This document shows, piece after piece, positions 1 to 64,000 of a DNA stretch of 64,000 nucleotides. The translations under genes and the position numbers were made by a program. Source of the stretch: Candidatus Altimarinota bacterium. Its GTDB lineage: Bacteria > Patescibacteriota > Gracilibacteria > CAIRYL01 > GCA-016699755. The stretch lies in assembly GCA_963664295.1 (NCBI GenBank), contig OY760935.1:973604-1037603 (forward strand), written 5' to 3'. The notes under the pieces are model-generated. The model ran no database searches. It worked only from the letters and a program-made list of their open reading frames with translations, and was not told the DNA's origin. How positions within the stretch are numbered: position 1 is the first letter of the stretch; each line of letters opens with the position of its first letter.

Positions 1-466
1 AGCTTTTTTCGCACAAAACAACACCTTTTCCTTGTGAGCCAATGGTTGTTTTCATAATCAAAGGAAAGCTGAATTCTTTTTTAATAAAACTGATATCTAA
101 AGGCAATTTGGCAAACATTGTTTTAGGAATTGGGATATTGTTTGTAGCTAAAATTTGAATTGTTTTTAGCTTATCTTTTGATTCATCTATACTTTTTGCT
201 GAGTTCACAACATAAACCCCCATATTTTCCAAATATCTAATAACAGCATAATAAAAATAATTTGTTTTCCCTCTGGCAATAACGCAATCGGGTGCTTTTA
301 TGTATTTATTGTTATATAAAACCGTTTTATTTTCTGGTCTTGGCTCAATTAATTCAAATTTTTTTGGATTAACCACTCTAAATTGAATTCCTTGTTTTTT
401 AGCCTCTTCTTTAAGCCTGTTTACAGCATATGTTTTTGCTTGTTCTGTTAATACCCAAACTCTCAT
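1..466 (-). CDS. ATP-grasp ligase, RimK-like (N-terminal part, runs off the window start)
   Basis: Hand translation of the minus strand from ATG (complement of 464-466): MRVWVLTEQAKTYAVNRLKEEAKKQGIQFRVVNPKKFELIEP...NNIPIPKTMFAKL...FPLIMKTTIGSQGKGVVLCE. The layout resembles RimK/glutamate-ligase pre-ATP-grasp plus ATP-grasp start. It is absent from the ORF track because it is open at the window edge. Confidence 0.6.
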   Translation of the reverse strand, partial: MRVWVLTEQAKTYAVNRLKEEAKKQGIQFRVVNPKKFELIEPRPENKTVLYNNKYIKAPDCVIARGKTNYFYYAVIRYLENMGVYVVNSAKSIDESKDKLKTIQILATNNIPIPKTMFAKLPLDISFIKKEFSFPLIMKTTIGSQGKGVVLCEKS

Positions 467-586
467 TATTTTAATAAAAAGCCGATTATTTATAATACCG
501 AATTTAAAATTCTCAAAGAAAAAATTAGGGACAAAATTTTACATTTATTTTAAAAATATTATAATTAAATCCCTTTTTGAGAAAAA

Positions 587-1282
587 ATGAACGAAAAAAT
601 AATTACCAGCACACAAACATCTGCAATACAGGACTTTTTAAATAAAACTTACGGCTGGATGGCAACTGCCTTGGCACTTACAGGCCTTACTGCTTATTAT
701 GTCGCTAATTATCAAATTTCATTAGTGCTTTCTTTGGCACAAGGTGGCTTAATGTGGCTACTTTTGTTTGCGCAAATTGGTTTAGTTATTTATCTCTCTG
801 CTCGTATTCAAAAAATGTCCTTGCAAACAGCCATAGTTTTATTTTATGTTTATGCAATTACTGTTGGTATTACATTTTCTACGCTTTTCTTGGCTTATAC
901 TGCGTCATCTTTAGCTAGCACTTTTTTTATCACTGCTGGCACTTTTGGCGCCATGAGTGTTTATGGATATTTCACAAAAACCGACCTAAGCTCAATTGGA
1001 AATATTTTGCTAATGCTTCTGGTGGGATTAATTTTAACTAGTATTGTTAATATTTTTCTCAATAGCCCAGCTATTTATTGGGTGACAACTTTTGTGGGTA
1101 TTTTTATTTTTGTTGCACTTACTGCTTATGACACACAAAGACTGAAACATGTTGCCACCACACTACAAGACAGCACAAGCGAAGGTGCGCAAAAAATAGC
1201 AATTATACTTGCTTTGTCTTTATATCTTGATTTTATTAACCTTTTCTTATATTTACTTAGGCTTTTTGGTAGTAGAGATTAG
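587..1282 (+). CDS. BAX inhibitor-1/YccA (UPF0005) family inner-membrane protein
   Basis: 231 aa with about 7 hydrophobic helices. N-terminal FLNKTYGWMATALALTGLTAYYV and a C-terminal charged tail are typical of the YbhL/YccA family. Confidence 0.75.
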   Translation: MNEKIITSTQTSAIQDFLNKTYGWMATALALTGLTAYYVANYQISLVLSLAQGGLMWLLLFAQIGLVIYLSARIQKMSLQTAIVLFYVYAITVGITFSTLFLAYTASSLASTFFITAGTFGAMSVYGYFTKTDLSSIGNILLMLLVGLILTSIVNIFLNSPAIYWVTTFVGIFIFVALTAYDTQRLKHVATTLQDSTSEGAQKIAIILALSLYLDFINLFLYLLRLFGSRD

Positions 1283-1284
1283 CC

Positions 1285-2466
1285 CTACCATGTCCACCTC
1301 CTGCTTCCGTTCATAAGCGAATCTCTATTGCCTGAGTTTAATACTAATTTTACTGCTTTTTTCTGTTGTTTTTCATCTTCTCCTAGTTCGCGCATTACTA
1401 TCATAGTAATGTCGTCTTCTTGCACATAATCACTGCCAACAAAGTCGCTAAATTCATCTGAAATTTTGTCAAAAATACTTTCTAAGGATTTTTTGTAAGC
1501 ATTTTCTTGCAATGTCACCTTAAGCCTTTCTAGTCCAAACATTTCGCCTTTTTGATTGCGCGCTTCGGTTATGCCGTCTGTGTAAAGCAAAACCACGTCG
1601 TCAGGATCAATATCAAGTTCTTTTTCTTCAATAATTGCACCTATGTTTGGTGTCATGCGTAAAGCAATTCCTCCTGACTTTATGGTCTCAACTTGTTGAG
1701 TTTTTGCTCTGTAAATTAAAATATGCTCATGACCTGCGCCTGTGTAATACATTTTTCTTCTTAGGGCGTCCCAGCGAAGCATGACCAAGGTCATAAATCT
1801 TTGAGAAGAAATTCTATCGCATAAAACATCATTAACCATAGTTAAAATTTCCGCTGGCATTTTGTCATTAGCCGCATAAGCGTGTATTAAGGTGTTTACC
1901 ATCATCATAACCAAGCCAGCTGGAATGCCGTGCCCTGTCACATCACCAATATAAACAAGTGTATTTTGATCTCTTTGTATAAAATCAAAGGAGTCTCCTC
2001 CCATTTCTGCGGCCGCTTTTGTTTTTGCCATTATTTCAAGACCCTCAATATCTTGGGTACTTTTTGGTAAAACATCCTGCTGAATACTACGAGCAACATC
2101 CACTTCTGAAAATAATCTTCTTTGCTCAACTAAATCACTAGAAATTTTTTCTAAATTTCTAGTCACTTCATTAAAAAAATGTGTCACAACACCAATTTCA
2201 TCAGGACTAAGTGGTTTTAATCTTTTGTATTTTTTACCTGTTAGTAGCGCCTTTGCTTGCGGTGCAACTCTTTTTAGGGGTCGCGAAACAAGAAATATAA
2301 AACCAAAAACAATGATTATTAAAAAAACAACAGAAACACTGAAAAATATTAATTTTTCACTTTTACCAAGGCTATTTAAGGCAAAAATCAACACAAACGC
2401 TGGTGATATGGTCACCAACAAAAATAAAATATATTTTAGCGTTAAATTTGCTCTTAAAAATCGCAT
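1285..2466 (-). CDS. Membrane-anchored PP2C (SpoIIE/RsbU-type) serine phosphatase with HAMP-like linker
   Basis: Two N-terminal TM helices followed by a linker. The PP2C motifs GGDSFDF, GDVTGHGIPAGLVMMMV and LLYTDGITEA are present. The start overlaps the stop of the upstream gene by 1 nt (TAATG). Confidence 0.85.
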   Translation of the reverse strand: MRFLRANLTLKYILFLLVTISPAFVLIFALNSLGKSEKLIFFSVSVVFLIIIVFGFIFLVSRPLKRVAPQAKALLTGKKYKRLKPLSPDEIGVVTHFFNEVTRNLEKISSDLVEQRRLFSEVDVARSIQQDVLPKSTQDIEGLEIMAKTKAAAEMGGDSFDFIQRDQNTLVYIGDVTGHGIPAGLVMMMVNTLIHAYAANDKMPAEILTMVNDVLCDRISSQRFMTLVMLRWDALRRKMYYTGAGHEHILIYRAKTQQVETIKSGGIALRMTPNIGAIIEEKELDIDPDDVVLLYTDGITEARNQKGEMFGLERLKVTLQENAYKKSLESIFDKISDEFSDFVGSDYVQEDDITMIVMRELGEDEKQQKKAVKLVLNSGNRDSLMNGSRRWTW

Positions 2467-3287
2467 TATTTCTTAGCTGTTAAATTAATAAGATGGTTTA
2501 TTCCTGTAAGCTCTAATATTTCGTACAAATCCGCAGGAATATTGATAATTTTTAAGTCTCCTCCTTTTTCTTTGGCTTCTTTTTTCCATTCAACCAGCCT
2601 ACCAATAAAGGTGGACATGAAAAACTCAACTTGATCAAAATCAAAAACAATTAAGTTGCCAACTTTTTCATTTTTCTTGAAAAACTCATCAACTTCTTTG
2701 GTTTTTTGCAATATTGTTGTTTCGTCGATAATGCCTGAAAAGGTAAATATTTTTTCGCCAAGACCTACCTCTGCTGTTGGCATATCCATAGTTGGAATTA
2801 TTTCATAGCTTGATGCTTTATTTCTTATTATTGTTGGCACCTCTTCTTCCTCGCCTGCTTTAAAGTTTTTACCAAAAACAACACAAATTCCCCCTAATTC
2901 ACTGTCTTTGATGTCAAATTCATCTGTCCATTTTTTTGCTATTTGAGCCAAACCCCTACCAGATGTTTTTGTGAGCACATTATGCTCTTCTTCATTAATA
3001 ACTATTTTTTTTAAATCCTCTGCTTTAAGGTTTTTTTTGCCACTACCGTGGTCTTCTATTTTTATGGTTATTTTGTCTTCTTGAAGTAAAAAATGAATAT
3101 TAACTGGTGAAAATTGAGCTGATCCATGCTTTACGGCGTTCATAAAAACCTCAGAAAAAACCAGCTTTAAACGACTTTGGTCTCTTTTAGATAAACTTGT
3201 GTTTTTAAAAATAGATTCTGCAATAGATCGCACAGAAGGTGAAACCTCTTCTAATGCCGGCACAGAAAACATGAATTCTTGGTTCAT
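2466..3287 (-). CDS. Fusion protein: RsbW/SpoIIAB-like HATPase (anti-sigma kinase) N-terminal domain plus STAS (anti-anti-sigma) C-terminal domain
   Basis: N-terminus has N-box EVFMNAVKHG, G1 IEDHGSG and G2 SGRGLAQI. C-terminus has a STAS pattern (FTFSGIIDE...LIVFDFDQVEFFMSTFIGRL...GGDLKIINIPADLYEILELTG). Confidence 0.7.
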   Translation of the reverse strand: MNQEFMFSVPALEEVSPSVRSIAESIFKNTSLSKRDQSRLKLVFSEVFMNAVKHGSAQFSPVNIHFLLQEDKITIKIEDHGSGKKNLKAEDLKKIVINEEEHNVLTKTSGRGLAQIAKKWTDEFDIKDSELGGICVVFGKNFKAGEEEEVPTIIRNKASSYEIIPTMDMPTAEVGLGEKIFTFSGIIDETTILQKTKEVDEFFKKNEKVGNLIVFDFDQVEFFMSTFIGRLVEWKKEAKEKGGDLKIINIPADLYEILELTGINHLINLTAKK

Positions 3288-3357
3288 TTTTATTTTTGTT
3301 TACTTAATAAATTATCTCATATTTTTGCCTTAAAATCAATATTTAAACTGTGTTTTT

Positions 3358-4752
3358 TTATAAACTTGGCAAGCCTGAGATTTCTGGATACTGTTTTAGG
3401 TGCTCATAAAATTCATTTTGAATTTCCATCAATTTTTCATTACTTCTGGCCTCAAACCTTAGGGTTAAATAAGGGGAGGTATTAGATGCGCGCACAATTC
3501 CCCATGCGCCATCTTCAAAATCAACTTTTACTCCATCAATGGTTAATGCTTTATCCCTGTATTTTTGAGCAAAAAAATCAACTATTTTCTGCATAATTTC
3601 AAACTTGTGCTCTTCTGCAATTTTTACCTTTATTTCTGGAGTAACAAATGTTTTTGGCAGGTCTTCAAAGTGCTGTTTTAAGGGTGTTTTTTTATTAGCT
3701 ACAATTTCTAATAACTTTGCTCCTGCTAAAAAAGCATCATCAAAGCCATAATAGTCATCTGCAAAAAACATATGCCCAGAAACTTCTCCTCCCAACAAAG
3801 CACCTGTTTCTAGCATTTTATTTTCAATATAACTATGACCTGTTTTGCAGGGAATTGCTTTCCCTCCTAATTTTTCTATTTCATCTGCCAAAACCTGTGT
3901 GGCTTTTAAATCATAAACCACTGTTGCTCCATGTTTTTTTCTTAAAAGCTCTCTAGCAAGTAGCAATAAAAGCAAATCAGCTGCATAATATTCACCATTT
4001 TCGTCAATAATACCAACCCTGTCTCCGTCTCCATCAAAAGCAATTCCCATTATTGCATTTTCTTTTTTTACGGCTTTTTTTAAGTCTTGCAAGTTTTTTT
4101 CTTCTTCTGGATTTGCTTCATGGTTTGGAAAATCACCATCAACATTACAATAAAGAGGCACTATTTCTACTCCAATTTCTTGAAAAAAGCTTCCCGCGAA
4201 AGCACCTGCCACGCCATTTCCACAATCCACAACTACTTTTGGCTGACCCTCAATTTTTACTAATGAGGCAATTTTTTTTATCCAATCTTGAGCAAAGCTT
4301 TTTTCTTCCATTTCACCCTGTCTTTCTGACAGGTAATAATCGCCGTTTTTAACTATTTCTTTGATTTCTTGAATTTGATCACCAAAAATAGCATGTGCGC
4401 CTTTTGACTGTAGCTTAAAGCCATTAAATTCTTTTGGATTATGACTAGCGGTAATATTTACACCGCCATCAAATTCTCCAAAACAAACTGAAAAATTAAG
4501 CAAAGGCGATGTGGCTAGTCCAATATCAACAACATTAATTCCACAATCACGCACTCCTTCAATAAAAGCTTTTTGCAAAACAGGCGAATGTGTTCTGCCA
4601 TCACGCCCCACTACAATGGTTAAAGGTAGGTTATTATTGCGCAATAAATAGCTTGCATAAGCTTTTCCAATTAAATTAGCCCCTTCTTCGTCAAAATCTT
4701 CTCCCACAACACCCCTAATGTCATAGGCACGAAAAATATGATCTTTTATCAT
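3358..4752 (-). CDS. Phosphomannomutase/phosphoglucomutase (alpha-D-phosphohexomutase family)
   Basis: Active-site loop TASHNPKEFNGFK and metal loop FDGDGDRVG. Start set at the internal ATG (MIKDHIFRAYDIRG) rather than the ORF-track maximum at 4806. Confidence 0.9.
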   Translation of the reverse strand: MIKDHIFRAYDIRGVVGEDFDEEGANLIGKAYASYLLRNNNLPLTIVVGRDGRTHSPVLQKAFIEGVRDCGINVVDIGLATSPLLNFSVCFGEFDGGVNITASHNPKEFNGFKLQSKGAHAIFGDQIQEIKEIVKNGDYYLSERQGEMEEKSFAQDWIKKIASLVKIEGQPKVVVDCGNGVAGAFAGSFFQEIGVEIVPLYCNVDGDFPNHEANPEEEKNLQDLKKAVKKENAIMGIAFDGDGDRVGIIDENGEYYAADLLLLLLARELLRKKHGATVVYDLKATQVLADEIEKLGGKAIPCKTGHSYIENKMLETGALLGGEVSGHMFFADDYYGFDDAFLAGAKLLEIVANKKTPLKQHFEDLPKTFVTPEIKVKIAEEHKFEIMQKIVDFFAQKYRDKALTIDGVKVDFEDGAWGIVRASNTSPYLTLRFEARSNEKLMEIQNEFYEHLKQYPEISGLPSL

Positions 4753-4828
4753 AAGCCAGTTAATAAACTTATATAAAATATAGCATAAGTTAAAAAAAAT
4801 ACCCACAACGGGGTATTTTAATTAAATC

Positions 4829-5932
4829 TTATTGAGCAACTTTTTTGCGACCTCTACCAGTTGGCTCTGGTTTCCATTTTTTTTCATCAAAACTATAAAC
4901 CGCACGACCAACCCTGACAAAAGCTGGACTTTTTTGAAGATTAAGCGATATTGTGCCAACTTTTACATCTCTTTGTGCTAAAACTTTTTTAACAATGTCT
5001 TTTTTTGAAAGAGGACCGTCGTCTTGTAGTATTTTTGCAATTACATCAGCCACTGTGCCAGCTTCAAAACCCCATTCTTTAAGGGCATAAAGACCTCTGC
5101 CAACCAAAATGAATTCATCATAACGAATTAGGTCATTATGAACTGCTTGCACTGTGATTGTTTTTTTATCAAAACCAGCATTAACAATACGATTCGCAAT
5201 CTCAACAAAATGAAGTGGTTTTTTGGTTTTTTTCAAAATGATATTAATTTTATCGCGAATGCTTTTTGGATTAACATGTCTCCACTCCATTAAGCCCCAT
5301 TTATCGTCTATTCTTTTAAGTCTTAAATCAACCTCCATAGCAGAAACAATTCTAACTGGTGGAATTTCTTTTGTTCTAAATGATCCTGCTACTTTTTCAA
5401 TAAGTGACTTTTCAGCAAGTGTGTCACTTGATTTTTTAAGTGTTTTATAAGCTGTATCTGCAATAGCTTTAATTTCTTCTTTACTTAAAGACTTTTTGTG
5501 CCAAAAGGGATAAAAAGTCTTTGGAGGATCAATTTTATTTATTTTGTCATCAATTGTGAGCGCTAATTTAATAATTGATCCATCAACAGGAGATGTATGA
5601 AATATTTTAGTTAAAATTTTACTAATCAATGATTTTTCCAATAATAAACCACCATGCTCGTCTAAAATTTCATGTGCTACAGAATTAATTAAGTTTAATT
5701 TTGTATTAGAAATATTTCTTTTTAGTTTTTTCAAAGCTGATGATTCTATTTGACGAACCCTTTCTCTGGTCACTAAAAAGCTCTTACCAATTCTTTCAAG
5801 CGTTTGCCTTGGTTTATTGTCTAGGGCAAACCTTTTTGTGATTACTACTTTTTCTTTATCAGAAAGTACTATAAAAAGATCATTGATAATCTTTTGTAGG
5901 TTTAGTTCCGATAGAGCTTGTGAATTAGTCAT
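4829..5932 (-). CDS. Sigma-70 region-4 HTH protein with two C-terminal HARE-HTH-like domains
   Basis: LERIGKSFLVTRERVRQIESSALKKLK matches the sigma region 4.2 HTH. LHFVEIANRI...LVGRGLYALKEWG and TVADVIAKIL...FVRVGRAVYSF resemble the HARE-HTH (RpoE-delta N-terminal) fold. No sigma region 2 was seen. Confidence 0.6.
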   Translation of the reverse strand: MTNSQALSELNLQKIINDLFIVLSDKEKVVITKRFALDNKPRQTLERIGKSFLVTRERVRQIESSALKKLKRNISNTKLNLINSVAHEILDEHGGLLLEKSLISKILTKIFHTSPVDGSIIKLALTIDDKINKIDPPKTFYPFWHKKSLSKEEIKAIADTAYKTLKKSSDTLAEKSLIEKVAGSFRTKEIPPVRIVSAMEVDLRLKRIDDKWGLMEWRHVNPKSIRDKINIILKKTKKPLHFVEIANRIVNAGFDKKTITVQAVHNDLIRYDEFILVGRGLYALKEWGFEAGTVADVIAKILQDDGPLSKKDIVKKVLAQRDVKVGTISLNLQKSPAFVRVGRAVYSFDEKKWKPEPTGRGRKKVAQ

Positions 5933-6142
5933 ATGGTTATATTAAAACAATTTTCTAAATAAAGGTTGTAATTTTTACAGAAATTTCTATTTTTGTCAAG
6001 AAGATTATTAACTTGTTCTAACCTTGCTATTTTAAATTAGGCAAAAATATTTCTGTGTTCAATTATGTGTTTATATAACAATTTTGTAAAGAGTAAATTT
6101 TACAAACTACAAAATAGTTATAAAAACAATTATTTTATAGCT

Positions 6143-7267
6143 TTACTCTTCAGTTTTTTCTTCTTTTTTGGCTTCTGCCTTAGTTTTTAATGACAGCCTT
6201 AAGCTGTGATCACCTTCGTTGATTTCAAGAATTTTTACCTCAACTTCATCGCCAACTTTAAACATTTCTTCTGGTGATTGGTTTTCGTCAGTGAACTCAG
6301 AAACATGAACAAGTCCTGTAATATCCTCTGCCAAAGTCACAAAAATACCAAAATTAGTCACTTTATTAACAGTACCTTTTTTCATTGAACCAAGGTCAAA
6401 CTCCTTTACTTTGTCCATCCAAGGATCTTTTTCTAATCTTTTTACTGAAAGTGAAATCTTTTCATTTTCAAAACCAATTACTTTTGCTTTGATTTTTTGA
6501 CCCATTTTATAGTTTTTTTGTGGGTTTTTCGCTTCATCATCCCAGGTTATCTCAGAAACATGAACAAGTCCTTCAAGGTTGCCGAAGGTAATAAAAATAC
6601 CAAACTTAACAATACCATTAACTTCTCCTTCAATAATGTCGCCTGCTTTGATTTTTGTCATTTCTTTGGCACGAATGTCTGCATAAGCAGCACGCTCTGA
6701 AACAACAACTTTTGGAATAGATTCATCCATCATAATAATTTTGCAGGTAAACTTCTTGCTAACTAATTTTTGTAATTTTTCTAAAATCATTTCTGCATTA
6801 GCCCCGTCAACACGAGGAAAATTAGTAGGTGCAAGTTGAGAAACAGGCAAAAACACGCGCATGCCATCAATTTCTGACATCAAGCCTCCCTTGTTGGCTT
6901 CTTTTGCCACAACATCAATAGGCTCGTTGTTTTTATGAGCTTTTTCTAGTTTATCCCAAACTTTTAGGTGGGACGCCTTTCTGAGCGATAAAACCACCAT
7001 TCCATCTTCGCTTTCATTATCAAGAACAAAAGCTGAAACAAGGTCGCCAATTTGAACATTTTTTGCAGTTTCAAAAGAATCTGTCATTTCGCGACCAGAA
7101 ATAATACCAGTTGAAACACCTTCAATATCAACAATAATATAATTCTTTCCTCTATCAATAACTCTTCCTTCAATCATTTCTCCAGGATTAGGGATTGTGA
7201 ACTCAGCAGAATCTTTGATCAACTCTTCCATGGACAAATCCGCATCTTTAATTGCAATTTCAGACAT
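6143..7267 (-). CDS. rpsA: 30S ribosomal protein S1 (four S1 domains)
   Basis: Repeated S1 OB-fold motifs: G.V....+.G+FV.+..+.GL+HVSE, for example GIFVTLAEDITGLVHVSEF and GIFITFGNLEGLVHVSEI. Confidence 0.9.
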   Translation of the reverse strand: MSEIAIKDADLSMEELIKDSAEFTIPNPGEMIEGRVIDRGKNYIIVDIEGVSTGIISGREMTDSFETAKNVQIGDLVSAFVLDNESEDGMVVLSLRKASHLKVWDKLEKAHKNNEPIDVVAKEANKGGLMSEIDGMRVFLPVSQLAPTNFPRVDGANAEMILEKLQKLVSKKFTCKIIMMDESIPKVVVSERAAYADIRAKEMTKIKAGDIIEGEVNGIVKFGIFITFGNLEGLVHVSEITWDDEAKNPQKNYKMGQKIKAKVIGFENEKISLSVKRLEKDPWMDKVKEFDLGSMKKGTVNKVTNFGIFVTLAEDITGLVHVSEFTDENQSPEEMFKVGDEVEVKILEINEGDHSLRLSLKTKAEAKKEEKTEE

Positions 7268-7334
7268 AAAAAATAAAAATAAAAAAACAGCAACGGGGAT
7301 TTTCCCATAATTTGTTTATTAAAGCAAGTACTTT

Positions 7335-8696
7335 TTAAAAAATATTTTTAATTGCTTCAAGCACTGTGCGCACAGGTCTTATCTCTAGTTCTTTAATATT
7401 TTTATTAGTTTTTTTATTACTTGGTATAACAACCTCTGTGAGACCTAGTTTTTGACCTTCTTTTAGTCTTTTTTCTAAAAAAGAAATTGCTCTAACTTCG
7501 CCAGACAAACCAAGCTCTCCGCAGGCAAAAAGTTTGTTTTTTAAGGGCTGTTTTTTGTGTGCCGAAACCAAAGCAAGCGCAAGTGGTAAGTCCATAGCAG
7601 GCTCATTTACTTTAAAGCCACCAACCACGTTTACAAAAACATCTTTATTTTCAAAATTAATTCTCGCGTGATTTTGCAAAATAGCTAAAATAAGTGACAA
7701 GCGCGCAAGAGGAATACCACTCGCGGTTCTTTTTGGTAAACCAAAGCGAGTAGTTGATGTTAGGGCTTGAATTTCAACCAAAAAAGATCGTGATCCCTCA
7801 ATAACCGGAAAAATAACACTACCAATCGCATTTTCTAGCCTTCCGTCCAAAAATGCTTCACTAGGTTTTTTTAATTCTTGTAGTCCTTTTTCTGTCATTT
7901 CAAAAACACCAACTTCTTGTGCAGAGCCAAACCTATTTTTACTTGTCCGTAAAACACGAAAGTCATGCTTACTGTCTCCTTCTAAGATTAAAACTGTGTC
8001 AACAAGATGAGCTAAAACTTGTGGGCCAGCCATTTCACCTTCTTTGTTTACATGGCCTATTAAAATTGTTGGTATTTTGTTTTTTTTTGTAAATTGCATT
8101 ATTTTTTCTGTCACTGTTCTGATTTGTGACATACTTCCTGTCGCACTGCCAGAATTACCCGAGGCAATTGTTTGTACGCTATCAATAATTAAAAAATCTG
8201 GTCTTTCTTCTTGTGCTGTAGATAAAATATTTTCTATTAAAAACTCATTTAATATTTGCACTTCTGGATTTTTGTCTGACAGCCTATCTGCTCTTTCGGC
8301 AATTTGTGATACTGATTCTTCTCCAGAAACCATTAAAACTTTTTTGTTTTGATTAGCAACTTCTAATGCAACTTGTAAAGAAAGAGTAGACTTTCCTATG
8401 CCTGGACTACCAACCAACAATGAAAGTGAGTCAACCAAAAAGCCACCACCCAAAACCCTGTCTAATTCTGAAATCTTTGTTCCTATTCTCGCTTTTTTGC
8501 TTTCTTGTTTTAAGGCTTGATTTAAATATTCTGGAGTTTTAATAATGCCTCTTGTATTTTTTGTGCCAATGTCTAGCTCTTCTGTTTGTTCTTCAAAGGT
8601 GTTCCATTCTTCGCAAACACTACACTGTCCCACCCACTTAGGAGAAATGTTTCCACATTTTACACAAACCCAACTTATTTTTTGCTTTTTTTTCAT
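7335..8696 (-). CDS. radA: DNA repair protein RadA/Sms
   Basis: N-terminal zinc ribbon CVKCGN...CSVCEEW, Walker A GSPGIGKST, the KNRFG motif and a Lon-like C-terminal domain. Start set at MKKKQKISW (ATG complement 8694-8696). Confidence 0.93.
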   Translation of the reverse strand: MKKKQKISWVCVKCGNISPKWVGQCSVCEEWNTFEEQTEELDIGTKNTRGIIKTPEYLNQALKQESKKARIGTKISELDRVLGGGFLVDSLSLLVGSPGIGKSTLSLQVALEVANQNKKVLMVSGEESVSQIAERADRLSDKNPEVQILNEFLIENILSTAQEERPDFLIIDSVQTIASGNSGSATGSMSQIRTVTEKIMQFTKKNKIPTILIGHVNKEGEMAGPQVLAHLVDTVLILEGDSKHDFRVLRTSKNRFGSAQEVGVFEMTEKGLQELKKPSEAFLDGRLENAIGSVIFPVIEGSRSFLVEIQALTSTTRFGLPKRTASGIPLARLSLILAILQNHARINFENKDVFVNVVGGFKVNEPAMDLPLALALVSAHKKQPLKNKLFACGELGLSGEVRAISFLEKRLKEGQKLGLTEVVIPSNKKTNKNIKELEIRPVRTVLEAIKNIF

Positions 8697-8742
8697 ATAA
8701 TTATTTTGGCACAAAAGCTTTTTGTAGCACAATAAGAATAAT

Positions 8743-9627
8743 ATGAAGAAAAAATTTTTTCCAAAATTTAGTTATAGGTCCTGGTTTGTTGTTTTTTGTT
8801 TACAAATTATTTGTTTTTTAATGATTTTTTCTGAACATCAAAAAATTCCCAGTAAAAACTTTGAAATTAGTTTTTTTGATGTTCAACTTGGTGATGCAAT
8901 TTTTATAAAAAGCCCTAATGGCCACAATATAATAATCGACGGGGGCACGGATAGTGCGATTATTGAAAAAATAATGCGCAATAAAAGCTTTTTTGATCGC
9001 AAAATAGACGCAATTATTTTGACCCACCCGGACAGTGATCACTTGTTTGGTGCTTATTATGCCTTAGATAATTTTAAGGTGAATAAGGTTTTTATTACAG
9101 GCGTAAAAACGAATAATAAGATTTTTTATGATTTTTTAAAATTAGCAAAAAATAAAAACACTGAGCTTGTTTTTTTAGATGGATCCCAAGATTTTAAAAC
9201 TAAAAATATTTATTTTAATGTTCTGTTGCCAATAGAAAGTATTAAAAACAAAGAAATTAATAACACAAACAATACTTCGATTGTTTTAAGGGTTAATGTT
9301 TTTAATAAAAACATTTTATTAACTGGTGATATAGAAAAAAAGATAGAAAAATTATTAACCTTAAGTGATGAGAAATTAAAAAGCGATTTGTTAAAACTTT
9401 CTCATCATGGATCTTCTTCATCTAGTGATCCTGATTTTATTTCCACGGTTAATCCAAAGTTTGCTATAATAACTGCGTCGGAAGATAATCCTTATTACCA
9501 TCCACACAAAAAAACATTAAATACACTGAAAAATTTTGATGTCCAATTTTGGCAAACTGGTTTAAGTGGAGACATAAAGTATTCAATATCTCCTAATTCT
9601 TTTTATGAATTTAATTTTACAAAATGA
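8743..9627 (+). CDS. ComEC/Rec2-related metallo-beta-lactamase domain protein (stand-alone, one N-terminal TM)
   Basis: GDAIFIKSPNGHNIIIDGG, ILTHPDSDHLFG and LSHHGS match the C-terminal MBL domain of ComEC. No competence-channel domain is present. Confidence 0.75.
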   Translation: MKKKFFPKFSYRSWFVVFCLQIICFLMIFSEHQKIPSKNFEISFFDVQLGDAIFIKSPNGHNIIIDGGTDSAIIEKIMRNKSFFDRKIDAIILTHPDSDHLFGAYYALDNFKVNKVFITGVKTNNKIFYDFLKLAKNKNTELVFLDGSQDFKTKNIYFNVLLPIESIKNKEINNTNNTSIVLRVNVFNKNILLTGDIEKKIEKLLTLSDEKLKSDLLKLSHHGSSSSSDPDFISTVNPKFAIITASEDNPYYHPHKKTLNTLKNFDVQFWQTGLSGDIKYSISPNSFYEFNFTK

Positions 9628-10937
9628 AACCAACTATTCTTTTATTAGCAGCTGGAAGGTCTTCTCGTATGGAACCGCTTAGTAATAAAATTTTTGCAAA
9701 ATATTTAGGCAAAGAATTAATTGTTCATCAATTTGAGCACATCTTAGGTGCTGGTTTTGAAAAATTTATTATTGTTGGAAATGAAATTAATATTAATAAA
9801 CTAAAATCACTAATTAAGCCTAATAAAAAAGTTATGGTGGACTTTGTGGTGCAACCAGATTTAAATGAGGGAATTAAGGGGGCTGTTCTTTCTGCTCAAA
9901 AAAAAATAAACAGCAAAGAGCCAATAATAATTATTAGTTCAAATGATTATGTGGAAAAAACAGCTTATAAAAAACTTCTAGAAGAAGCCAAAAAAACAAA
10001 TAATGAAATAATTATTATTGGTAAAACTGTGGATAAGTATTTTCCAGGTGGATATCTTGAGTTAAATTCAAAAAAACAAATAAAAAAAATTGTGGAAAAA
10101 CCAAAACCAGGACAAGAGCCTAGTAACTTAGTAGCTTTAATGGTTCAATACTTTAAAAATCCTCAAAACTTAATGGAAACTTACCAAAAAGTGACAAATC
10201 AACACGATGATGCCCATGAACAAGCTATGCAAATACTTTTCGATCAAAAAATTAACTCAAGTGTTGTTGAGTATCAAGGTTGTTGGCAGGCAATAAAATA
10301 TCCGTTTCATCAATTGGTTTTAACTACACGCGCACTTGATTTAATTAAAAAAACCTTTATCCACCCAAAAGCTGAGGTCTCTAAAAAGGCCTCTATAAAT
10401 GGTAATTGTTATATTGAAGAAGGTGTAAAAATATTTGATTTTGCGGTTATACAAGGACCTTGTTATATAGGAAAAAACACTATTATTGGCAACCATTCCT
10501 TAGTTCGTAATTCTCACATTGGAGAAAATTGTGTTATTGGTAGTGGGTGCGACATTTGTAGGTCTTATTTTAGTTCTCATGTTTGGACTCATCAAAATTT
10601 TATTGGTGATTCAATAATAGAAAGTAATGTTTCATTTGGGGCAGGTGCTCGCACAGCAAACCTAAGACTTGATGAAGAAAATATAGAAATGACCATAAAA
10701 GGAAACAGAATTAATAGTAATAGTAATAAATTAGGGGCTTTTATTGGTAAAAATTCACGCATAGGAATTAATACTTCAATTATGCCGGGAATTAAAATTG
10801 GTAGGAATAGTTTTATTACCTCAGGAATTGTTGTGGATAAAAATATTCCTGAAAAAAGCTTTATTAAAAAAGAAAATAAACTACTTATTAAAAGTAATTT
10901 TAAAAAACTTAAACATAGAAATAGTTTTGAACAATGA
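9624..10937 (+). CDS. Sugar-phosphate nucleotidyltransferase with C-terminal left-handed beta-helix (GlmU/GCD1-like)
   Basis: LLAAGRSSRM is the NTP-transferase G-loop. The C-terminus has hexapeptide repeats (IGKNTIIGNHSLVRNSHIGENCVIGSGC...). ATGA overlap with the upstream gene. Confidence 0.75.
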   Translation: MKPTILLLAAGRSSRMEPLSNKIFAKYLGKELIVHQFEHILGAGFEKFIIVGNEININKLKSLIKPNKKVMVDFVVQPDLNEGIKGAVLSAQKKINSKEPIIIISSNDYVEKTAYKKLLEEAKKTNNEIIIIGKTVDKYFPGGYLELNSKKQIKKIVEKPKPGQEPSNLVALMVQYFKNPQNLMETYQKVTNQHDDAHEQAMQILFDQKINSSVVEYQGCWQAIKYPFHQLVLTTRALDLIKKTFIHPKAEVSKKASINGNCYIEEGVKIFDFAVIQGPCYIGKNTIIGNHSLVRNSHIGENCVIGSGCDICRSYFSSHVWTHQNFIGDSIIESNVSFGAGARTANLRLDEENIEMTIKGNRINSNSNKLGAFIGKNSRIGINTSIMPGIKIGRNSFITSGIVVDKNIPEKSFIKKENKLLIKSNFKKLKHRNSFEQ

Positions 10938-11117
10938 ATAATTTTTTTTAACACTTAGTTTTGTTTTTGTTTACTTTCTTTTTTTTATAAATTTTTTGTT
11001 CATTATTAATTTATTTTTAATAATTACTATTGTTTGTTTTTATTATTTTTTTTGTTTAATTGTAGTTATTTTTTTGAATAATTTTTTTTAACACTTAGTT
11101 TTGTTTTTGTTTACTTT
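10935..11117. repeat. 43-bp direct repeat pair (10935-10977 and 11075-11117) in the AT-rich 339-bp spacer upstream of dnaN
   Basis: TGAATAATTTTTTTTAACACTTAGTTTTGTTTTTGTTTACTTT occurs twice, 140 bp apart, and the copies are identical by eye. The first copy overlaps the stop codon of the nucleotidyltransferase gene. Confidence 0.9.
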
Positions 11118-11276
11118 AAAGCTTTATATTTATTAAGTATATTTATACATTTAAATATTAAATACTAAAATAGGCTTTTATTATATTAATAAATATATTT
11201 ATAATTACTAATTAAATAAAAGATTGCATTTTTAAGTAAAAAAATATAATCTCTAAATAAAGAATAAATTTATTAT

Positions 11277-12386
11277 ATGCGCTTTAATATTGAACAAAAA
11301 GACTTCTTAAAGGGTCTCTTGATTGCGCAAAAAGCAATCAATAATCAAAATACATTACCAATTTTAAGTAATGTATTACTTAAAACAGAAGGTCAAAAGC
11401 TTTTTATTTCATCAACCAATCTTGAAATATCAATTAAGATAACCATCTCTGCTGAAATAAAAAATGAAGGCTCTATTACTGTTCCATCTAGAGTAATTAC
11501 TAATTGGGTAAATTTTTCTAAAGAAGGAGATATTGAAGTAAAAACAGAGGAAGGTATGAGTTTGTTTTTAAAAACAAACTCAGCAAAAACAAAAATTAAA
11601 GGAGTAAGTGCGGATGAGTTTCCAGTTTTACCTAAAGTAGAAAAAGAAAACGAATTTACAGTTAGTATTAAAGAATTTCAAAAATCAATAAATGAGGTTA
11701 GTTTTTCTTGTGCCCATTCAAATATTAGACCAGTATTATCAGGTGTTTTACTACAAGGAAAAGGTGATAAAATTCAATTAGTAGCAACTGATAGTTATCG
11801 ATTATCTGAAAAAACAATAAAACTAAATAAACCTTTAGAAAAAGAAGTTTATTCAATAATTCCTTCAAGAACAATGATTGAGCTTGAAAGAATTTTATCA
11901 GTCTTAAAAAAAGAAGAAGATGAATTAAAAATTATTATTTCTCAAAACGAAATAATGTTCCAAGTTGATAATATTGAGGTAGTTTCAAGGTTAATTGAGG
12001 GAAAGTTTCCAGAGCACACACAAATTATCCCTAAAGCAGAAAAAACAATTAGTTTAATAAATAAAGAAGACCTAGTTTTAGCTATAAAAAGAGTTGGTAT
12101 ATTCGCAAGAGAAAACAATAATAATATGCGTTTTAATTTTGATGATAATCAAGTTTTAATAACAACTGATGTAACAGAAATTGGATCAGAAGAAGCAGTT
12201 ATTCAATCAGAAGTTTCCGGTGAAAAAAATCAAACCTCATTAAATGGACAATTTTTATTAGATGTGTTGTCAGTAATTGATAATAAAGAAATTAAAATTA
12301 AAATTGCTGAAAAATTATCACCAATTATTATTCAAGGAAAAGATAATAATGAATTCATTCATGTTATAATGCCCTTAAAGATTTAA
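11277..12386 (+). CDS. dnaN: DNA polymerase III beta sliding clamp
   Basis: 369 aa. MRFNIEQKDFLKGLLIAQKAINNQNTLPILSNVLLK and VATDSYRLSEK are typical DnaN signatures, with three-domain length. Confidence 0.93.
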   Translation: MRFNIEQKDFLKGLLIAQKAINNQNTLPILSNVLLKTEGQKLFISSTNLEISIKITISAEIKNEGSITVPSRVITNWVNFSKEGDIEVKTEEGMSLFLKTNSAKTKIKGVSADEFPVLPKVEKENEFTVSIKEFQKSINEVSFSCAHSNIRPVLSGVLLQGKGDKIQLVATDSYRLSEKTIKLNKPLEKEVYSIIPSRTMIELERILSVLKKEEDELKIIISQNEIMFQVDNIEVVSRLIEGKFPEHTQIIPKAEKTISLINKEDLVLAIKRVGIFARENNNNMRFNFDDNQVLITTDVTEIGSEEAVIQSEVSGEKNQTSLNGQFLLDVLSVIDNKEIKIKIAEKLSPIIIQGKDNNEFIHVIMPLKI

Positions 12387-12454
12387 TTTAAAAATTAAGT
12401 AAATTAAGAAATCAATTAACACGCAATTTTTTGTGTGCAAATTAATAATTTTAT

Positions 12455-15400
12455 ATGTTAGAGAATATTTTCCCAAAAATTCAACTTGAGAACATAGAAA
12501 AAAAACTCCAAAAAGATAAAAAAATAACTTTATCTGGTGTTAGTAATAAATCTGCAAAAAGTTTTTTATTTAAAAAACTTTTTTTTAATAAAAAAACTCC
12601 AAGGAGATTTCTTTGGGTTTTAAATAATAAAAATGACGTTATTGACCTAAGTAACACATTAAGTCTTTTTTTAGGTAATAATTGGGAAATAAAAACCTTA
12701 CACAAAGAAGAGGAAACAAAAGAAGTTCAAAAAATCGAATGGGTAATTAATTTAGAAAAAAAACCTATAAAAAATGAAATTTATATATTAAGTCAAAAAG
12801 AATTATTAGAGATGTTTCCAAGCCCAAACAAAATCCATGAAAATAAAATAAGTTTTTATAAAAAAGATAAAATTAATATTCTTAAAATTTTTAATAATTT
12901 AATAGAAATTGGTTATAAAGCATCACAAGATGTTGTTTTACACAAAGGTCAACATAGGAGAAGTGGCGATGTTTTAGATATATTTCCAATAGGTAATAAT
13001 AAACCAGTAAAAATAGAGATAGAGTTTGATGTAATAAAAAATATTTATGAATTTTTACCAGATAGAAAAAAGATATCAAAATCACTAAATAGTATTAATA
13101 TTTACCCAGCTAACACAGAAAAATCACAAGACTTATTTTTTAATTTTTTCTCTCAAGATGATTGTCTTATTTTTGATGACTTAGAAGATGGAGAATTTTT
13201 AGAGAACAGCTTAAATAAAACAAAATCATGTCGTATTGACTTTACAAGTTTTTTAGAAGCAGACGGAGAACAGGGTGCTCATTTAAGATACTTATCAGTA
13301 CTTAAATTCTTTAATCTTTTTGATTTAATTGCTGATTTAAAAACAAAAATAGAAAAAGATTGGTACATTACAATTTTAACCAAAAGGATTGATGAAATTA
13401 GGAATATTTTTAAAGAAGAAAAAATACCTTTTTCAGAAAAAGAATCAGAAAAAAGCCTTGTTTATTTATTAGACGCAAAAGAATTAGAGCATATACCATC
13501 TTCTTTTCAAAACCAGGAAAGAAAAATTATCTTCCTTACTGATCGTGAAATATTTCAAATAAGAAAAAGTCGTAAAATGAAAGCCTTAGAAAAGGCTAAT
13601 ATAGAATTTTTAACAAGCCTAAAAATAGGAGATTTTGTGGTTCACACAGACCATGGAATAGGTAGATTTACAGGTATTTCAGAGCAAGAGATAGATAATA
13701 TTACCAGAGAGTTTTTAGAAATATCTTATGCAGATAATGATAAGCTTTTTGTGCCAGTTGACCAGGCCGACAAGGTAGCTCGTTTTGTTGCAGGTGATGA
13801 TGTTGAACCAAAAATAACCCGCCTAGGAAGTCAGGAATGGAAAAATATTTGTAAATCAGTTAAAAAAGAAACTAAAAAAATAGCTAAAGAATTACTAAAA
13901 ATTCAAGCAATGCGCTCACAAGCTAAAGGAGTTGCTTTTAATGAAGATGATGAAAAACAAAAACAATTTGAAAAAACTTTTCCATACGAAGAAACACCAG
14001 GTCAAATGAGGGCTATTATGGACACAAAAAAAGACATGGAAGAAGCCGAGCCTATGGATAGACTTATTTGTGGTGATGTTGGATTTGGTAAAACAGAAGT
14101 TGCCATGAGAGCGGCCTTTAAGGCAGTTTGTAGTGGCTATCAAGTTGCACTAGTCTCACCTGTGACTATTTTAGCTGACCAGCATTATAAATCGTTTAAA
14201 AAACGCATGGACAAGTTTGGGGTGAAAATTGAGATGCTATCTCGTTTTAGGTCACCCAGTGAACAAAGAAAAATAATAGAAGAACTAAAAAAAGGAAAAA
14301 TAGATATCATTATTGGCACACATAGATTACTACAAGGTGATATTAGCTTTTTTAAATTAGGGTTAGTTGTTATTGATGAAGAACAAAGATTTGGTGTGAA
14401 GCAAAAAGAAAAATTTAAACAACTTAGAAAAGAGGTTGATATATTAACATTATCAGCAACACCAATACCAAGAACCCTTAATTTAGCTCTTCATAAACTA
14501 AGAAATATTACCACAATCAACACAGCCCCTCCAGGAAGACTACCTGTTTTAACTGAGATTAGAAAATACTCCGAAGCCCTAGTTCGAGAGGCTATCTTAA
14601 AAGAAACCGAAAGGGGTGGTCAAATTTTCTTTTTACATAACAGGGTAGAAACAATAGAGGCTATTGCAAGTAAATTAAGAATATTAATACCAGAAGCGCG
14701 CTTTATTGTGGCACATGGGCAAATGAAACCAAACGAACTTGAAGACCGCATAGTTGCTTTTAAAAACAAAAAATATGATGTTTTGGTTTCATCAACAATT
14801 ATTGAAAATGGAATTGATTTACCTAATGCTAACACCTTAATTGTTCGTAATGCTGAACAGTTTGGATTAGCCCAATTGTATCAACTTAGAGGGCGCATAG
14901 GGCGTGGAAAAACCCAAGCATACGCTTATTTTTTATATCAAACCCAAAAACTTAAACCAGAAGCAAAAAAACGCCTTAGAGCTATTGTGGAGGCATCAGA
15001 ACTAGGAAGTGGTTTTCAAATTGCAATGAAGGATATGGAAATTCGTGGAGCTGGTGATATTTTAGGGGTTAACCAGCACGGTACAGTAAACACAGTTGGT
15101 GTTAATTATTTCTTAAAACTCCTTAATCAAACTATTGAAGAAATTAAAACTGGCACAGGGGGTGATAAAAAAGAAGAAAAAGATGTTATTATTGAAATCC
15201 CTGTTGATGCCTATATTCCAAGTAGCTTTATTCCAGATCAAAAGGAAAAAATCCTTGCTTATCAACAATTAGCAGCGGTTAAGTCTTTTAATTCTTTAGA
15301 TGAACTTAAAAATGACCTTGTTGAAGAGTTTGGTAAGTTACCAAAAGAGGTTAGGAACTTGTTTACAGTATTAAAAATAAAGCTTTATGCGCGCGAAGCA

Positions 15401-15625
15401 AAGTTATTAGCTGTGCGATCTGTTCCACTAGGACGAGATGGGCGTGAAATACACCTACATTTATCAAAAAATGTGACAGCAGTAGAAATAATGAACCTAC
15501 TAAAACATAACGACAAGTGGCAAATTTCAGGTGATAAATTAAAAACCAATGTAAAAAATCTTGGCTTTAATTGGATTGACGAGTTAATTAAATCAATTAA
15601 AAAATTAAAAAAGAAAACCAGTTAA
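12455..15625 (+). CDS. mfd: Transcription-repair coupling factor
   Basis: CarD-like RID (GDFVVHTDHGIGRF), SF2 helicase motifs (GDVGFGKTEVA, DEEQRFG, LSATPIPRT, QLRGRIGRG) and the TRG motif region. 1056 aa. Confidence 0.93.
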   Translation: MLENIFPKIQLENIEKKLQKDKKITLSGVSNKSAKSFLFKKLFFNKKTPRRFLWVLNNKNDVIDLSNTLSLFLGNNWEIKTLHKEEETKEVQKIEWVINLEKKPIKNEIYILSQKELLEMFPSPNKIHENKISFYKKDKINILKIFNNLIEIGYKASQDVVLHKGQHRRSGDVLDIFPIGNNKPVKIEIEFDVIKNIYEFLPDRKKISKSLNSINIYPANTEKSQDLFFNFFSQDDCLIFDDLEDGEFLENSLNKTKSCRIDFTSFLEADGEQGAHLRYLSVLKFFNLFDLIADLKTKIEKDWYITILTKRIDEIRNIFKEEKIPFSEKESEKSLVYLLDAKELEHIPSSFQNQERKIIFLTDREIFQIRKSRKMKALEKANIEFLTSLKIGDFVVHTDHGIGRFTGISEQEIDNITREFLEISYADNDKLFVPVDQADKVARFVAGDDVEPKITRLGSQEWKNICKSVKKETKKIAKELLKIQAMRSQAKGVAFNEDDEKQKQFEKTFPYEETPGQMRAIMDTKKDMEEAEPMDRLICGDVGFGKTEVAMRAAFKAVCSGYQVALVSPVTILADQHYKSFKKRMDKFGVKIEMLSRFRSPSEQRKIIEELKKGKIDIIIGTHRLLQGDISFFKLGLVVIDEEQRFGVKQKEKFKQLRKEVDILTLSATPIPRTLNLALHKLRNITTINTAPPGRLPVLTEIRKYSEALVREAILKETERGGQIFFLHNRVETIEAIASKLRILIPEARFIVAHGQMKPNELEDRIVAFKNKKYDVLVSSTIIENGIDLPNANTLIVRNAEQFGLAQLYQLRGRIGRGKTQAYAYFLYQTQKLKPEAKKRLRAIVEASELGSGFQIAMKDMEIRGAGDILGVNQHGTVNTVGVNYFLKLLNQTIEEIKTGTGGDKKEEKDVIIEIPVDAYIPSSFIPDQKEKILAYQQLAAVKSFNSLDELKNDLVEEFGKLPKEVRNLFTVLKIKLYAREAKLLAVRSVPLGRDGREIHLHLSKNVTAVEIMNLLKHNDKWQISGDKLKTNVKNLGFNWIDELIKSIKKLKKKTS

Positions 15626-16761
15626 TTTTCTTTGAAAATTTTTACAAAAAAGATTAAAGATAAAGAAATAGCCCCTGATATTATTAGTGGCCAATGAAAA
15701 CCAAAATTGCCACCAATTAAACCATAAATCAACTGACCAATAAAAGATCCAAAAATCATAATTAAACTTGTTAATCCTGAGTGGCTACCAATACGCTCTA
15801 TTTTGAAGAATTTTTTAAGCCCAACAAATAAAACAAGCCCCATAATTCCATCACCAATACCATGAATCATGCGCATTGTTGCAGAAAGCCAAACAATAGG
15901 CACAACCATTAAAATATGAGTTAAGCCCGACAAAAAAAGCCCCCAGAAAAACATTTTTTCTAAGGAAGTTTTTTTGTTTTCTATTAAATTACCAAAAATT
16001 AAAACAGTTATAGCCATAAATAATAATTCTCCTGCCATATAGAAACCCATTCCTACACTGCTTAGGCCTAAATTTTTTTTTAGAAAGATACCATAAGCAA
16101 CGTCTTCTGCTCCCCAATGGCTAGCAAAAAGACCTAAAACAAAAATAAAAACTAAAACATTTTGTCTTTTTAAGTCATTTATATTTTCAATTAAGTTAAT
16201 TTTCATAGCCTGTAGTCTTGATAATTGGGTTAATAAAAAAAATAACACCAAAAAACCAACTGATTGGATAATAAAAACATATTTAAACTGAAACTTATTA
16301 ATAAAAAACCCACTTAAAATCATTCCTAAACCTATTAATAAAGGATTAAAAAAATTATATAAGCCAAAAATTTTACCAGAATATTCATTTTTAACGCGTT
16401 TTAATAATTCAGTATTAATAGAGTTTTTTAGTGAATAATAAAAAACCCCAAAGACAACAAATAATAAGGATAAAGCAAAAAAACCATGGAATAAATAAAA
16501 ACCAATATTAATAAAAATCAAGAAAAAACTTGATAAAAGCCCAATATTTTTAGGTGTAAAGCGATCCGAAGAAATACCCGCAGGCAATAAAAACAAAATA
16601 GCGGAAATTGAGCTTAAACCAAAAAACCAACCAATTTCTTTTCCAGAAAAACCAAGGCTGTCTAAATAAGGAGCAAAAAAGAACCTTATTGCCATCCATA
16701 AAACACCAATTAAAGCATTAATTAAAAATAATAGCCAAAAATTTTTTCCAACCTTATTCAT
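15622..16761 (-). CDS. MFS-type transporter
   Basis: 379 aa with about 11-12 TM helices and an MFS-like loop SSDRFTPKNIG after TM2. Substrate unknown. Confidence 0.6.
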   Translation of the reverse strand: MNKVGKNFWLLFLINALIGVLWMAIRFFFAPYLDSLGFSGKEIGWFFGLSSISAILFLLPAGISSDRFTPKNIGLLSSFFLIFINIGFYLFHGFFALSLLFVVFGVFYYSLKNSINTELLKRVKNEYSGKIFGLYNFFNPLLIGLGMILSGFFINKFQFKYVFIIQSVGFLVLFFLLTQLSRLQAMKINLIENINDLKRQNVLVFIFVLGLFASHWGAEDVAYGIFLKKNLGLSSVGMGFYMAGELLFMAITVLIFGNLIENKKTSLEKMFFWGLFLSGLTHILMVVPIVWLSATMRMIHGIGDGIMGLVLFVGLKKFFKIERIGSHSGLTSLIMIFGSFIGQLIYGLIGGNFGFHWPLIISGAISLSLIFFVKIFKEN

Positions 16762-16822
16762 TATAAAAAAATATTAACACAGTTTTATTGTCCATTTTGA
16801 ATATTTTTGTCAAAATAAATAT

Positions 16823-17374
16823 ATGAAAAAAGTTTTTTTCTTGGCAATTAGTTTAATTTTTCTTTTTTCTGCCTGTGGTGGAGGAGATAATTCAACTGAC
16901 AATCAATTAGCACAATATATTACTAATTCATTTGAAATAAGCTATCCGCTTGGCTGGAGCGCCAGAAATAAAGAACAACTAATGGAAGAAGGTGCACCAG
17001 AAGCAACATTAGCTGTTTTTAGATCAGAACAAGAAATAAGTGGTATTTTTCCCACAATAGCGGTGGTGGCTGAGGATATAGACAAAAATTTTACTTCTTT
17101 AAAATACGCACAAGCAAACACAGAAAACACAAGCAAGGTTTTACAAAATTTTCAAACAATAAGCAGAGAAGAGCTTGAAATTAACAATGAAAAAACAATT
17201 TTATATATTTTTTCAGGGAGAACAAATCCAGACAACGCAGATATGCAATATGCTCAAGTTTATTTTGCAAAAAATGGCATAGGTATTACGGTTTCAGCGT
17301 TGTTTCCTTTAAATTCGGAGGAAAATTATAAACAATGGTTAATTTCATCAATAAAAACATTTCGTTTTCAATAA
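16823..17374 (+). CDS. Putative lipoprotein, unknown function
   Basis: Signal peptide ending LFSACGG (lipobox-like Cys) followed by a soluble about 160-aa domain. No motif recognised. Confidence 0.55.
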   Translation: MKKVFFLAISLIFLFSACGGGDNSTDNQLAQYITNSFEISYPLGWSARNKEQLMEEGAPEATLAVFRSEQEISGIFPTIAVVAEDIDKNFTSLKYAQANTENTSKVLQNFQTISREELEINNEKTILYIFSGRTNPDNADMQYAQVYFAKNGIGITVSALFPLNSEENYKQWLISSIKTFRFQ

Positions 17375-17417
17375 AAAATCAGCTAAAATAAGCTAGCTCT
17401 TTGAAAAAGTGTATTTT

Positions 17418-17491
17418 GGCGACGTGGCCAAGTGGTAAGGCAGGGGCCTGCAAAGCCTTTATCGGCGGTTCGATTCCGCCCGTCGCCTCCA
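17418..17491 (+). tRNA. tRNA-Cys (GCA), CCA encoded
   Basis: Cloverleaf folded by hand. Acceptor GGCGACG/CGTCGCC, anticodon loop CTGCAAA, T-loop GGTTCGATTCC, 3' TCCA. Confidence 0.92.
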
Positions 17492-17495
17492 CCTT

Positions 17496-17580
17496 GCCGG
17501 GGTGGTGGAATGGTAGACACGAGGGACTTAAAATCCCTTGAGCAATGCTCGTGCGGGTTCGAGTCCCGCCCCCGGCACCA
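17496..17580 (+). tRNA. tRNA-Leu (TAA), long variable arm, CCA encoded
   Basis: Acceptor GCCGGGG/CCCCGGC, anticodon loop CTTAAAA, variable arm GAGCAATGCTCG, T-loop GGTTCGAGTCC. It starts 4 nt after tRNA-Cys. Confidence 0.92.
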
Positions 17581-17658
17581 ACCTTTTATTTTCAAATTTG
17601 AACAAAACCTATTTTGGTTTAAAATAGTAACAACCTTTATGGGTTTTTTTTAAAAACA

Positions 17659-18279
17659 ATGAAAGATATTAATAAATTTCTTAAACAAAAACCTAAAAAA
17701 ATAAAAAAACAGCATCTTTTGGTGCATAAAACCAAAAAAGAAGTTTTAATAAAATTTATTTTATTGTTTTTTGTTTTACTGGCTTATTTTTTGTTTTTGA
17801 CTTGGAAATTTAACATTGTCACAGGAGGTGTTGTTGCAATTTTAACCTGGAGTTTTTTTGTTTTGTGTACACCCATTGCGGATGCGGGCTTTTTACTAGA
17901 CTTTCCTTTGCGATTGCTTTTTGGGGTTCGAATGTTTATTTCTGAGCTTTTTGTGTGGCTAATTGCAATTGGCGTGAATATTATTATTTTATTGTATTAT
18001 TCTGATTTTTATGAGGCTACTTTTTTAACCTCATTATTTAAAAAAATATTATTAAACCCTTATCCATACTGGATAATAATATTATTGTCTGCTGTGGGCA
18101 CTTTTTTCTCAGTTGTTTTTGGTGATGAGTTGTTAGACATTATTAAACATAAAGACAGAAAAATGCATCATACATATGGATTTAAACACCAATTAATTGT
18201 TTTTGGGGTGATTTTTTTGTTAACAATTTGGTCTTATTATCATTTTTTAGAAACTTTAAACATAAAAATTGATCATTGA
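17659..18279 (+). CDS. Hypothetical polytopic membrane protein
   Basis: 206 aa with a lysine-rich N-terminus and then about 5 TM helices. No recognised motif. Confidence 0.5.
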   Translation: MKDINKFLKQKPKKIKKQHLLVHKTKKEVLIKFILLFFVLLAYFLFLTWKFNIVTGGVVAILTWSFFVLCTPIADAGFLLDFPLRLLFGVRMFISELFVWLIAIGVNIIILLYYSDFYEATFLTSLFKKILLNPYPYWIIILLSAVGTFFSVVFGDELLDIIKHKDRKMHHTYGFKHQLIVFGVIFLLTIWSYYHFLETLNIKIDH

Positions 18280-18281
18280 CT

Positions 18282-18740
18282 ATGGAAATTAGTTTAAGAG
18301 AAATAATTGGGCTTGAAATACATGTTAATCAGGAAAATTGTGGTTTTTTGCGAGTTGTTTTAATTAAAGACGCAAACGGAAAAGTGGCAGGCATCTTAAA
18401 TGATAATAAAAAGTTTTTTTCAGTAGAAAATATCGCCTTAATTCAGCGCTCTGTAATTTTATCAAGCTGTGAATTAGGCACTTCTGAGGGTAAAAATTGG
18501 CTAGGATTAAAAGTGGAAACAAGAAGTGGCAAAAGAAAAGGTAAAGTTAGTAATGTTTTTTTTGATGAAAATCTTACCCAAGTAAAAAAAATAGAAGTAA
18601 AGAAAAAAATTTTAGGATTTTTTAATAAAAAAATTATTCTACCCAGCAATTTAATATTTGAAGTACAAAAAAACAAAATAATTATTATTGATGATACACA
18701 AAAAGCAGTAGAAATAAAATTAGCCCCTAGCGGTGCTTAG
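18282..18740 (+). CDS. Hypothetical protein, possible tandem PRC-barrel-like domains
   Basis: Two segments have the pattern L.G..V.....G...G.V.-V..D (GLEIHVNQENCGFLRVVLIKDANGKVAGIL and GLKVETRSGKRKGKVSNVFFDE). Start taken at the ATG 2 nt after the upstream stop; the track uses TTG at 18276. Confidence 0.45.
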   Translation: MEISLREIIGLEIHVNQENCGFLRVVLIKDANGKVAGILNDNKKFFSVENIALIQRSVILSSCELGTSEGKNWLGLKVETRSGKRKGKVSNVFFDENLTQVKKIEVKKKILGFFNKKIILPSNLIFEVQKNKIIIIDDTQKAVEIKLAPSGA

Positions 18741-18750
18741 TTATATACTA

Positions 18751-18785
18751 AAAACAACCCTATAGTTAATAGGGCTGTTTTTTTA
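18751..18785. terminator. Bidirectional intrinsic terminator between convergent genes
   Basis: A-run, then stem CAACCCTAT / ATAGGGCTG (one mismatch) with loop AGTTA, then an 8-nt T-run. Confidence 0.6.
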
Positions 18786-18800
18786 AAGTCTTTTTATTGA

Positions 18801-19190
18801 TTAAGTAGTTGTGCCGTCGCCTACAGCGATAATCCATCTTACTATAGAGTAGGACAAGAGGATTATAACAATACCAATTGCGGCCCAGGTAATAATTTTT
18901 TTACCTTTGTTAACTTGTTCTTCTTCACCCTGAGCTGTAACCATAAGCACACCAGCGTAAATAATGAAACCAACTGCAATAATTCCTAGAAACAATAGGA
19001 AGTAGTTAATAAACATACGCACAGCATCTTGTAAGCCAGTGTTTACAGCAGCGTCTGGGCGATCTTCAGTTCTGATTAAATTTTCAGAAGCTGCCAAAGA
19101 GCCGTCAACACCAAGAAAGGCCACAAGCCCGGCCACTGTTGCAAAAGCTAAAGTAGCTGGTGAAAGAAGGATTTTTTTTAGTTTTTTCAT
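18801..19190 (-). CDS. VirB2/TrbC-like (T4SS-pilin-type) small membrane protein, paralogue 1
   Basis: Signal peptide (…GSLAA) and then a C-terminal helix-loop-helix: IIAVGFIIYAGVLMVTAQGEEEQVNKGKKIITWAAIGIVIILLSYSIVRWI. The same module occurs at 19542-19820 and 52051-52650. Confidence 0.65.
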   Translation of the reverse strand: MKKLKKILLSPATLAFATVAGLVAFLGVDGSLAASENLIRTEDRPDAAVNTGLQDAVRMFINYFLLFLGIIAVGFIIYAGVLMVTAQGEEEQVNKGKKIITWAAIGIVIILLSYSIVRWIIAVGDGTTT

Positions 19191-19326
19191 TTTAAATTTG
19201 AAAAGTTTTTAGTTAAAAATTTTATTTTTCATATTATTCTAACAGAAAAACATTAAGTTTTCAAGTAAATTGTCTACTTTACGGTAAAAAAAATCAAGTT
19301 TTTTATAAAATATACTTAATAAAATA

Positions 19327-19355
19327 TTGACAAAGGCGCTAAAAAAAGTGAAAAT
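19327..19355 (+). promoter_or_regulatory. Putative sigma-70-type promoter for tRNA-Glu (TTGACA-N17-GAAAAT)
   Basis: TTGACA at 19327-19332, a 17-nt spacer and GAAAAT at 19350-19355, about 59 nt upstream of the tRNA. Confidence 0.35.
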
Positions 19356-19413
19356 GAGGCTCGCTGTAATAAGCAACATTTAGCTAATTAGCAACAAAAA
19401 GCACAATTAACTA

Positions 19414-19488
19414 GGCCCGTTCGTCTAGTGGTTAGGACGCCAGGTTTTCATCCTGGTAACAGGGGTTCGATTCCCCTACGGGCTACCA
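19414..19488 (+). tRNA. tRNA-Glu (TTC), CCA encoded
   Basis: Acceptor GGCCCGT/ACGGGCT (G1-U72), anticodon stem CCAGG/CCTGG with loop TTTTCAT, T-loop GGTTCGATTCC. Confidence 0.9.
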
Positions 19489-19541
19489 AGTGCTTTTTTT
19501 TGTTGTTTTTATTTTTAAGATTACTAATTTATAATATAACC

Positions 19542-19820
19542 ATGGATAATGACTTTGAATATACACCGCCGAGCAATATTGTTTCGCCTGACGAGCCAGT
19601 TAGCAATATTCTAATCAACATTGCTGATTATTTACTTTTAACTATTGGCTCAGTTGCTGTTGTTTTGTTTGTTTTTGGTGCTTTTGTGTGGATTTTTGCA
19701 AAAGGAGATGAAGAACAAATTAACAAGGCAAAAAAATTATTTTTTTATGCCATTTTTGGTGCGCTTTTTGCGCTTTTGAGCTATGTTATTGTTGAATATG
19801 TAATAGACATATTTATTTGA
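19542..19820 (+). CDS. VirB2/TrbC-like small membrane protein, paralogue 2
   Basis: Start reset to ATG 19542 (MDNDFEY...) because the track ORF from 19428 runs through tRNA-Glu. Module: SVAVVLFVFGAFVWIFAKGDEEQINKAKKLFFYAIFGALFALLSYVIVEYVI. Confidence 0.6.
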   Translation: MDNDFEYTPPSNIVSPDEPVSNILINIADYLLLTIGSVAVVLFVFGAFVWIFAKGDEEQINKAKKLFFYAIFGALFALLSYVIVEYVIDIFI

Positions 19821-19871
19821 AATAAGACAAAAAATGTGTTAAAATAATAAGAAGGCAAAAAATAAACAAAA

Positions 19872-20606
19872 ATGAAAAATAATAAAAAAATACAAAGAAG
19901 CTTAAGACTTCAAAGCCTAGACAGTAGGGTTAGTGCTGGAGTTTTTGACGAAGAACAAAGAGATAAGTTAATTAAAAAACTAGAAAATTTAATTAGTGGA
20001 GCACTTTTTTTGGCTAATGACAAAAAAAGAAGAGAAAACTGGATTAACACCTTGCCCAGTTTGGACATTGATGACCTACTTGAGCTGGAGGGCGCTATTA
20101 TGCGGGAAAATTTACGCTATAAAAAGGGAGCTAGAAAAATTACTTTTGAAAAAACAGGAAAAAATATTGATATAGCAAATTGTTTTTATAAAAAAACTGA
20201 TGACCTTAGGCTTGATTTAACTAAAAACCCTGAGGAAAGACAAAACTCAGAGGCTCTTGACAACATGGCGTTGCTTTTAGTGATGGCGATTTTTGATATT
20301 TTTGAGCAAGAAGGAGCGCGGGATTTTAAACAAACACAGTTAAAACTAAAAATTACCCCAGATAGTTTTAAGCTCGAACAAAAAAGGCAAAAAGCATTGG
20401 AGCAAATCGCAACAGGACTTCAGGAATGGAAAGGTGAATTTAAAAAAGACTGGGAAAGGTTCGTTGATGCTGTGAGCAGGTCTTTTTTGTTAGCAAAACA
20501 AACAGAGTGTGAAATAGAAGATAAAGAAAATGATTTTCCCGAGATTGAAGCCGATGAGCAAGATTTAGACAGTTTTTTAGACTTATATCAAGCTTCAAAT
20601 GAGTAA
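19872..20606 (+). CDS. Hypothetical soluble, acidic, coiled-coil-rich protein
   Basis: 244 aa with no TM and no recognised motif. It overlaps the next gene by 8 nt, which suggests an operon. Confidence 0.5.
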   Translation: MKNNKKIQRSLRLQSLDSRVSAGVFDEEQRDKLIKKLENLISGALFLANDKKRRENWINTLPSLDIDDLLELEGAIMRENLRYKKGARKITFEKTGKNIDIANCFYKKTDDLRLDLTKNPEERQNSEALDNMALLLVMAIFDIFEQEGARDFKQTQLKLKITPDSFKLEQKRQKALEQIATGLQEWKGEFKKDWERFVDAVSRSFLLAKQTECEIEDKENDFPEIEADEQDLDSFLDLYQASNE

Positions 20607-23600
20607 GATATTTGACACAGCAGTAGAAATGTTGGCAGGCAAAGAGCAATCTCCAGAAGAAAAAGACCAGTCTATTTTGCAATCTTTTGATCTCAAGGCT
20701 CAGACCGAAAGCGCAAAAGGAGTTTTGGGTAGTGTTTGGGAAGTGACCAAAGAAACAACCAATGACGCTTTTGAATGGCTAAAGAAAAACAAAAAAGATG
20801 TAATTAAGGTGGGGATAGGAGTTGTTGGTATTAGTTTAGCCTATAAATTTATTCGCGGATTATTTGGCGACAAAGAAGGCGGTTCTGGCAATAAAGAGGG
20901 AGGAGGCCTTTTTGGCTGGCTTAAAGAGGCAGTTGGAATAAAAAAAATTGCGGGAATAGCTGGGGTAGGCTCCGCCCTATGGCTTACACAAAAAATACTC
21001 AAAGGTGATCTTGTTCCAGTTATTAAATGGTTTGAAAAAAAGGCAGGCATTTTGGGAGATGAAAAAGCAAAAGAACACCTAACTGAACTTGTTGGTGAAA
21101 AAAATGCAAACAGAGTTATTGAGGCGACTAGTGCTGTTTTACATCCAGTTGAAACCTTAAGTGATACTGTCGATAAGGCCAAAGCATGGTGTGCTGAGCA
21201 CGGTGTTTCTGCTGACTGGTTGCCTGATCCAAAAAAACTTTATACTGATTACATACAAAAATATCCAACAATGGCAACCGCCGCAGTTGCCGGAAGCACT
21301 ATTTTGGCTTGGTGGTTTACTAAAGACATTTTAAAGTTTTTAATAAAAAGTGTTTTTAGTCCAAAAAAACTTTTAGCACTTACTGCAATCACTGGACTTT
21401 CAATGATATTGTTTGGTAAGACAGATTTTATTGCTAAAAAACTGCAAGAAATTGGAATTAATATCAATGATTATAATAAAGATGGAAAGATTAATTTTTC
21501 AGACATTGCTATTGAAATTGCCAAAAAAGGAATTGAAGCAATAAAGTGGCTAAGAGGGCAAATTGGTTTATTTTTAGACAAGCTTGGTTTTAATAACAAT
21601 GCCCAGTTTGTTGTTATGGGTGCAGGTGCATTTACAATTTGGAAAACAAGAAGATTTTTGTTAGGAGCCAGTAAGTTTGCTGTATCAGCAGCTCCTTTTT
21701 TAGCTATAACCACTGCTTTGTTGTGTTTGTTGCAAGACGATGCTGTAGCCGACGAAAAATTAGAGACAGAAGAAGACAAAAGAAAGTTTCTGGATAAATA
21801 TTTAGAAAAAATACTACAAGAAACAACAGACCCGGAAATAAAAGAAATACTTAAAAATAATAAAAATGAAGTAGTGAACTTTTTTATGAACCCTAAAGAT
21901 TTTAGCTATGAGCACCAGGGTGGTACTTTTGACACAATTGTTTCTTGTACAAATTTTGTTGGTGATTTTTGTGCTGCTATGGGCGAAAGTGCAGGCAGTT
22001 TACTTGATGCATTAGCAGAAAATGGTGATGCCAATAAACATACAATTGAATTTATTAAAGAAAAAAACGAAACGGGCTTTAGTTTATTTGATATAGTTGG
22101 TTTTTTTCGGGCAATGTACAGAGATGGAACGGAGATTTTAATAGCAGACGGAATGGTTTCTTGTGCAATGAAAGGGGCAAGGGGGGTTGTGTGGACTGTG
22201 ATGACAAGTGTGGATGTCACAGTAGATGCAATTAAAGATGCAATATTAGAAAATCCATTTGAAGGTGTAAAAACTTATGTAAAAGGGTCAGCATTTTTTA
22301 TTGGCATAGGAACCACAGTGGGTGGTGTTTTCGGAGGAGTGCCAGGTGCGCTTAAGGGCTTTAAGCAGGGTGCTTTGTTGCCAGGTAAGATTACTATTGG
22401 CGCAGGTGTTAAGCTGGCAAAGACGCCAAAGCAAATTCAGCGTGTTATTGAAGAAGCCCCTGAGTGGAAGGCGCTTAAAGCAACAAATGTGAAAAATAAA
22501 TTTAAAGGCATTCGGTTTGCTAGTTTTTTGAAAAATCACCAAGAAGAAGCATATTTTAAGTTTTTACAAAAAACATACAAAGATGCTTATAGAAATTATG
22601 CTTTTTATTCAGGCCTCAACCCTTGGACAGATGAAATAGGAGATGAATGGTCATTTAAAAAATCAGCAAATAAATGGAAAGCAAAAATGGCGGATCTTAC
22701 AAAAAAAATTGAAACACATAAGTATTATGTACCTAGTAAACATGATGGTTTAGTTAAAGAACTTGGACAAGAAGTTTTAAACGATCCTGAGCTGAAAAAT
22801 ATTTACAGACAAAGGGCAACTAGACTAAAGAACATAAAAATAGGTGCAGAATTTACACAAGGCAAAAAAATATATCAAGTTGCACAATATATTCCAGAAA
22901 AAGACGAGGTGGTTTTGTATGAGCTTGGAAAAAATAAAATAAAAAGAATGCCAGCAAAACATTTACCAAAAGAAGCATTTAAGAATGGTAAAATAAGAGC
23001 TGTTGGTAAGGTGACTGGGCGCATGGTGGAGGCCGGAAGAAAAGGAGCAGGAAAAGCAACAGCAACAGCTAAAGCTGGTGTTGCAAATGTGGGTAACGCA
23101 GGAAAAGAAGCATTAGAGGCTGTAGCTGACACAAAAATAGGCAGAATTGCTCAAAAAACAGGTAAAGTATTGGGCTCAGGTGTAGACACTGTTGCAGAGC
23201 GCACAGGGGCTAAGGCAGTGGCAAGGTTCATGGAAAAAACAAAAATAGTCAAAGTTGCTGGAAAATTAGCTGGCCCAGTAGCAATTGGCTACGAACTTTA
23301 TACAGCAATAAAAGAAGAAACCACTGCAGAGAAAGAAAAAAATGAAGCAATAAGAGATCTAAAGAAAGGTAAGGCAAAAATGCACGCAGGACTTGCTGTT
23401 GCCAATGGCATATTATTAGCAACAAGTTCTACTGTAGATGCTACTGCATTAGCTGCGGGGTCTGCTACGGCTGCCTCTATTGGACTAGCTGGCGCAGGTG
23501 CAGTGGCCATAGAAAGCTGGCGTTATGTTTATGATGGAGCAATGGACTCAGCAGAAGAAAACCTTAAACAAGCTTCGGATTGGGTGACAGAACATGATCG

Positions 23601-24525
23601 CTTAGGGCTTTTTCATGCACTATTAAGTACAGCAACAGATTTGACCACTGGTGATAAATATAGAGCAACTTTTAGTACTGCTACAGGAGAAAGTATTTTA
23701 GAAGAAAAAATAGACACTCGTAGAAAAATTTGGGAAGCAATTTTGATGCAAGAGGAGGTGTTTGCTCCCCCAAAAGATCCTTCATTAAGTTCAAAATATT
23801 TATTTTATCGCATGCTTTTTATAAAAAATAGCACAGTTGATTTTATAGGCACAGATTTTGACCAAATTCGTAACACATTAAAGCTTTCTTCTAATTTTGC
23901 CACAGCTATGGTTTATAGAGAAAAATTAATACAAAAAGGTGTGACAAGTTCTGTTTTTGAGATCGGAGGTGGTACTTTTGATTTAATTAAAGACTTTAAA
24001 GTATCAGATCCAAATATTGTATTAAAGATTGCTTTTTGGATGAAAAATGAAACAGAAACATATAAAGAGACTGAAGGCATAATTGAAAAACAAACAGAAC
24101 CAAGGCTTGCCAAGAATCCTTTAGTTTATGCTCTTTATGAGGCTGGCACATACCTTGGCTATGTGGGTGATGGCTCTTTAGAGAGCTTACAAGAGTTTTT
24201 TAATGAAGAACGTAAAAGCGAAAGAGGTGTTTATTGGAATGTTGACAAAGGGGCATGGTATGTTAATGAGGCAGGCTTGGAGTTTGACAATAAAGTAGGT
24301 GTTGGTGGGTATAGAACAGCAATAAACACTATTAAAACTTTGGAAAGCGAAAGTGATGATGTACTTGAGCATAGAGCCCAAAAAGTGGCAGATGCTTTTG
24401 CGGGTAGTGGCTATACAGATGTTTTAAAAAATCAAACCTTAATTATTATAGAAAAAATGAAAGAAGGCCTAAAGAAGTGGCAGGCTCAGGTTAGAGCAGA
24501 ACGAAAGGCAAGAAAAAGGCAATAA
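20599..24525 (+). CDS. Giant (1308 aa) orphan polytopic membrane protein
   Basis: A continuous ORF with many hydrophobic or Gly/Ala-rich helices (for example IKVGIGVVGISLAY, IAGIAGVGSALWL, AVAGSTILAWWF, FVVMGAGAFTIW, FFIGIGTTVGGVFGGVPGA, GLAVANGILLATSS). These are interspersed with soluble segments. No catalytic motif recognised. Confidence 0.6.
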   Translation: MSKIFDTAVEMLAGKEQSPEEKDQSILQSFDLKAQTESAKGVLGSVWEVTKETTNDAFEWLKKNKKDVIKVGIGVVGISLAYKFIRGLFGDKEGGSGNKEGGGLFGWLKEAVGIKKIAGIAGVGSALWLTQKILKGDLVPVIKWFEKKAGILGDEKAKEHLTELVGEKNANRVIEATSAVLHPVETLSDTVDKAKAWCAEHGVSADWLPDPKKLYTDYIQKYPTMATAAVAGSTILAWWFTKDILKFLIKSVFSPKKLLALTAITGLSMILFGKTDFIAKKLQEIGININDYNKDGKINFSDIAIEIAKKGIEAIKWLRGQIGLFLDKLGFNNNAQFVVMGAGAFTIWKTRRFLLGASKFAVSAAPFLAITTALLCLLQDDAVADEKLETEEDKRKFLDKYLEKILQETTDPEIKEILKNNKNEVVNFFMNPKDFSYEHQGGTFDTIVSCTNFVGDFCAAMGESAGSLLDALAENGDANKHTIEFIKEKNETGFSLFDIVGFFRAMYRDGTEILIADGMVSCAMKGARGVVWTVMTSVDVTVDAIKDAILENPFEGVKTYVKGSAFFIGIGTTVGGVFGGVPGALKGFKQGALLPGKITIGAGVKLAKTPKQIQRVIEEAPEWKALKATNVKNKFKGIRFASFLKNHQEEAYFKFLQKTYKDAYRNYAFYSGLNPWTDEIGDEWSFKKSANKWKAKMADLTKKIETHKYYVPSKHDGLVKELGQEVLNDPELKNIYRQRATRLKNIKIGAEFTQGKKIYQVAQYIPEKDEVVLYELGKNKIKRMPAKHLPKEAFKNGKIRAVGKVTGRMVEAGRKGAGKATATAKAGVANVGNAGKEALEAVADTKIGRIAQKTGKVLGSGVDTVAERTGAKAVARFMEKTKIVKVAGKLAGPVAIGYELYTAIKEETTAEKEKNEAIRDLKKGKAKMHAGLAVANGILLATSSTVDATALAAGSATAASIGLAGAGAVAIESWRYVYDGAMDSAEENLKQASDWVTEHDRLGLFHALLSTATDLTTGDKYRATFSTATGESILEEKIDTRRKIWEAILMQEEVFAPPKDPSLSSKYLFYRMLFIKNSTVDFIGTDFDQIRNTLKLSSNFATAMVYREKLIQKGVTSSVFEIGGGTFDLIKDFKVSDPNIVLKIAFWMKNETETYKETEGIIEKQTEPRLAKNPLVYALYEAGTYLGYVGDGSLESLQEFFNEERKSERGVYWNVDKGAWYVNEAGLEFDNKVGVGGYRTAINTIKTLESESDDVLEHRAQKVADAFAGSGYTDVLKNQTLIIIEKMKEGLKKWQAQVRAERKARKRQ

Positions 24526-24526
24526 A

Positions 24527-27085
24527 TTAAGTCTTAAGTTTTTGAATTTTTTCTTTTAATTCTTCTGCCAATTGACGAGTTTCTTTTACTAGGTGGGCAG
24601 GTGCTTTTTCTGTGTAGCCTTTGTTATTTAATTTTGCTTCAAGTCCTTTTAGTTGCTCCTCTGCTTCTTTCAGCTCTTTTTTCTTACGAGCCTGCTCTTT
24701 GGCTTCATCAACTAAGCCTTTGAGTGGTAAAGCAATGTCTATGCCAGCTATAAAGTCTTGTACTGCCTTGTCTGCATATTTTTCGTATTTTACCTCCTCA
24801 ATACGGGCTAGTGATTTAATGATGGCTTCATTTTTTTTGATTGCATCGAGATTTTTGCCTGTGAAATGAGCAGTAATTTTTTTTACAGGTTCTACTTTGT
24901 GCTCTGCGCGCACAGAACGAATAAAAGAAATAACTTCTTTAACTTTTTCAAATTCTAAATCATTCAAAGCATCATTTTTAGCTTGTGGCCAAGGTGAAAT
25001 TATTAGCATTTCTTTTTCACCAATTTCTGACCAGATTTTTTCTGTGACGAATGGCAAAATTGGGTGCCAAAGTTTTAATAAAATTTTTAATGTATCAAAT
25101 AATAATGCGTTTGTGTCTGGCCTATTTTCTGCCTTGGATGCTTCAATTGCCCAATCTGCAAATAAGTCCCAGGTAAACTCCCATAATTCTTCAGCAACTG
25201 CGCCAAGATTATATTTTTGATAATTTTTAGTGGTGTTTTTAATTAAATTAGCTCTTAAGGTCAATATCCATTGTTGTAAGTCTGTTTGTGGCTTTGTTGG
25301 TGCTTCTGTTTTTTCTTGTGAGTTTATGAAACGAGCCATGTTCCAGAGTTTATTGCAAAAATTTCGACAACCTGCGATTTTTTCTTCACCCAAATTTACT
25401 TGATTTCCTGGACTTGTGCCAATTATGAGTGAAAGACGGACTGCATCAGCACCAAACTTTTTAATCATATCAATTGGGTCTATACCATTTCCTTTGGATT
25501 TGCTCATTTTTTTGCCATGAGCATCACAAACAAGACCATGTAAATACACTGTTTCATATGGATATTTTCCAGTTGCATAACGACCAAACATGATCATGCG
25601 GGCAACCCAAAAAAATAAAATATCATGCCCAGTTTCTAATACATTTGTTGGGTAAAATTTTTGATAATCAGGATGGTTTTCGTCTGGCCAACCAAGAGTA
25701 GAAAATGGCCAAAGCGCAGAGGAAAACCAAGTGTCCAAAGTATCTTCGTCTTGACGAAGATTTGAGCTACCACAAGGACATTTTTCAGGTGTTTTTGTGT
25801 CTACAATTTCTTTGCCACAATCATCACAATACCAAACAGGAATGCGATGACCCCACCAAATTTGACGAGAAATACACCAGTCCCGCAGATTTTCTATCCA
25901 ATTAAAATAAATTTTTCCAAATCTTTTAGGGATAATCTCTACATCACCATTTTTTACTGCATCAATTGTTAATTTTTTAATTGTGGTTTTTTTGCCGGTA
26001 TGTCGATCTATAAATTCTTTTTCTACTGACACAAACCACTGCGGAGAAATCATTGGCTCAACAACAGTGTGTGAACGATAGCAATAAGCTACTCTGTTTA
26101 CATAATTTTCATCAATTTTTTCAATTAAGCCCTTTTTTTTCATTTCTTCGACCACTGCCTTTCTGGCCTCAAACCTATCCATGCCTGCAAATTTACCAGC
26201 ATGTTCATTCATTTTTCCGTTAAAATCAATAACTTGTTTGATTTCTAAATTATGTCTTTTTCCTACCTCAAAATCATTTGGATCATGAGCTGGTGTGATT
26301 TTTACTACACCTGTTCCAAATTTAGGATCCACATATTCATCAGCAATTACCTTTAGTCTTGCTGAGCCAAGCACTGTTTCAATATCTACCTCCTTACCAA
26401 TCCATTTTTGATAGCGCTTGTCGTCTGGATGAACCGCTATGGCAGTATCACCAAACTTTGTTTCCGGGCGCACAGTTGCCAAAGTAAAAGGCCCATATTT
26501 TATGTAATAAAGAGGATTGTTTTCTTCTTGCCACTCAAGTTCGTCATCAGCAAGTACGCTTTGAGCACCAACAGACCAGTTTATCATGCGTTCACCACGC
26601 ACAATTAAATCATCTTCATAAAGCATTTTAAAAATAGTGTTAACTGCATGATTACGCTCTTCATCAAAAGTGTATGCTTCACGACTCCAATCACAACTTG
26701 AGCCCATGCGTTTTATTTGATTGCTTATTGTTGCGTGAGATTTTGCAGCAAATTTTTTGCAGTGCTCCAAAAACTCTTCACGACCATATTCCTCTCGGCT
26801 TTTTGCGCCAAGCTCTCTAAGCACCACGTTTTCTGTAGCGATGGCAGCGTGATCTGTGCCAGGAACCCATAAGGTAGATTCGCCAAGCATACGGTGATAG
26901 CGAATAAAAGCATCTTCAATGGCAAGCATAATCGCATGACCAAGATGTAAAGTTCCTGTCACATTTGGTGGAGGAATTGGTATTGTAAAAGTTTTATCAG
27001 CATTGTTGGGCTGAAAATAACCTTTTTCTTCCCAGGTTTTATAAAGTTCTTGTTCGCTTTTGTGCGGGTCATATGCTTTTTCCAT
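24527..27085 (-). CDS. valS: Valine--tRNA ligase
   Basis: PPPNVTGTLHLGHA (HIGH), KMSKSKGN (KMSKS) and a C-terminal coiled coil. 852 aa. Confidence 0.95.
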   Translation of the reverse strand: MEKAYDPHKSEQELYKTWEEKGYFQPNNADKTFTIPIPPPNVTGTLHLGHAIMLAIEDAFIRYHRMLGESTLWVPGTDHAAIATENVVLRELGAKSREEYGREEFLEHCKKFAAKSHATISNQIKRMGSSCDWSREAYTFDEERNHAVNTIFKMLYEDDLIVRGERMINWSVGAQSVLADDELEWQEENNPLYYIKYGPFTLATVRPETKFGDTAIAVHPDDKRYQKWIGKEVDIETVLGSARLKVIADEYVDPKFGTGVVKITPAHDPNDFEVGKRHNLEIKQVIDFNGKMNEHAGKFAGMDRFEARKAVVEEMKKKGLIEKIDENYVNRVAYCYRSHTVVEPMISPQWFVSVEKEFIDRHTGKKTTIKKLTIDAVKNGDVEIIPKRFGKIYFNWIENLRDWCISRQIWWGHRIPVWYCDDCGKEIVDTKTPEKCPCGSSNLRQDEDTLDTWFSSALWPFSTLGWPDENHPDYQKFYPTNVLETGHDILFFWVARMIMFGRYATGKYPYETVYLHGLVCDAHGKKMSKSKGNGIDPIDMIKKFGADAVRLSLIIGTSPGNQVNLGEEKIAGCRNFCNKLWNMARFINSQEKTEAPTKPQTDLQQWILTLRANLIKNTTKNYQKYNLGAVAEELWEFTWDLFADWAIEASKAENRPDTNALLFDTLKILLKLWHPILPFVTEKIWSEIGEKEMLIISPWPQAKNDALNDLEFEKVKEVISFIRSVRAEHKVEPVKKITAHFTGKNLDAIKKNEAIIKSLARIEEVKYEKYADKAVQDFIAGIDIALPLKGLVDEAKEQARKKKELKEAEEQLKGLEAKLNNKGYTEKAPAHLVKETRQLAEELKEKIQKLKT

Positions 27086-27124
27086 TGTTTAATCAAAATC
27101 AAGGGAAATACTAGCAAAGACCTT

Positions 27125-27172
27125 GCTTATTAGCAATTTTAATTCCAAGCTTATTAGCAATTTTAATTCCAA
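27125..27172. repeat. 24-bp tandem duplication (x2) spanning the stop codon of the SLH surface-protein gene
   Basis: GCTTATTAGCAATTTTAATTCCAA occurs at 27125-27148 and again at 27149-27172. The second copy contains codons ...I-W-N-stop of the minus-strand gene. Confidence 0.85.
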
Positions 27173-30100
27173 ATTAAGCCATAAATTATTTTTGTAGCTT
27201 GTGCGCGAGTAAGATTATCATTTGGTTTAAACTCTGTGTCTGAAAAACCTTTTACAATACCCAATTCTTTTGCTTTTTCTACCCACGTGATCTGCCATGA
27301 ATCCAAATCTTTAAAGTCTGATTTCTTTTTTGAGCCTTTTAGTCCCTTGATGGTTAGCAGGATTTTTAAAGCTTCAGCGCGGGTAATGTTGTTTTCTGGT
27401 CTTAATGTGCCATCATTATAACCCTTAATGGCATTTTTATTTTTTGCAAATTGTGCATAAGGCGCTAGTTCGTGGTTTGTGGGAATATCTATAAATGGAT
27501 TTTGACTTACTGTTGGCAAGGCTTCTTCTCTTAGTGCATCCACGGCCATTTGCAGAAAATCACCACGAGTTATGGCTTTATTAGGATAAAACTTTTTATT
27601 ATCCTTAATAACACCAAATAATTTTAATTTTATTATATATTCTGTTGCCCACTCAGCATCTTTTAGGTCTGAAAATATTTGACTCGTTCCTCTTTTAATT
27701 GGTGAACTGCCATTTTTTATTTCTTCATTGTCATCATGGCCATCGTTATCAGAGTCTATATTTTCTTCATCTGTACCTAAAAAGTGCTCTTCAATATTGC
27801 TTAATCCGTCACCATCTAGGTCGTCTTCGCTTGTTGTATAGCCTTCTTCTGCGTTGTTTTCTTCGTTTTGATTATCATTACTGTTATCATTTTCGTTTTC
27901 ACTGTTTCCCCCGGTTTTTTGGAGCAAGTCTTCATCAATAGAAACATCCCCAAGCTGATTTACAACAATGCTTTTGCAATAGTCCACCCCATTTTCCCCA
28001 TCTTCGCCTTGACCGTTGATACAAAAAATAGTTGGATTTCTTATTTCTACTGTTTCGGAATTAATTTTTGATTTATTTTTAATGATTACGCCGTTGTTGT
28101 TGCCAAAATCAAGAGCCCTTACAGCAAATTGATTATTGTTTTTTGGATCAAAAGACAAAGATATTTTTGAATTATCAGTTAAAAATGGCAACAAATTGCC
28201 CTCTATTTTATATTCATCACCCTCTTCGTCTTCTGTTAATGGCATTTCAAATGGCGGAAAAGATAGATAAACAATGTTTTTTGTTGTTCTTATAAAAGCA
28301 GGTCCAGCAACTTCTTTGCTACCTTTTTTGAGATATATTTCGCTAAATGGTGCTATTTTTAATTTATCTATTGCAAACTCACTTTCAGGATCTCCTTCTT
28401 CAAAATTTAACTCAAGCTCCATTTGCTGTATTGCCAGATTAGAAACAAAGTTTTTAATATTTAAATTAGCAAGCACAAGCTCTTCTTGCTTTTCTTCTAT
28501 AATTGCTGTTTTTTCCTCTGTTTCAAGTTTCTGAAAACTAAATTCAAGATATGCACTATCAGAAGGGGCTATTTCAAGGTCAAATCCTTCACTAATTTTT
28601 TCTTCTGGATAAGTTGCCTTAACTCGCAAAGACCCACTTTTTGCGTCTTCTGGAAGAATAGCAGTAATTTTTTTGCCACGACTATCAACATCAGTGACTG
28701 TTAGCTCGGACTTATTTAGTGTGACAACATTGTGTTTAATATTTGTTGGAAAGTTATAGCCATAAATTTCAACTTTTTTGCCACGCACTTTGCCTTCTGG
28801 GAATAAAACTTTTTTAATCATTGGCGCAGCATAAACCGCGGTAGGATGGTCAGATCCAAAGGGCACCTCTAAAACATTGCTTTTATTTTTACCTCTTTGG
28901 ACATAAATTTTAACAACTTTACTTGGTTCTTCGCTAAGCTCTACATCGGTGGAATCTTCTGGTAATAAAAATCCAGCCTCAATTTTTCCACCTGATAATT
29001 TTACCCCGTCCAAGCCAATATTTTTGTCCAATTTAGCTCCGGAAACACTTAATTTAATGTCGCTAGTGTCGTTGCCAAAACCTGAACCGTATATTGTAAA
29101 AGGTGTGCCTTCATGGAAGCCATATTTGTCTTCTATTTTATAAATTCTTGGCTCCAAATTTTCTTCCAAATCATATTCAAATGGATTGGATTGATATTTT
29201 TCGTAGGCTGTTATTAAAATTTCACCTTTTGTTTTAATGTCATTTTCAGTGTTAATGCGAATTTTGTTATATACTGTGCTAAATTCGTCTTGGCCAATTT
29301 TTTTGCCACCTATTTTAATTTCAATATCGTCTTCATTTGTTGGTAAGTTGTTAGCAAAAATATCTAAGATTTTTTCCTGTCTTTTATCGCTTATATATTC
29401 AATATTTGTTATTTCTACTGGATCTGATTTTTCGTAAACCAAAATATTGCTTTCTGTTTTATCAACCACAACTTTTATTAAAGAAAGTGGAGGTAAGGGC
29501 TTTGGTGCCTCTGCTTCTATGATAATTTTGCCATAATGGTTTTCGTAAATTTGTTCTGGTGTGACAGATTTATTATTAAATTTAACTTTTACTTTTTTTG
29601 TGTCATTAGGAATATTTTCAGCTACAATCTTAAAAAGATCCTTATTATCATCACTCACACCTTTTTCCACAGAAATATTTTGTATTATTGGAGGGAAAAT
29701 TTTGGACATTTTTAATTCATTACTTTTTAAGCCATCACGAATAATTTCTATATCTTTTTGGTATTTTAAGCGCGGTAGTTTAAAACTAATTAAATTATCA
29801 GTTATTTTATAGTTTTTAAGTCCGCTCAGGCTTATTTCGGTGTCAACAAATAGTCCGGAGAAATTTTTGCCATGGATTTCAACCTCCTTACCAGGCAAAA
29901 TTCCGTCTTTTCCGTAAACAAAATAAATTTCTGGTGCTGGCACATCAACATAAAAAGGATCACTTTCCACTATTTCTTTTTTGTATTTTATTTCTACTCT
30001 TATATTGCCGGACTTTGTGTCTTCATCAAGACGCACAGCCATATGATCAAATACAACATATTCAATGTCACTACTAACATTCAGCTCTTTGTTGTCAGGA

Positions 30101-30348
30101 CCTGTGACATATACCTTAACTGTTGAGTCGTTGGCAAATTGTTCAAAATTTCTTCCTGTAATAACCATTAAAAAATTTTTTGCCTTTTTGTTTTCTTGAA
30201 AGGTGACATTGTAAATTTCCGGCTTACTTAATAACCCTTCTTCACCGTCTTCCTCTGCTTTTACATAACAGCAGGAAAAAACAAGAACAAAGCTTGTTAG
30301 TAAGGCAATAATTCTTTTTGTGTTAAACATATTTTTTAAATATATCAA
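27163..30348 (-). CDS. Large S-layer-homology (SLH) anchored surface protein with repeated IPT/TIG-like Ig domains and an acidic Ca-binding-like linker
   Basis: Signal peptide, then repeated about 85-aa units (P.I..V....G..G..V.I.G.NF). Next come an Asn/Asp/Glu-rich DxDxDG-type stretch (DDLDGDGLSNIEE...DSDNDGHDDNEE) and three C-terminal SLH motifs (FSDL...ITRGDF, FIDI...ITRAEALK, FKDL...LTRAQA). Confidence 0.8.
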   Translation of the reverse strand: MIYLKNMFNTKRIIALLTSFVLVFSCCYVKAEEDGEEGLLSKPEIYNVTFQENKKAKNFLMVITGRNFEQFANDSTVKVYVTGPDNKELNVSSDIEYVVFDHMAVRLDEDTKSGNIRVEIKYKKEIVESDPFYVDVPAPEIYFVYGKDGILPGKEVEIHGKNFSGLFVDTEISLSGLKNYKITDNLISFKLPRLKYQKDIEIIRDGLKSNELKMSKIFPPIIQNISVEKGVSDDNKDLFKIVAENIPNDTKKVKVKFNNKSVTPEQIYENHYGKIIIEAEAPKPLPPLSLIKVVVDKTESNILVYEKSDPVEITNIEYISDKRQEKILDIFANNLPTNEDDIEIKIGGKKIGQDEFSTVYNKIRINTENDIKTKGEILITAYEKYQSNPFEYDLEENLEPRIYKIEDKYGFHEGTPFTIYGSGFGNDTSDIKLSVSGAKLDKNIGLDGVKLSGGKIEAGFLLPEDSTDVELSEEPSKVVKIYVQRGKNKSNVLEVPFGSDHPTAVYAAPMIKKVLFPEGKVRGKKVEIYGYNFPTNIKHNVVTLNKSELTVTDVDSRGKKITAILPEDAKSGSLRVKATYPEEKISEGFDLEIAPSDSAYLEFSFQKLETEEKTAIIEEKQEELVLANLNIKNFVSNLAIQQMELELNFEEGDPESEFAIDKLKIAPFSEIYLKKGSKEVAGPAFIRTTKNIVYLSFPPFEMPLTEDEEGDEYKIEGNLLPFLTDNSKISLSFDPKNNNQFAVRALDFGNNNGVIIKNKSKINSETVEIRNPTIFCINGQGEDGENGVDYCKSIVVNQLGDVSIDEDLLQKTGGNSENENDNSNDNQNEENNAEEGYTTSEDDLDGDGLSNIEEHFLGTDEENIDSDNDGHDDNEEIKNGSSPIKRGTSQIFSDLKDAEWATEYIIKLKLFGVIKDNKKFYPNKAITRGDFLQMAVDALREEALPTVSQNPFIDIPTNHELAPYAQFAKNKNAIKGYNDGTLRPENNITRAEALKILLTIKGLKGSKKKSDFKDLDSWQITWVEKAKELGIVKGFSDTEFKPNDNLTRAQATKIIYGLIWN

Positions 30349-30404
30349 GATGTTTATAACAAATTATTGTCTATTTTGCACGAAAAATAAACCTTTAATG
30401 GAAA

Positions 30405-30902
30405 CTAGGCTTGATAATTTTTTTGTCTATTCCAAATAAAATCAAACTCTTTTTTTGTTGGGGCGTTTTTTCTGTCTTTTATTCTTTGATACGCTTTTTG
30501 TTTTGAACACTTTGCTGTAATTATTGTTTCGCAAAAACTAGGAAAATCAAACTTTTCCCACAAAGCACCCACAATAAACAAACTCTTTTTTTCTTTTTTT
30601 GCTTTATCTATGTGGTTTTTCATTTCTATTTTCATGTCTGGGTGAACTATTTTTTCTAGCTCATCAAGGCTTTTTTTTGAAGAAAAAACTATTTTTTTTA
30701 AGAGGCTCCTGTTGATTTCACTATTTTTGTTTAAAATTTGTTCCCCAAATTTTTTTATAAGTTGTGATTTAATTTTTTGTTTTTTTAATATACTGTGTCC
30801 AACTTCGTCCATTTCTAAAATAATGCCACCTTTTTTAAGGGCTAATTTTTTGGCAAGCGTGCTTTTGCCAGTTCCTATTTTACCAGTTATGCCAATTATC
30901 AT
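30405..30902 (-). CDS. coaE: Dephospho-CoA kinase
   Basis: MIIGITGKIGTGKST P-loop at the N-terminus. Size (165 aa) and the ...VHP... pattern are typical of CoaE. Confidence 0.8.
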   Translation of the reverse strand: MIIGITGKIGTGKSTLAKKLALKKGGIILEMDEVGHSILKKQKIKSQLIKKFGEQILNKNSEINRSLLKKIVFSSKKSLDELEKIVHPDMKIEMKNHIDKAKKEKKSLFIVGALWEKFDFPSFCETIITAKCSKQKAYQRIKDRKNAPTKKEFDFIWNRQKNYQA

Positions 30903-31516
30903 TTTTTTGGAGGAACACCTTTTTCTGCTATGTGTTTATGGACTATGTCCACTAATAATTCTTGTAGCGCATCAGCATTTTGCATTTTTTGTCCATTTAT
31001 ATATTCTTCTCTAATTTTGAGCACATATAGTTCTATGTTTTTTGGATTATTAGCGTTTTTTAGGACAACATGGTCCCCTGAAGTAAGGCCAGCATAAATA
31101 TCGCCATAGTTTAATACTGTGCCCAAAAAACCTTTTTTTTCGTAGGCAATCTCTTTGATGTCATTAAAGTCAACTCTTGATGATAGTCTGTGAAAAAGAC
31201 TTTTCCACTCAACATCCAACATAGACATATTGGTCACTAGCCAGGCATCAAAATACCAGTCCATTAAGGCAGATAGGTATATCAAAGATGCAAAAATAGT
31301 CCACAAAACAGAAAGCCAAAACATAGGCGGAAAAAGCATCCAAAGAACCCAAGGCATTGCCCAGCCAAGAAAAAATATCTTTGTAGACATTTTAAAGATT
31401 TCAATCCAATGCTTATGTCCAACAAAAAGGATTTTTTCTCCTTCTGCCAAGTGGGACCGAAAAATTATTTTTTGAAGTATCACAGATACAGTTTGACAAA
31501 AAATTTGCTTTTGCAA
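30899..31516 (-). CDS. Hypothetical membrane protein (two-TM hairpin plus bPH/YdbT-like C-terminal domain?)
   Basis: 205 aa. It has a TTG start in the track and an ATGA overlap with coaE. A TM hairpin (FFLGWAMPWVLWMLFPPMFWLSVLWTIFASLIYL) is followed by a soluble domain. The function call is weak. Confidence 0.45.
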   Translation of the reverse strand: MQKQIFCQTVSVILQKIIFRSHLAEGEKILFVGHKHWIEIFKMSTKIFFLGWAMPWVLWMLFPPMFWLSVLWTIFASLIYLSALMDWYFDAWLVTNMSMLDVEWKSLFHRLSSRVDFNDIKEIAYEKKGFLGTVLNYGDIYAGLTSGDHVVLKNANNPKNIELYVLKIREEYINGQKMQNADALQELLVDIVHKHIAEKGVPPKK

Positions 31517-31563
31517 AAGTAAGATTTTTGTGTGAAAATTTTTTTTGTAATAATATTAGGGGT

Positions 31564-32682
31564 ATGGAAGAAAACAATAACAATCAATTTGCGGGAAATA
31601 ATGAGGAAAATTTAAGCGAGAAAAGCCTAGATGATATTCGCAAAGAGCAAGTTGATAATGAAAAAATTGAGGAAAAAACTTCGGAAATCAAGAATACAGA
31701 AGAAAAACCACATTTAAAGCTAAGTGTAGACCTTGGCTCTGCTATGCAACCGTCTCAACATGCACAAGAAGAAAAACCCAAGCCAGAAGAAAAAGAAAAA
31801 ACCCAAGAACAAGTGCAAGAAGAAAGTGACAAACAAAAAGAACAAGAAGAAAAACCTAAGCCAGAAGAAAAAGTAGGCTTAAAACTGGAAGGTGTTTATC
31901 AGCCAAAAGGAAAAATGTGGGGCAAGGTTGTTAAAAAAGAAGGAGAAAGCGAATTGCGTTTTCAGATGCGAAAAATTTTAATGTTTTTAGCAGATTTATT
32001 TTTGGATATTGTTATTATTTTAATAATAGTTGTGTTTATTAGAGTTTTTCTCATGTCGCCTTTTCAGGTAAAAGGCAGATCCATGTATGATACTTTTGAA
32101 AATGGTGATTTTATCATTGTTGACGAAATAAGTTATCGCTTTGGTGACCCCCAGAGAGGAGATATTATTGTTTTTAAGCCTCCTACAAAAGATAGTGTTT
32201 CTGAGCAAACTGGTTTAGCTTGTTTTTTTAGAAAAACTTATGCACGCATAACAGGAGAAAATACAGAAACAGCCTGTATTGTTTCGGATTATTTTGTAAA
32301 AAGAATTATTGGCACACCTGGAGACACTGTTAAGATTAAAGATGGCAAAGTCTATGTAAAACCACGCAATTCAGACAATGAATTTAAGTTAGTGGAAGCT
32401 TATCTTATGCCAGAAAATCAAAATCACACTTGCTTAACCCAGTCTAACTCTTGCGCTACTACTCTTGACATGGATGGTAAAACTTTTGAAGTTCCAGAGG
32501 ATTTTTATTTCGTTTTAGGCGACAACAGAAATGGAAGCAATGACTCAAGACATTGGCAAGAAAACGGTCAGCCGTCTTCATATGTTCCTTTTGATAATAT
32601 TCGTGGTAAGGTGCGCGTTGTTATTTGGCCATTGAATGATATTCAGTGGGTTGGTAAAGAAAATTATGAAAGCGAACAATAA
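31564..32682 (+). CDS. lepB: Signal peptidase I with long Glu/Lys-rich N-terminal extension
   Basis: Catalytic Ser box GRSMYDTF, Lys box VKRIIGTPGDTV and box E GDNRNGSNDSRHW. Start set at ATG 31564 (MEENNNNQ) preceded by AGGGG. Confidence 0.88.
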   Translation: MEENNNNQFAGNNEENLSEKSLDDIRKEQVDNEKIEEKTSEIKNTEEKPHLKLSVDLGSAMQPSQHAQEEKPKPEEKEKTQEQVQEESDKQKEQEEKPKPEEKVGLKLEGVYQPKGKMWGKVVKKEGESELRFQMRKILMFLADLFLDIVIILIIVVFIRVFLMSPFQVKGRSMYDTFENGDFIIVDEISYRFGDPQRGDIIVFKPPTKDSVSEQTGLACFFRKTYARITGENTETACIVSDYFVKRIIGTPGDTVKIKDGKVYVKPRNSDNEFKLVEAYLMPENQNHTCLTQSNSCATTLDMDGKTFEVPEDFYFVLGDNRNGSNDSRHWQENGQPSSYVPFDNIRGKVRVVIWPLNDIQWVGKENYESEQ

Positions 32683-32683
32683 A

Positions 32684-34105
32684 CTAGCTTAATAGTTTTT
32701 TTAGGATTTCATTTACTGCTTTTGGGTTTGCTTGACCCTTGCTTTTTTGCATAACTTTGCCGACTAAGGCTCCCAAAGCTCGATCTTTACCGCCTTTATA
32801 GTCTTCTGCTATTTGAGCATTTTCACTGATGACTTCTTGGCAGAATTTTTCAATTTCTCCTTGATCAGAGATTTGTACTAAGCCTTTTTCTTCAATGTAT
32901 TTTTCAGGATCTAAATTATCACCAGCAATTGTTGGAAAAATTTCCTTAGCAATTTTATTTGATATTTCTCCAGCTTCTACTAAAGCAATAAGTTTACCTA
33001 AATTTTCCGCAGAAAGTTGGCAATTTGGATTTTCTTTTAATAAAGCCAGATAGTCGCCAATAATCCAGTTTGCTGTTTTTTGTGGGCTTTTTGTAATTTT
33101 TACAGTTTCTTCAAAAAAATCAGCTAATTGTTTTTCGCTGGTTAAAACCACTGCTTGAGCAAACGGCAAAGCGTGTTCTTCTATAAAACGCAGAGTTTTT
33201 GTTGCTGGTAATTCTGGTAATTCTTTTTTTATTGTTTCCACTTCTTGGTCTGTGGTTTCGATTGGCGGTAGGTCTGGCTCAGGAAAGTAACGATAATCTG
33301 CGCTTTCTTCTTTTGTTCTTTGGCTTATGCTTTTTTCTTTGTCTGCATCCCAGCCTCTTGTTTCTTGAATTATTTTTTCACCATTTTCTAGTGCCTTTTT
33401 TTGTCTTTTTATTTCATATTCCATTGCTTTTTTTACATTGGCAAAAGAATTCATGTTTTTTATTTCCACCTTTGTGCCAAACTCTTTTGCACCTTTTTTA
33501 CGAATTGAAATATTAGCATCACATCTCATCATTCCTTTTTCCATGTCTGCATCAGAAGTGCCTAAATAACGCATTATTTTTTGTAGTTCTTTTAAAAACT
33601 CAAAAACTTCATCTGGTGAACGAAAATCAGGCTCAGTCACTATTTCCAAAAGAGGAGAGCCGGCTCTATTAAGATCAACAAGTGAAGAATGAGCGCCTTC
33701 ATGCATCAATTTGCCAGCGTCATTTTCCAGATGAGCCCTGTTGATACGAAAAGTTTTTTTCTTTTTTTCAATAAGCACATCAACTTCACCTTTTTCTGCT
33801 ACAGGTTCGTCAAATTGAGAAATTTGAAAGCCGGAAGGCAAGTCTGGATAAAAATAACTTTTGCGATCAAATTTTGAATATGGAAGAAGTTTACATTTTA
33901 AAGCTAATGCGGTTTTTTGTGCCATTTTTAATGCACTTTGGTTTAATACTGGCAGTGTGCCAGGAAAACCGCTACAAACCGGGCATATTAAAGTGTTTGC
34001 CTCTTTGTTAAAAGTATCATTTGAGCAATTACAAAAAAGCTTGGTTTTGCTTTTTAGTCTAACGTGGATTTCTAGTCCTCCTACCATTTCGTAAGTATTT
34101 TCCAT
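32684..34105 (-). CDS. gatB: Asp/Glu-tRNA(Asn/Gln) amidotransferase subunit B
   Basis: GLEIHVRLKSKTKLFC, CPVCSGFPGTLPVLN and a YqeY-like C-terminal domain. 473 aa. Confidence 0.93.
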   Translation of the reverse strand: MENTYEMVGGLEIHVRLKSKTKLFCNCSNDTFNKEANTLICPVCSGFPGTLPVLNQSALKMAQKTALALKCKLLPYSKFDRKSYFYPDLPSGFQISQFDEPVAEKGEVDVLIEKKKKTFRINRAHLENDAGKLMHEGAHSSLVDLNRAGSPLLEIVTEPDFRSPDEVFEFLKELQKIMRYLGTSDADMEKGMMRCDANISIRKKGAKEFGTKVEIKNMNSFANVKKAMEYEIKRQKKALENGEKIIQETRGWDADKEKSISQRTKEESADYRYFPEPDLPPIETTDQEVETIKKELPELPATKTLRFIEEHALPFAQAVVLTSEKQLADFFEETVKITKSPQKTANWIIGDYLALLKENPNCQLSAENLGKLIALVEAGEISNKIAKEIFPTIAGDNLDPEKYIEEKGLVQISDQGEIEKFCQEVISENAQIAEDYKGGKDRALGALVGKVMQKSKGQANPKAVNEILKKLLS

Positions 34106-34167
34106 AAAAATAATCCTAAAAAATAACGATACAATTTTTGCACAAAACTATTTTTGTAGCAAAATCT

Positions 34168-35277
34168 TTATTGTTCCATAAGACTTTTTATTTCTGCGGT
34201 AATTGCTTTTTTGAAATTTTCTTCTGAAAATTGTTCAGCATGGGCACTTATTTTTTTGTAATCAAAGTTTTTTTCAATTTCAAAAAAATAAGTCATGGCA
34301 TTTAATAGCGAGTCTTCGTTTTGTTCATCAAAAAATACACCTGTTTTTTCAGGAACTACAGACTCTTGCAACCCTGCAGAATTAAAAGCAATAACTGGCT
34401 TTCCGGACGCCATTGCTTCAACAGGAGTAATGCCAAAATCTTCTATCCCCGGAAAAATAAAACCACGACAATTTTGTATGTATTCGGTGACAACAGAGTC
34501 ACTTTTTCTTCCTAAAAATTCAATATTTTTTCCAGCAATGTCTTTTAGATAATCTAAGTCATCGCCTGCTCCAATAATAATTAGTTTGTGCTTAGGAATT
34601 CTATTAAAAGCTTTTATGGCAATGTCTATTTTTTTGTATGGTTGGAGAGCAGAAACTATTAAAAAATAGCCTTCATTTGTTTTTGTGGGTGTAAATCTTT
34701 TTGTGTTTACAGGAGGAAAAATTACATTAGCATCTTTGCGCCAAAATTTATCTATCCTTCTTTGTACTGTTTTTGAGTTAGCGATAATTTTTTCTGCCCT
34801 TGCTGATGCGACAAAATCCCACATTCTTAATTTATGAGCATAATTATAAATCATTGCTTTTTTTAGCCTACCAAATATGCTTTTTTTTGCTTGTTGATCT
34901 GCTACTTGATGATAATAGTCCCAAACATAACGCATGGGAGAGTGGCAATAACAAAGGTGTTTTGTGTCTGTGTTGGTTAAAATTCCATGCGCAAAAGCAC
35001 TAGACGAAGAAATTACTAAGTCGTAATCATTAAAATTAAAACTCTCTATTGCTTTTGGCATTTTTGTGCGCAAAAAAGAGAGAGGAACACCAAACTTATA
35101 GCTTTCATTTATTTTGGCTGTTTTAACTTTTTCTTTTGGAAAATCCTGTCCGCACTTTTTTTCATCATAAAGCAGAGTGTATATTGGGGCTTTTGGGAAC
35201 ATTTCACTAAAAATTTTGGCCACTCTTTCAGCGCCACCTAGTTTAATCAAAAGCTCATGTACAATTGCTATTTTCAT
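34168..35277 (-). CDS. Glycosyltransferase, GT4 (GT-B fold) family
   Basis: MKIAIVHELL...GGAERV at the N-terminus and EDFGITPVEAMASGKPVIA (the E-x7-E region). Confidence 0.8.
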   Translation of the reverse strand: MKIAIVHELLIKLGGAERVAKIFSEMFPKAPIYTLLYDEKKCGQDFPKEKVKTAKINESYKFGVPLSFLRTKMPKAIESFNFNDYDLVISSSSAFAHGILTNTDTKHLCYCHSPMRYVWDYYHQVADQQAKKSIFGRLKKAMIYNYAHKLRMWDFVASARAEKIIANSKTVQRRIDKFWRKDANVIFPPVNTKRFTPTKTNEGYFLIVSALQPYKKIDIAIKAFNRIPKHKLIIIGAGDDLDYLKDIAGKNIEFLGRKSDSVVTEYIQNCRGFIFPGIEDFGITPVEAMASGKPVIAFNSAGLQESVVPEKTGVFFDEQNEDSLLNAMTYFFEIEKNFDYKKISAHAEQFSEENFKKAITAEIKSLMEQ

Positions 35278-35339
35278 GGACAGTTATAGGTCTTTAAATT
35301 GTGTCATAAAAACAAAAAAACCAAAAGAATAAAATTTAC

Positions 35340-35368
35340 TTGACAAATATAAAAAAAAAGTAAAAAAT
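35340..35368 (+). promoter_or_regulatory. Putative promoter of the 1367-aa gene (TTGACA-N17-AAAAAT)
   Basis: TTGACA at 35340-35345, a 17-nt spacer and AAAAAT at 35363-35368. An AAGGA Shine-Dalgarno lies just before ATG 35391. Confidence 0.35.
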
Positions 35369-35390
35369 AACAATCCTTTAGTATAAGGAC

Positions 35391-38300
35391 ATGAAAAATA
35401 CAGCTAATAAACGACCTGTTGATAGTTGGGAATCAGCTGGTACCCAAAAAAAACAGGAAAATTTGCGCTCTATTGAGGGTGGTATTAGTTCAGAAATGGC
35501 AACTGCTGAAATAACCGTTGAAAGAGAAAGAGCAAAAACATCATTAGGTGTTGAAAGACAGCTTGCTGTTTTGCCTAGTCTTGTTGAGGATAAGACGGCG
35601 TCATTAACTGATCAGCAAAAAAAATTGGCTCAAAGATATTGTTTTGTGAGTAATAAGGCTCAAGAAAGTGATGAAAAATTAGAACAAGCAGAGGCTCGAC
35701 TTTTAGAAGCAGAGCAAAAATTAACAAACAATAGTTTGCCTGCGAAATATCAAAAACAGGTAAAAGCTGAATTAGAAAACGCACAAAGAGCTTATGAAAA
35801 AGCAAAAAAAGCACAAGAAAAAGATAGCGAGAGATTACAAAAATTATTAAACCAAAATGGTTTTACAACATTAGTAAGTGATCTTGATTTAGATAACCCA
35901 AAAAATAAGCAAGCAATTGCAGGAGAAGTTAATAGGAGTAATGTTCATAAAATTAAAGCAAAAGAGGGCGTATTGTCTGTTGCAATGGGTAAATTAAGCT
36001 TAGCAACATTAACACCGCTTAATGCAGGTGAGATAGCACACGCTATTCGTTATTGCGTACCAAGAGACAAAAGGTCTCGTATGTTAAATAATGTTTATTT
36101 ATATAACTCAAGAGCACTTGCTGTTTGTGAGCTACATGAAGAAATACATGAACTTGATAAAACAATAATTCCTCTTCAAAAAGCAATGGAAGAAGTTGGG
36201 GTTAATGACCCAAAATATGCTGAATATGAAGATCGTTTGGTAAAAGCAAATAAAAAATCAGAAGTGCTCAATGAAAGGCTTCTTAAGTTATTAAAAAAAG
36301 GCGATCGTTTGCACGGTGCTATTTTTTCTGCACTTAAAAAAGTAGGCGTAGAAATTGAGCAAAAAGAAGAAAGCGAGGCTAGCATCAAAGCTAGCCAACA
36401 AGGAATATTGAATTCATTTAAAGGCCTAGAAACAAAATTGAAAGCAGGAAATGTTTCTGCAAAAAAAATGGAAGCAGACTTGCAACCTATAATGACTCAT
36501 TTGTTGTTGTTGCGCGGTGTTACACAAAACGCGAAAGACGGCAAGTTGAACCTAAAAGCAAAAGAACAAAAAGCTTTTGAAATACTTGGTGATAAGTTGC
36601 CTATAATTGAAGATGCGCTTAATAGCATTCTTGATACACTTGAAGAATCGGAACAAGCGCAAAAAACAAAAAAAGGATTTCTTTCGAAAGTTAAAGGTTT
36701 TTTGCGTAAACCTAAAGCAAAAAAAGTGGCAAAAGTGGCAATGTTAACTATGGCTACTCTTTCTGTTAATAGTGGCATCATCACTGATGCGGTATCTGAT
36801 TTTTTTAGTGAATTAAACGACTTGGACTTAGGCGATAGTGATTTTGCAAAAGCTTTGCAAAATGCTTTTGCAGGTTTGGCAGATGGTTTAGACAATATTG
36901 GCGACTCCGCACTTGCTTCAGAAAGTACTACCTTGAGTAGTGGCGTAAAAGCTGAACAAATTAAAGAAGGTGATACGCTGGGGCAAATTGCTGACAAAAT
37001 GAGTGTAGATAATTGGCAGAATTTGCAAGTTAGTGAGGACGGAGGTCAAACATGGACTAGTGCTGAAAAAATAAATGAATATGCTATTCAGCCAGGTTGG
37101 TTAGTGGCTACTGATGGCGCTCAGCAAAGTGCGCCAATAATAAGTAATGATTACCAGACCGAAACTGTTAAAAAAGGTGATTACCTTTTTAAGATGTTAG
37201 ATAGAATGCCAGGGGCTAATTCTTTAGATGACTTAGAAATTAGCATGAATGGCGGGGTTAGCTGGACAAGATATGGTGATTTTAATAATCCTAATTACTT
37301 AGAACCAGGCTGGCAAGTAAGGACAGCAACGCAAAACATTTCAACTCAAACAGCTAGCTTTACAGAGACGCACATTGATCCTCCTCAAAACACAGAACAA
37401 ATAGAGGTAGTTGAAAATAGTGGTGAAATTAAATTAAGAGCATCAGCGTCAGTAAAAGAAGCAAACTTGCCACAAGCAAGACCTCAAGCAAAAGAAATTA
37501 TTAGAGCAGATATTGGCACAGCAACAAAAGTAGATTCTGCAACAATTATTGTACCAGGCGAAAATGACGATATACCAGGTCAAATGGAAAGAAGATTGGA
37601 TCCTGTAAACATGCCACAAACAGAAAGAACATTTTTTAATGGTAATGTTTTAGTTGGCGGTGGGGTTAGTTATTTTAATGGACAAGTAGGCTCTCATGGC
37701 GAGGCCTATGCCGGCGGTGATCATTTTGCTATTGGCGCTGAAGCAGGTTATGCAAGTGATAATGCCTATGCAAGCCCTAGCGCTGGTTATTTTTCAGATA
37801 ATTTTGATTTAGCAGTAAAAGCCATGTTTGCTAAAGGCAAATTAAAATCAGCTTTAAGTTTGCCAAATGGTGATCATGTATTTGAAACTGAACACACAAA
37901 AACAGGTGTTGGGTCTCATTTAGGAGTAAACCTTGGTTCAGGACCAGTTAAGAGAGCAGAAGTTACGCTTGGTTATGAAAAAACATCAAGTGAAGATGCT
38001 GGAAGTGCATCTTTTAGGGCTGATAATGGAGATTTGTTTAAATATGATGTAAAAGCAGAAGGTGCAACTGAAAAGTTTGGCAAAGTTAATCTTATTAGCA
38101 ACCCCTTTCAGCTTGGCGGAGGTTGGACAGCAAATTCTAATGTTGGAGTTTTGCATGAAAGCTTAAACTTTGATGAGCCTACAGGATATAAATTAACAGA
38201 TAATGGTGAAGATTTTACAACTCCTGTTGTAGGAGCTTCTGTTGAAAGTAGTGGAAAAACCCAGTGGAAGTTTGCAGGAGAAATGGGTGCCAATTATTAT

Positions 38301-39494
38301 GAATTATCAGCCGGAGTGCGAGCTAAAGGTTGGCAAGCAGGTGTACAGACCAGACACACAGATATTCAAGACAGCATTAAGGCTAACTTGGGGATTAATC
38401 TTACTGAAAAAGCTCAACTTAATATTGAAGGTGGAGCAACAAATATAACAGACGATATGGTTATGGAGCCTGATAATTATTATGGTCAAATTGGCGTAAG
38501 CATTCCTTTGGGTGGCTCTAAAGAAAAGTCAGTAAAACCAGTTGTAGCCTCAGCGATAGACAGCTTAAGACAAACAGTTTTTACTCACTTAGGACATATT
38601 GATCCAAAGCCAAAAGCGACTATGGCTATTAAAAAAACAGAAAAAGCAAATGAGGGTCCAGGGGTAATGATTATTGGTGCAAACAGAACGGTTCCAGGAA
38701 AAGCAGAAGAGTACATTGCTTCAGCATATGATTATGAGGGAGACAAGATTGTAAGTTATGATTTTAAAATTGTTAGCTCTACAGGTTTTGATGGTGGCAA
38801 TATCGCTTATTGGCAACATTTTGTAGGTGAGCCACACAAAGTGAGTCTTAAATTCTCAACTCCTGACTCAGGAAATGGTAGTGCTACATTGCAATGTGTT
38901 GTCACTGATGAATATGGTAATTCAACAACAGAAACACTTTTAATTACAATTTCAGAAGGACAAAATCCAAGAAATCCTAGTAGCAACCCAAATGTTAATC
39001 CTAAAGACGACACAGACCCAGGAAACCCTGGTAGTGACCCAAATGTTACTCCAAATGATCCAAGCAACACAGGTGATCCTAGTATTCCACCAGTAACTCC
39101 TGGAGATGGACAAGACACAGAAAATCCTAGCACTCCACCAGTAACTCCTGGAGATGGACAAGACACAGAAAATCCTAGCACTCCACCAGTAGGCCCTGGA
39201 GATGGACAAGACACAGAAAATCCTAGCACTCCACCAGTAGGCCCTGGAGATGGACAAGACACAGAAAATCCTAGCACTCCACCAGTAACTCCTGGAGATG
39301 GACAAGACACAGAAAATCCTAGCACTCCACCAGTAACTCCTGGAGATGGACAAGATTCAGGTGATCCTAGCACTCCACCAGTAACTCCTGGAGATGGACA
39401 AGACACAGAAAATCCTAGCACTCCACCAGTAGGCCCTGGAGATCCAAACGATCCAAATCAACCAACTACACCACCATTTACACCTTTTGAATAA
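35391..39494 (+). CDS. Giant (1367 aa) orphan envelope protein: coiled-coil N-terminus, one TM, two LysM-like repeats, beta-barrel-like Gly/Ala/Tyr-rich segment, Ig/PKD-like domain, Pro/Thr/Gly/Asp tandem-repeat tail
   Basis: A continuous ORF. TM at VAKVAMLTMATLSVNSGII. The repeats are IKEGDTLGQIADKM...IQPGWLV and VKKGDYLFKMLDRM...LEPGWQV. It has alternating-pattern strands (VTLGYEKTS, WKFAGEMGANYYELSAGVRA...) and the segment YDYEGDKIVSYDF...LQCVVTDEYGNSTTETLLITI. The tail is about 7.7 copies of a 16-aa repeat. Confidence 0.65.
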   Translation: MKNTANKRPVDSWESAGTQKKQENLRSIEGGISSEMATAEITVERERAKTSLGVERQLAVLPSLVEDKTASLTDQQKKLAQRYCFVSNKAQESDEKLEQAEARLLEAEQKLTNNSLPAKYQKQVKAELENAQRAYEKAKKAQEKDSERLQKLLNQNGFTTLVSDLDLDNPKNKQAIAGEVNRSNVHKIKAKEGVLSVAMGKLSLATLTPLNAGEIAHAIRYCVPRDKRSRMLNNVYLYNSRALAVCELHEEIHELDKTIIPLQKAMEEVGVNDPKYAEYEDRLVKANKKSEVLNERLLKLLKKGDRLHGAIFSALKKVGVEIEQKEESEASIKASQQGILNSFKGLETKLKAGNVSAKKMEADLQPIMTHLLLLRGVTQNAKDGKLNLKAKEQKAFEILGDKLPIIEDALNSILDTLEESEQAQKTKKGFLSKVKGFLRKPKAKKVAKVAMLTMATLSVNSGIITDAVSDFFSELNDLDLGDSDFAKALQNAFAGLADGLDNIGDSALASESTTLSSGVKAEQIKEGDTLGQIADKMSVDNWQNLQVSEDGGQTWTSAEKINEYAIQPGWLVATDGAQQSAPIISNDYQTETVKKGDYLFKMLDRMPGANSLDDLEISMNGGVSWTRYGDFNNPNYLEPGWQVRTATQNISTQTASFTETHIDPPQNTEQIEVVENSGEIKLRASASVKEANLPQARPQAKEIIRADIGTATKVDSATIIVPGENDDIPGQMERRLDPVNMPQTERTFFNGNVLVGGGVSYFNGQVGSHGEAYAGGDHFAIGAEAGYASDNAYASPSAGYFSDNFDLAVKAMFAKGKLKSALSLPNGDHVFETEHTKTGVGSHLGVNLGSGPVKRAEVTLGYEKTSSEDAGSASFRADNGDLFKYDVKAEGATEKFGKVNLISNPFQLGGGWTANSNVGVLHESLNFDEPTGYKLTDNGEDFTTPVVGASVESSGKTQWKFAGEMGANYYELSAGVRAKGWQAGVQTRHTDIQDSIKANLGINLTEKAQLNIEGGATNITDDMVMEPDNYYGQIGVSIPLGGSKEKSVKPVVASAIDSLRQTVFTHLGHIDPKPKATMAIKKTEKANEGPGVMIIGANRTVPGKAEEYIASAYDYEGDKIVSYDFKIVSSTGFDGGNIAYWQHFVGEPHKVSLKFSTPDSGNGSATLQCVVTDEYGNSTTETLLITISEGQNPRNPSSNPNVNPKDDTDPGNPGSDPNVTPNDPSNTGDPSIPPVTPGDGQDTENPSTPPVTPGDGQDTENPSTPPVGPGDGQDTENPSTPPVGPGDGQDTENPSTPPVTPGDGQDTENPSTPPVTPGDGQDSGDPSTPPVTPGDGQDTENPSTPPVGPGDPNDPNQPTTPPFTPFE
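39071..39443 (+). repeat. 48-bp (16-codon) in-frame tandem repeat, about 7.7 copies, coding STPPV[T/G]PGDGQDTENP
   Basis: Units start at 39087, 39135, 39183, 39231, 39279, 39327, 39375 and 39423 (partial). There are only two variant blocks: GTAACTCCT vs GTAGGCCCT, and GACACAGAAAAT vs GATTCAGGTGAT. Confidence 0.95.
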
Positions 39495-39511
39495 AGAAAA
39501 TAATTTTTTTC

Positions 39512-39540
39512 TTGACAATAACTGAAAAATTACAGAAAAT
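39512..39540 (+). promoter_or_regulatory. Putative promoter of the DUF11/LTD gene (TTGACA-N17-GAAAAT)
   Basis: TTGACA at 39512-39517, a 17-nt spacer and GAAAAT at 39535-39540, 57 nt before ATG 39597. Confidence 0.35.
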
Positions 39541-39596
39541 TAAAACCTTTTCCCAATATTTTCTAAAAAACAATCTTTTAATTTTAATAAGTCACC

Positions 39597-42314
39597 ATGA
39601 AAACAAGCAAATTTTTAGTTAAATTTATAAGCACAGTTAGTGCATTCGCCCTTTTTGCAAGTGTTGCGGTAGCAGATTTTTATCCGCAAACCTCAGGAAC
39701 TGTGCATGGAGACGGCATTACTGCTGTTTCTCATCCTTTTGGATTAACCTATCCCTCTTTTAATAATTATACGGATATTAGTACAACTGGTTTTCAGGAC
39801 TCTCGCAGGTTTTTATTAGTTGCCAAGGATACCTATGATCTTGATGCATACTCTGATTCAGTTAATGTTGATGTTGGTGATACTCTTTATTTTAAAAATT
39901 TTCTCCACAACAATGGTGATCCAGATGAAAACAACACTACTGCAAATGATGTAAAAATTAAAGCTCTAGATTTTTATGAAAATGAAGTGGGTCAATTTGT
40001 GACTGAACCTTTTAACACAATGGATGTGACAAGTGAAATTAGTGCTTCAAATACAGTCCCACTTACTATTGGTGATACTGCAACAGTTAATTCTAATTCA
40101 GGTCCTGTTCGTTTAAGATATTTAGGGCCAATTGTTGCAGGTTGGAATACTTGGGATAGCTTTACTGATGCCAGCTCTCTTTTTGGTAATGGGCTTGCCT
40201 TTGGTGATAGAGATCAAATTGACACTGGCACATTTCGAGGAGGTGCTACAAAGGCAATTATAGTTTATTATTTTGCAAAAGTTGAAAGAGCAGAAGCTGA
40301 CTTAAGTATTACTCGTTCGGCTAGCACAAATCGTGCTGCATTAGGCACTACTATAACTTATACATTGGATTATTATAATGATGGTCCTATTGAAGCAAAA
40401 GACACAGTTATTATTGATGATTACGATCAAAGTTTAGTTAGTGTTGACTCTTTGCCAGCTGGCTGTTTAGATGATGGTGATAAAGTCACTTGTCAAATTA
40501 CAGAAGCAGCAAAGAATCAAGCAGGCTCTGTTGAATATACTGTTATTGCTGATGTGGTTGGCACAGCTGATGCAAGTGCAGAAATTAGCTCTAGCATTGC
40601 GGATCCCGATACCAGTAATAACACTAATAATAGTGGTAGTGTGGAAATTGTAGAGGGAGTAGCAGTTGGCAGTGTGGTTTTTAACGAGATTATGTGGATG
40701 GGTTCTTCTGTGAACGATAATGACGAATGGATTGAGCTTCGTAATACTACTGATCAAGCAATAGATCTTTCAGGTTTTCAAATTACCAGATATTCAAGTG
40801 GAAATGAAATTGTAATGGTTAACATACCTAATGGAAAAACAATTCCTGCGCATGGTTATTTTTTAGTTGCTAATTACAGCAAAACATCTTCTAATTCAGC
40901 ATTAAACGTCACGCCAGACATGGAAGCCCCAGAGGTTTTGCTCGCAAATTCTGACTTACAATTAAAATTGTATGACACATCAAGCAATACACTTGTTGAT
41001 ATTGCAGATGACGCAAGTGGTACTCCTTTTGCTGGCAATGCAGTTGCAAATGCTTCTATGCATAGAAAATGGAACCCTGGAGACGGATCTGATCCTGATA
41101 ATTGGTTTACATCACAGTTAAGTTATGGTTTGGACAACGGAATTGCTGACCTTGCCACCCCTGGCAATACCTCCTCATCATCTGATTATGCTTTTCCTGA
41201 AACTGTTTATTCAAATGGTAGCACTAATTCTGATTGGATTATTTATGACAATAATCCAGCAGGTGCTACTGCTATTTCTGTTGATGGCGTTATCAATTTC
41301 ACAGGCAACATTATGTATAACGGCACAAGATTGTTGCAGGACTTAGATTCGTGGGAGAATGATGGACAAGAGGTGCTTCAGTTTGATATGAAAACTACTC
41401 ATGGTTATTACATTATCGTAAAAACAGATACCAATCAGGGCGAAAAAACCATTGTTTATGGTCATCAAAATTATGATCGTTTAGACACATTCCCTGAACC
41501 AAATTATGGACACATTGGTCTTGGATATTTTACAGCTGATGGCAATTGGAGAACTATTGTTAGGGACTTAGAAGAAGATTTAAAATATATTTATGGTGAT
41601 AGCATTGAGTTGCGCGAAGTTATTTATTTTTCTGCACGCTCTGAAGATATTTATATTGATAATGTAAAACTTCTTAGAGAATTGCCAGAGTTTGTTTATG
41701 AGGACGGCTCTGCGGATGCTGTAAATCGTTGGCAGACAAGCAGTGAACCTTCAGTAAATGGAGTAGTGACTGCTGTGACGGTAGATAATATCTCAGATGG
41801 AGATGGTGACTATGTTCGCCTTGAGGGTAATTATGATCCTAACGATGGCTCACCAGATCGCAACCCTTCTGCTTTGGCAGTATTTAAATTGTTTGCTAAT
41901 GACGGCAATGATCCTTGGTACAAAAATCCATATAATAAAATTTTGAGTTGGAAATGGAGATGGAGAGGAGATCCAACTGATTTACCACATAATGATTTCC
42001 GTTTCAGTGCTCTTATTAGGGTAAATAAAGGTGGTGCGCAAACATATAGATATATTGTTTATATGCCACGTAGCACAAGCAATGCTAGTTATATTCAAAA
42101 AGATAAATATTGCTATATTAACATTGGTGCCCGCGAAACAGCTTGGAGTTTAACTGATTTTGATACTATTACTCGCAACTTAGAAGATGACCTTGAAACA
42201 TGTGCAGGCCTTGGCAATGTTAACTTTGGCGCAACAGGCGACATTGATTATCTTGAGTTAATTCGTTTTCAAGTGAACGGAGTTGGTGACATCGATGATG
42301 TAGTTTTGCAATAA
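39597..42314 (+). CDS. Secreted protein with DUF11-type repeat domain and lamin-tail domain (LTD), large unknown C-terminal region
   Basis: Signal peptide (FALFASVAVA). DLSITRSASTNRAALGTTITYTLDYYNDGPIEAKDTVIIDDY matches the DUF11 'conserved repeat domain'. VVFNEIMWMGSSVNDNDEWIELRNTTDQAIDLSGFQI...GYFLVAN matches the LTD signature. Confidence 0.7.
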   Translation: MKTSKFLVKFISTVSAFALFASVAVADFYPQTSGTVHGDGITAVSHPFGLTYPSFNNYTDISTTGFQDSRRFLLVAKDTYDLDAYSDSVNVDVGDTLYFKNFLHNNGDPDENNTTANDVKIKALDFYENEVGQFVTEPFNTMDVTSEISASNTVPLTIGDTATVNSNSGPVRLRYLGPIVAGWNTWDSFTDASSLFGNGLAFGDRDQIDTGTFRGGATKAIIVYYFAKVERAEADLSITRSASTNRAALGTTITYTLDYYNDGPIEAKDTVIIDDYDQSLVSVDSLPAGCLDDGDKVTCQITEAAKNQAGSVEYTVIADVVGTADASAEISSSIADPDTSNNTNNSGSVEIVEGVAVGSVVFNEIMWMGSSVNDNDEWIELRNTTDQAIDLSGFQITRYSSGNEIVMVNIPNGKTIPAHGYFLVANYSKTSSNSALNVTPDMEAPEVLLANSDLQLKLYDTSSNTLVDIADDASGTPFAGNAVANASMHRKWNPGDGSDPDNWFTSQLSYGLDNGIADLATPGNTSSSSDYAFPETVYSNGSTNSDWIIYDNNPAGATAISVDGVINFTGNIMYNGTRLLQDLDSWENDGQEVLQFDMKTTHGYYIIVKTDTNQGEKTIVYGHQNYDRLDTFPEPNYGHIGLGYFTADGNWRTIVRDLEEDLKYIYGDSIELREVIYFSARSEDIYIDNVKLLRELPEFVYEDGSADAVNRWQTSSEPSVNGVVTAVTVDNISDGDGDYVRLEGNYDPNDGSPDRNPSALAVFKLFANDGNDPWYKNPYNKILSWKWRWRGDPTDLPHNDFRFSALIRVNKGGAQTYRYIVYMPRSTSNASYIQKDKYCYINIGARETAWSLTDFDTITRNLEDDLETCAGLGNVNFGATGDIDYLELIRFQVNGVGDIDDVVLQ

Positions 42315-42335
42315 TTAATTATTAAATTGTAATTT

Positions 42336-42366
42336 AAAAACCCGCTATAAATTTAGCGGGTTTTTG
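42336..42366 (+). terminator. Intrinsic terminator
   Basis: AAAAA, then stem CCCGCTA / TAGCGGG with loop TAAATT, then TTTTTG. It lies directly after the stop at 42314. Confidence 0.8.
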
Positions 42367-42408
42367 TTGCTCTGGCTTTAGCACTAAATTCGTGAGAAAA
42401 TTTTTTGC

Positions 42409-43959
42409 GTGAAAATAATAAAAAGATTATTTAAACCAATGGGAGCTGGTGGAGGCGCTTTTGTTATTGCCCTAGCAAGTGTGCTAAGCTATTTATTTGG
42501 CTTTGTACGCAATTTAATGCTTTTTCATTATTTTGGCGCTAGCCTAAATACAGATAGTTATTATACAGCTTTTTTAATTCCTGATTTTATTTTGAATTTA
42601 TTCATTGCTGGTGCTGTGAGTGGTGTTTTGATGCCTGTTTTTGTAGATACTACAAAAAAATCCAAAGAAGATAGTGAAAAACTAATGAATGCTTTTATTA
42701 GCATAATGAACACAATTGTAATTGCTGTGGCCATTATTGCTTTTTTTCTCGCTCCTTTTTTAATTAAGTCAATTTTTGTTCAACTTGAGCCAGCACAACA
42801 AGAATTAACAATAAAACTAATGCGCATATTGCTTTTATCTCCTGTTTTATTTGGAGTTTCTAATAGCCTTGGCTCGATTTTGATTGCTAAGAAAAAGTTT
42901 TTGTCTTTTGCTCTCTCGCCAATTTTATATAACACAGGAATTTTGTTGGGAATTTATTTTTTAGCAGAAAAATATGGAATTTTTGCCCTAGCGTGGGGAG
43001 CTGTATTTGGTGCCTTTTTGCACATGAGCCTGAGAGTTGTTGATTTTTTCACAACCAATCTTTCCTTGCGTCCTTCTTTTGATTTTAATGCGCCGAATTT
43101 TAAAAAAGTAATTATTTTAGCTATCCCAAAAACTATAGGATTACTTGCTTTTCAGGGTATGTTGTGGAGTGTGAATTGGTTGGGAGGGCTTATGGAAGCG
43201 GGCTCTATTGCTGCATTCAACCTTGCTCGTGATTTGCAAAGCTTTGCAGTTTCTATTTTTGGAATTGCACTTGCTACAGGTGTTTTTCCGTTTTTAGCCG
43301 AGTTTGCGGCTGAAAAAAATGATGAAAAATTTATAAACAGAACAGAAAAAAGCGCCAGACAAATTCTTTTTCTTGCTATGCCTTCTGCCTTCGGTCTTTT
43401 TGTTCTTTCTAAAGAATTAATTGAGCTATTTTTTGTTCACGGTGAATTTGACCAACACGACGCTTTTTTGGCTAATTCTGTTTTATTGCTTATGGCGCTT
43501 GCTATTCCTCTGGAAAGTTTAAATCATTTATTTGCTCGTGCTTTTTTGGCGCGCAAAAACACACTTTTTCCAATGTTTGGTCAAATAATATTTTTTCTTT
43601 CTTTTTCAGTAGGATCATTTTTGTTTTATCAAGAATTAGGTGTTGCCACCTTTGGAATAATGTTTTTGGGTGCGATATTTTTACAACTTTTCTTCTTAAT
43701 AACCAGCTTAAGTTTGCACGAAATTAAGTTCCCGTTTTTAAGGTTTATGCGAAAAGTTTTACCGATTTTGTGTTTAAGTTTTTTAATGATGATTTGTGTT
43801 TATTTTATTAAAAATATTTCTTATTTCTCGTCAGAAATTAACTTTGTCTTATCCGTTGCAGGCGGAGTTTTTGTTTATTTTTTTGGCGCTTTTTTGCTCA
43901 AATTACCAGAGTTGGACAGGGTTTTTATTTATTTAGAAAATAAATTTAAGAAAAAATAA
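42409..43959 (+). CDS. murJ: Lipid II flippase MurJ/MviN
   Basis: 516 aa with about 14 TM helices. The N-terminal pattern (LSYLFGFVRNLMLFHYFGAS...DSYYTAFLIPDFILNLF) is typical of MurJ. GTG start as in the track. Confidence 0.8.
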   Translation: MKIIKRLFKPMGAGGGAFVIALASVLSYLFGFVRNLMLFHYFGASLNTDSYYTAFLIPDFILNLFIAGAVSGVLMPVFVDTTKKSKEDSEKLMNAFISIMNTIVIAVAIIAFFLAPFLIKSIFVQLEPAQQELTIKLMRILLLSPVLFGVSNSLGSILIAKKKFLSFALSPILYNTGILLGIYFLAEKYGIFALAWGAVFGAFLHMSLRVVDFFTTNLSLRPSFDFNAPNFKKVIILAIPKTIGLLAFQGMLWSVNWLGGLMEAGSIAAFNLARDLQSFAVSIFGIALATGVFPFLAEFAAEKNDEKFINRTEKSARQILFLAMPSAFGLFVLSKELIELFFVHGEFDQHDAFLANSVLLLMALAIPLESLNHLFARAFLARKNTLFPMFGQIIFFLSFSVGSFLFYQELGVATFGIMFLGAIFLQLFFLITSLSLHEIKFPFLRFMRKVLPILCLSFLMMICVYFIKNISYFSSEINFVLSVAGGVFVYFFGAFLLKLPELDRVFIYLENKFKKK

Positions 43960-44753
43960 TGAAAAAATTTATTATTTTATTTTTATTAGGAGCTATTTTT
44001 GGATCTTTATTTGTTTATAAAGACAAAATTAGTTTATTTTATGCAAAAAAAGAAATTGAACAAATAAATTCAGAAGAATTTACAGAAATTGAAATAGAAA
44101 AATATAACGAGTTGCAAGAGAAAGAACTCAGCCCAAAAGAGCAGTTGTTGCAATCTTTGCCAGACAATGTTTCAGAAGAAAAATTACTCAAAGTGCCTTT
44201 TGTTTGTCAAAATCCTTTTCAAGATGAAGAGCACTGGAAATACCATGATAATAGTTGTGAAGAGGCAGCAGTTTTGCAGGCAGTTTTATACTTTGACAAC
44301 AAAATAATTGAGCCAAAAGTTGCCCATGAACAACTTTTAGACATGATTAAATGGCAAGAAAAAAACTTTGGCACCCATAAAGATATAAAAAAAGAAGACT
44401 TACGAATTTTTGCTAGAGATTATTTTGGGTTTAATGATGAGCAAGTAGTTTTTTTTGAGAATTCAGACAAAGATTTAATAAAAAAAATAATCACCATGGG
44501 CATACCTATAATTATGCCCACTACTGCAAAGGACTTGCATAATCCTTATTATCAACATCCGGGTTATCACATGCTAACTGTTATTGGTTACACAAAAAAT
44601 CAGGCAATTACCAATGATGTTGGTACAAAAAGAGGAGAAAAATTTCCTTATTCTTGGGAGGTTTTATTGGAAGCAAATGAAACTGCGGGCGGTGGTTTTT
44701 TGATTATTATTCCTAACAATTCTTTTAAAGAATTTTCTTCTGAATTAAATTGA
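43959..44753 (+). CDS. Peptidase C39-like (papain-fold) domain protein, membrane anchored
   Basis: N-terminal TM. VPFVCQNP...HDNSCEEAAVLQAV (catalytic-Cys context) and a later GYHMLTVIGY (His context) resemble the C39_2 family. ATGA-type overlap with the murJ stop. Confidence 0.55.
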   Translation: MKKFIILFLLGAIFGSLFVYKDKISLFYAKKEIEQINSEEFTEIEIEKYNELQEKELSPKEQLLQSLPDNVSEEKLLKVPFVCQNPFQDEEHWKYHDNSCEEAAVLQAVLYFDNKIIEPKVAHEQLLDMIKWQEKNFGTHKDIKKEDLRIFARDYFGFNDEQVVFFENSDKDLIKKIITMGIPIIMPTTAKDLHNPYYQHPGYHMLTVIGYTKNQAITNDVGTKRGEKFPYSWEVLLEANETAGGGFLIIIPNNSFKEFSSELN

Positions 44754-45486
44754 TATAAACACCAAGCATAATAAAACCAACAAAAGATTCAATATTGGTT
44801 AATATTTTGGCAATCACACTTAGTGGTGCTATGTCGCCAAAACCAAGCGTTGTAAAAGTTGTAATTGAAAAATAAAAATAATCATACCAATGGCTGGTTT
44901 CTATGGCTGGTGAAACAAAATTGTCAAAAAATGCGTAAAGTCCTGAAAAAATTAGCACAAAAATAACACTAATTTGTCCCCAGCGCCTAAAGTCTGTTCC
45001 ATAACCTGAGGCAATGGCTAGAAATTTATATCCTAAATATTTTCCATATTGTTTACGAAAAAGATGCATTCTTTTGCGGTAATCCATTTTTTCTGAGTAT
45101 GACCTTTGTTTTCCTTCTGGAAAATTTTTTTTCGCATAAATTATTTCTAATGACGAAAAATACCTCTCCATCATTTGATAAAAAACATCTAATTGCATTT
45201 TTACTACTTCGGTTTTTTCAGAATTTTTTAAGTTTTCTTTGTATTTTTCTTCTTGTTTTTTGAAGTTTTCAGACATTTTGCGATAATAGTATTTTGCTAT
45301 GTCTTTTTCAAAAAGCATATGCCCTCTAAGCATTATTCTTAGTAAATAATAAAAATGTACACCTAATTCTTCGTAATTATTTTTATCAATACTTGTTAAG
45401 CTTTCTTTTATGGAGCGCGAAGCTTTTTCAAGGTCTTCAGAGACCTCAAATTTTTCAATGTAGTCAATTGCTTCCTGTATTTTCAT
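44725..45486 (-). CDS. Two-TM potassium channel with N-terminal cytoplasmic helical domain
   Basis: Selectivity filter TTLGFGDI lies between two TM helices at the C-terminus. The 3' end overlaps the convergent upstream gene by 29 nt. Confidence 0.75.
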   Translation of the reverse strand: MKIQEAIDYIEKFEVSEDLEKASRSIKESLTSIDKNNYEELGVHFYYLLRIMLRGHMLFEKDIAKYYYRKMSENFKKQEEKYKENLKNSEKTEVVKMQLDVFYQMMERYFSSLEIIYAKKNFPEGKQRSYSEKMDYRKRMHLFRKQYGKYLGYKFLAIASGYGTDFRRWGQISVIFVLIFSGLYAFFDNFVSPAIETSHWYDYFYFSITTFTTLGFGDIAPLSVIAKILTNIESFVGFIMLGVYINLIQKKIL

Positions 45487-45547
45487 TTTTTTATTTTTGT
45501 TTCTTTATATTATGCCTTAAAAAAGCCAAAATATCAAGAAAATAAAC

Positions 45548-48226
45548 TTATTCACTAACAATAATAGTGACAGAAATTTGACCAACTTCATTGCCATAAA
45601 TACCAACACCAAGATTTTGCCAATTTTCTTCTAGTAAAATATTATCACTTTCTTGGTTATTAAGATTAATTTTTATTTCAGAAAAAGAGCTTATTAAAGA
45701 GCTAAATTGTTCAACTTTAAAAATTAAGGCACTGGATTTTGTTTGTATGCCAGCATTTTCCAGCAAGCTCTGTAAAGAGTCACCATCTGATGAGCTAAAA
45801 TCAAAAAAATCAGAGTCGCTCATTTTTTTTGACCAACTTTGAGCAATGCTCTGCAGGCTTACATTAGGTATTAAGGGGTTATTGCGAATATCATTTACAG
45901 TTTTTAAAATTTGATCTCTATAAGAAGCCAAATTGTTGTTATCAAACGGTTCTTCGGAAAAAAGTTCAACAACAATAATTTCCCCGCTTTCTCTTTTTGC
46001 TAAGCCAATGCCAACTTCTTGCCAGTTTTCATTAAGAATGTTGCGTCTGTGAATAGGACTACGCATTAAGCCATTATGAGCAAGGCTAAGGTTTATGTCC
46101 ATGGCAATATTTTCAAAAACACCGGTTTTTACTGCATGTTCAACACGATAATCATTTGCGTCTTTGCCATCAGGGTCTGTATGGGCAAAATAATTTCTTT
46201 CTTGCATGTCACTTGCTCTGAATTGAGCTAAGGCATTTAAATTATCATTAAGCTCAACTTTGGTCAGGCCAGCCTTTGCTCGGGAAGAGTTAACCATAGA
46301 TAATAATATTCTTCGATCTGCGCTAAGATTTATGTTTTCAAGAGGATCTTGTGGTTCAGACACACGATAATCTGGTAATAGTGGCACAAATCCTTTTTGT
46401 ACAACAGGTGCGTTAATAATTGCAAATCCACCAGTGTCATTGATTTCAATAATATAAGTTCCTACTTCTGTTGGTGCGTAATTAAAAACAAAATCATTAC
46501 CATCAATACTCAGGGGTACGTCAATAATTTTTTCACTAGGCGTTATAATTGTTGCATTTTCTTTGAGGTTTACAGGGCTTGTTCCAGATATTTTTAAGTT
46601 TTGATTTTGAACATAATAAGGAGGCAGGTTGAGGTTGTTTATTTGTTCTTCAACTATTCTTTCATGCTCAATTACAGCATAAAAATCAACACTTACTGCA
46701 TCAGAAAATGTTTTATTTTGGCTATTAGAAAGGCTGTTTTCAAGGGGTGCGCCAGCAATTTCTACTGTCATAAAGCCTTCCTGAAAATTCTCAAAAATTT
46801 CAGTTGGTGTTTGAAATGAGTTTTGATTATTAACAAAAATCTCTATTGTTTCATTTTCTTGTGTAAATCTGAGCCTAAAGAGCTGGTTCCAATCATCTTC
46901 CCAAGAAAAAATTGCTTTGCCATTAATATTTTTAATAACAAAATTAGCAGGTTTACTTTGTGATTGTTCCTCAAAGTTTGGTTCACAAATAGGATCATAA
47001 ACAGTGATAGAGCCTATTTTGCTTTGACCGCTTGTGCCAGGGATCATTGCAATTTCGTGTTCACCAGCTTCATCACTAAAAGTAATTTGCACTTCAAAAC
47101 TATTGTTATACACAAGGCCTGAATATGTTTTTTTATCAATAAAAACCGTCACTTCATCAGCTACAACACCCGACCCTAGTTCACCTTTTATGGTATAAAT
47201 TTCATTTTTTCTAAATATTTTTGGAATATCATTATCCAAAATTAAGTTATTAAAAAAATCTTTTTCCAATAAATCATTTTCTGTATTTATTTGGCAAATT
47301 TCTTTGGTTGGTATGCCTGCTGGTGTATCTTCGGGCAATTCTTTGAGTCGCACATTAGCAAGACCACGAGAAAGAGGATAAATTGCCTCAAAAGCTATTT
47401 CTGAGAGATCAATAATTCTTCCTTCTGCATAGGGCCCTCTATCATTTATTTTAACTATAACAGACTTATTATTGTCTTGATTTGTGACGAGTATTTTTGT
47501 GCCAAAAGGAAAGGTTTGATGAGCAGCGGTATATTTATCTTGATCAAAAACTTCTCCATTGGCTGTATTACGACCTTCGAAAAAATCGGCTAAATAACTG
47601 GCGCCACCTTCGTCCGGATGATCATTTTCTTTCCATTTTTCTAGCCTATAAAATATTTCCGCAAGCTCTCCTCTGGTCATATCCTTTGCAGGTTGGGCGT
47701 AGTTTGGGTTGTCAAAAAAATTATTATTTTTTGCAAAAGCAAAATAAGACGCAAACCATTCATCAGCACCAATATCTAAATAAGGACTTTTTTCCGGTTG
47801 TTCAAGCTGAATTCCGTTTACAAGAATTAGCATTTTTAATGCTTCAGCACGATTTACTGTGCGGGTTGGCTCAAAATATCCCTCAGCAGTTCCCTTGATA
47901 ACGCCAAGGTTTTTAGCCTTAAAAACATAAGGGCTAAACCACTCATCCCTTGGTACATCTGGAAAAGGTTTGTCCGCAGGAATTCCTTCTGCTTCAAGTC
48001 CAGAGCCAAGAATTAAAATTTTTAATGCCTCAGCACGATTTACTTTTTGATCTGGCTTAAAACTGCCATCAGAAAAGCCGTTCAGCACTCCTTGATCACT
48101 TAAATAAGTAATTGCAGTAAAGTTTGTGTGCTCTGGGCTAACATCGGTAAAAAATTTAGCACTAACTTGAGCAGGCAAAGTTAGTGAAAATATTATTCCA
48201 AAAATAATTATAATTTTTTTCTTCAT
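45548..48226 (-). CDS. SLH-anchored multidomain wall protein: 3 N-terminal SLH motifs, RlpA-like double-psi beta-barrel, central Ig-like region, two CAP/SCP (YkwD-like) domains
   Basis: Signal peptide. SLH motifs (FTDV...VNRAEALKIL, FPDV...VNRAEALKML, YLDI...MTRGELAEI). RlpA motif (FEGRNTANGEVFDQDKYTAAHQTFPFGTKILVTN...VKINDRGPYAEGRIIDLSEIAF). CAP motif (NSSRAKAGLTKVELNDNLNALAQFRASDMQERNYFAHTDPDG). Confidence 0.8.
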   Translation of the reverse strand: MKKKIIIIFGIIFSLTLPAQVSAKFFTDVSPEHTNFTAITYLSDQGVLNGFSDGSFKPDQKVNRAEALKILILGSGLEAEGIPADKPFPDVPRDEWFSPYVFKAKNLGVIKGTAEGYFEPTRTVNRAEALKMLILVNGIQLEQPEKSPYLDIGADEWFASYFAFAKNNNFFDNPNYAQPAKDMTRGELAEIFYRLEKWKENDHPDEGGASYLADFFEGRNTANGEVFDQDKYTAAHQTFPFGTKILVTNQDNNKSVIVKINDRGPYAEGRIIDLSEIAFEAIYPLSRGLANVRLKELPEDTPAGIPTKEICQINTENDLLEKDFFNNLILDNDIPKIFRKNEIYTIKGELGSGVVADEVTVFIDKKTYSGLVYNNSFEVQITFSDEAGEHEIAMIPGTSGQSKIGSITVYDPICEPNFEEQSQSKPANFVIKNINGKAIFSWEDDWNQLFRLRFTQENETIEIFVNNQNSFQTPTEIFENFQEGFMTVEIAGAPLENSLSNSQNKTFSDAVSVDFYAVIEHERIVEEQINNLNLPPYYVQNQNLKISGTSPVNLKENATIITPSEKIIDVPLSIDGNDFVFNYAPTEVGTYIIEINDTGGFAIINAPVVQKGFVPLLPDYRVSEPQDPLENINLSADRRILLSMVNSSRAKAGLTKVELNDNLNALAQFRASDMQERNYFAHTDPDGKDANDYRVEHAVKTGVFENIAMDINLSLAHNGLMRSPIHRRNILNENWQEVGIGLAKRESGEIIVVELFSEEPFDNNNLASYRDQILKTVNDIRNNPLIPNVSLQSIAQSWSKKMSDSDFFDFSSSDGDSLQSLLENAGIQTKSSALIFKVEQFSSLISSFSEIKINLNNQESDNILLEENWQNLGVGIYGNEVGQISVTIIVSE

Positions 48227-48275
48227 TTTTTAGGTGTTTTTACTTCTTTGGTATTGTTTCATAAATACTTTATTC

Positions 48276-48304
48276 TTGCAATAAAAGCTGTTTTTCGGTA
48301 TTAT
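48276..48304 (+). promoter_or_regulatory. Putative promoter of the pilT pair (TTGCAA-N17-TATTAT)
   Basis: TTGCAA at 48276-48281, a 17-nt spacer and TATTAT at 48299-48304, 20 nt before ATG 48324. Confidence 0.4.
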
Positions 48305-48323
48305 TATCTAATACAAAAACAAA

Positions 48324-49385
48324 ATGAACTTAGATATTTTTGAGATATTAAATAAGGCATATGAGTTAGGTGCTTCTGATATTCACATTAGCACCAAAGA
48401 AAAGCCAATTTTTCGTTTGCATGGCACAACAGAGGCGCAAGATGATTTGCCAATTTTGAGCCTTGAAGACAGCAAAAGACTGATTGAACAAACAATGAAC
48501 GAAGAGCAAAAAAATATTTTTGCAGAAGAAAAAGATTTAGATTATGCAATTGAAATACCCGGAGTTGCCCGTTTTCGTGTTAATGCTTTTTTGACAACAA
48601 AAGGAGTTAATGCAGTTTTTAGAATTATTCCGTCCAAAATTATTACTTTTGACGAACTCAGATTGCCAGAAGTCTTAAGAAAAATTGTTGATTTACAAAA
48701 AGGCTTAGTTGTTGTGACAGGACCAACAGGAAGTGGTAAGTCAACAACACTGGCTGCTATAATTGATCTTATTAACAAAAAAAGAAAAGCACATATTGTG
48801 ACAATCGAAGATCCAATTGAGTTTGTTCATAAGCCACAAGAGTCAATTATTACTCACAGAGAAGTTGGTAAGCACACTAAATCTTTTGCTTCTGCCTTGA
48901 GGGTGGTGACAAGGCAGGACCCTGATGTGGTTTTGGTAGGAGAAATGAGAGACTTGGAAACTATTTCCTTGGCGCTTACCGCTGCGGAATCAGGTGCTTT
49001 GGTTTTTGGCACTTTACATACTGCCAGTGCAGCAAAAACAATTAACAGAATTGTTGATGTTTTTTCTGCTGAAGAACAAGATCAAATTCGCTCTATGTTA
49101 GCAGACTCAATGAAATTTATAGTTGCACAAGCATTATTAAAAAAAGTAGACGGCGGTAGAACAGGTGCATTTGAAATATTAATTGGTACGGACGCAGTGC
49201 GAAACCAAATTAGAAAGAATGAGGTTCATCAAATACCTCTTTCCATACAAAGTGGGCATGACGTAGGCATGCAATCAATAGACCAAAATTTATTTGAATT
49301 ATTAAGCAACAAGGAGGTCTCATATGAAGAAGCAATTGTCCATGCTGTTAATAAACCAAGCTTTGAACAGTTTAAGTCCTTATGA
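48324..49385 (+). CDS. pilT: Type IV pilus retraction ATPase PilT
   Basis: Walker A GPTGSGKSTTLAA, Asp box, Walker B VVLVGEMRDLETI, His box GTLHT and an AIRNQIR-like motif (AVRNQIRKNE). 353 aa. Confidence 0.9.
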   Translation: MNLDIFEILNKAYELGASDIHISTKEKPIFRLHGTTEAQDDLPILSLEDSKRLIEQTMNEEQKNIFAEEKDLDYAIEIPGVARFRVNAFLTTKGVNAVFRIIPSKIITFDELRLPEVLRKIVDLQKGLVVVTGPTGSGKSTTLAAIIDLINKKRKAHIVTIEDPIEFVHKPQESIITHREVGKHTKSFASALRVVTRQDPDVVLVGEMRDLETISLALTAAESGALVFGTLHTASAAKTINRIVDVFSAEEQDQIRSMLADSMKFIVAQALLKKVDGGRTGAFEILIGTDAVRNQIRKNEVHQIPLSIQSGHDVGMQSIDQNLFELLSNKEVSYEEAIVHAVNKPSFEQFKSL

Positions 49386-50566
49386 TTAACCAAGAAAATA
49401 ATGCAGGCGGAATTCACTTTAATACACCAGCCGAAGAAATGGGTGCTGGCGGAATTGTTTTCAATGAACCAGAACAAGCAGTGATAGATGGTGATCATTT
49501 GCCAACAGGCACAGGAGAAGTTTCCACAAAAGCACTTTTTGAATATGTACGCGCAAACCATGGCTCTGATTTACATATTGCTCCCAATAGTCCTCCTAAA
49601 ATACGACTATATGGTGAAATATTTTTAATTCCTGGTTATGAAAATTTAACAGAAGAAAATGTTTTTTCTTTGATTTATGAAACAATGGACGAAGAAACAA
49701 AAAAAGAATTTACAGCAGAAAATGACATTGATTATAGCTATGTTGATCCCGAAAAGAAGCGATATCGCTGTAATGCCATGATGAGCTTGGCTGGTCCTGC
49801 GGGTGTTTTTCGTTTAATTACTGATAATATTAAAAGTTTTGAAGAATTAGGTTTACCAGAAAGCGCAAAAAGAATAAAGGCTTTACGAAAAGGGCTTGTT
49901 TTAGTGACAGGACCTGCTGGTTGTGGAAAATCAACCACGCTAGCAACCTTAGTTGACATGATTAATACAGAGCATGATGGACACATTTTAACAATTGAAG
50001 ACCCAGTAGAGGTTTTACACAAATCAAAAAAAGCATTAGTAAATCACAGAGAAGTTGGCAGACACACTAATTCGTTTTATCGAGCTCTAAAATCTGCACT
50101 CAGAGAAGACCCCGATGTAATTATGATTGGTGAAATGAGAGACCTGGAAACTATTTCTTTGGCACTCACCGCCGCGGAAACAGGACATTTAGTCTTTGGC
50201 ACTTTGCATACTTCAAGTGCACATAAAACAATTACCAGAATTATTGATGTTTTTCCAACAGGCAAAAAACAACAAATCATCACTATGCTTTCTGAGTCTG
50301 TTCAGTGTGTAATTTCGCAAGTTTTATGTAAAAAGAAAAATGAGCCAGGACAAGTTCCTGCTTTTGAAATAATGTTTGGCACACCAGCTATTCGTAATTT
50401 AATTCGTACTAATAAAATTTTTCAAATTCCCTCAGCAGTTTCAGTTGGCATGCGAGAAGGCATGCACACGCTTGATCAGGCCTTGGAAAAATTAGTAAAA
50501 GAAGGAAAAATTAGTGCCGAAGAGGCAAAAAAACATGCTCACAATCCGCGAGATTTAAATATATAA
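49382..50566 (+). CDS. PilT/PilU-family ATPase paralogue with about 45-aa N-terminal extension
   Basis: GPAGCGKSTTLAT, VIMIGEMRDLETI, GTLHTSSA and AIRNLIRTNK. ATGA overlap with pilT. Confidence 0.85.
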   Translation: MINQENNAGGIHFNTPAEEMGAGGIVFNEPEQAVIDGDHLPTGTGEVSTKALFEYVRANHGSDLHIAPNSPPKIRLYGEIFLIPGYENLTEENVFSLIYETMDEETKKEFTAENDIDYSYVDPEKKRYRCNAMMSLAGPAGVFRLITDNIKSFEELGLPESAKRIKALRKGLVLVTGPAGCGKSTTLATLVDMINTEHDGHILTIEDPVEVLHKSKKALVNHREVGRHTNSFYRALKSALREDPDVIMIGEMRDLETISLALTAAETGHLVFGTLHTSSAHKTITRIIDVFPTGKKQQIITMLSESVQCVISQVLCKKKNEPGQVPAFEIMFGTPAIRNLIRTNKIFQIPSAVSVGMREGMHTLDQALEKLVKEGKISAEEAKKHAHNPRDLNI

Positions 50567-50626
50567 TCTAACGCCTTGCACTTTTTATTTTTGCGTGGCA
50601 AGATTTTCGAGACTCTTTGAAAAACT

Positions 50627-51829
50627 GTGAAAGAAAAATTTGCTTCCATAGAAGAAGCTTTAGCAGAGGTGAAGGCAGGAAAGCCAATTATAATTGTTGA
50701 TGATGAGGATCGTGAAAACGAAGGAGATTTAATGGTGGCTGGTGAAAAAATTACACCAGAAATAATCAATTTTTTTGCAAAACACGCTAGGGGGCTTGTT
50801 TGCACTCCTGTTGAGAAACCTATTTCTGACAGGCTAGACTTTCATCCAATGACAGAAAAGGCTGATGAAGATACTTGTAATTTTGCTATTTCTGTTGATG
50901 CAAGGAAGGGTGTTGATACTGGTATTTCTGCTGGTGACCGTGCTTACACAATTCAAAAAATTGTTGACGAAAGTTCTGTGGCAAAGGATTTTGTTCGTCC
51001 AGGACACGTTTTTCCTTTGAATGCAAAAGAAGGTGGAGTTTTAGTGCGTTGTGGTCATACCGAAGCTTCAATTGATCTTTGTAAATTGGCTGGATTTAAA
51101 GGCGTGGCAGTAATTTGTGAAATCATGAATGATGATGGCACGATGGCAAGAGTGCCAGATATTTTTCAGTTTGCTGAAAAACACGATGTAAAAGTGATGA
51201 CAATTTCCGACTTAGTGGCTTATAGAAGGCAAAAAGAAAAATTGGTTAAAAAAATATCTGAAGCAAGTTTGCCCACTGCCTTTGGCTATTTTCGTATTCA
51301 TGTTTTTGAGGAGCAAATCACAGGAAAAAACCATGTTGCTTTAACAATGGGCGATCTTGCGAACGCAGAAAATCCTTTAGTGCGTGTTCATTCTGAGTGT
51401 TTGACCGGTGATGTTTTTTATTCTTTGCGTTGTGATTGCGGTATTCAGCTTAAGCAAGCAATGCAAAAAATTGCAGAAGAAAAAACTGGAGTTTTATTAT
51501 ATATGAGCCAAGAGGGGCGCGGTGTGGGCTTGAGCAACAAAATATCGGCCTATCACTTGCAGGATCAGGGATTAGATACAGTTGAAGCCAATGAAGAATT
51601 AGGTTTTAAAAGTGACCTTCGTGATTATGGGATTGGTGCCCAGATATTAAAGGATTTTGGTTTGCAAAAAATTCGTCTTTTAACGAATAATCCACAAAAA
51701 ATAGTTGGACTTAAAGGGCATGGACTTGAAATAACAGAAAGAATTTCCATACAAGCCCCAATAACAAAAGAGAATGAGAATTATTTAAAAACTAAAAAAG
51801 ATAAAATGGGTCATCTTTTAGATGATTGA
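50627..51829 (+). CDS. ribBA: Bifunctional 3,4-dihydroxy-2-butanone-4-phosphate synthase / GTP cyclohydrolase II
   Basis: DDEDRENEGDL and GHTEASIDL (DHBP synthase). RVHSECLTGDVF...CDCG and EGRGVGL (GCH II). GTG start as in the track. Confidence 0.93.
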   Translation: MKEKFASIEEALAEVKAGKPIIIVDDEDRENEGDLMVAGEKITPEIINFFAKHARGLVCTPVEKPISDRLDFHPMTEKADEDTCNFAISVDARKGVDTGISAGDRAYTIQKIVDESSVAKDFVRPGHVFPLNAKEGGVLVRCGHTEASIDLCKLAGFKGVAVICEIMNDDGTMARVPDIFQFAEKHDVKVMTISDLVAYRRQKEKLVKKISEASLPTAFGYFRIHVFEEQITGKNHVALTMGDLANAENPLVRVHSECLTGDVFYSLRCDCGIQLKQAMQKIAEEKTGVLLYMSQEGRGVGLSNKISAYHLQDQGLDTVEANEELGFKSDLRDYGIGAQILKDFGLQKIRLLTNNPQKIVGLKGHGLEITERISIQAPITKENENYLKTKKDKMGHLLDD

Positions 51830-51884
51830 TTTGTTTTTTTGTAAAAAATCTTTAGAATAATAAAAGCCTTTTTAAATACACCTT

Positions 51885-51971
51885 ATGAAAATTAATTTCG
51901 ACGGTGGTTGCGGTGGAGGTTGCTGTGACTATCAAGGTGGTGGCTGTGGAGGTGGTTGTTGCGGTGAGTAA
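51885..51971 (+). CDS. Unannotated 28-codon Gly/Cys-rich sORF: MKINFDGGCGGGCCDYQGGGCGGGCCGE (candidate, unproven)
   Basis: Hand translation gives ATG 51885, double stop TAATAA at 51969-51974, 8 Cys and 12 Gly of 28, and GGCGGGCC twice. A possible promoter is TTGTTT(51831)-N16-TAGAAT(51853), and an intrinsic terminator follows 30 nt downstream. The patch is locally GC-rich in an AT-rich spacer. It is too short for the ORF track. Confidence 0.4.
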   Translation: MKINFDGGCGGGCCDYQGGGCGGGCCGE

Positions 51972-51996
51972 TAACCCTTTCTTATGAGTTGCCCAC

Positions 51997-52025
51997 AAAA
52001 AAAATCCGCCTAAGGCGGATTTTTT
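51997..52025. terminator. Bidirectional intrinsic terminator (serves the sORF and the convergent minus-strand gene)
   Basis: AAAAAAA, then stem ATCCGCC / GGCGGAT with loop TAA, then TTTTT. Confidence 0.7.
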
Positions 52026-52050
52026 AATACAAATTTATTTATTTATGTTT

Positions 52051-52650
52051 TTATGAAGCAAATCTTTCCAAAAAATAACTAACAATACTTGGTGCAGAAA
52101 AGCCAATTATTCCACCAATAATTGCGCCAATAATTGCCTTTTTAGCCTTTGACATTTTTTCTTCATTGCCAGCTGCGGTAGCAAACATAATTCCGCCCCA
52201 TGTCACAATAAGCACACAAATAGGACCCAAGATATAATAACCAAGTACATTAGTTGCATTTTGAATTATTTCACTTAAGTCTTTTGAATTTCCTCCAATT
52301 GAAATATTACCATCTTTGCCATCACAATTTTCATCAATTCCATTGTCCATTTTTTCAATAGCACCAGGGTTTATATCTGCACCTTTTACAGTACCACCAG
52401 TGATATCAGGGTTATAAACCTTGTTAGCATCAACCTGCGCAGGATCATCAGCATCAATAATAGGAAAATCGCAACGATATTCCTCAATTCCTTTTGAGCC
52501 AATAGCAGGCAAATCTTCGTTTGTACAACCTGTGCCATCATCGGCATAATAGCGATCTTTGTCTTGATCAACACATTCAGCTAAAGCCAAAGGAGCAACA
52601 AGCATAAAAGCTAGACAAGAAAAAGATAATAAAGAAATAATTTTTTTCAT
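52051..52650 (-). CDS. Secreted Cys-rich (MopE-like putative metal-binding repeat) domain fused to a VirB2/TrbC-like two-helix module, paralogue 3
   Basis: Signal peptide (...PLALAEC). CVDQDKDRYY...GC and INPGAIEKMDNGIDENCDGKDG resemble the 'putative metal-binding motif' repeat. The C-terminus ICVLIVTWGGIMFATAAGNEEKMSKAKKAIIGAIIGGIIGFSAPSIVSYFL matches the module at 18801 and 19542. Confidence 0.6.
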   Translation of the reverse strand: MKKIISLLSFSCLAFMLVAPLALAECVDQDKDRYYADDGTGCTNEDLPAIGSKGIEEYRCDFPIIDADDPAQVDANKVYNPDITGGTVKGADINPGAIEKMDNGIDENCDGKDGNISIGGNSKDLSEIIQNATNVLGYYILGPICVLIVTWGGIMFATAAGNEEKMSKAKKAIIGAIIGGIIGFSAPSIVSYFLERFAS

Positions 52651-52690
52651 ATTTTTTAATTAAACTAAAAATATTTTGAAGTTAAAGGGC

Positions 52691-53656
52691 TTAAATTGCA
52701 AGCCCAACTCTTTTTTTAATTAAATTCAGTTTTTCAGAAGCTATTTTTTGAGCTTTTTGAGCTCCATTTTGTAGTAATATTTTTACTTGTTCAGGATTTT
52801 TTGCTAATTCTTCTCTTTTTTCTCGATAAGGTTTTAGATAATCAAGCACTTTGTCAGCCAATTCTTTTTTCATGTCGCCATAACCTGTGCCACCTTTAAG
52901 AAATTTTTCTCTAAACAAGGACAATTCTTCGGAGTTCATAAATAATTTTGCAATGGCATAAATTATGTTTTCGTCAGGATTTTTTGGCTCATCTACTCCT
53001 TTTGAGTCGGTTTTAATTGACATTATTTTTTTGCGTAAATCTTTTTCAGGTGCAAATATTTCCAAAGTGTTTCCATAGCTTTTACTCATTTTTTGTCCAT
53101 CTATACCAGGAATTATGCCAGTTTCTTCTGATATTTTTACATCAGGTATTTTAAAAGTATCTCCATAGTTATTATTAAACTTTTGCCCAAGATCACGAGT
53201 CACTTCTACATGTTGTTTTTGGTCTTTGCCAACAGGCACAATATCTGCATCGTAAAGCAAAATATCTGATGCCATTAAAACAGGATAATAAAAAAGACCA
53301 ACATTAGCCTCCATTCCTTTGGCTATTTTGTCTTTATAACTATGACAACGCTCTAGTAAGCCCATTGGCGCAAGACAGCCAAGCGACCAGGCAAGCTCAG
53401 TGTGTCCCGTAATATCACTTTGTCGATAAAAAACAGCTTTTTCCGGATTAAGGCCTAAAGCAAGATAGTCTATTGCTACATTTAGAACATTTTTACTTAA
53501 TTCTTCGGCTCTATGAACAGTGGTCATAGCATGTAGGTCAGCAATAAAAATAAAAGCCTCATGTTCTTTTGATAGATTGATTACTGGCAACATGGCACCA
53601 AATAAATTTCCTATATGTGGCGTACCACTTGGTTGAATTCCTGTTAAAACTCTCAT
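52691..53656 (-). CDS. trpS: Tryptophan--tRNA ligase
   Basis: GIQPSGTPHIGN (HIGH-type), GKDQKQHVE and KMSKS. 321 aa. Confidence 0.93.
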   Translation of the reverse strand: MRVLTGIQPSGTPHIGNLFGAMLPVINLSKEHEAFIFIADLHAMTTVHRAEELSKNVLNVAIDYLALGLNPEKAVFYRQSDITGHTELAWSLGCLAPMGLLERCHSYKDKIAKGMEANVGLFYYPVLMASDILLYDADIVPVGKDQKQHVEVTRDLGQKFNNNYGDTFKIPDVKISEETGIIPGIDGQKMSKSYGNTLEIFAPEKDLRKKIMSIKTDSKGVDEPKNPDENIIYAIAKLFMNSEELSLFREKFLKGGTGYGDMKKELADKVLDYLKPYREKREELAKNPEQVKILLQNGAQKAQKIASEKLNLIKKRVGLAI

Positions 53657-53735
53657 TTCAAAAAATAAAATACTTTAATAATTTTACTTACTATCTTCAT
53701 AATAGGCAAAAAATTATTAAATTTAAGAAAAAAAT

Positions 53736-53764
53736 TTGACTAAACCGAATTTTTAAGTGAAAAT
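53736..53764 (+). promoter_or_regulatory. Putative guaB promoter (TTGACT-N17-GAAAAT)
   Basis: TTGACT at 53736-53741, a 17-nt spacer and GAAAAT at 53759-53764, 24 nt before ATG 53788. Confidence 0.4.
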
Positions 53765-53787
53765 ATTAGAAATTATTTTTTGAAATT

Positions 53788-55245
53788 ATGAGTGAAATGT
53801 CCCTAAAATTGACGTTTGATGATGTGCTTTTAGTCCCTCAGTATTCTGAGATATTGCCTCGTGACGTTGATACAAGTAGTTATTTTTCTAAGAATATTAA
53901 AATTAAAACTCCACTTGTTTCTGCGGCTATGGACACTGTCACAGAGAGTTTAATGGCTATTGAAATGGCTTTAGCTGGTGGCATTGGCGTAATTCACAAA
54001 AACTTAACCCCAGAAGAGCAAGCAAAAGAGGTGGCAACAGTAAAGCGTTTTGAAAATGGTTTTATTCGCAATCCAGAAGTATTACCACCTGATGCAAAAA
54101 TAGAAAAAGCTTTTGAGATAAGAAAAAAGCTTGGCTTTAAGGCAATTCCAATCACAAAAGATGGTAAACCAAACGGAAAAGTGGTTGGACTAATAACAGC
54201 CAATGATTTTTTTATTGATCGTCATCGTGATGTGAAAGTAAAAGAACGCATGACGCCAAGAAAAAATCTTTTTACAGCACAAGAAGGAATATCCCTAGAG
54301 GAAGCCAGAGAATTATTAGAAGAATCAAAACATTCCAAGTTAATTATTTTAGACAAAAATGACAGACTATTTGCCATGGTCACTCGTCGTGATATTGAAA
54401 AAAACCGAAATTTCCCAAATTCAACTTTGGATAAAGAAAATAGGTTGGCAGTTTCTGCAGCAGTTGGTCCTTCTGACATTAAAGAAAGGGCAAAACTTCT
54501 TGCAAAAGCAGGTGTAGATGCCTTTGTTGTCGACACTGCACATGGTCATTCTAAAGGCGTGATTGATACGGTCAAATACCTAAAAAAGAATTACAAAAAA
54601 ATTGATGTAATTGCTGGCAATGTTGCCACCAAAGAAGGAGTAAAGAAGTTAATAGAAGCTGGTGTAGATGGGGTAAAAATTGGTATTGGCCCTGGCTCAA
54701 TTTGTACTACTCGTATTATTTCTGGGGTTGGTGTTCCGCAATTATCTGCAATTATTGAGTGTGGACAAGAGGCACAAAAACACAAAATTCCTCTTATTGC
54801 CGATGGTGGAATTAGGTATTCTGGTGATGCCGCAAAGGCTTTGGCTGCTGGTGCAAGTTCTGTTATGCTCGGCTCTCTTTTGGCTGGCACAAAAGAAGCG
54901 CCCGGTGAATTGATTTTTTCAGAAGGTAAAACTTTTAAAGTTTATCGTGGTATGGGTTCATTATCTGCTATGAAAAAAGGTAGCGCAGAAAGGTATGGTC
55001 AAGATGTTGCAGAAAAATTAGTGCCAGAAGGTATTGAAGGAAAAACAGTTTATAAAGGTAGCGTGAGGGGAGAGGTTTTTCAAATAGTTGGTGGAATACG
55101 CTCTTCTATGGGCTATCAAGGTGCTAAAAAAATTAGCGATCTTCACAAAAAGGCAAAATTTGTACGAATTTCTGCCTCAGCAATGAAAGAAAGCCATCCT
55201 CACAGCATTTTTATTTCCAAAGAAGCGCCAAATTATCGTAAATAA
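53788..55245 (+). CDS. guaB: IMP dehydrogenase (with CBS pair)
   Basis: LTFDDVLLVPQYS, GIGPGSICTTR (catalytic Cys loop) and GGIRYSGD. 485 aa. Confidence 0.95.
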   Translation: MSEMSLKLTFDDVLLVPQYSEILPRDVDTSSYFSKNIKIKTPLVSAAMDTVTESLMAIEMALAGGIGVIHKNLTPEEQAKEVATVKRFENGFIRNPEVLPPDAKIEKAFEIRKKLGFKAIPITKDGKPNGKVVGLITANDFFIDRHRDVKVKERMTPRKNLFTAQEGISLEEARELLEESKHSKLIILDKNDRLFAMVTRRDIEKNRNFPNSTLDKENRLAVSAAVGPSDIKERAKLLAKAGVDAFVVDTAHGHSKGVIDTVKYLKKNYKKIDVIAGNVATKEGVKKLIEAGVDGVKIGIGPGSICTTRIISGVGVPQLSAIIECGQEAQKHKIPLIADGGIRYSGDAAKALAAGASSVMLGSLLAGTKEAPGELIFSEGKTFKVYRGMGSLSAMKKGSAERYGQDVAEKLVPEGIEGKTVYKGSVRGEVFQIVGGIRSSMGYQGAKKISDLHKKAKFVRISASAMKESHPHSIFISKEAPNYRK

Positions 55246-55260
55246 ATTTTTATTTTAATT

Positions 55261-55689
55261 ATGAAAAAAGTTTACATAGCCTCCGACCATGGTGGATATG
55301 CACTAAAAAAAGACATTATTGAAATGTTTAATAGTGATTATGAATTTATTGATTTAGGTTGTAATTCTGAAGCTAGTGTGGATTATCCCCAATATGGAAG
55401 AATGGCATCAGAAAAAGCAGTTGAGGACAATACTTTGGCCATTGTAATTTGTGGTACGGGTTTAGGTATTTCTATTGCAGCAAATAAGGTTAAGGGGGCT
55501 CGTTGTGCATTATGTATTAATTCAACCATGGCTTATTTAGCAAAAGAACACAATAATGCTAATGTGCTTGCTTTGGGTGGTAGAATTATTGGTAAAGAAT
55601 TGGCTCGTGATATTGTAGATACTTTCTTAAAAACACCCTTTTCTGAAAGCGAGCGTCATACTCGTCGAATTTCTGAGATTGAGCTATGA
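55261..55689 (+). CDS. rpiB: Ribose-5-phosphate isomerase B
   Basis: MKKVYIASDHGGYALK, ICGTGLGISIAANK and HNNANVLALG. 142 aa. Confidence 0.92.
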   Translation: MKKVYIASDHGGYALKKDIIEMFNSDYEFIDLGCNSEASVDYPQYGRMASEKAVEDNTLAIVICGTGLGISIAANKVKGARCALCINSTMAYLAKEHNNANVLALGGRIIGKELARDIVDTFLKTPFSESERHTRRISEIEL

Positions 55690-55937
55690 AAAAAGCGAAT
55701 TTAATTTCATTATCAAGCTGGCTTGGTGCATGCTTATTCGTACTTGCTTATGTATTGCTTTCTTTTGATGTTTTATCTAGTCATAGTGTGGTTTATCATA
55801 GCATTAATTTAATTGGTGCTTTTTTTTATATTCCTGATATTTTTATCAAAAAAGCATTTTCTGCTGTTTTTATAGAAATTATTTGGGGCAGTGTTGCAAC
55901 AATTTCTATTATTAGAATTATATATTATGCAAATTAA
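55686..55937 (+). CDS. Small hypothetical membrane protein (3 TM)
   Basis: 83 aa, hydrophobic. ATGA overlap with rpiB and a 12-nt overlap with rpe, so it is embedded in the pentose-phosphate operon. Confidence 0.5.
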   Translation: MKKANLISLSSWLGACLFVLAYVLLSFDVLSSHSVVYHSINLIGAFFYIPDIFIKKAFSAVFIEIIWGSVATISIIRIIYYAN

Positions 55938-56553
55938 ATTTTTCCCTTCACTTTTATCTGCAGATTTTGGTGCTTTGCAAGCGGAAATAAATTCTGTAGA
56001 AGATTTTGTAGATGGTTTCCATTTTGATGTAATGGATGGTCATTTTGTGCCCAATCTCACAGTTGGTGCGCCAGTTTTGAAGTGTTTAAAAACCAATAAA
56101 ATTTTTGATGCACACTTAATGATTGCAAATCCGGAAAAATATATTGAGGATTTTGTAAAAGCAGGTGCACATTGGATATCTATTCATGCAGAAACCGTAA
56201 AAAATCCAACAGAAATTTTAAAAAAAATAAAATTACTAGGAGCAAAAGCAGGCTTAGTGCTTAATCCAGAGACAAGTCTAGATGATTATTTAGAAGATTT
56301 TAAAGAGGCAAACTTTGCTTTAATTATGAGCGTAAATCCTGGTTTTGGCGGACAAGGTTTCATGCCTGAAGTTTTAGAAAAAGTTCGTATTTTACGCAAA
56401 AGTTTTCCAGAAATGGATATTCAAATAGACGGTGGCATTAATGATAAAACAGTAAAACAAGCCATTGAGGCAGGTTGTAATGTTGTTGTTTCAGGTTCTT
56501 ATTTTTGGGGAAGTGATGATCGCGAAGAAACAGCAAATTTATTGCGCACTTGA
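55926..56553 (+). CDS. rpe: Ribulose-phosphate 3-epimerase
   Basis: Start reset to ATG 55926 (MQIKFFPSLLSADF). Motifs: HFDVMDGHFVPN, MSVNPGFGGQ and DGGIN. Confidence 0.92.
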
Positions 56554-56598
56554 CAAAAAATTGGATTTTTTTAAAATCAAAGTAAATTTAGCCTTACA

Positions 56599-56916
56599 AT
56601 GCACACATTTCGTAAAGTTTTTGAAAAATTTCCCCATAAAATTACAGATCCGGAAGTTTTAGCGCTAATGAAACAAACTGGTGTTGAGCAGTTTGGTGTT
56701 TGTAAAAAAGTAAAAGCAATAGGAGCAAAAACTAGAGAGGGGGTAATGTGTTGTGTGCGAAAAGTCGGAGGGACATGTGCTGATTTTTGGGACGAAGCAG
56801 GCAAAAATTGCCCATTTTCACAAGTAGTTAGAGATCCCTACAAAATTGATCATGACAATAACAAGCCATTGGCAACCTTATTGCACAGAGTTGATACTGA
56901 CAGAGAAATAGTTTAA
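56599..56916 (+). CDS. Hypothetical Cys-containing small protein
   Basis: 105 aa with 5 Cys (GVCKK, MCCVRKVGGTCADF, KNCPF). It sits between rpe and purH. No family recognised. Confidence 0.45.
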   Translation: MHTFRKVFEKFPHKITDPEVLALMKQTGVEQFGVCKKVKAIGAKTREGVMCCVRKVGGTCADFWDEAGKNCPFSQVVRDPYKIDHDNNKPLATLLHRVDTDREIV

Positions 56917-56975
56917 TAATTCCCTGTAAATTTTCTTCAAAATATGCGAAAATTTGAGCATATTTTTTTGCTGAA

Positions 56976-58472
56976 ATGATTAAAAAAATAAACAGAGCGC
57001 TTGTTTCTGCTTTTAATAAAGAAGGCATTGTTGATTTTGTAAAATTTTTAGCCGATCAAGGCACAGAAATAGTCTCTACTGGAGGCACAGCAAAATTACT
57101 TCGAGAAAATAATATTGAAGTAAAAGATATTTCTGACTTAACAGGTTTTCCAGAGATGCTTGATGGCAGGGTGAAAACTCTTCATCCACGTGTTCATGGG
57201 GGCTTGCTTTATGTGCGCGGTAATCAAGAACACGAAAATACTATTAAAGAACATGACATTAAACCAATTGATTTAGTTTTAATTGATTTATATCCTTTTG
57301 ACAAAGTTGCGGAAGAGGAAAAAATAGAAATGATTGATATTGGCGGACCCTCCATGCTTCGCAGTTCAGCAAAAAACTTTGATAGCGTCACCGTAATAGC
57401 AAATAAAAATTATATGCAGGAAGTGCAGGCGGAAATTGAAAAAGAAGGAGGAACAACACTAGAAACACGAAAAAAATTAGCAGGAATTGCTTTTAAAACA
57501 ACATCGCAATATGATTCAAAAATTGCTGAATATTTTGATCCAAATTTCAAAGGAATATTTAATGAAAAAATTCAAGAACTTAGATACGGAGAAAACCCTC
57601 ATCAAACAGCAGGTTTTTACAAAAACCTAGGAGTTAATGTTAGCCCATCTATTGTTAATGCTAGGCAATTGCACGGAAAAGAGCTTTCTTTTAATAATAT
57701 TTTAGACGGCAATGCGGCATTGGAATTGGCTACTGAGTTTTCCGACCCCTTTTGTGCAGTCATAAAACATACTAATCCTTGTGGAGCTGCGGAAGCTGAC
57801 ACAATAGAAGAGGCTTTTGAAAAAGCTCACGCTGGCGATCCTTTGTCTGCTTTTGGTGGCATTATTGCAATCAATCGACCTTGCTCAAAAGAATTAGCAG
57901 AAAAAATATCCCAAGCAGGATTTTTTGAAATTATTATTGCTCCAAGTTTTGCCAGTGAAGCCTTGGAAATATTACAAAAAAAGAAAAATGTACGCCTCTT
58001 AGAGGTTGGTGAAATAAAACCAGTGCAAGACCAAAAAGACATCAGAAGTGTTTTGGGTGGATTTTTAATTCAAGATCGTGATGAAAAAATGTTAATAGAA
58101 AAAGATTTACAAGGAGCAGAAGTAGAAGATGTAAAAGATTTATTATTTAGCTGGAAAATTGTTAAATATGTAAAATCAAATGCAATTGCTGTGACAAAAA
58201 ATAGAGCGATTTTAGGCATTGGTGCAGGTCAAATGTCTAGAGTAAAGTCAATGGATATAGCCCTTGAAAAAGCAGGAGAAAAAGCAAAAGGAGCAATTTG
58301 TTCTTCTGATGCGTTTTTTCCATTTGCAGATTCTGTAGAATTAGCCTCAAAACACGGAATAAAAACAATAGTACAACCAGGAGGCAGTGTTCGTGATCCA
58401 GAAGTGCTAGAAAGTGCCAAAAAACTAAACATTAAAATGGTGCTAACTGGCACAAGGGCATTTAAGCATTGA
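56976..58472 (+). CDS. purH: Bifunctional AICAR transformylase / IMP cyclohydrolase
   Basis: ALVSAFNKEGIVDF, RVKTLHPRVHGGLL, KHTNPCG and QPGGSVRD. 498 aa. Confidence 0.95.
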   Translation: MIKKINRALVSAFNKEGIVDFVKFLADQGTEIVSTGGTAKLLRENNIEVKDISDLTGFPEMLDGRVKTLHPRVHGGLLYVRGNQEHENTIKEHDIKPIDLVLIDLYPFDKVAEEEKIEMIDIGGPSMLRSSAKNFDSVTVIANKNYMQEVQAEIEKEGGTTLETRKKLAGIAFKTTSQYDSKIAEYFDPNFKGIFNEKIQELRYGENPHQTAGFYKNLGVNVSPSIVNARQLHGKELSFNNILDGNAALELATEFSDPFCAVIKHTNPCGAAEADTIEEAFEKAHAGDPLSAFGGIIAINRPCSKELAEKISQAGFFEIIIAPSFASEALEILQKKKNVRLLEVGEIKPVQDQKDIRSVLGGFLIQDRDEKMLIEKDLQGAEVEDVKDLLFSWKIVKYVKSNAIAVTKNRAILGIGAGQMSRVKSMDIALEKAGEKAKGAICSSDAFFPFADSVELASKHGIKTIVQPGGSVRDPEVLESAKKLNIKMVLTGTRAFKH

Positions 58473-58657
58473 TAAAAAAATGGCTTAAAAAAACCATTTT
58501 ATATTCCCATATTGTTTGTAGTTGTTTTACTAAAACAACAATTTGACAAAATGTCAATAATAAATCCTTGCAAATATTAGACATTGTGTTTAATAATGGT
58601 AAACTCTTTTTCTAATACTTATAAAACTTGTAGATTTACTCTTTAATTAAATAACAA

Positions 58658-59740
58658 ATGAAAACATTTTTTTGCAAAATAGCCCTGTCAATTTCCATTT
58701 TTGTTTTGTGTTTTAGTTTTGTCACTAATGCAGAAGCCTATGGTAGTAGTAACAACAGAGGTGGCACAGGTAGTGCTGATATTGGTGTTTGTGGTGGTGC
58801 AAATACACCATCTTTTTCTGACATTGAACCTATTAAAAACGCAAATTTAAACAGCTTAAACGAAGTAAGTTTTATTGTCACAGGTAATGATATCAATAAA
58901 GAAAGCATTAGTATTTCTGTTGAAGGCGAAGCATTGCAATTAAACATTAGAGAGTTATCAGATAGTACATTTTTGGTAGAAGGTGATACAAGTGGTTTAA
59001 ACCTTGAAGATGGCCTAGTTTATATTTCATTATCAGCCACAGGAGGAAGGGAGTGCTTAAAAACAAGTTCTTATTTTGTAGAGTTAGATAAAAAAGGAGA
59101 ATTACCAAAAGACCCAGATGACACAGATGATGATGACGATGGAGACACAGGTGATGATGGTGATACAGGTAGTGACGACGACGATGATGATGAATTTAGC
59201 GCAAAAGACAAAGGCCATTGGGCATTTACTTATGCAAAAAAATTAGTTAATAGAGGTGTTTTAACAGGTGATGGAGAAACTGGAGAGCTAAGACTTGATG
59301 ACCCAATTCAACGCATAGAGTTGTTAGTAGCTGTTATGAGAGCTTTCCGAGTTTCAGTGCCAAGTTTCCTTGAGGAAAAGCCGTTTAATGATGTGCCAGC
59401 TGACGAATGGTTTGCGCCTTATGTTGCAAAAGCAAAAGCATTAGGCTGGGTAGATGGTTATGAAAATGGAAAATTATTTAAGCCAGGAGCTGGGATAACC
59501 AGAGCAGAAGCATTAAAAATAATTTTTATGGTTGCAGGAATAGATGCAGAATATACCAACACACCTTTTATTGATGTCGACGAAAATGATTGGTTTGCAC
59601 CTTATGTTGCCTGGGCTTTTGATAGACAACTAGTAGAAGGCTATGGAAATAATAAAAATCTTTTTAGGCCAGACAGAGAAATTACAAGAGGAGAAATATC
59701 AAAAATATTGGTTAAACTTCTAGAGTACCTTAACCTTTAA
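58658..59740 (+). CDS. SLH-anchored secreted protein with poly-Asp linker
   Basis: Signal peptide (...TNAEA) and an Ig-like N-terminal domain. An acidic run follows (DPDDTDDDDDGDTGDDGDTGSDDDDDDE), then three SLH motifs (FSAKDKGHWAF..., FNDV...ITRAEALKI, FIDV...ITRGEISKI). Confidence 0.8.
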   Translation: MKTFFCKIALSISIFVLCFSFVTNAEAYGSSNNRGGTGSADIGVCGGANTPSFSDIEPIKNANLNSLNEVSFIVTGNDINKESISISVEGEALQLNIRELSDSTFLVEGDTSGLNLEDGLVYISLSATGGRECLKTSSYFVELDKKGELPKDPDDTDDDDDGDTGDDGDTGSDDDDDDEFSAKDKGHWAFTYAKKLVNRGVLTGDGETGELRLDDPIQRIELLVAVMRAFRVSVPSFLEEKPFNDVPADEWFAPYVAKAKALGWVDGYENGKLFKPGAGITRAEALKIIFMVAGIDAEYTNTPFIDVDENDWFAPYVAWAFDRQLVEGYGNNKNLFRPDREITRGEISKILVKLLEYLNL

Positions 59741-59769
59741 AATAGTTCGGATTAAATTTTAAAAGCTTT

Positions 59770-59798
59770 AAAATCATCTATATAAAATAGATGATTTT
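59770..59798. terminator. Bidirectional intrinsic terminator between convergent genes
   Basis: An 11-bp stem AAAATCATCTA / TAGATGATTTT with loop TATAAAA, flanked by A- and T-runs. Confidence 0.7.
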
Positions 59799-61091
59799 TT
59801 AGTTCACAATTGCTTCAAGGGGGCTAATTTTTGCTGATTTACGAGCAGGAAAAAGCGTAGCAACAAAAGAGGCCAAAATCACTACTGCAAAAATCCACAA
59901 AAATATATTAAGTGATAATGGAAAAAATGTTTCAGGCTTAATAGAAATATCAGGAATTTTACTTAAAATAAAATTATCCAAGACTATACTAAAAAAAGTA
60001 CCAATAAATAAACCTAAAAAAGCACCAATAGCACCCAAAATAACACCCTGGGTAATAAAAATAGCAAAAATAGTCCCTTTTGGCGCGCCAATAGAGTTTA
60101 AAATGCCAATAGTCTGCTTTTGTTCAATTACAGAAACAGAAATTAAAGAAAACATAGACAAAAGAGAAACAAAAATAATCAGAGTAGCGGTTAAAAGCAA
60201 AGTCACGCGTAAAGATAAAATTAATGTCAAAATTTCTTCTCCAACTTCACCAAAAGTTTTTGCTTTTAATCCCATAGTAGTAATTTTTTCTTGAAGACTT
60301 TTAACCTCATCAACATTATTTGCTTCTATATAAGCCTGAGAAAAAGAAGGATTTTCGTTTATTTTTCTTCCTAGTTTTTCAGAAACATCAAAAGCAGTTT
60401 CTATAGGAATAGAAACACCTAAAGGAGGAGCGCGTGGCGAAATAACCTTAATTTGTGCACTTCTGTAAATAGGCTCAGTATCACCGAGAGTAAAAACAGT
60501 AGATTTACCAAAGATTAATTGAAATCTTTTGTCTTGTAAATTTTCTGCTTTGAGATGTGGTATTTCCTTAACAGTTTCTGCCAAAGAACTATTAAAAACA
60601 TCAATGATGTAGGGAGAAACAGCAATGGGAACCATAATTTCATCTTCACCTCTAATAAATTCTTTAAATTCATCAGGTTGATCAAGTCCAAAAATTTCTT
60701 TATCCACAGCATAAACAGGAGTATCGGTCTCAAAAGTAAAGCCAAACATCCAAACTTTGAGCGAAGATGGATAATCAAGTGTCAAAACACGAGCAACATT
60801 TTTAACTTCAGGGAAAGTTTTGATTTCATCAATCGCCTCTTGGTCAAGAGTTTTGCCCTGGTTGATGTCTAAAAAACCCAAAGAAAAATAATCATTACTT
60901 ACGATTAAAGTTTCTGGACTGGTTGTTTCGCGGATTGGTCTTAAAAGAAAATCCTGTATTCCTTCAGAAAAAACAAAAAACAAAAAAAGCACCATTGTGC
61001 CAATTAAAACACTAAAAGAAACCAAAAAATTACGCGTTTTTTTGGCAGAAATTAGCCTTAGTGAAAAATTTAATATATTTAAAAAACTCAT
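59799..61091 (-). CDS. FtsX/MacB-type ABC transporter permease (no ATPase partner adjacent)
   Basis: N-terminal TM, a large periplasmic-type domain and then 3 C-terminal TM helices with the FtsX pattern (IGILNSIGAPKGTIFAIFITQG...ARKSAKISPLEAI). Start reset to ATG (complement 61089-61091, MSFLNILNF...). Confidence 0.8.
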   Translation of the reverse strand: MSFLNILNFSLRLISAKKTRNFLVSFSVLIGTMVLFLFFVFSEGIQDFLLRPIRETTSPETLIVSNDYFSLGFLDINQGKTLDQEAIDEIKTFPEVKNVARVLTLDYPSSLKVWMFGFTFETDTPVYAVDKEIFGLDQPDEFKEFIRGEDEIMVPIAVSPYIIDVFNSSLAETVKEIPHLKAENLQDKRFQLIFGKSTVFTLGDTEPIYRSAQIKVISPRAPPLGVSIPIETAFDVSEKLGRKINENPSFSQAYIEANNVDEVKSLQEKITTMGLKAKTFGEVGEEILTLILSLRVTLLLTATLIIFVSLLSMFSLISVSVIEQKQTIGILNSIGAPKGTIFAIFITQGVILGAIGAFLGLFIGTFFSIVLDNFILSKIPDISIKPETFFPLSLNIFLWIFAVVILASFVATLFPARKSAKISPLEAIVN

Positions 61092-61199
61092 CTTAGTTTG
61101 TATTTTCTCATTCAAAGCATGCTTTATCAAGAAGAGAACAAAAACTCTTTTCAAATTGGTCAAAAAATGGCAAACTGCCTTAGCAACAAATTATTTTGT

Positions 61200-61277
61200 G
61201 GCGACTGTAGCTCAGTTGGTTAGAGCGCCGGATTGTGGCTCCGGAGGTCGTGGGTTCGAACCCCATCAGTCGCCCCA
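61200..61277 (+). tRNA. tRNA-His (GTG) with encoded G-1 and CCA
   Basis: G-1 at 61200 lies opposite discriminator C. Acceptor GCGACTG/CAGTCGC, D-arm GCTCAGTTGGTTAGAGC, anticodon stem CCGGA/TCCGG with loop TTGTGGC, T-arm GTGGG-TTCGAAC-CCCAT. Confidence 0.92.
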
Positions 61278-61670
61278 TGAATATCTTTAAACATGTGCCA
61301 CAATCAAGATTGCGTCTTCGCGGAGCTAGTGGTTATCTACCCCCATCAGTCGCCCCATGAATATCTTTAAACATGTGCCACAATCAAGATTGCGTCTTCG
61401 CGGAGCTAGTGGTTATCTACCCCCATCAGTCGCCCCATGAATATCTTTAAACATGTGCCACAATCAAGATTGCGTCTTCGCGGAGCTAGTGGTTATCTAC
61501 CCCCATCAGTCGCCCCATGAATATCTTTAAACATGTGCCACAATCAAGATTGCGTCTTCGCGGAGCTAGTGGTTATCTACCCCCATCAGTCGCCCCATGA
61601 ATATCTTTAAACATGTGCCACAATCAAGATTGCGTCTTCGCGGAGCTAGTGGTTATCTACCCCCATCAGT
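61261..61670 (+). repeat. Five perfect 80-bp head-to-tail repeats plus a 10-bp partial sixth; copy 1 begins inside tRNA-His (its last 17 nt)
   Basis: The unit is CCCCATCAGTCGCCCCATGAATATCTTTAAACATGTGCCACAATCAAGATTGCGTCTTCGCGGAGCTAGTGGTTATCTAC. It occurs at 61261, 61341, 61421, 61501 and 61581, and the copies are identical by eye. A partial CCCCATCAGT lies at 61661-61670. Confidence 0.97.
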
Positions 61671-61739
61671 TTTTTGGCTTGCACAGCTGATTAACAGCCA
61701 TTAAACTAAAATGCGTTATATTGTTTTTTAAAAACAAAA

Positions 61740-62138
61740 ATGAACAGCAAATCCCCTAACTTAAGAGTGTTATTAGTTTGCAAACAAGAAGAAGAGGATT
61801 GCTTAAAAACAGAACAAAAAGAACAAGAAACAATAAACCCAATTGAAAAAATAATTGAACAAACACAAGAAATAATGCGAAGTAATACAAAAAGTTTTCC
61901 GCTTGAAATTGGACTTCATTTACACAAAGCAGGGAATGGTTGTTCTGCACAAGATGAACAAAAAATGTTGGAAGAAATTGTCAAATCTCCAGAAAATTTA
62001 ATTTTAATGACAAGAGCAGTAAAATTATCAGAACCTTGGAAAAGTTTGATGAAAAAAAATGTTTTTATGCTTGATGAACTAAGCCCAGTTCATATTATGA
62101 TTATGATTAAGGGCTATCTTGCCTCCATAAGACTTTAA
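61740..62138 (+). CDS. Hypothetical orphan protein in the tRNA-His/tRNA-Ile islet
   Basis: 132-aa ORF that is hydrophilic with no recognised motif. Coding status uncertain. Confidence 0.35.
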   Translation: MNSKSPNLRVLLVCKQEEEDCLKTEQKEQETINPIEKIIEQTQEIMRSNTKSFPLEIGLHLHKAGNGCSAQDEQKMLEEIVKSPENLILMTRAVKLSEPWKSLMKKNVFMLDELSPVHIMIMIKGYLASIRL

Positions 62139-62195
62139 TTATTATAAAAAACCTTGCTTTTTTTAATAAAAATAATAAAATAATCAAGCTTGTTT

Positions 62196-62272
62196 GGTCG
62201 TATAGCTCAGCTGGTTAGAGCGCTACACTGATAATGTAGAGGTCCCTGGTTCAAGTCCAGGTACGACCACCA
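62196..62272 (+). tRNA. tRNA-Ile (GAT), CCA encoded
   Basis: Acceptor GGTCGTA/TACGACC, anticodon stem CTACA/TGTAG with loop CTGATAA, T-arm CCTGG-TTCAAGT-CCAGG. Confidence 0.92.
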
Positions 62273-62297
62273 GAGATTTTTTGATTTGTTTTTACTT

Positions 62298-62402
62298 GTC
62301 ATTCTGAACTTGATTCAGAATCTTTTGGTGACATTATTGTCAGCAATTTATTTTATAGCTTAAATAATGTCCAAGGAGATTGCGGGTCAAGCCCGCAATG
62401 AC
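62298..62402. repeat. Inverted pair of related hairpins (GTCATT-stem-CTTGA-stem-AATC) bounding about 55 bp; MITE/REP-like
   Basis: 62298-62322 reads GTCATTCTGAACTTGATTCAGAATC. The reverse complement of 62378-62402 reads GTCATTGCGGGCTTGACCCGCAATC. Flanks and loop are identical, and the 5-bp stem core is fully swapped (CTGAA/TTCAG vs GCGGG/CCCGC). Confidence 0.85.
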
Positions 62403-62467
62403 ATTTAAATATTATTGTGATTTTATTTTTGGTTTGATATATATAAATTGATTTTTAAAATAAACAT

Positions 62468-62764
62468 ATGGTAAAGATTAAGAATTTAAACAAATTAGAC
62501 ATGCTGGCTTGTTTTTTAGTTGGACAAAAAAATAGCATAAATGATGCCCCTGAGGAAAAATTTTTAGTTTTAACATATTGGACATCGTGCGCAAATGTTT
62601 CTGTTATTTTTGCAACTATTTTTTCAAGTATGTCTATTGTTTTGTTTATAGAAATAGAAACTAATCTAGTTGTAATTCCTTTTTTTATAGCCTTTATATG
62701 GTTTTCTTTGAGGGCTTGGGCATTTGGTAGATGTGCTAAGATTGCATGTAAAATTTGGCTTTAA
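62468..62764 (+). CDS. Hypothetical small membrane protein (2 TM)
   Basis: 98-aa ORF with two hydrophobic helices, convergent with thyX. No motif recognised. Confidence 0.35.
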   Translation: MVKIKNLNKLDMLACFLVGQKNSINDAPEEKFLVLTYWTSCANVSVIFATIFSSMSIVLFIEIETNLVVIPFFIAFIWFSLRAWAFGRCAKIACKIWL

Positions 62765-62780
62765 AAAGCCTCCTAATTTC

Positions 62781-63485
62781 CTACAGCCTACTCTTCAGCT
62801 CCCCTCCCTCAATAGCCTTCCATTTTCCACAACTCATATCACCTTCCCAACAGATTTTTTCAGTTTCACAACTAGGTCCAGCATGAGAAAAAATCTCAGG
62901 ACAAGTAGGCTTAACAGCCTCAAGCATTTTTCGTGCAAGCATTTGAATCTCCCATTGCGCACGCACACAAAGCCTTTTTTCAAAAAAGTGCAACAGCTCA
63001 CGCGCATTCATAGTGACAACAATGTTTGTTTTTGTGCCCTGTGGGGTCAAAAAACGCGCATCCTCGCTTTTAATTCCTAATTCCTTTAATTCATCCACAG
63101 TCTCCTGCAAAGAGCTCTTAAATTTATCCACCAGCGCCATTGCTTGTGGGTTATTTTTAATCGAAGGCGGTATGACAAAATTTGTATGAGTTTTGTTATA
63201 GCGACCTGATTTTATTGAATAGCTTGCCAGCCTGTGGCGCACAAGTTGAGTTTCGGTCACACGAGAAACTCCAGAAATAGAAAAAGTAAAAGTAGCGTGT
63301 TCTATGGTTGATAAATGACCAGAAGAAAGCACAATATTAAGTAATCTTTTTGCTTTATCCTCAGGAATGCTTTCTTGCAATTCTTTTCCGGTTTTTGGCG
63401 AATAACATTGATTAATAGCCGCAGCAATTGTTTGCAAAGGCTTAGAAGTGTGGTCAATTAAATAAACTTCAATTTCTGAGCTCAT
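62781..63485 (-). CDS. thyX: FAD-dependent thymidylate synthase
   Basis: ThyX motif QLVRHRLASYSIKSGRY (RHR...S....S.R). 234 aa. Confidence 0.92.
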   Translation of the reverse strand: MSSEIEVYLIDHTSKPLQTIAAAINQCYSPKTGKELQESIPEDKAKRLLNIVLSSGHLSTIEHATFTFSISGVSRVTETQLVRHRLASYSIKSGRYNKTHTNFVIPPSIKNNPQAMALVDKFKSSLQETVDELKELGIKSEDARFLTPQGTKTNIVVTMNARELLHFFEKRLCVRAQWEIQMLARKMLEAVKPTCPEIFSHAGPSCETEKICWEGDMSCGKWKAIEGGELKSRL

Positions 63486-63492
63486 ATTTTAT

Positions 63493-63858
63493 TTAAACAT
63501 CAAGGGAATCAATTGCTTCTTGAATTGTTGGGTGATATTCGACCAAATTTAAAAAACCAACAACCTCAAGAATATCTAAAATCGTATCATTACTTTCAGC
63601 TAAAACCATTTTTTTACCATCTTGATTTAGAGTGGAAAAAACCTCAGCCAAAAAACCAACAACCATTGAGTTGATAAACTCCAAATCACGCAAAAAGAAA
63701 ATAAAAGTTTTTACATCTTTTGTTTGCAAGTATCTATTTATTTCTTTTTTAAACTCATTGATTGATGACTCATCGACTTCTCCTGCAATATGAATAATGC
63801 GAACGCCTTCCTTTTCGTTCACTGGTATCATTCTGGATTTAAAATTCACTACAGACAT
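63493..63858 (-). CDS. STAS-domain protein (anti-sigma-factor antagonist type)
   Basis: 121 aa. IIHIAGEVDESSINEFKKEI...IFFLRDLEFINSMVVGFLAEVF...KKMVLAESNDTILDILEVVG shows the SpoIIAA/RsbV topology, with a conserved Ser context (INSMVVG). Confidence 0.75.
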   Translation of the reverse strand: MSVVNFKSRMIPVNEKEGVRIIHIAGEVDESSINEFKKEINRYLQTKDVKTFIFFLRDLEFINSMVVGFLAEVFSTLNQDGKKMVLAESNDTILDILEVVGFLNLVEYHPTIQEAIDSLDV

Positions 63859-63864
63859 TGTTTT

Positions 63865-64000
63865 TTATTTAAAAAATGCTTCAAATTCTTTTTGATCAAG
63901 AGTTTCTTTTTTGAGTAAGGTTTGTGCAATTTTTTCTAGTATTTTTTTATTATCTTTTAATAACTTATCTGCTCTTTTGAGTTGTTCAGAAATTATTTTA
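63865..64000 (-). CDS. ftsH: C-terminal end of an FtsH-like AAA+ metalloprotease (partial, continues beyond the window)
   Basis: Hand translation of the minus strand gives ...IISEQLKRADKLLKDNKKILEKIAQTLLKKETLDQKEFEAFFK-stop (TAA complement 63865-63867). It resembles the FtsH C-terminal helix (A..LLEKETLD.EE). Only about 44 aa are visible. Confidence 0.5.
   Translation of the reverse strand, partial: KIISEQLKRADKLLKDNKKILEKIAQTLLKKETLDQKEFEAFFK

Follow-up and report, generated by a model that had tools for sequence, protein, structure and literature searches.

An 80-bp tandem array at the 3' end of a tRNA-His gene, probably a lineage-specific minisatellite

The window analysed here (the whole stretch of 64,000 nucleotides) contains an intact tRNA-His(GTG) gene whose 3' end is also the start of a perfect tandem array. 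Five full units of 80 bp follow one another head to tail, each carrying the last 17 nt of the gene and a decayed version of the preceding part of its 3' half, and the array is absent from the relatives examined. We consider it probable, at roughly 0.6, that the locus is a lineage-specific minisatellite (VNTR-type) that arose from the tRNA-His 3' end and its trailer by local repeat expansion. Nothing that we found points to a new genetic system, and the array is best regarded as a lineage-specific minisatellite of an ordinary kind, whose tRNA-derived seed is unusual.

Anatomy of the tRNA-His gene and of the array

The tRNA-His(GTG) gene is placed at 61201–61277 by ARAGORN and at 61201–61274 by the Rfam tRNA model (71.4 bits). 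Tandem Repeats Finder (TRF) delimits the array with a period of 80, 5.1 copies, 100% matches, 0 indels and a score of 820, and a script comparison showed that the five 80-mers are identical to one another. The 63-nt part of the unit that lies outside the exact tRNA end occurs five times with 0 mismatches, compared with 0 occurrences in 100 shuffles. A tRNA-His followed by a perfect 80-bp array of 5.1 copies is what an earlier note on this DNA had described, and ARAGORN, Rfam, TRF and the script all agree with it. The note had also claimed that each unit begins with the last 17 nt of tRNA-His, and this is the case: the shared 17-mer is composed of T-loop nt 60, the 3' strand of the T-stem, the 3' strand of the acceptor stem, C73 and CCA. 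The unit can therefore be written as 63 + 17, with a 30-nt spacer, a 33-nt decayed tRNA part and the 17-mer (Table 1).

Table 1. Features of the locus, with positions counted from the first letter of the window
Feature	Position	Strand	Basis or remark
Intact tRNA-His(GTG) gene, with G-1 (61200) and CCA (61275–61277) encoded	61200..61277	+	ARAGORN; Rfam RF00005, 71.4 bits
80-bp tandem array, 5 full units and a 10-nt partial copy, 100% identical; first 17 nt are the tRNA 3' end	61261..61670	+	TRF; per-copy comparison
Shared 17-mer CCCCATCAGTCGCCCCA (T-loop nt 60 to CCA); recurs at 61341, 61421, 61501 and 61581	61261..61277	+	
30-nt AT-rich spacer of unit 1, TGAATATCTTTAAACATGTGCCACAATCAA, 30% GC (like the genome)	61278..61307	+	
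GCCACAATC, exact reverse complement of the tRNA-His anticodon loop and 2 stem nt	61297..61305	+	
Unit 1, decayed 3' half of a pseudo-tRNA-His, GATTGCGTCTTCGCGGAGCTAGTGGTTATCTAC; aligns collinearly with tRNA positions 31–60, about 70% identity, three 1-nt indels	61308..61340	+	Alignment; shuffle test
Terminal partial copy CCCCATCAGT, 10 nt	61661..61670	+	Sequence
T6 run directly after the array; no terminator called by pattern scan	61670..61675	+	
132-aa orphan ORF (ORF132) between the array and tRNA-Ile	61740..62138	+	Starts 70 nt after the array
tRNA-Ile(GAT); co-directional with tRNA-His in the window, convergent with tRNA-His in relative L002	62196..62272	+	

The alignment of GATTGCGTCTTCGCGGAGCTAGTGGTTATCTAC to the tRNA runs from the anticodon loop to the T-loop. 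In a shuffle test in which this 33-nt part was anchored to the 17-mer, the alignment scored 10, compared with −32 ± 7 in dinucleotide shuffles, and 0 of 5000 shuffles reached 10. As none of the 5000 shuffles matches the collinear alignment, the unit contains a decayed tRNA-His 3' half. The pseudo-3'-half proposed in the earlier note thus stands as a significant collinear resemblance, but the position-for-position correspondence claimed for it does not, given the three 1-nt indels and a pseudo T-loop that is 1 nt longer than the real T-loop. Both the pseudo anticodon arm and the pseudo T arm are degenerate.

The G+C content of the unit is 47.5%, compared with 33.8% for the window and 27–29% for the immediate flanks, in accordance with the hand count of about 47% in AT-rich surroundings that had been given previously. 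This raised value is entirely due to the 50 tRNA-derived nucleotides (58% GC), the spacer itself having only 30% GC; its source is the decayed tRNA half and not a foreign origin of the DNA.

The spacer had been called unrelated to the tRNA, which is correct in so far as it has no collinear likeness to the first 30 nt of the gene. Indeed, the idea that it represents the decayed 5' half of a second tRNA copy was rejected, since a hand count gave 7 positional matches out of 30, a random level. On the other hand, it holds GCCACAATC, whose 9-nt match to the anticodon loop region was equalled in 34 of 5000 shuffles (p of about 0.007, post hoc). Together with the following GATTGCGTC, this 9-mer forms an imperfect palindrome.

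The array lies in the intergenic interval between tRNA-His and ORF132, and its period is not a multiple of 3; no open reading frame runs through the whole of it under translation table 11 or table 25. Genetic code 25 (UGA read as Gly), considered because the relatives are labelled Gracilibacteria, was itself rejected: TGA serves as a stop codon at the end of PurH, and 0 in-frame TGA codons occur in the three genes checked. At the far end of the array, the terminal copy of CCCCATCAGT is followed by TTTTTGG, whereas the internal copies continue with CGCCCCA.

Genomic context, relatives and searches elsewhere

The window comes from a single contig of 1,215,430 bp, and its nearest protein relatives are MAGs labelled Candidatus Gracilibacteria. 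When the 43 ORFs with a length of 150 aa or more and the three small ORFs beside the array were all compared with Pfam, they proved to be housekeeping, envelope or pilus genes or had no Pfam match. No integrase, recombinase or transposase was found in the 64-kb window, which covers 2.3 kb downstream of the array; the earlier note had likewise seen no integrase or recombinase. ORF132 has no Pfam family and finds only itself among 5.8 billion protein clusters.

The neighbourhood of PurH, an FtsX-type permease and tRNA-His is kept across relatives. The closest genomes compared are 68% identical in the permease and 81% in ThyX. In the closest relative (L001, permease 68% identical) the contig stops inside tRNA-His. 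In L002 and L003 (permease 52% identical) the sequence after tRNA-His is unique and unrelated and contains no repeat, and in L031 and L032 (permease 45% identical) there is no repeat and the next gene comes almost directly after tRNA-His. The tRNA-His loci of relatives, which the earlier note had proposed to inspect for 0, 1 or n units, thus have 0 units in these four cases. No single-unit ancestral state was seen among the relatives examined, with the L001 contig stopping where it does. The tRNA-His genes of the relatives differ from that of the window at only two positions, which together make up a single compensatory pair in the anticodon stem. The divergence of the pseudo-half is far greater than that among these orthologous genes. 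This excess of decay over orthologue divergence suggests that the fragment is old and that its amplification is recent.

Gene order adds a further feature. Four related loci, which come from two or more relatives, have STAS–ThyX directly followed by Lactamase_B, NTP_transferase, DnaN, Mfd, tRNA-Cys and tRNA-Leu. In the window, the block from Lactamase_B to tRNA-Leu is located at 8.7–17.6 kb and on the opposite strand. From its position and strand compared with the relatives, a segment of about 54 kb is therefore inverted, and the right-hand junction of this inversion (a synteny breakpoint) falls within about 1.5 kb of the array. The proximity of the array to the breakpoint and the presence of an orphan ORF therefore indicate an unstable intergenic patch.

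We also looked for the unit, or for its architecture, in other collections. Exact scans with three different segments of the unit found none of them in the IMG/VR viral contigs or the JGI metagenome contigs, and the unit had 0 blastn matches among the INPHARED phages and the PLSDB plasmids. The attP-bearing phage or plasmid copy that had been suggested as a check is thus absent from the phages, plasmids, viral contigs and metagenome contigs searched. The arrangement of the 17-mer, 45–75 nt and the 10-mer was absent from the metagenome contigs scanned. The 21-nt 3' end of the tRNA is common to 19 species-representative genomes, and a second copy downstream was found in none of the 18 that have at least about 170 nt of downstream sequence (L012, with 24 nt only, was left out). 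The 17-mer occurs in seven viral contigs, which are high in GC and unrelated to the unit, and a degenerate palindrome pattern gave 75 viral matches, approximately the estimated chance number, with none extending beyond 18–20 nt. A MAG assigned to Erysipelotrichaceae (L029) resembles the window in that the tRNA-His 3' end recurs shortly downstream of a tRNA-His gene; it was rejected as a recurrence, because both of its copies are complete tRNA-His genes (ARAGORN), unlike the units of the window, which consist of the 3' 17 nt and a decayed 3' half. Narrow full-text searches of the literature, which are weak evidence, found no description of a short-period array of tRNA 3' ends in bacteria.

Tests for function and rival explanations

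Folding of the unit was no better than that of shuffled sequences, with z values of +1.36 and +1.08 for two rotations and +0.25 for the minus strand, so that the fold check that had been proposed revealed no structure beyond shuffles on either strand. The array end gave a z value of −0.12, and a whole hypothetical transcript of the tRNA plus the array gave +2.1. Rfam reported no family, ribozyme or motif in the units, either at the gathering score or at E ≤ 10, and ARAGORN called no tRNA in them. The 5' acceptor strand is missing from the units, and therefore a T-arm/acceptor minihelix cannot form. A consensus scan found no promoter or terminator pattern inside the array. The array most likely has no dedicated function. 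It should be noted that a lack of predicted structure and of conservation does not prove a lack of function.

Two other classifications were considered. A CRISPR array was rejected, since the would-be spacers are all identical and the Pfam scans of the window ORFs found no cas-type family. An array of tRNA genes or a recognisable structured RNA was rejected likewise, as the units give no ARAGORN, Rfam (E ≤ 10) or folding signal.

Among the rival explanations, an assembly artefact in copy number, by which one or two real units would have been multiplied through a re-traversed repeat loop or a mis-closed gap, appears unlikely to us. It would account for the 100% identity of the copies, which is what a graph cycle would give; the 80-bp period is shorter than typical short reads and k-mer sizes, and the public contigs of two relatives (L001 and L030) end at or just before the locus. 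The usual fault of De Bruijn assemblers, however, is to collapse perfect tandem repeats and not to expand them, the single source contig of 1,215,430 bp suggests long reads or curation, and the asymmetric end of the array, in which a 10-nt partial copy gives way to unique sequence, is biologically sensible. Moreover, no loop could arise unless one or more full units and the partial copy existed, so the pseudo-fragment is real either way. A stack of att sites produced by a site-specific recombinase, as the earlier note had also envisaged, must be judged quite improbable, whether it be brought about by repeated integration or by attL × attR recombination between sister chromosomes, or used as a cassette docking array. 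An identity block from the T-loop to the tRNA 3' end is the classical location of integrase crossover, and the locus adjoins a rearrangement junction. Sites of integration in tRNA and tmRNA genes are reportedly the subject of a survey by K. P. Williams in 2002, and a tRNA 3' half starting at the anticodon loop is the usual form of a phage att site. Indeed, two of the seven viral contigs with the 17-mer, the phage contigs L007 and L009, carry tRNA-His 3' halves that start at the anticodon loop, as does the tRNA homology of our unit, and they show that integrating elements generate fragments with this boundary. Yet a duplex circle of 80 bp is too stiff to integrate plausibly, and the unit is absent from the viral, phage, plasmid and metagenome collections searched. 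The documented case closest to such a stack is that of the Dehalococcoides ssrA genomic islands, which lie in tandem within 100 kb of ssrA, are non-duplicate and have 20-bp repeats of the 3' end of ssrA at their boundaries; their inferred insertion site is in the T-loop and many of them have an integration module (PMC3146451). The likeness resides in the identity block, 17 nt long in the window and 20 bp long at ssrA, which extends from the T-loop to the 3' end of the gene and recurs downstream while the gene itself is intact. The difference resides in the DNA between the repeats, which here is only 63 bp long and identical throughout, whereas the tandem islands are kilobases long and different from one another (PMC3146451). 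The window thus presents no recombinase in its 64 kb (2.3 kb of which are visible downstream of the array), no kilobase-scale foreign DNA and no matching attP in the collections searched, and the proposal of an att stack or docking array does not fit these findings. Only the single pseudo-fragment of the ancestral state can reasonably be traced to an att relic.

It is very improbable that the units act as functional RNAs co-transcribed with tRNA-His, either as mimics of its 3' end or as sponges in which GCCACAAUC would pair with the anticodon loop; the proposed targets are processing enzymes, HisRS, the CCA-adding enzyme or an anticodon nuclease, for which the units would be decoys, or the maturation of tRNA-His, which they would control. 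Read-through is plausible, with no terminator pattern between the tRNA and the array end and a T6 run after the array, and each unit includes an authentic acceptor 3' strand, discriminator and CCA. Furthermore, each unit has a 9-nt complement of the anticodon loop, and the minimum-energy structure predicted for the read-through transcript shows it paired with the anticodon arm of the real tRNA, although this 9-mer was noticed post hoc. Against these points, the missing 5' acceptor strand makes a minihelix impossible, the folding z is positive for every unit rotation and strand and for the whole transcript, both pseudo arms (anticodon and T) are degenerate, no Rfam family matches and the relatives show no conservation. 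Identity among copies is, in addition, more often a mark of recent expansion than of RNA families under selection. The small-RNA or minihelix decoy of the earlier note found no support, in view of the absence of a 5' acceptor strand, unit z values of +0.25 to +1.36, the lack of an Rfam match at E ≤ 10 and the absence of units in relatives. A more elaborate form, in which a multi-copy RNA sponge or decoy of variable dosage titrates tRNA-His or an enzyme or nuclease directed at it, or gates its maturation, has only the slenderest chance of being right. A contingency or regulatory element acting at the DNA level is likewise very improbable: the array would offer five phased protein-binding sites (for example ACATGT or TGTGcCACA), or would be a variable spacer that tunes read-through into ORF132. 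Perfect minisatellites readily change in copy number, each spacer holds short palindromes, and an ORF starts 70 nt beyond the array, on the side away from the tRNA. Palindromes of 4–6 bp are, however, expected by chance in 63 nt, ORF132 has no homologue and may not be a gene, the element is not conserved in relatives, and no transcription factor is linked to the locus. The copy-number-variable contingency locus, the last of the three explanations offered previously, is the only one of them that fits in so far as it describes a tandem repeat; nothing that we found supports the contingency function attached to it.

Origin of the array and comparison with known repeats

The sequence of events that we favour for the minisatellite would start from an ancestral state in which tRNA-His was followed by the 30-nt spacer and by an old, decayed fragment of a tRNA-His 3' half, extending from the anticodon loop to the acceptor stem and ending in ...CCCCATCAGT and then TTTTTGG. 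Most simply, this pseudo-fragment would have been left by an early integration event at the tRNA gene, with homology that starts at the anticodon loop as in L007 and L009, or would stem from the partial duplication of a gene. It would have supplied a 10-nt direct repeat, CCCCATCAGT, located 80 bp downstream of the identical 10-mer in the real tRNA gene, and replication slippage or unequal crossing-over between the two 10-mers would then have duplicated the 80-bp interval. Once two copies of 80 bp were present, homologous misalignment could have raised their number to five, and the real tRNA gene would have stayed intact throughout. We infer that the old pseudo-fragment ended in what is now the terminal CCCCATCAGT, and that this 10-mer belonged to the pair of short direct repeats from which the duplication started. 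Recombination between the 10-mers would explain why all of the internal junctions continue with CGCCCCA, as on the tRNA side, and why TTTTTGG is found at the last copy only; judged from the sequence, this contrast is the signature expected of recombination between short direct repeats. The copies would be identical as a result of recent expansion or of homogenization, even though the pseudo-half is old. The slippage model would also predict variants of 1 to n units, including a single-unit state made up of tRNA-His, 63 nt and CCCCATCAGTTTTTTGG.

Some observations sit less comfortably with the minisatellite explanation. The terminal copy drops abruptly from 10/10 to 0/7 identity (CGCCCCA compared with TTTTTGG), which uniform decay does not predict, and a later deletion or another history may have been at work. 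A non-coding array of 400 bp is also somewhat unexpected in a compact genome of 1.2 Mb. Finally, the 9-nt complement of the anticodon loop is not accounted for by this explanation.

Bacterial minisatellites or VNTR loci, such as the MIRU-VNTR of Mycobacterium tuberculosis, are intergenic tandem repeats of about 40–100 bp; slippage or unequal recombination creates them and alters their length, and they are usually confined to one lineage and have no demonstrated function. The array resembles them in its head-to-tail arrangement, its non-coding nature, its period in the tens of base pairs (80 according to TRF) and its perfect copies, and on period, identity and non-coding location it would be classed among them. 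It departs from them in that its first repeat overlaps the functional 3' end of a tRNA and in that two-thirds of the unit is tRNA-derived. A further parallel is provided by animal mitochondrial genomes, for which the tandem-duplication/random-loss model, control-region repeats and partial or pseudo tRNA genes are familiar. Several mitogenome papers describe tandem repeats alongside tRNA-His. As in the minisatellite explanation, a duplication of the slippage type there captures part of a tRNA gene and leaves pseudo-tRNA units beside the functional gene, but our locus is on a bacterial chromosome, whereas organelles have different replication and repair regimes.

The array could serve as a strain-typing marker. 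It also cautions annotators that arrays of this kind look like stacked att sites and that assemblies can be broken or distorted by them where tRNA genes lie. The finding would carry greater weight only if the units were expressed and acted on tRNA-His. If the minisatellite explanation is true, the locus has little biological weight and would be an example of a relic tRNA fragment that has seeded a minisatellite beside its parent gene, in a small genome of the Patescibacteria type.

The tRNA-His 3′ half within and beyond the window

Every unit of the array carries GCCACAATC (61297–61305 in the first instance), the exact 9-nt complement of the anticodon-loop region of tRNA-His (61231–61239). A complement to the anticodon loop arose in 34 of 5000 shuffled sequences. 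The same motif lies 2 nt upstream of the GATTGCGTC of the decayed pseudo-tRNA-His 3′ half in its own unit, with which it forms an imperfect palindrome, and in the minimum-energy fold of a hypothetical read-through transcript GCCACAATC is predicted to pair with the real anticodon arm.

Partial and repeated tRNA-His sequences are also found in other DNA. Two high-GC IMG/VR viral contigs (L007, 5250–5360; L009, minus strand, approximately 1140–1250) contain tRNA-His 3′ halves that begin at the anticodon loop, at which no complete tRNA gene was called; these halves resemble the att sites typical of phages that integrate at tRNA-His in other bacteria. An Erysipelotrichaceae MAG (L029, 2023–2274) encodes two complete tandem tRNA-His genes about 100 nt apart, each preceded by an AT-rich, promoter-like stretch. 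In the lineage of the window, assembly breaks tend to fall at this locus: among available relatives, the closest (L001, 1–45; Logan ERR15087771; permease 68% identical) has a contig that stops inside tRNA-His, at the anticodon loop, and the contig of a further relative, L030, stops 127 nt before the permease and carries no tRNA.

Gene order around the array

In the relatives' loci L033/L034, L035 and L036, genes for Lactamase_B, NTP_transferase, DnaN, Mfd, tRNA-Cys and tRNA-Leu directly follow STAS–ThyX. In the window this Lactamase_B-to-tRNA-Leu block is located at 8.7–17.6 kb (8743–17580) on the opposite strand, and ThyX (compared region 62781–63858) faces tRNA-Ile and the array rather than the block. 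Judged from this gene order, some 54 kb of the window appear to be inverted relative to the relatives, and the inversion may be origin-proximal because DnaN lies within the moved block. The ORF directly after the array has no homologue among 5.8 billion protein clusters; it could be either an orphan gene or a non-coding stretch filling the junction of the rearrangement.

Coordinates of ORFs, envelope proteins and the second tandem repeat in the window
Feature	Position	Strand	Remark
132-aa ORF directly after array	61740–62138	+	without Pfam family
Second ORF, on other side of tRNA-Ile	62468–62764	+	without Pfam family
48-bp tandem repeat	39076–39443		7.7 copies, 93% matches; inside 1367-aa ORF
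Very large or SLH-domain envelope protein	20599–24525	+	
Very large or SLH-domain envelope protein	35391–39494	+	1367-aa ORF
Very large or SLH-domain envelope protein	27163–30348	−	
Very large or SLH-domain envelope protein	45548–48226	−	
Very large or SLH-domain envelope protein	58658–59740	+	

Envelope proteins and genetic code

No Pfam family at all matches two of these envelope proteins, which are 1308 and 1367 aa long. The 48-bp repeat within the latter is in frame and encodes a 16-aa unit in which Pro, Thr, Gly and Asp are abundant, and the ORF that contains it probably encodes a surface protein.

Gracilibacteria, the label borne by the relatives (Candidatus Gracilibacteria), are known to read UGA as glycine. 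In the window genome TGA is a stop codon: PurH (56976–58472) terminates in TGA, the three genes that were checked contain no in-frame TGA and translation table 11 gives long ORFs across the window. The organism is probably a member of a Gracilibacteria lineage that uses the standard code.
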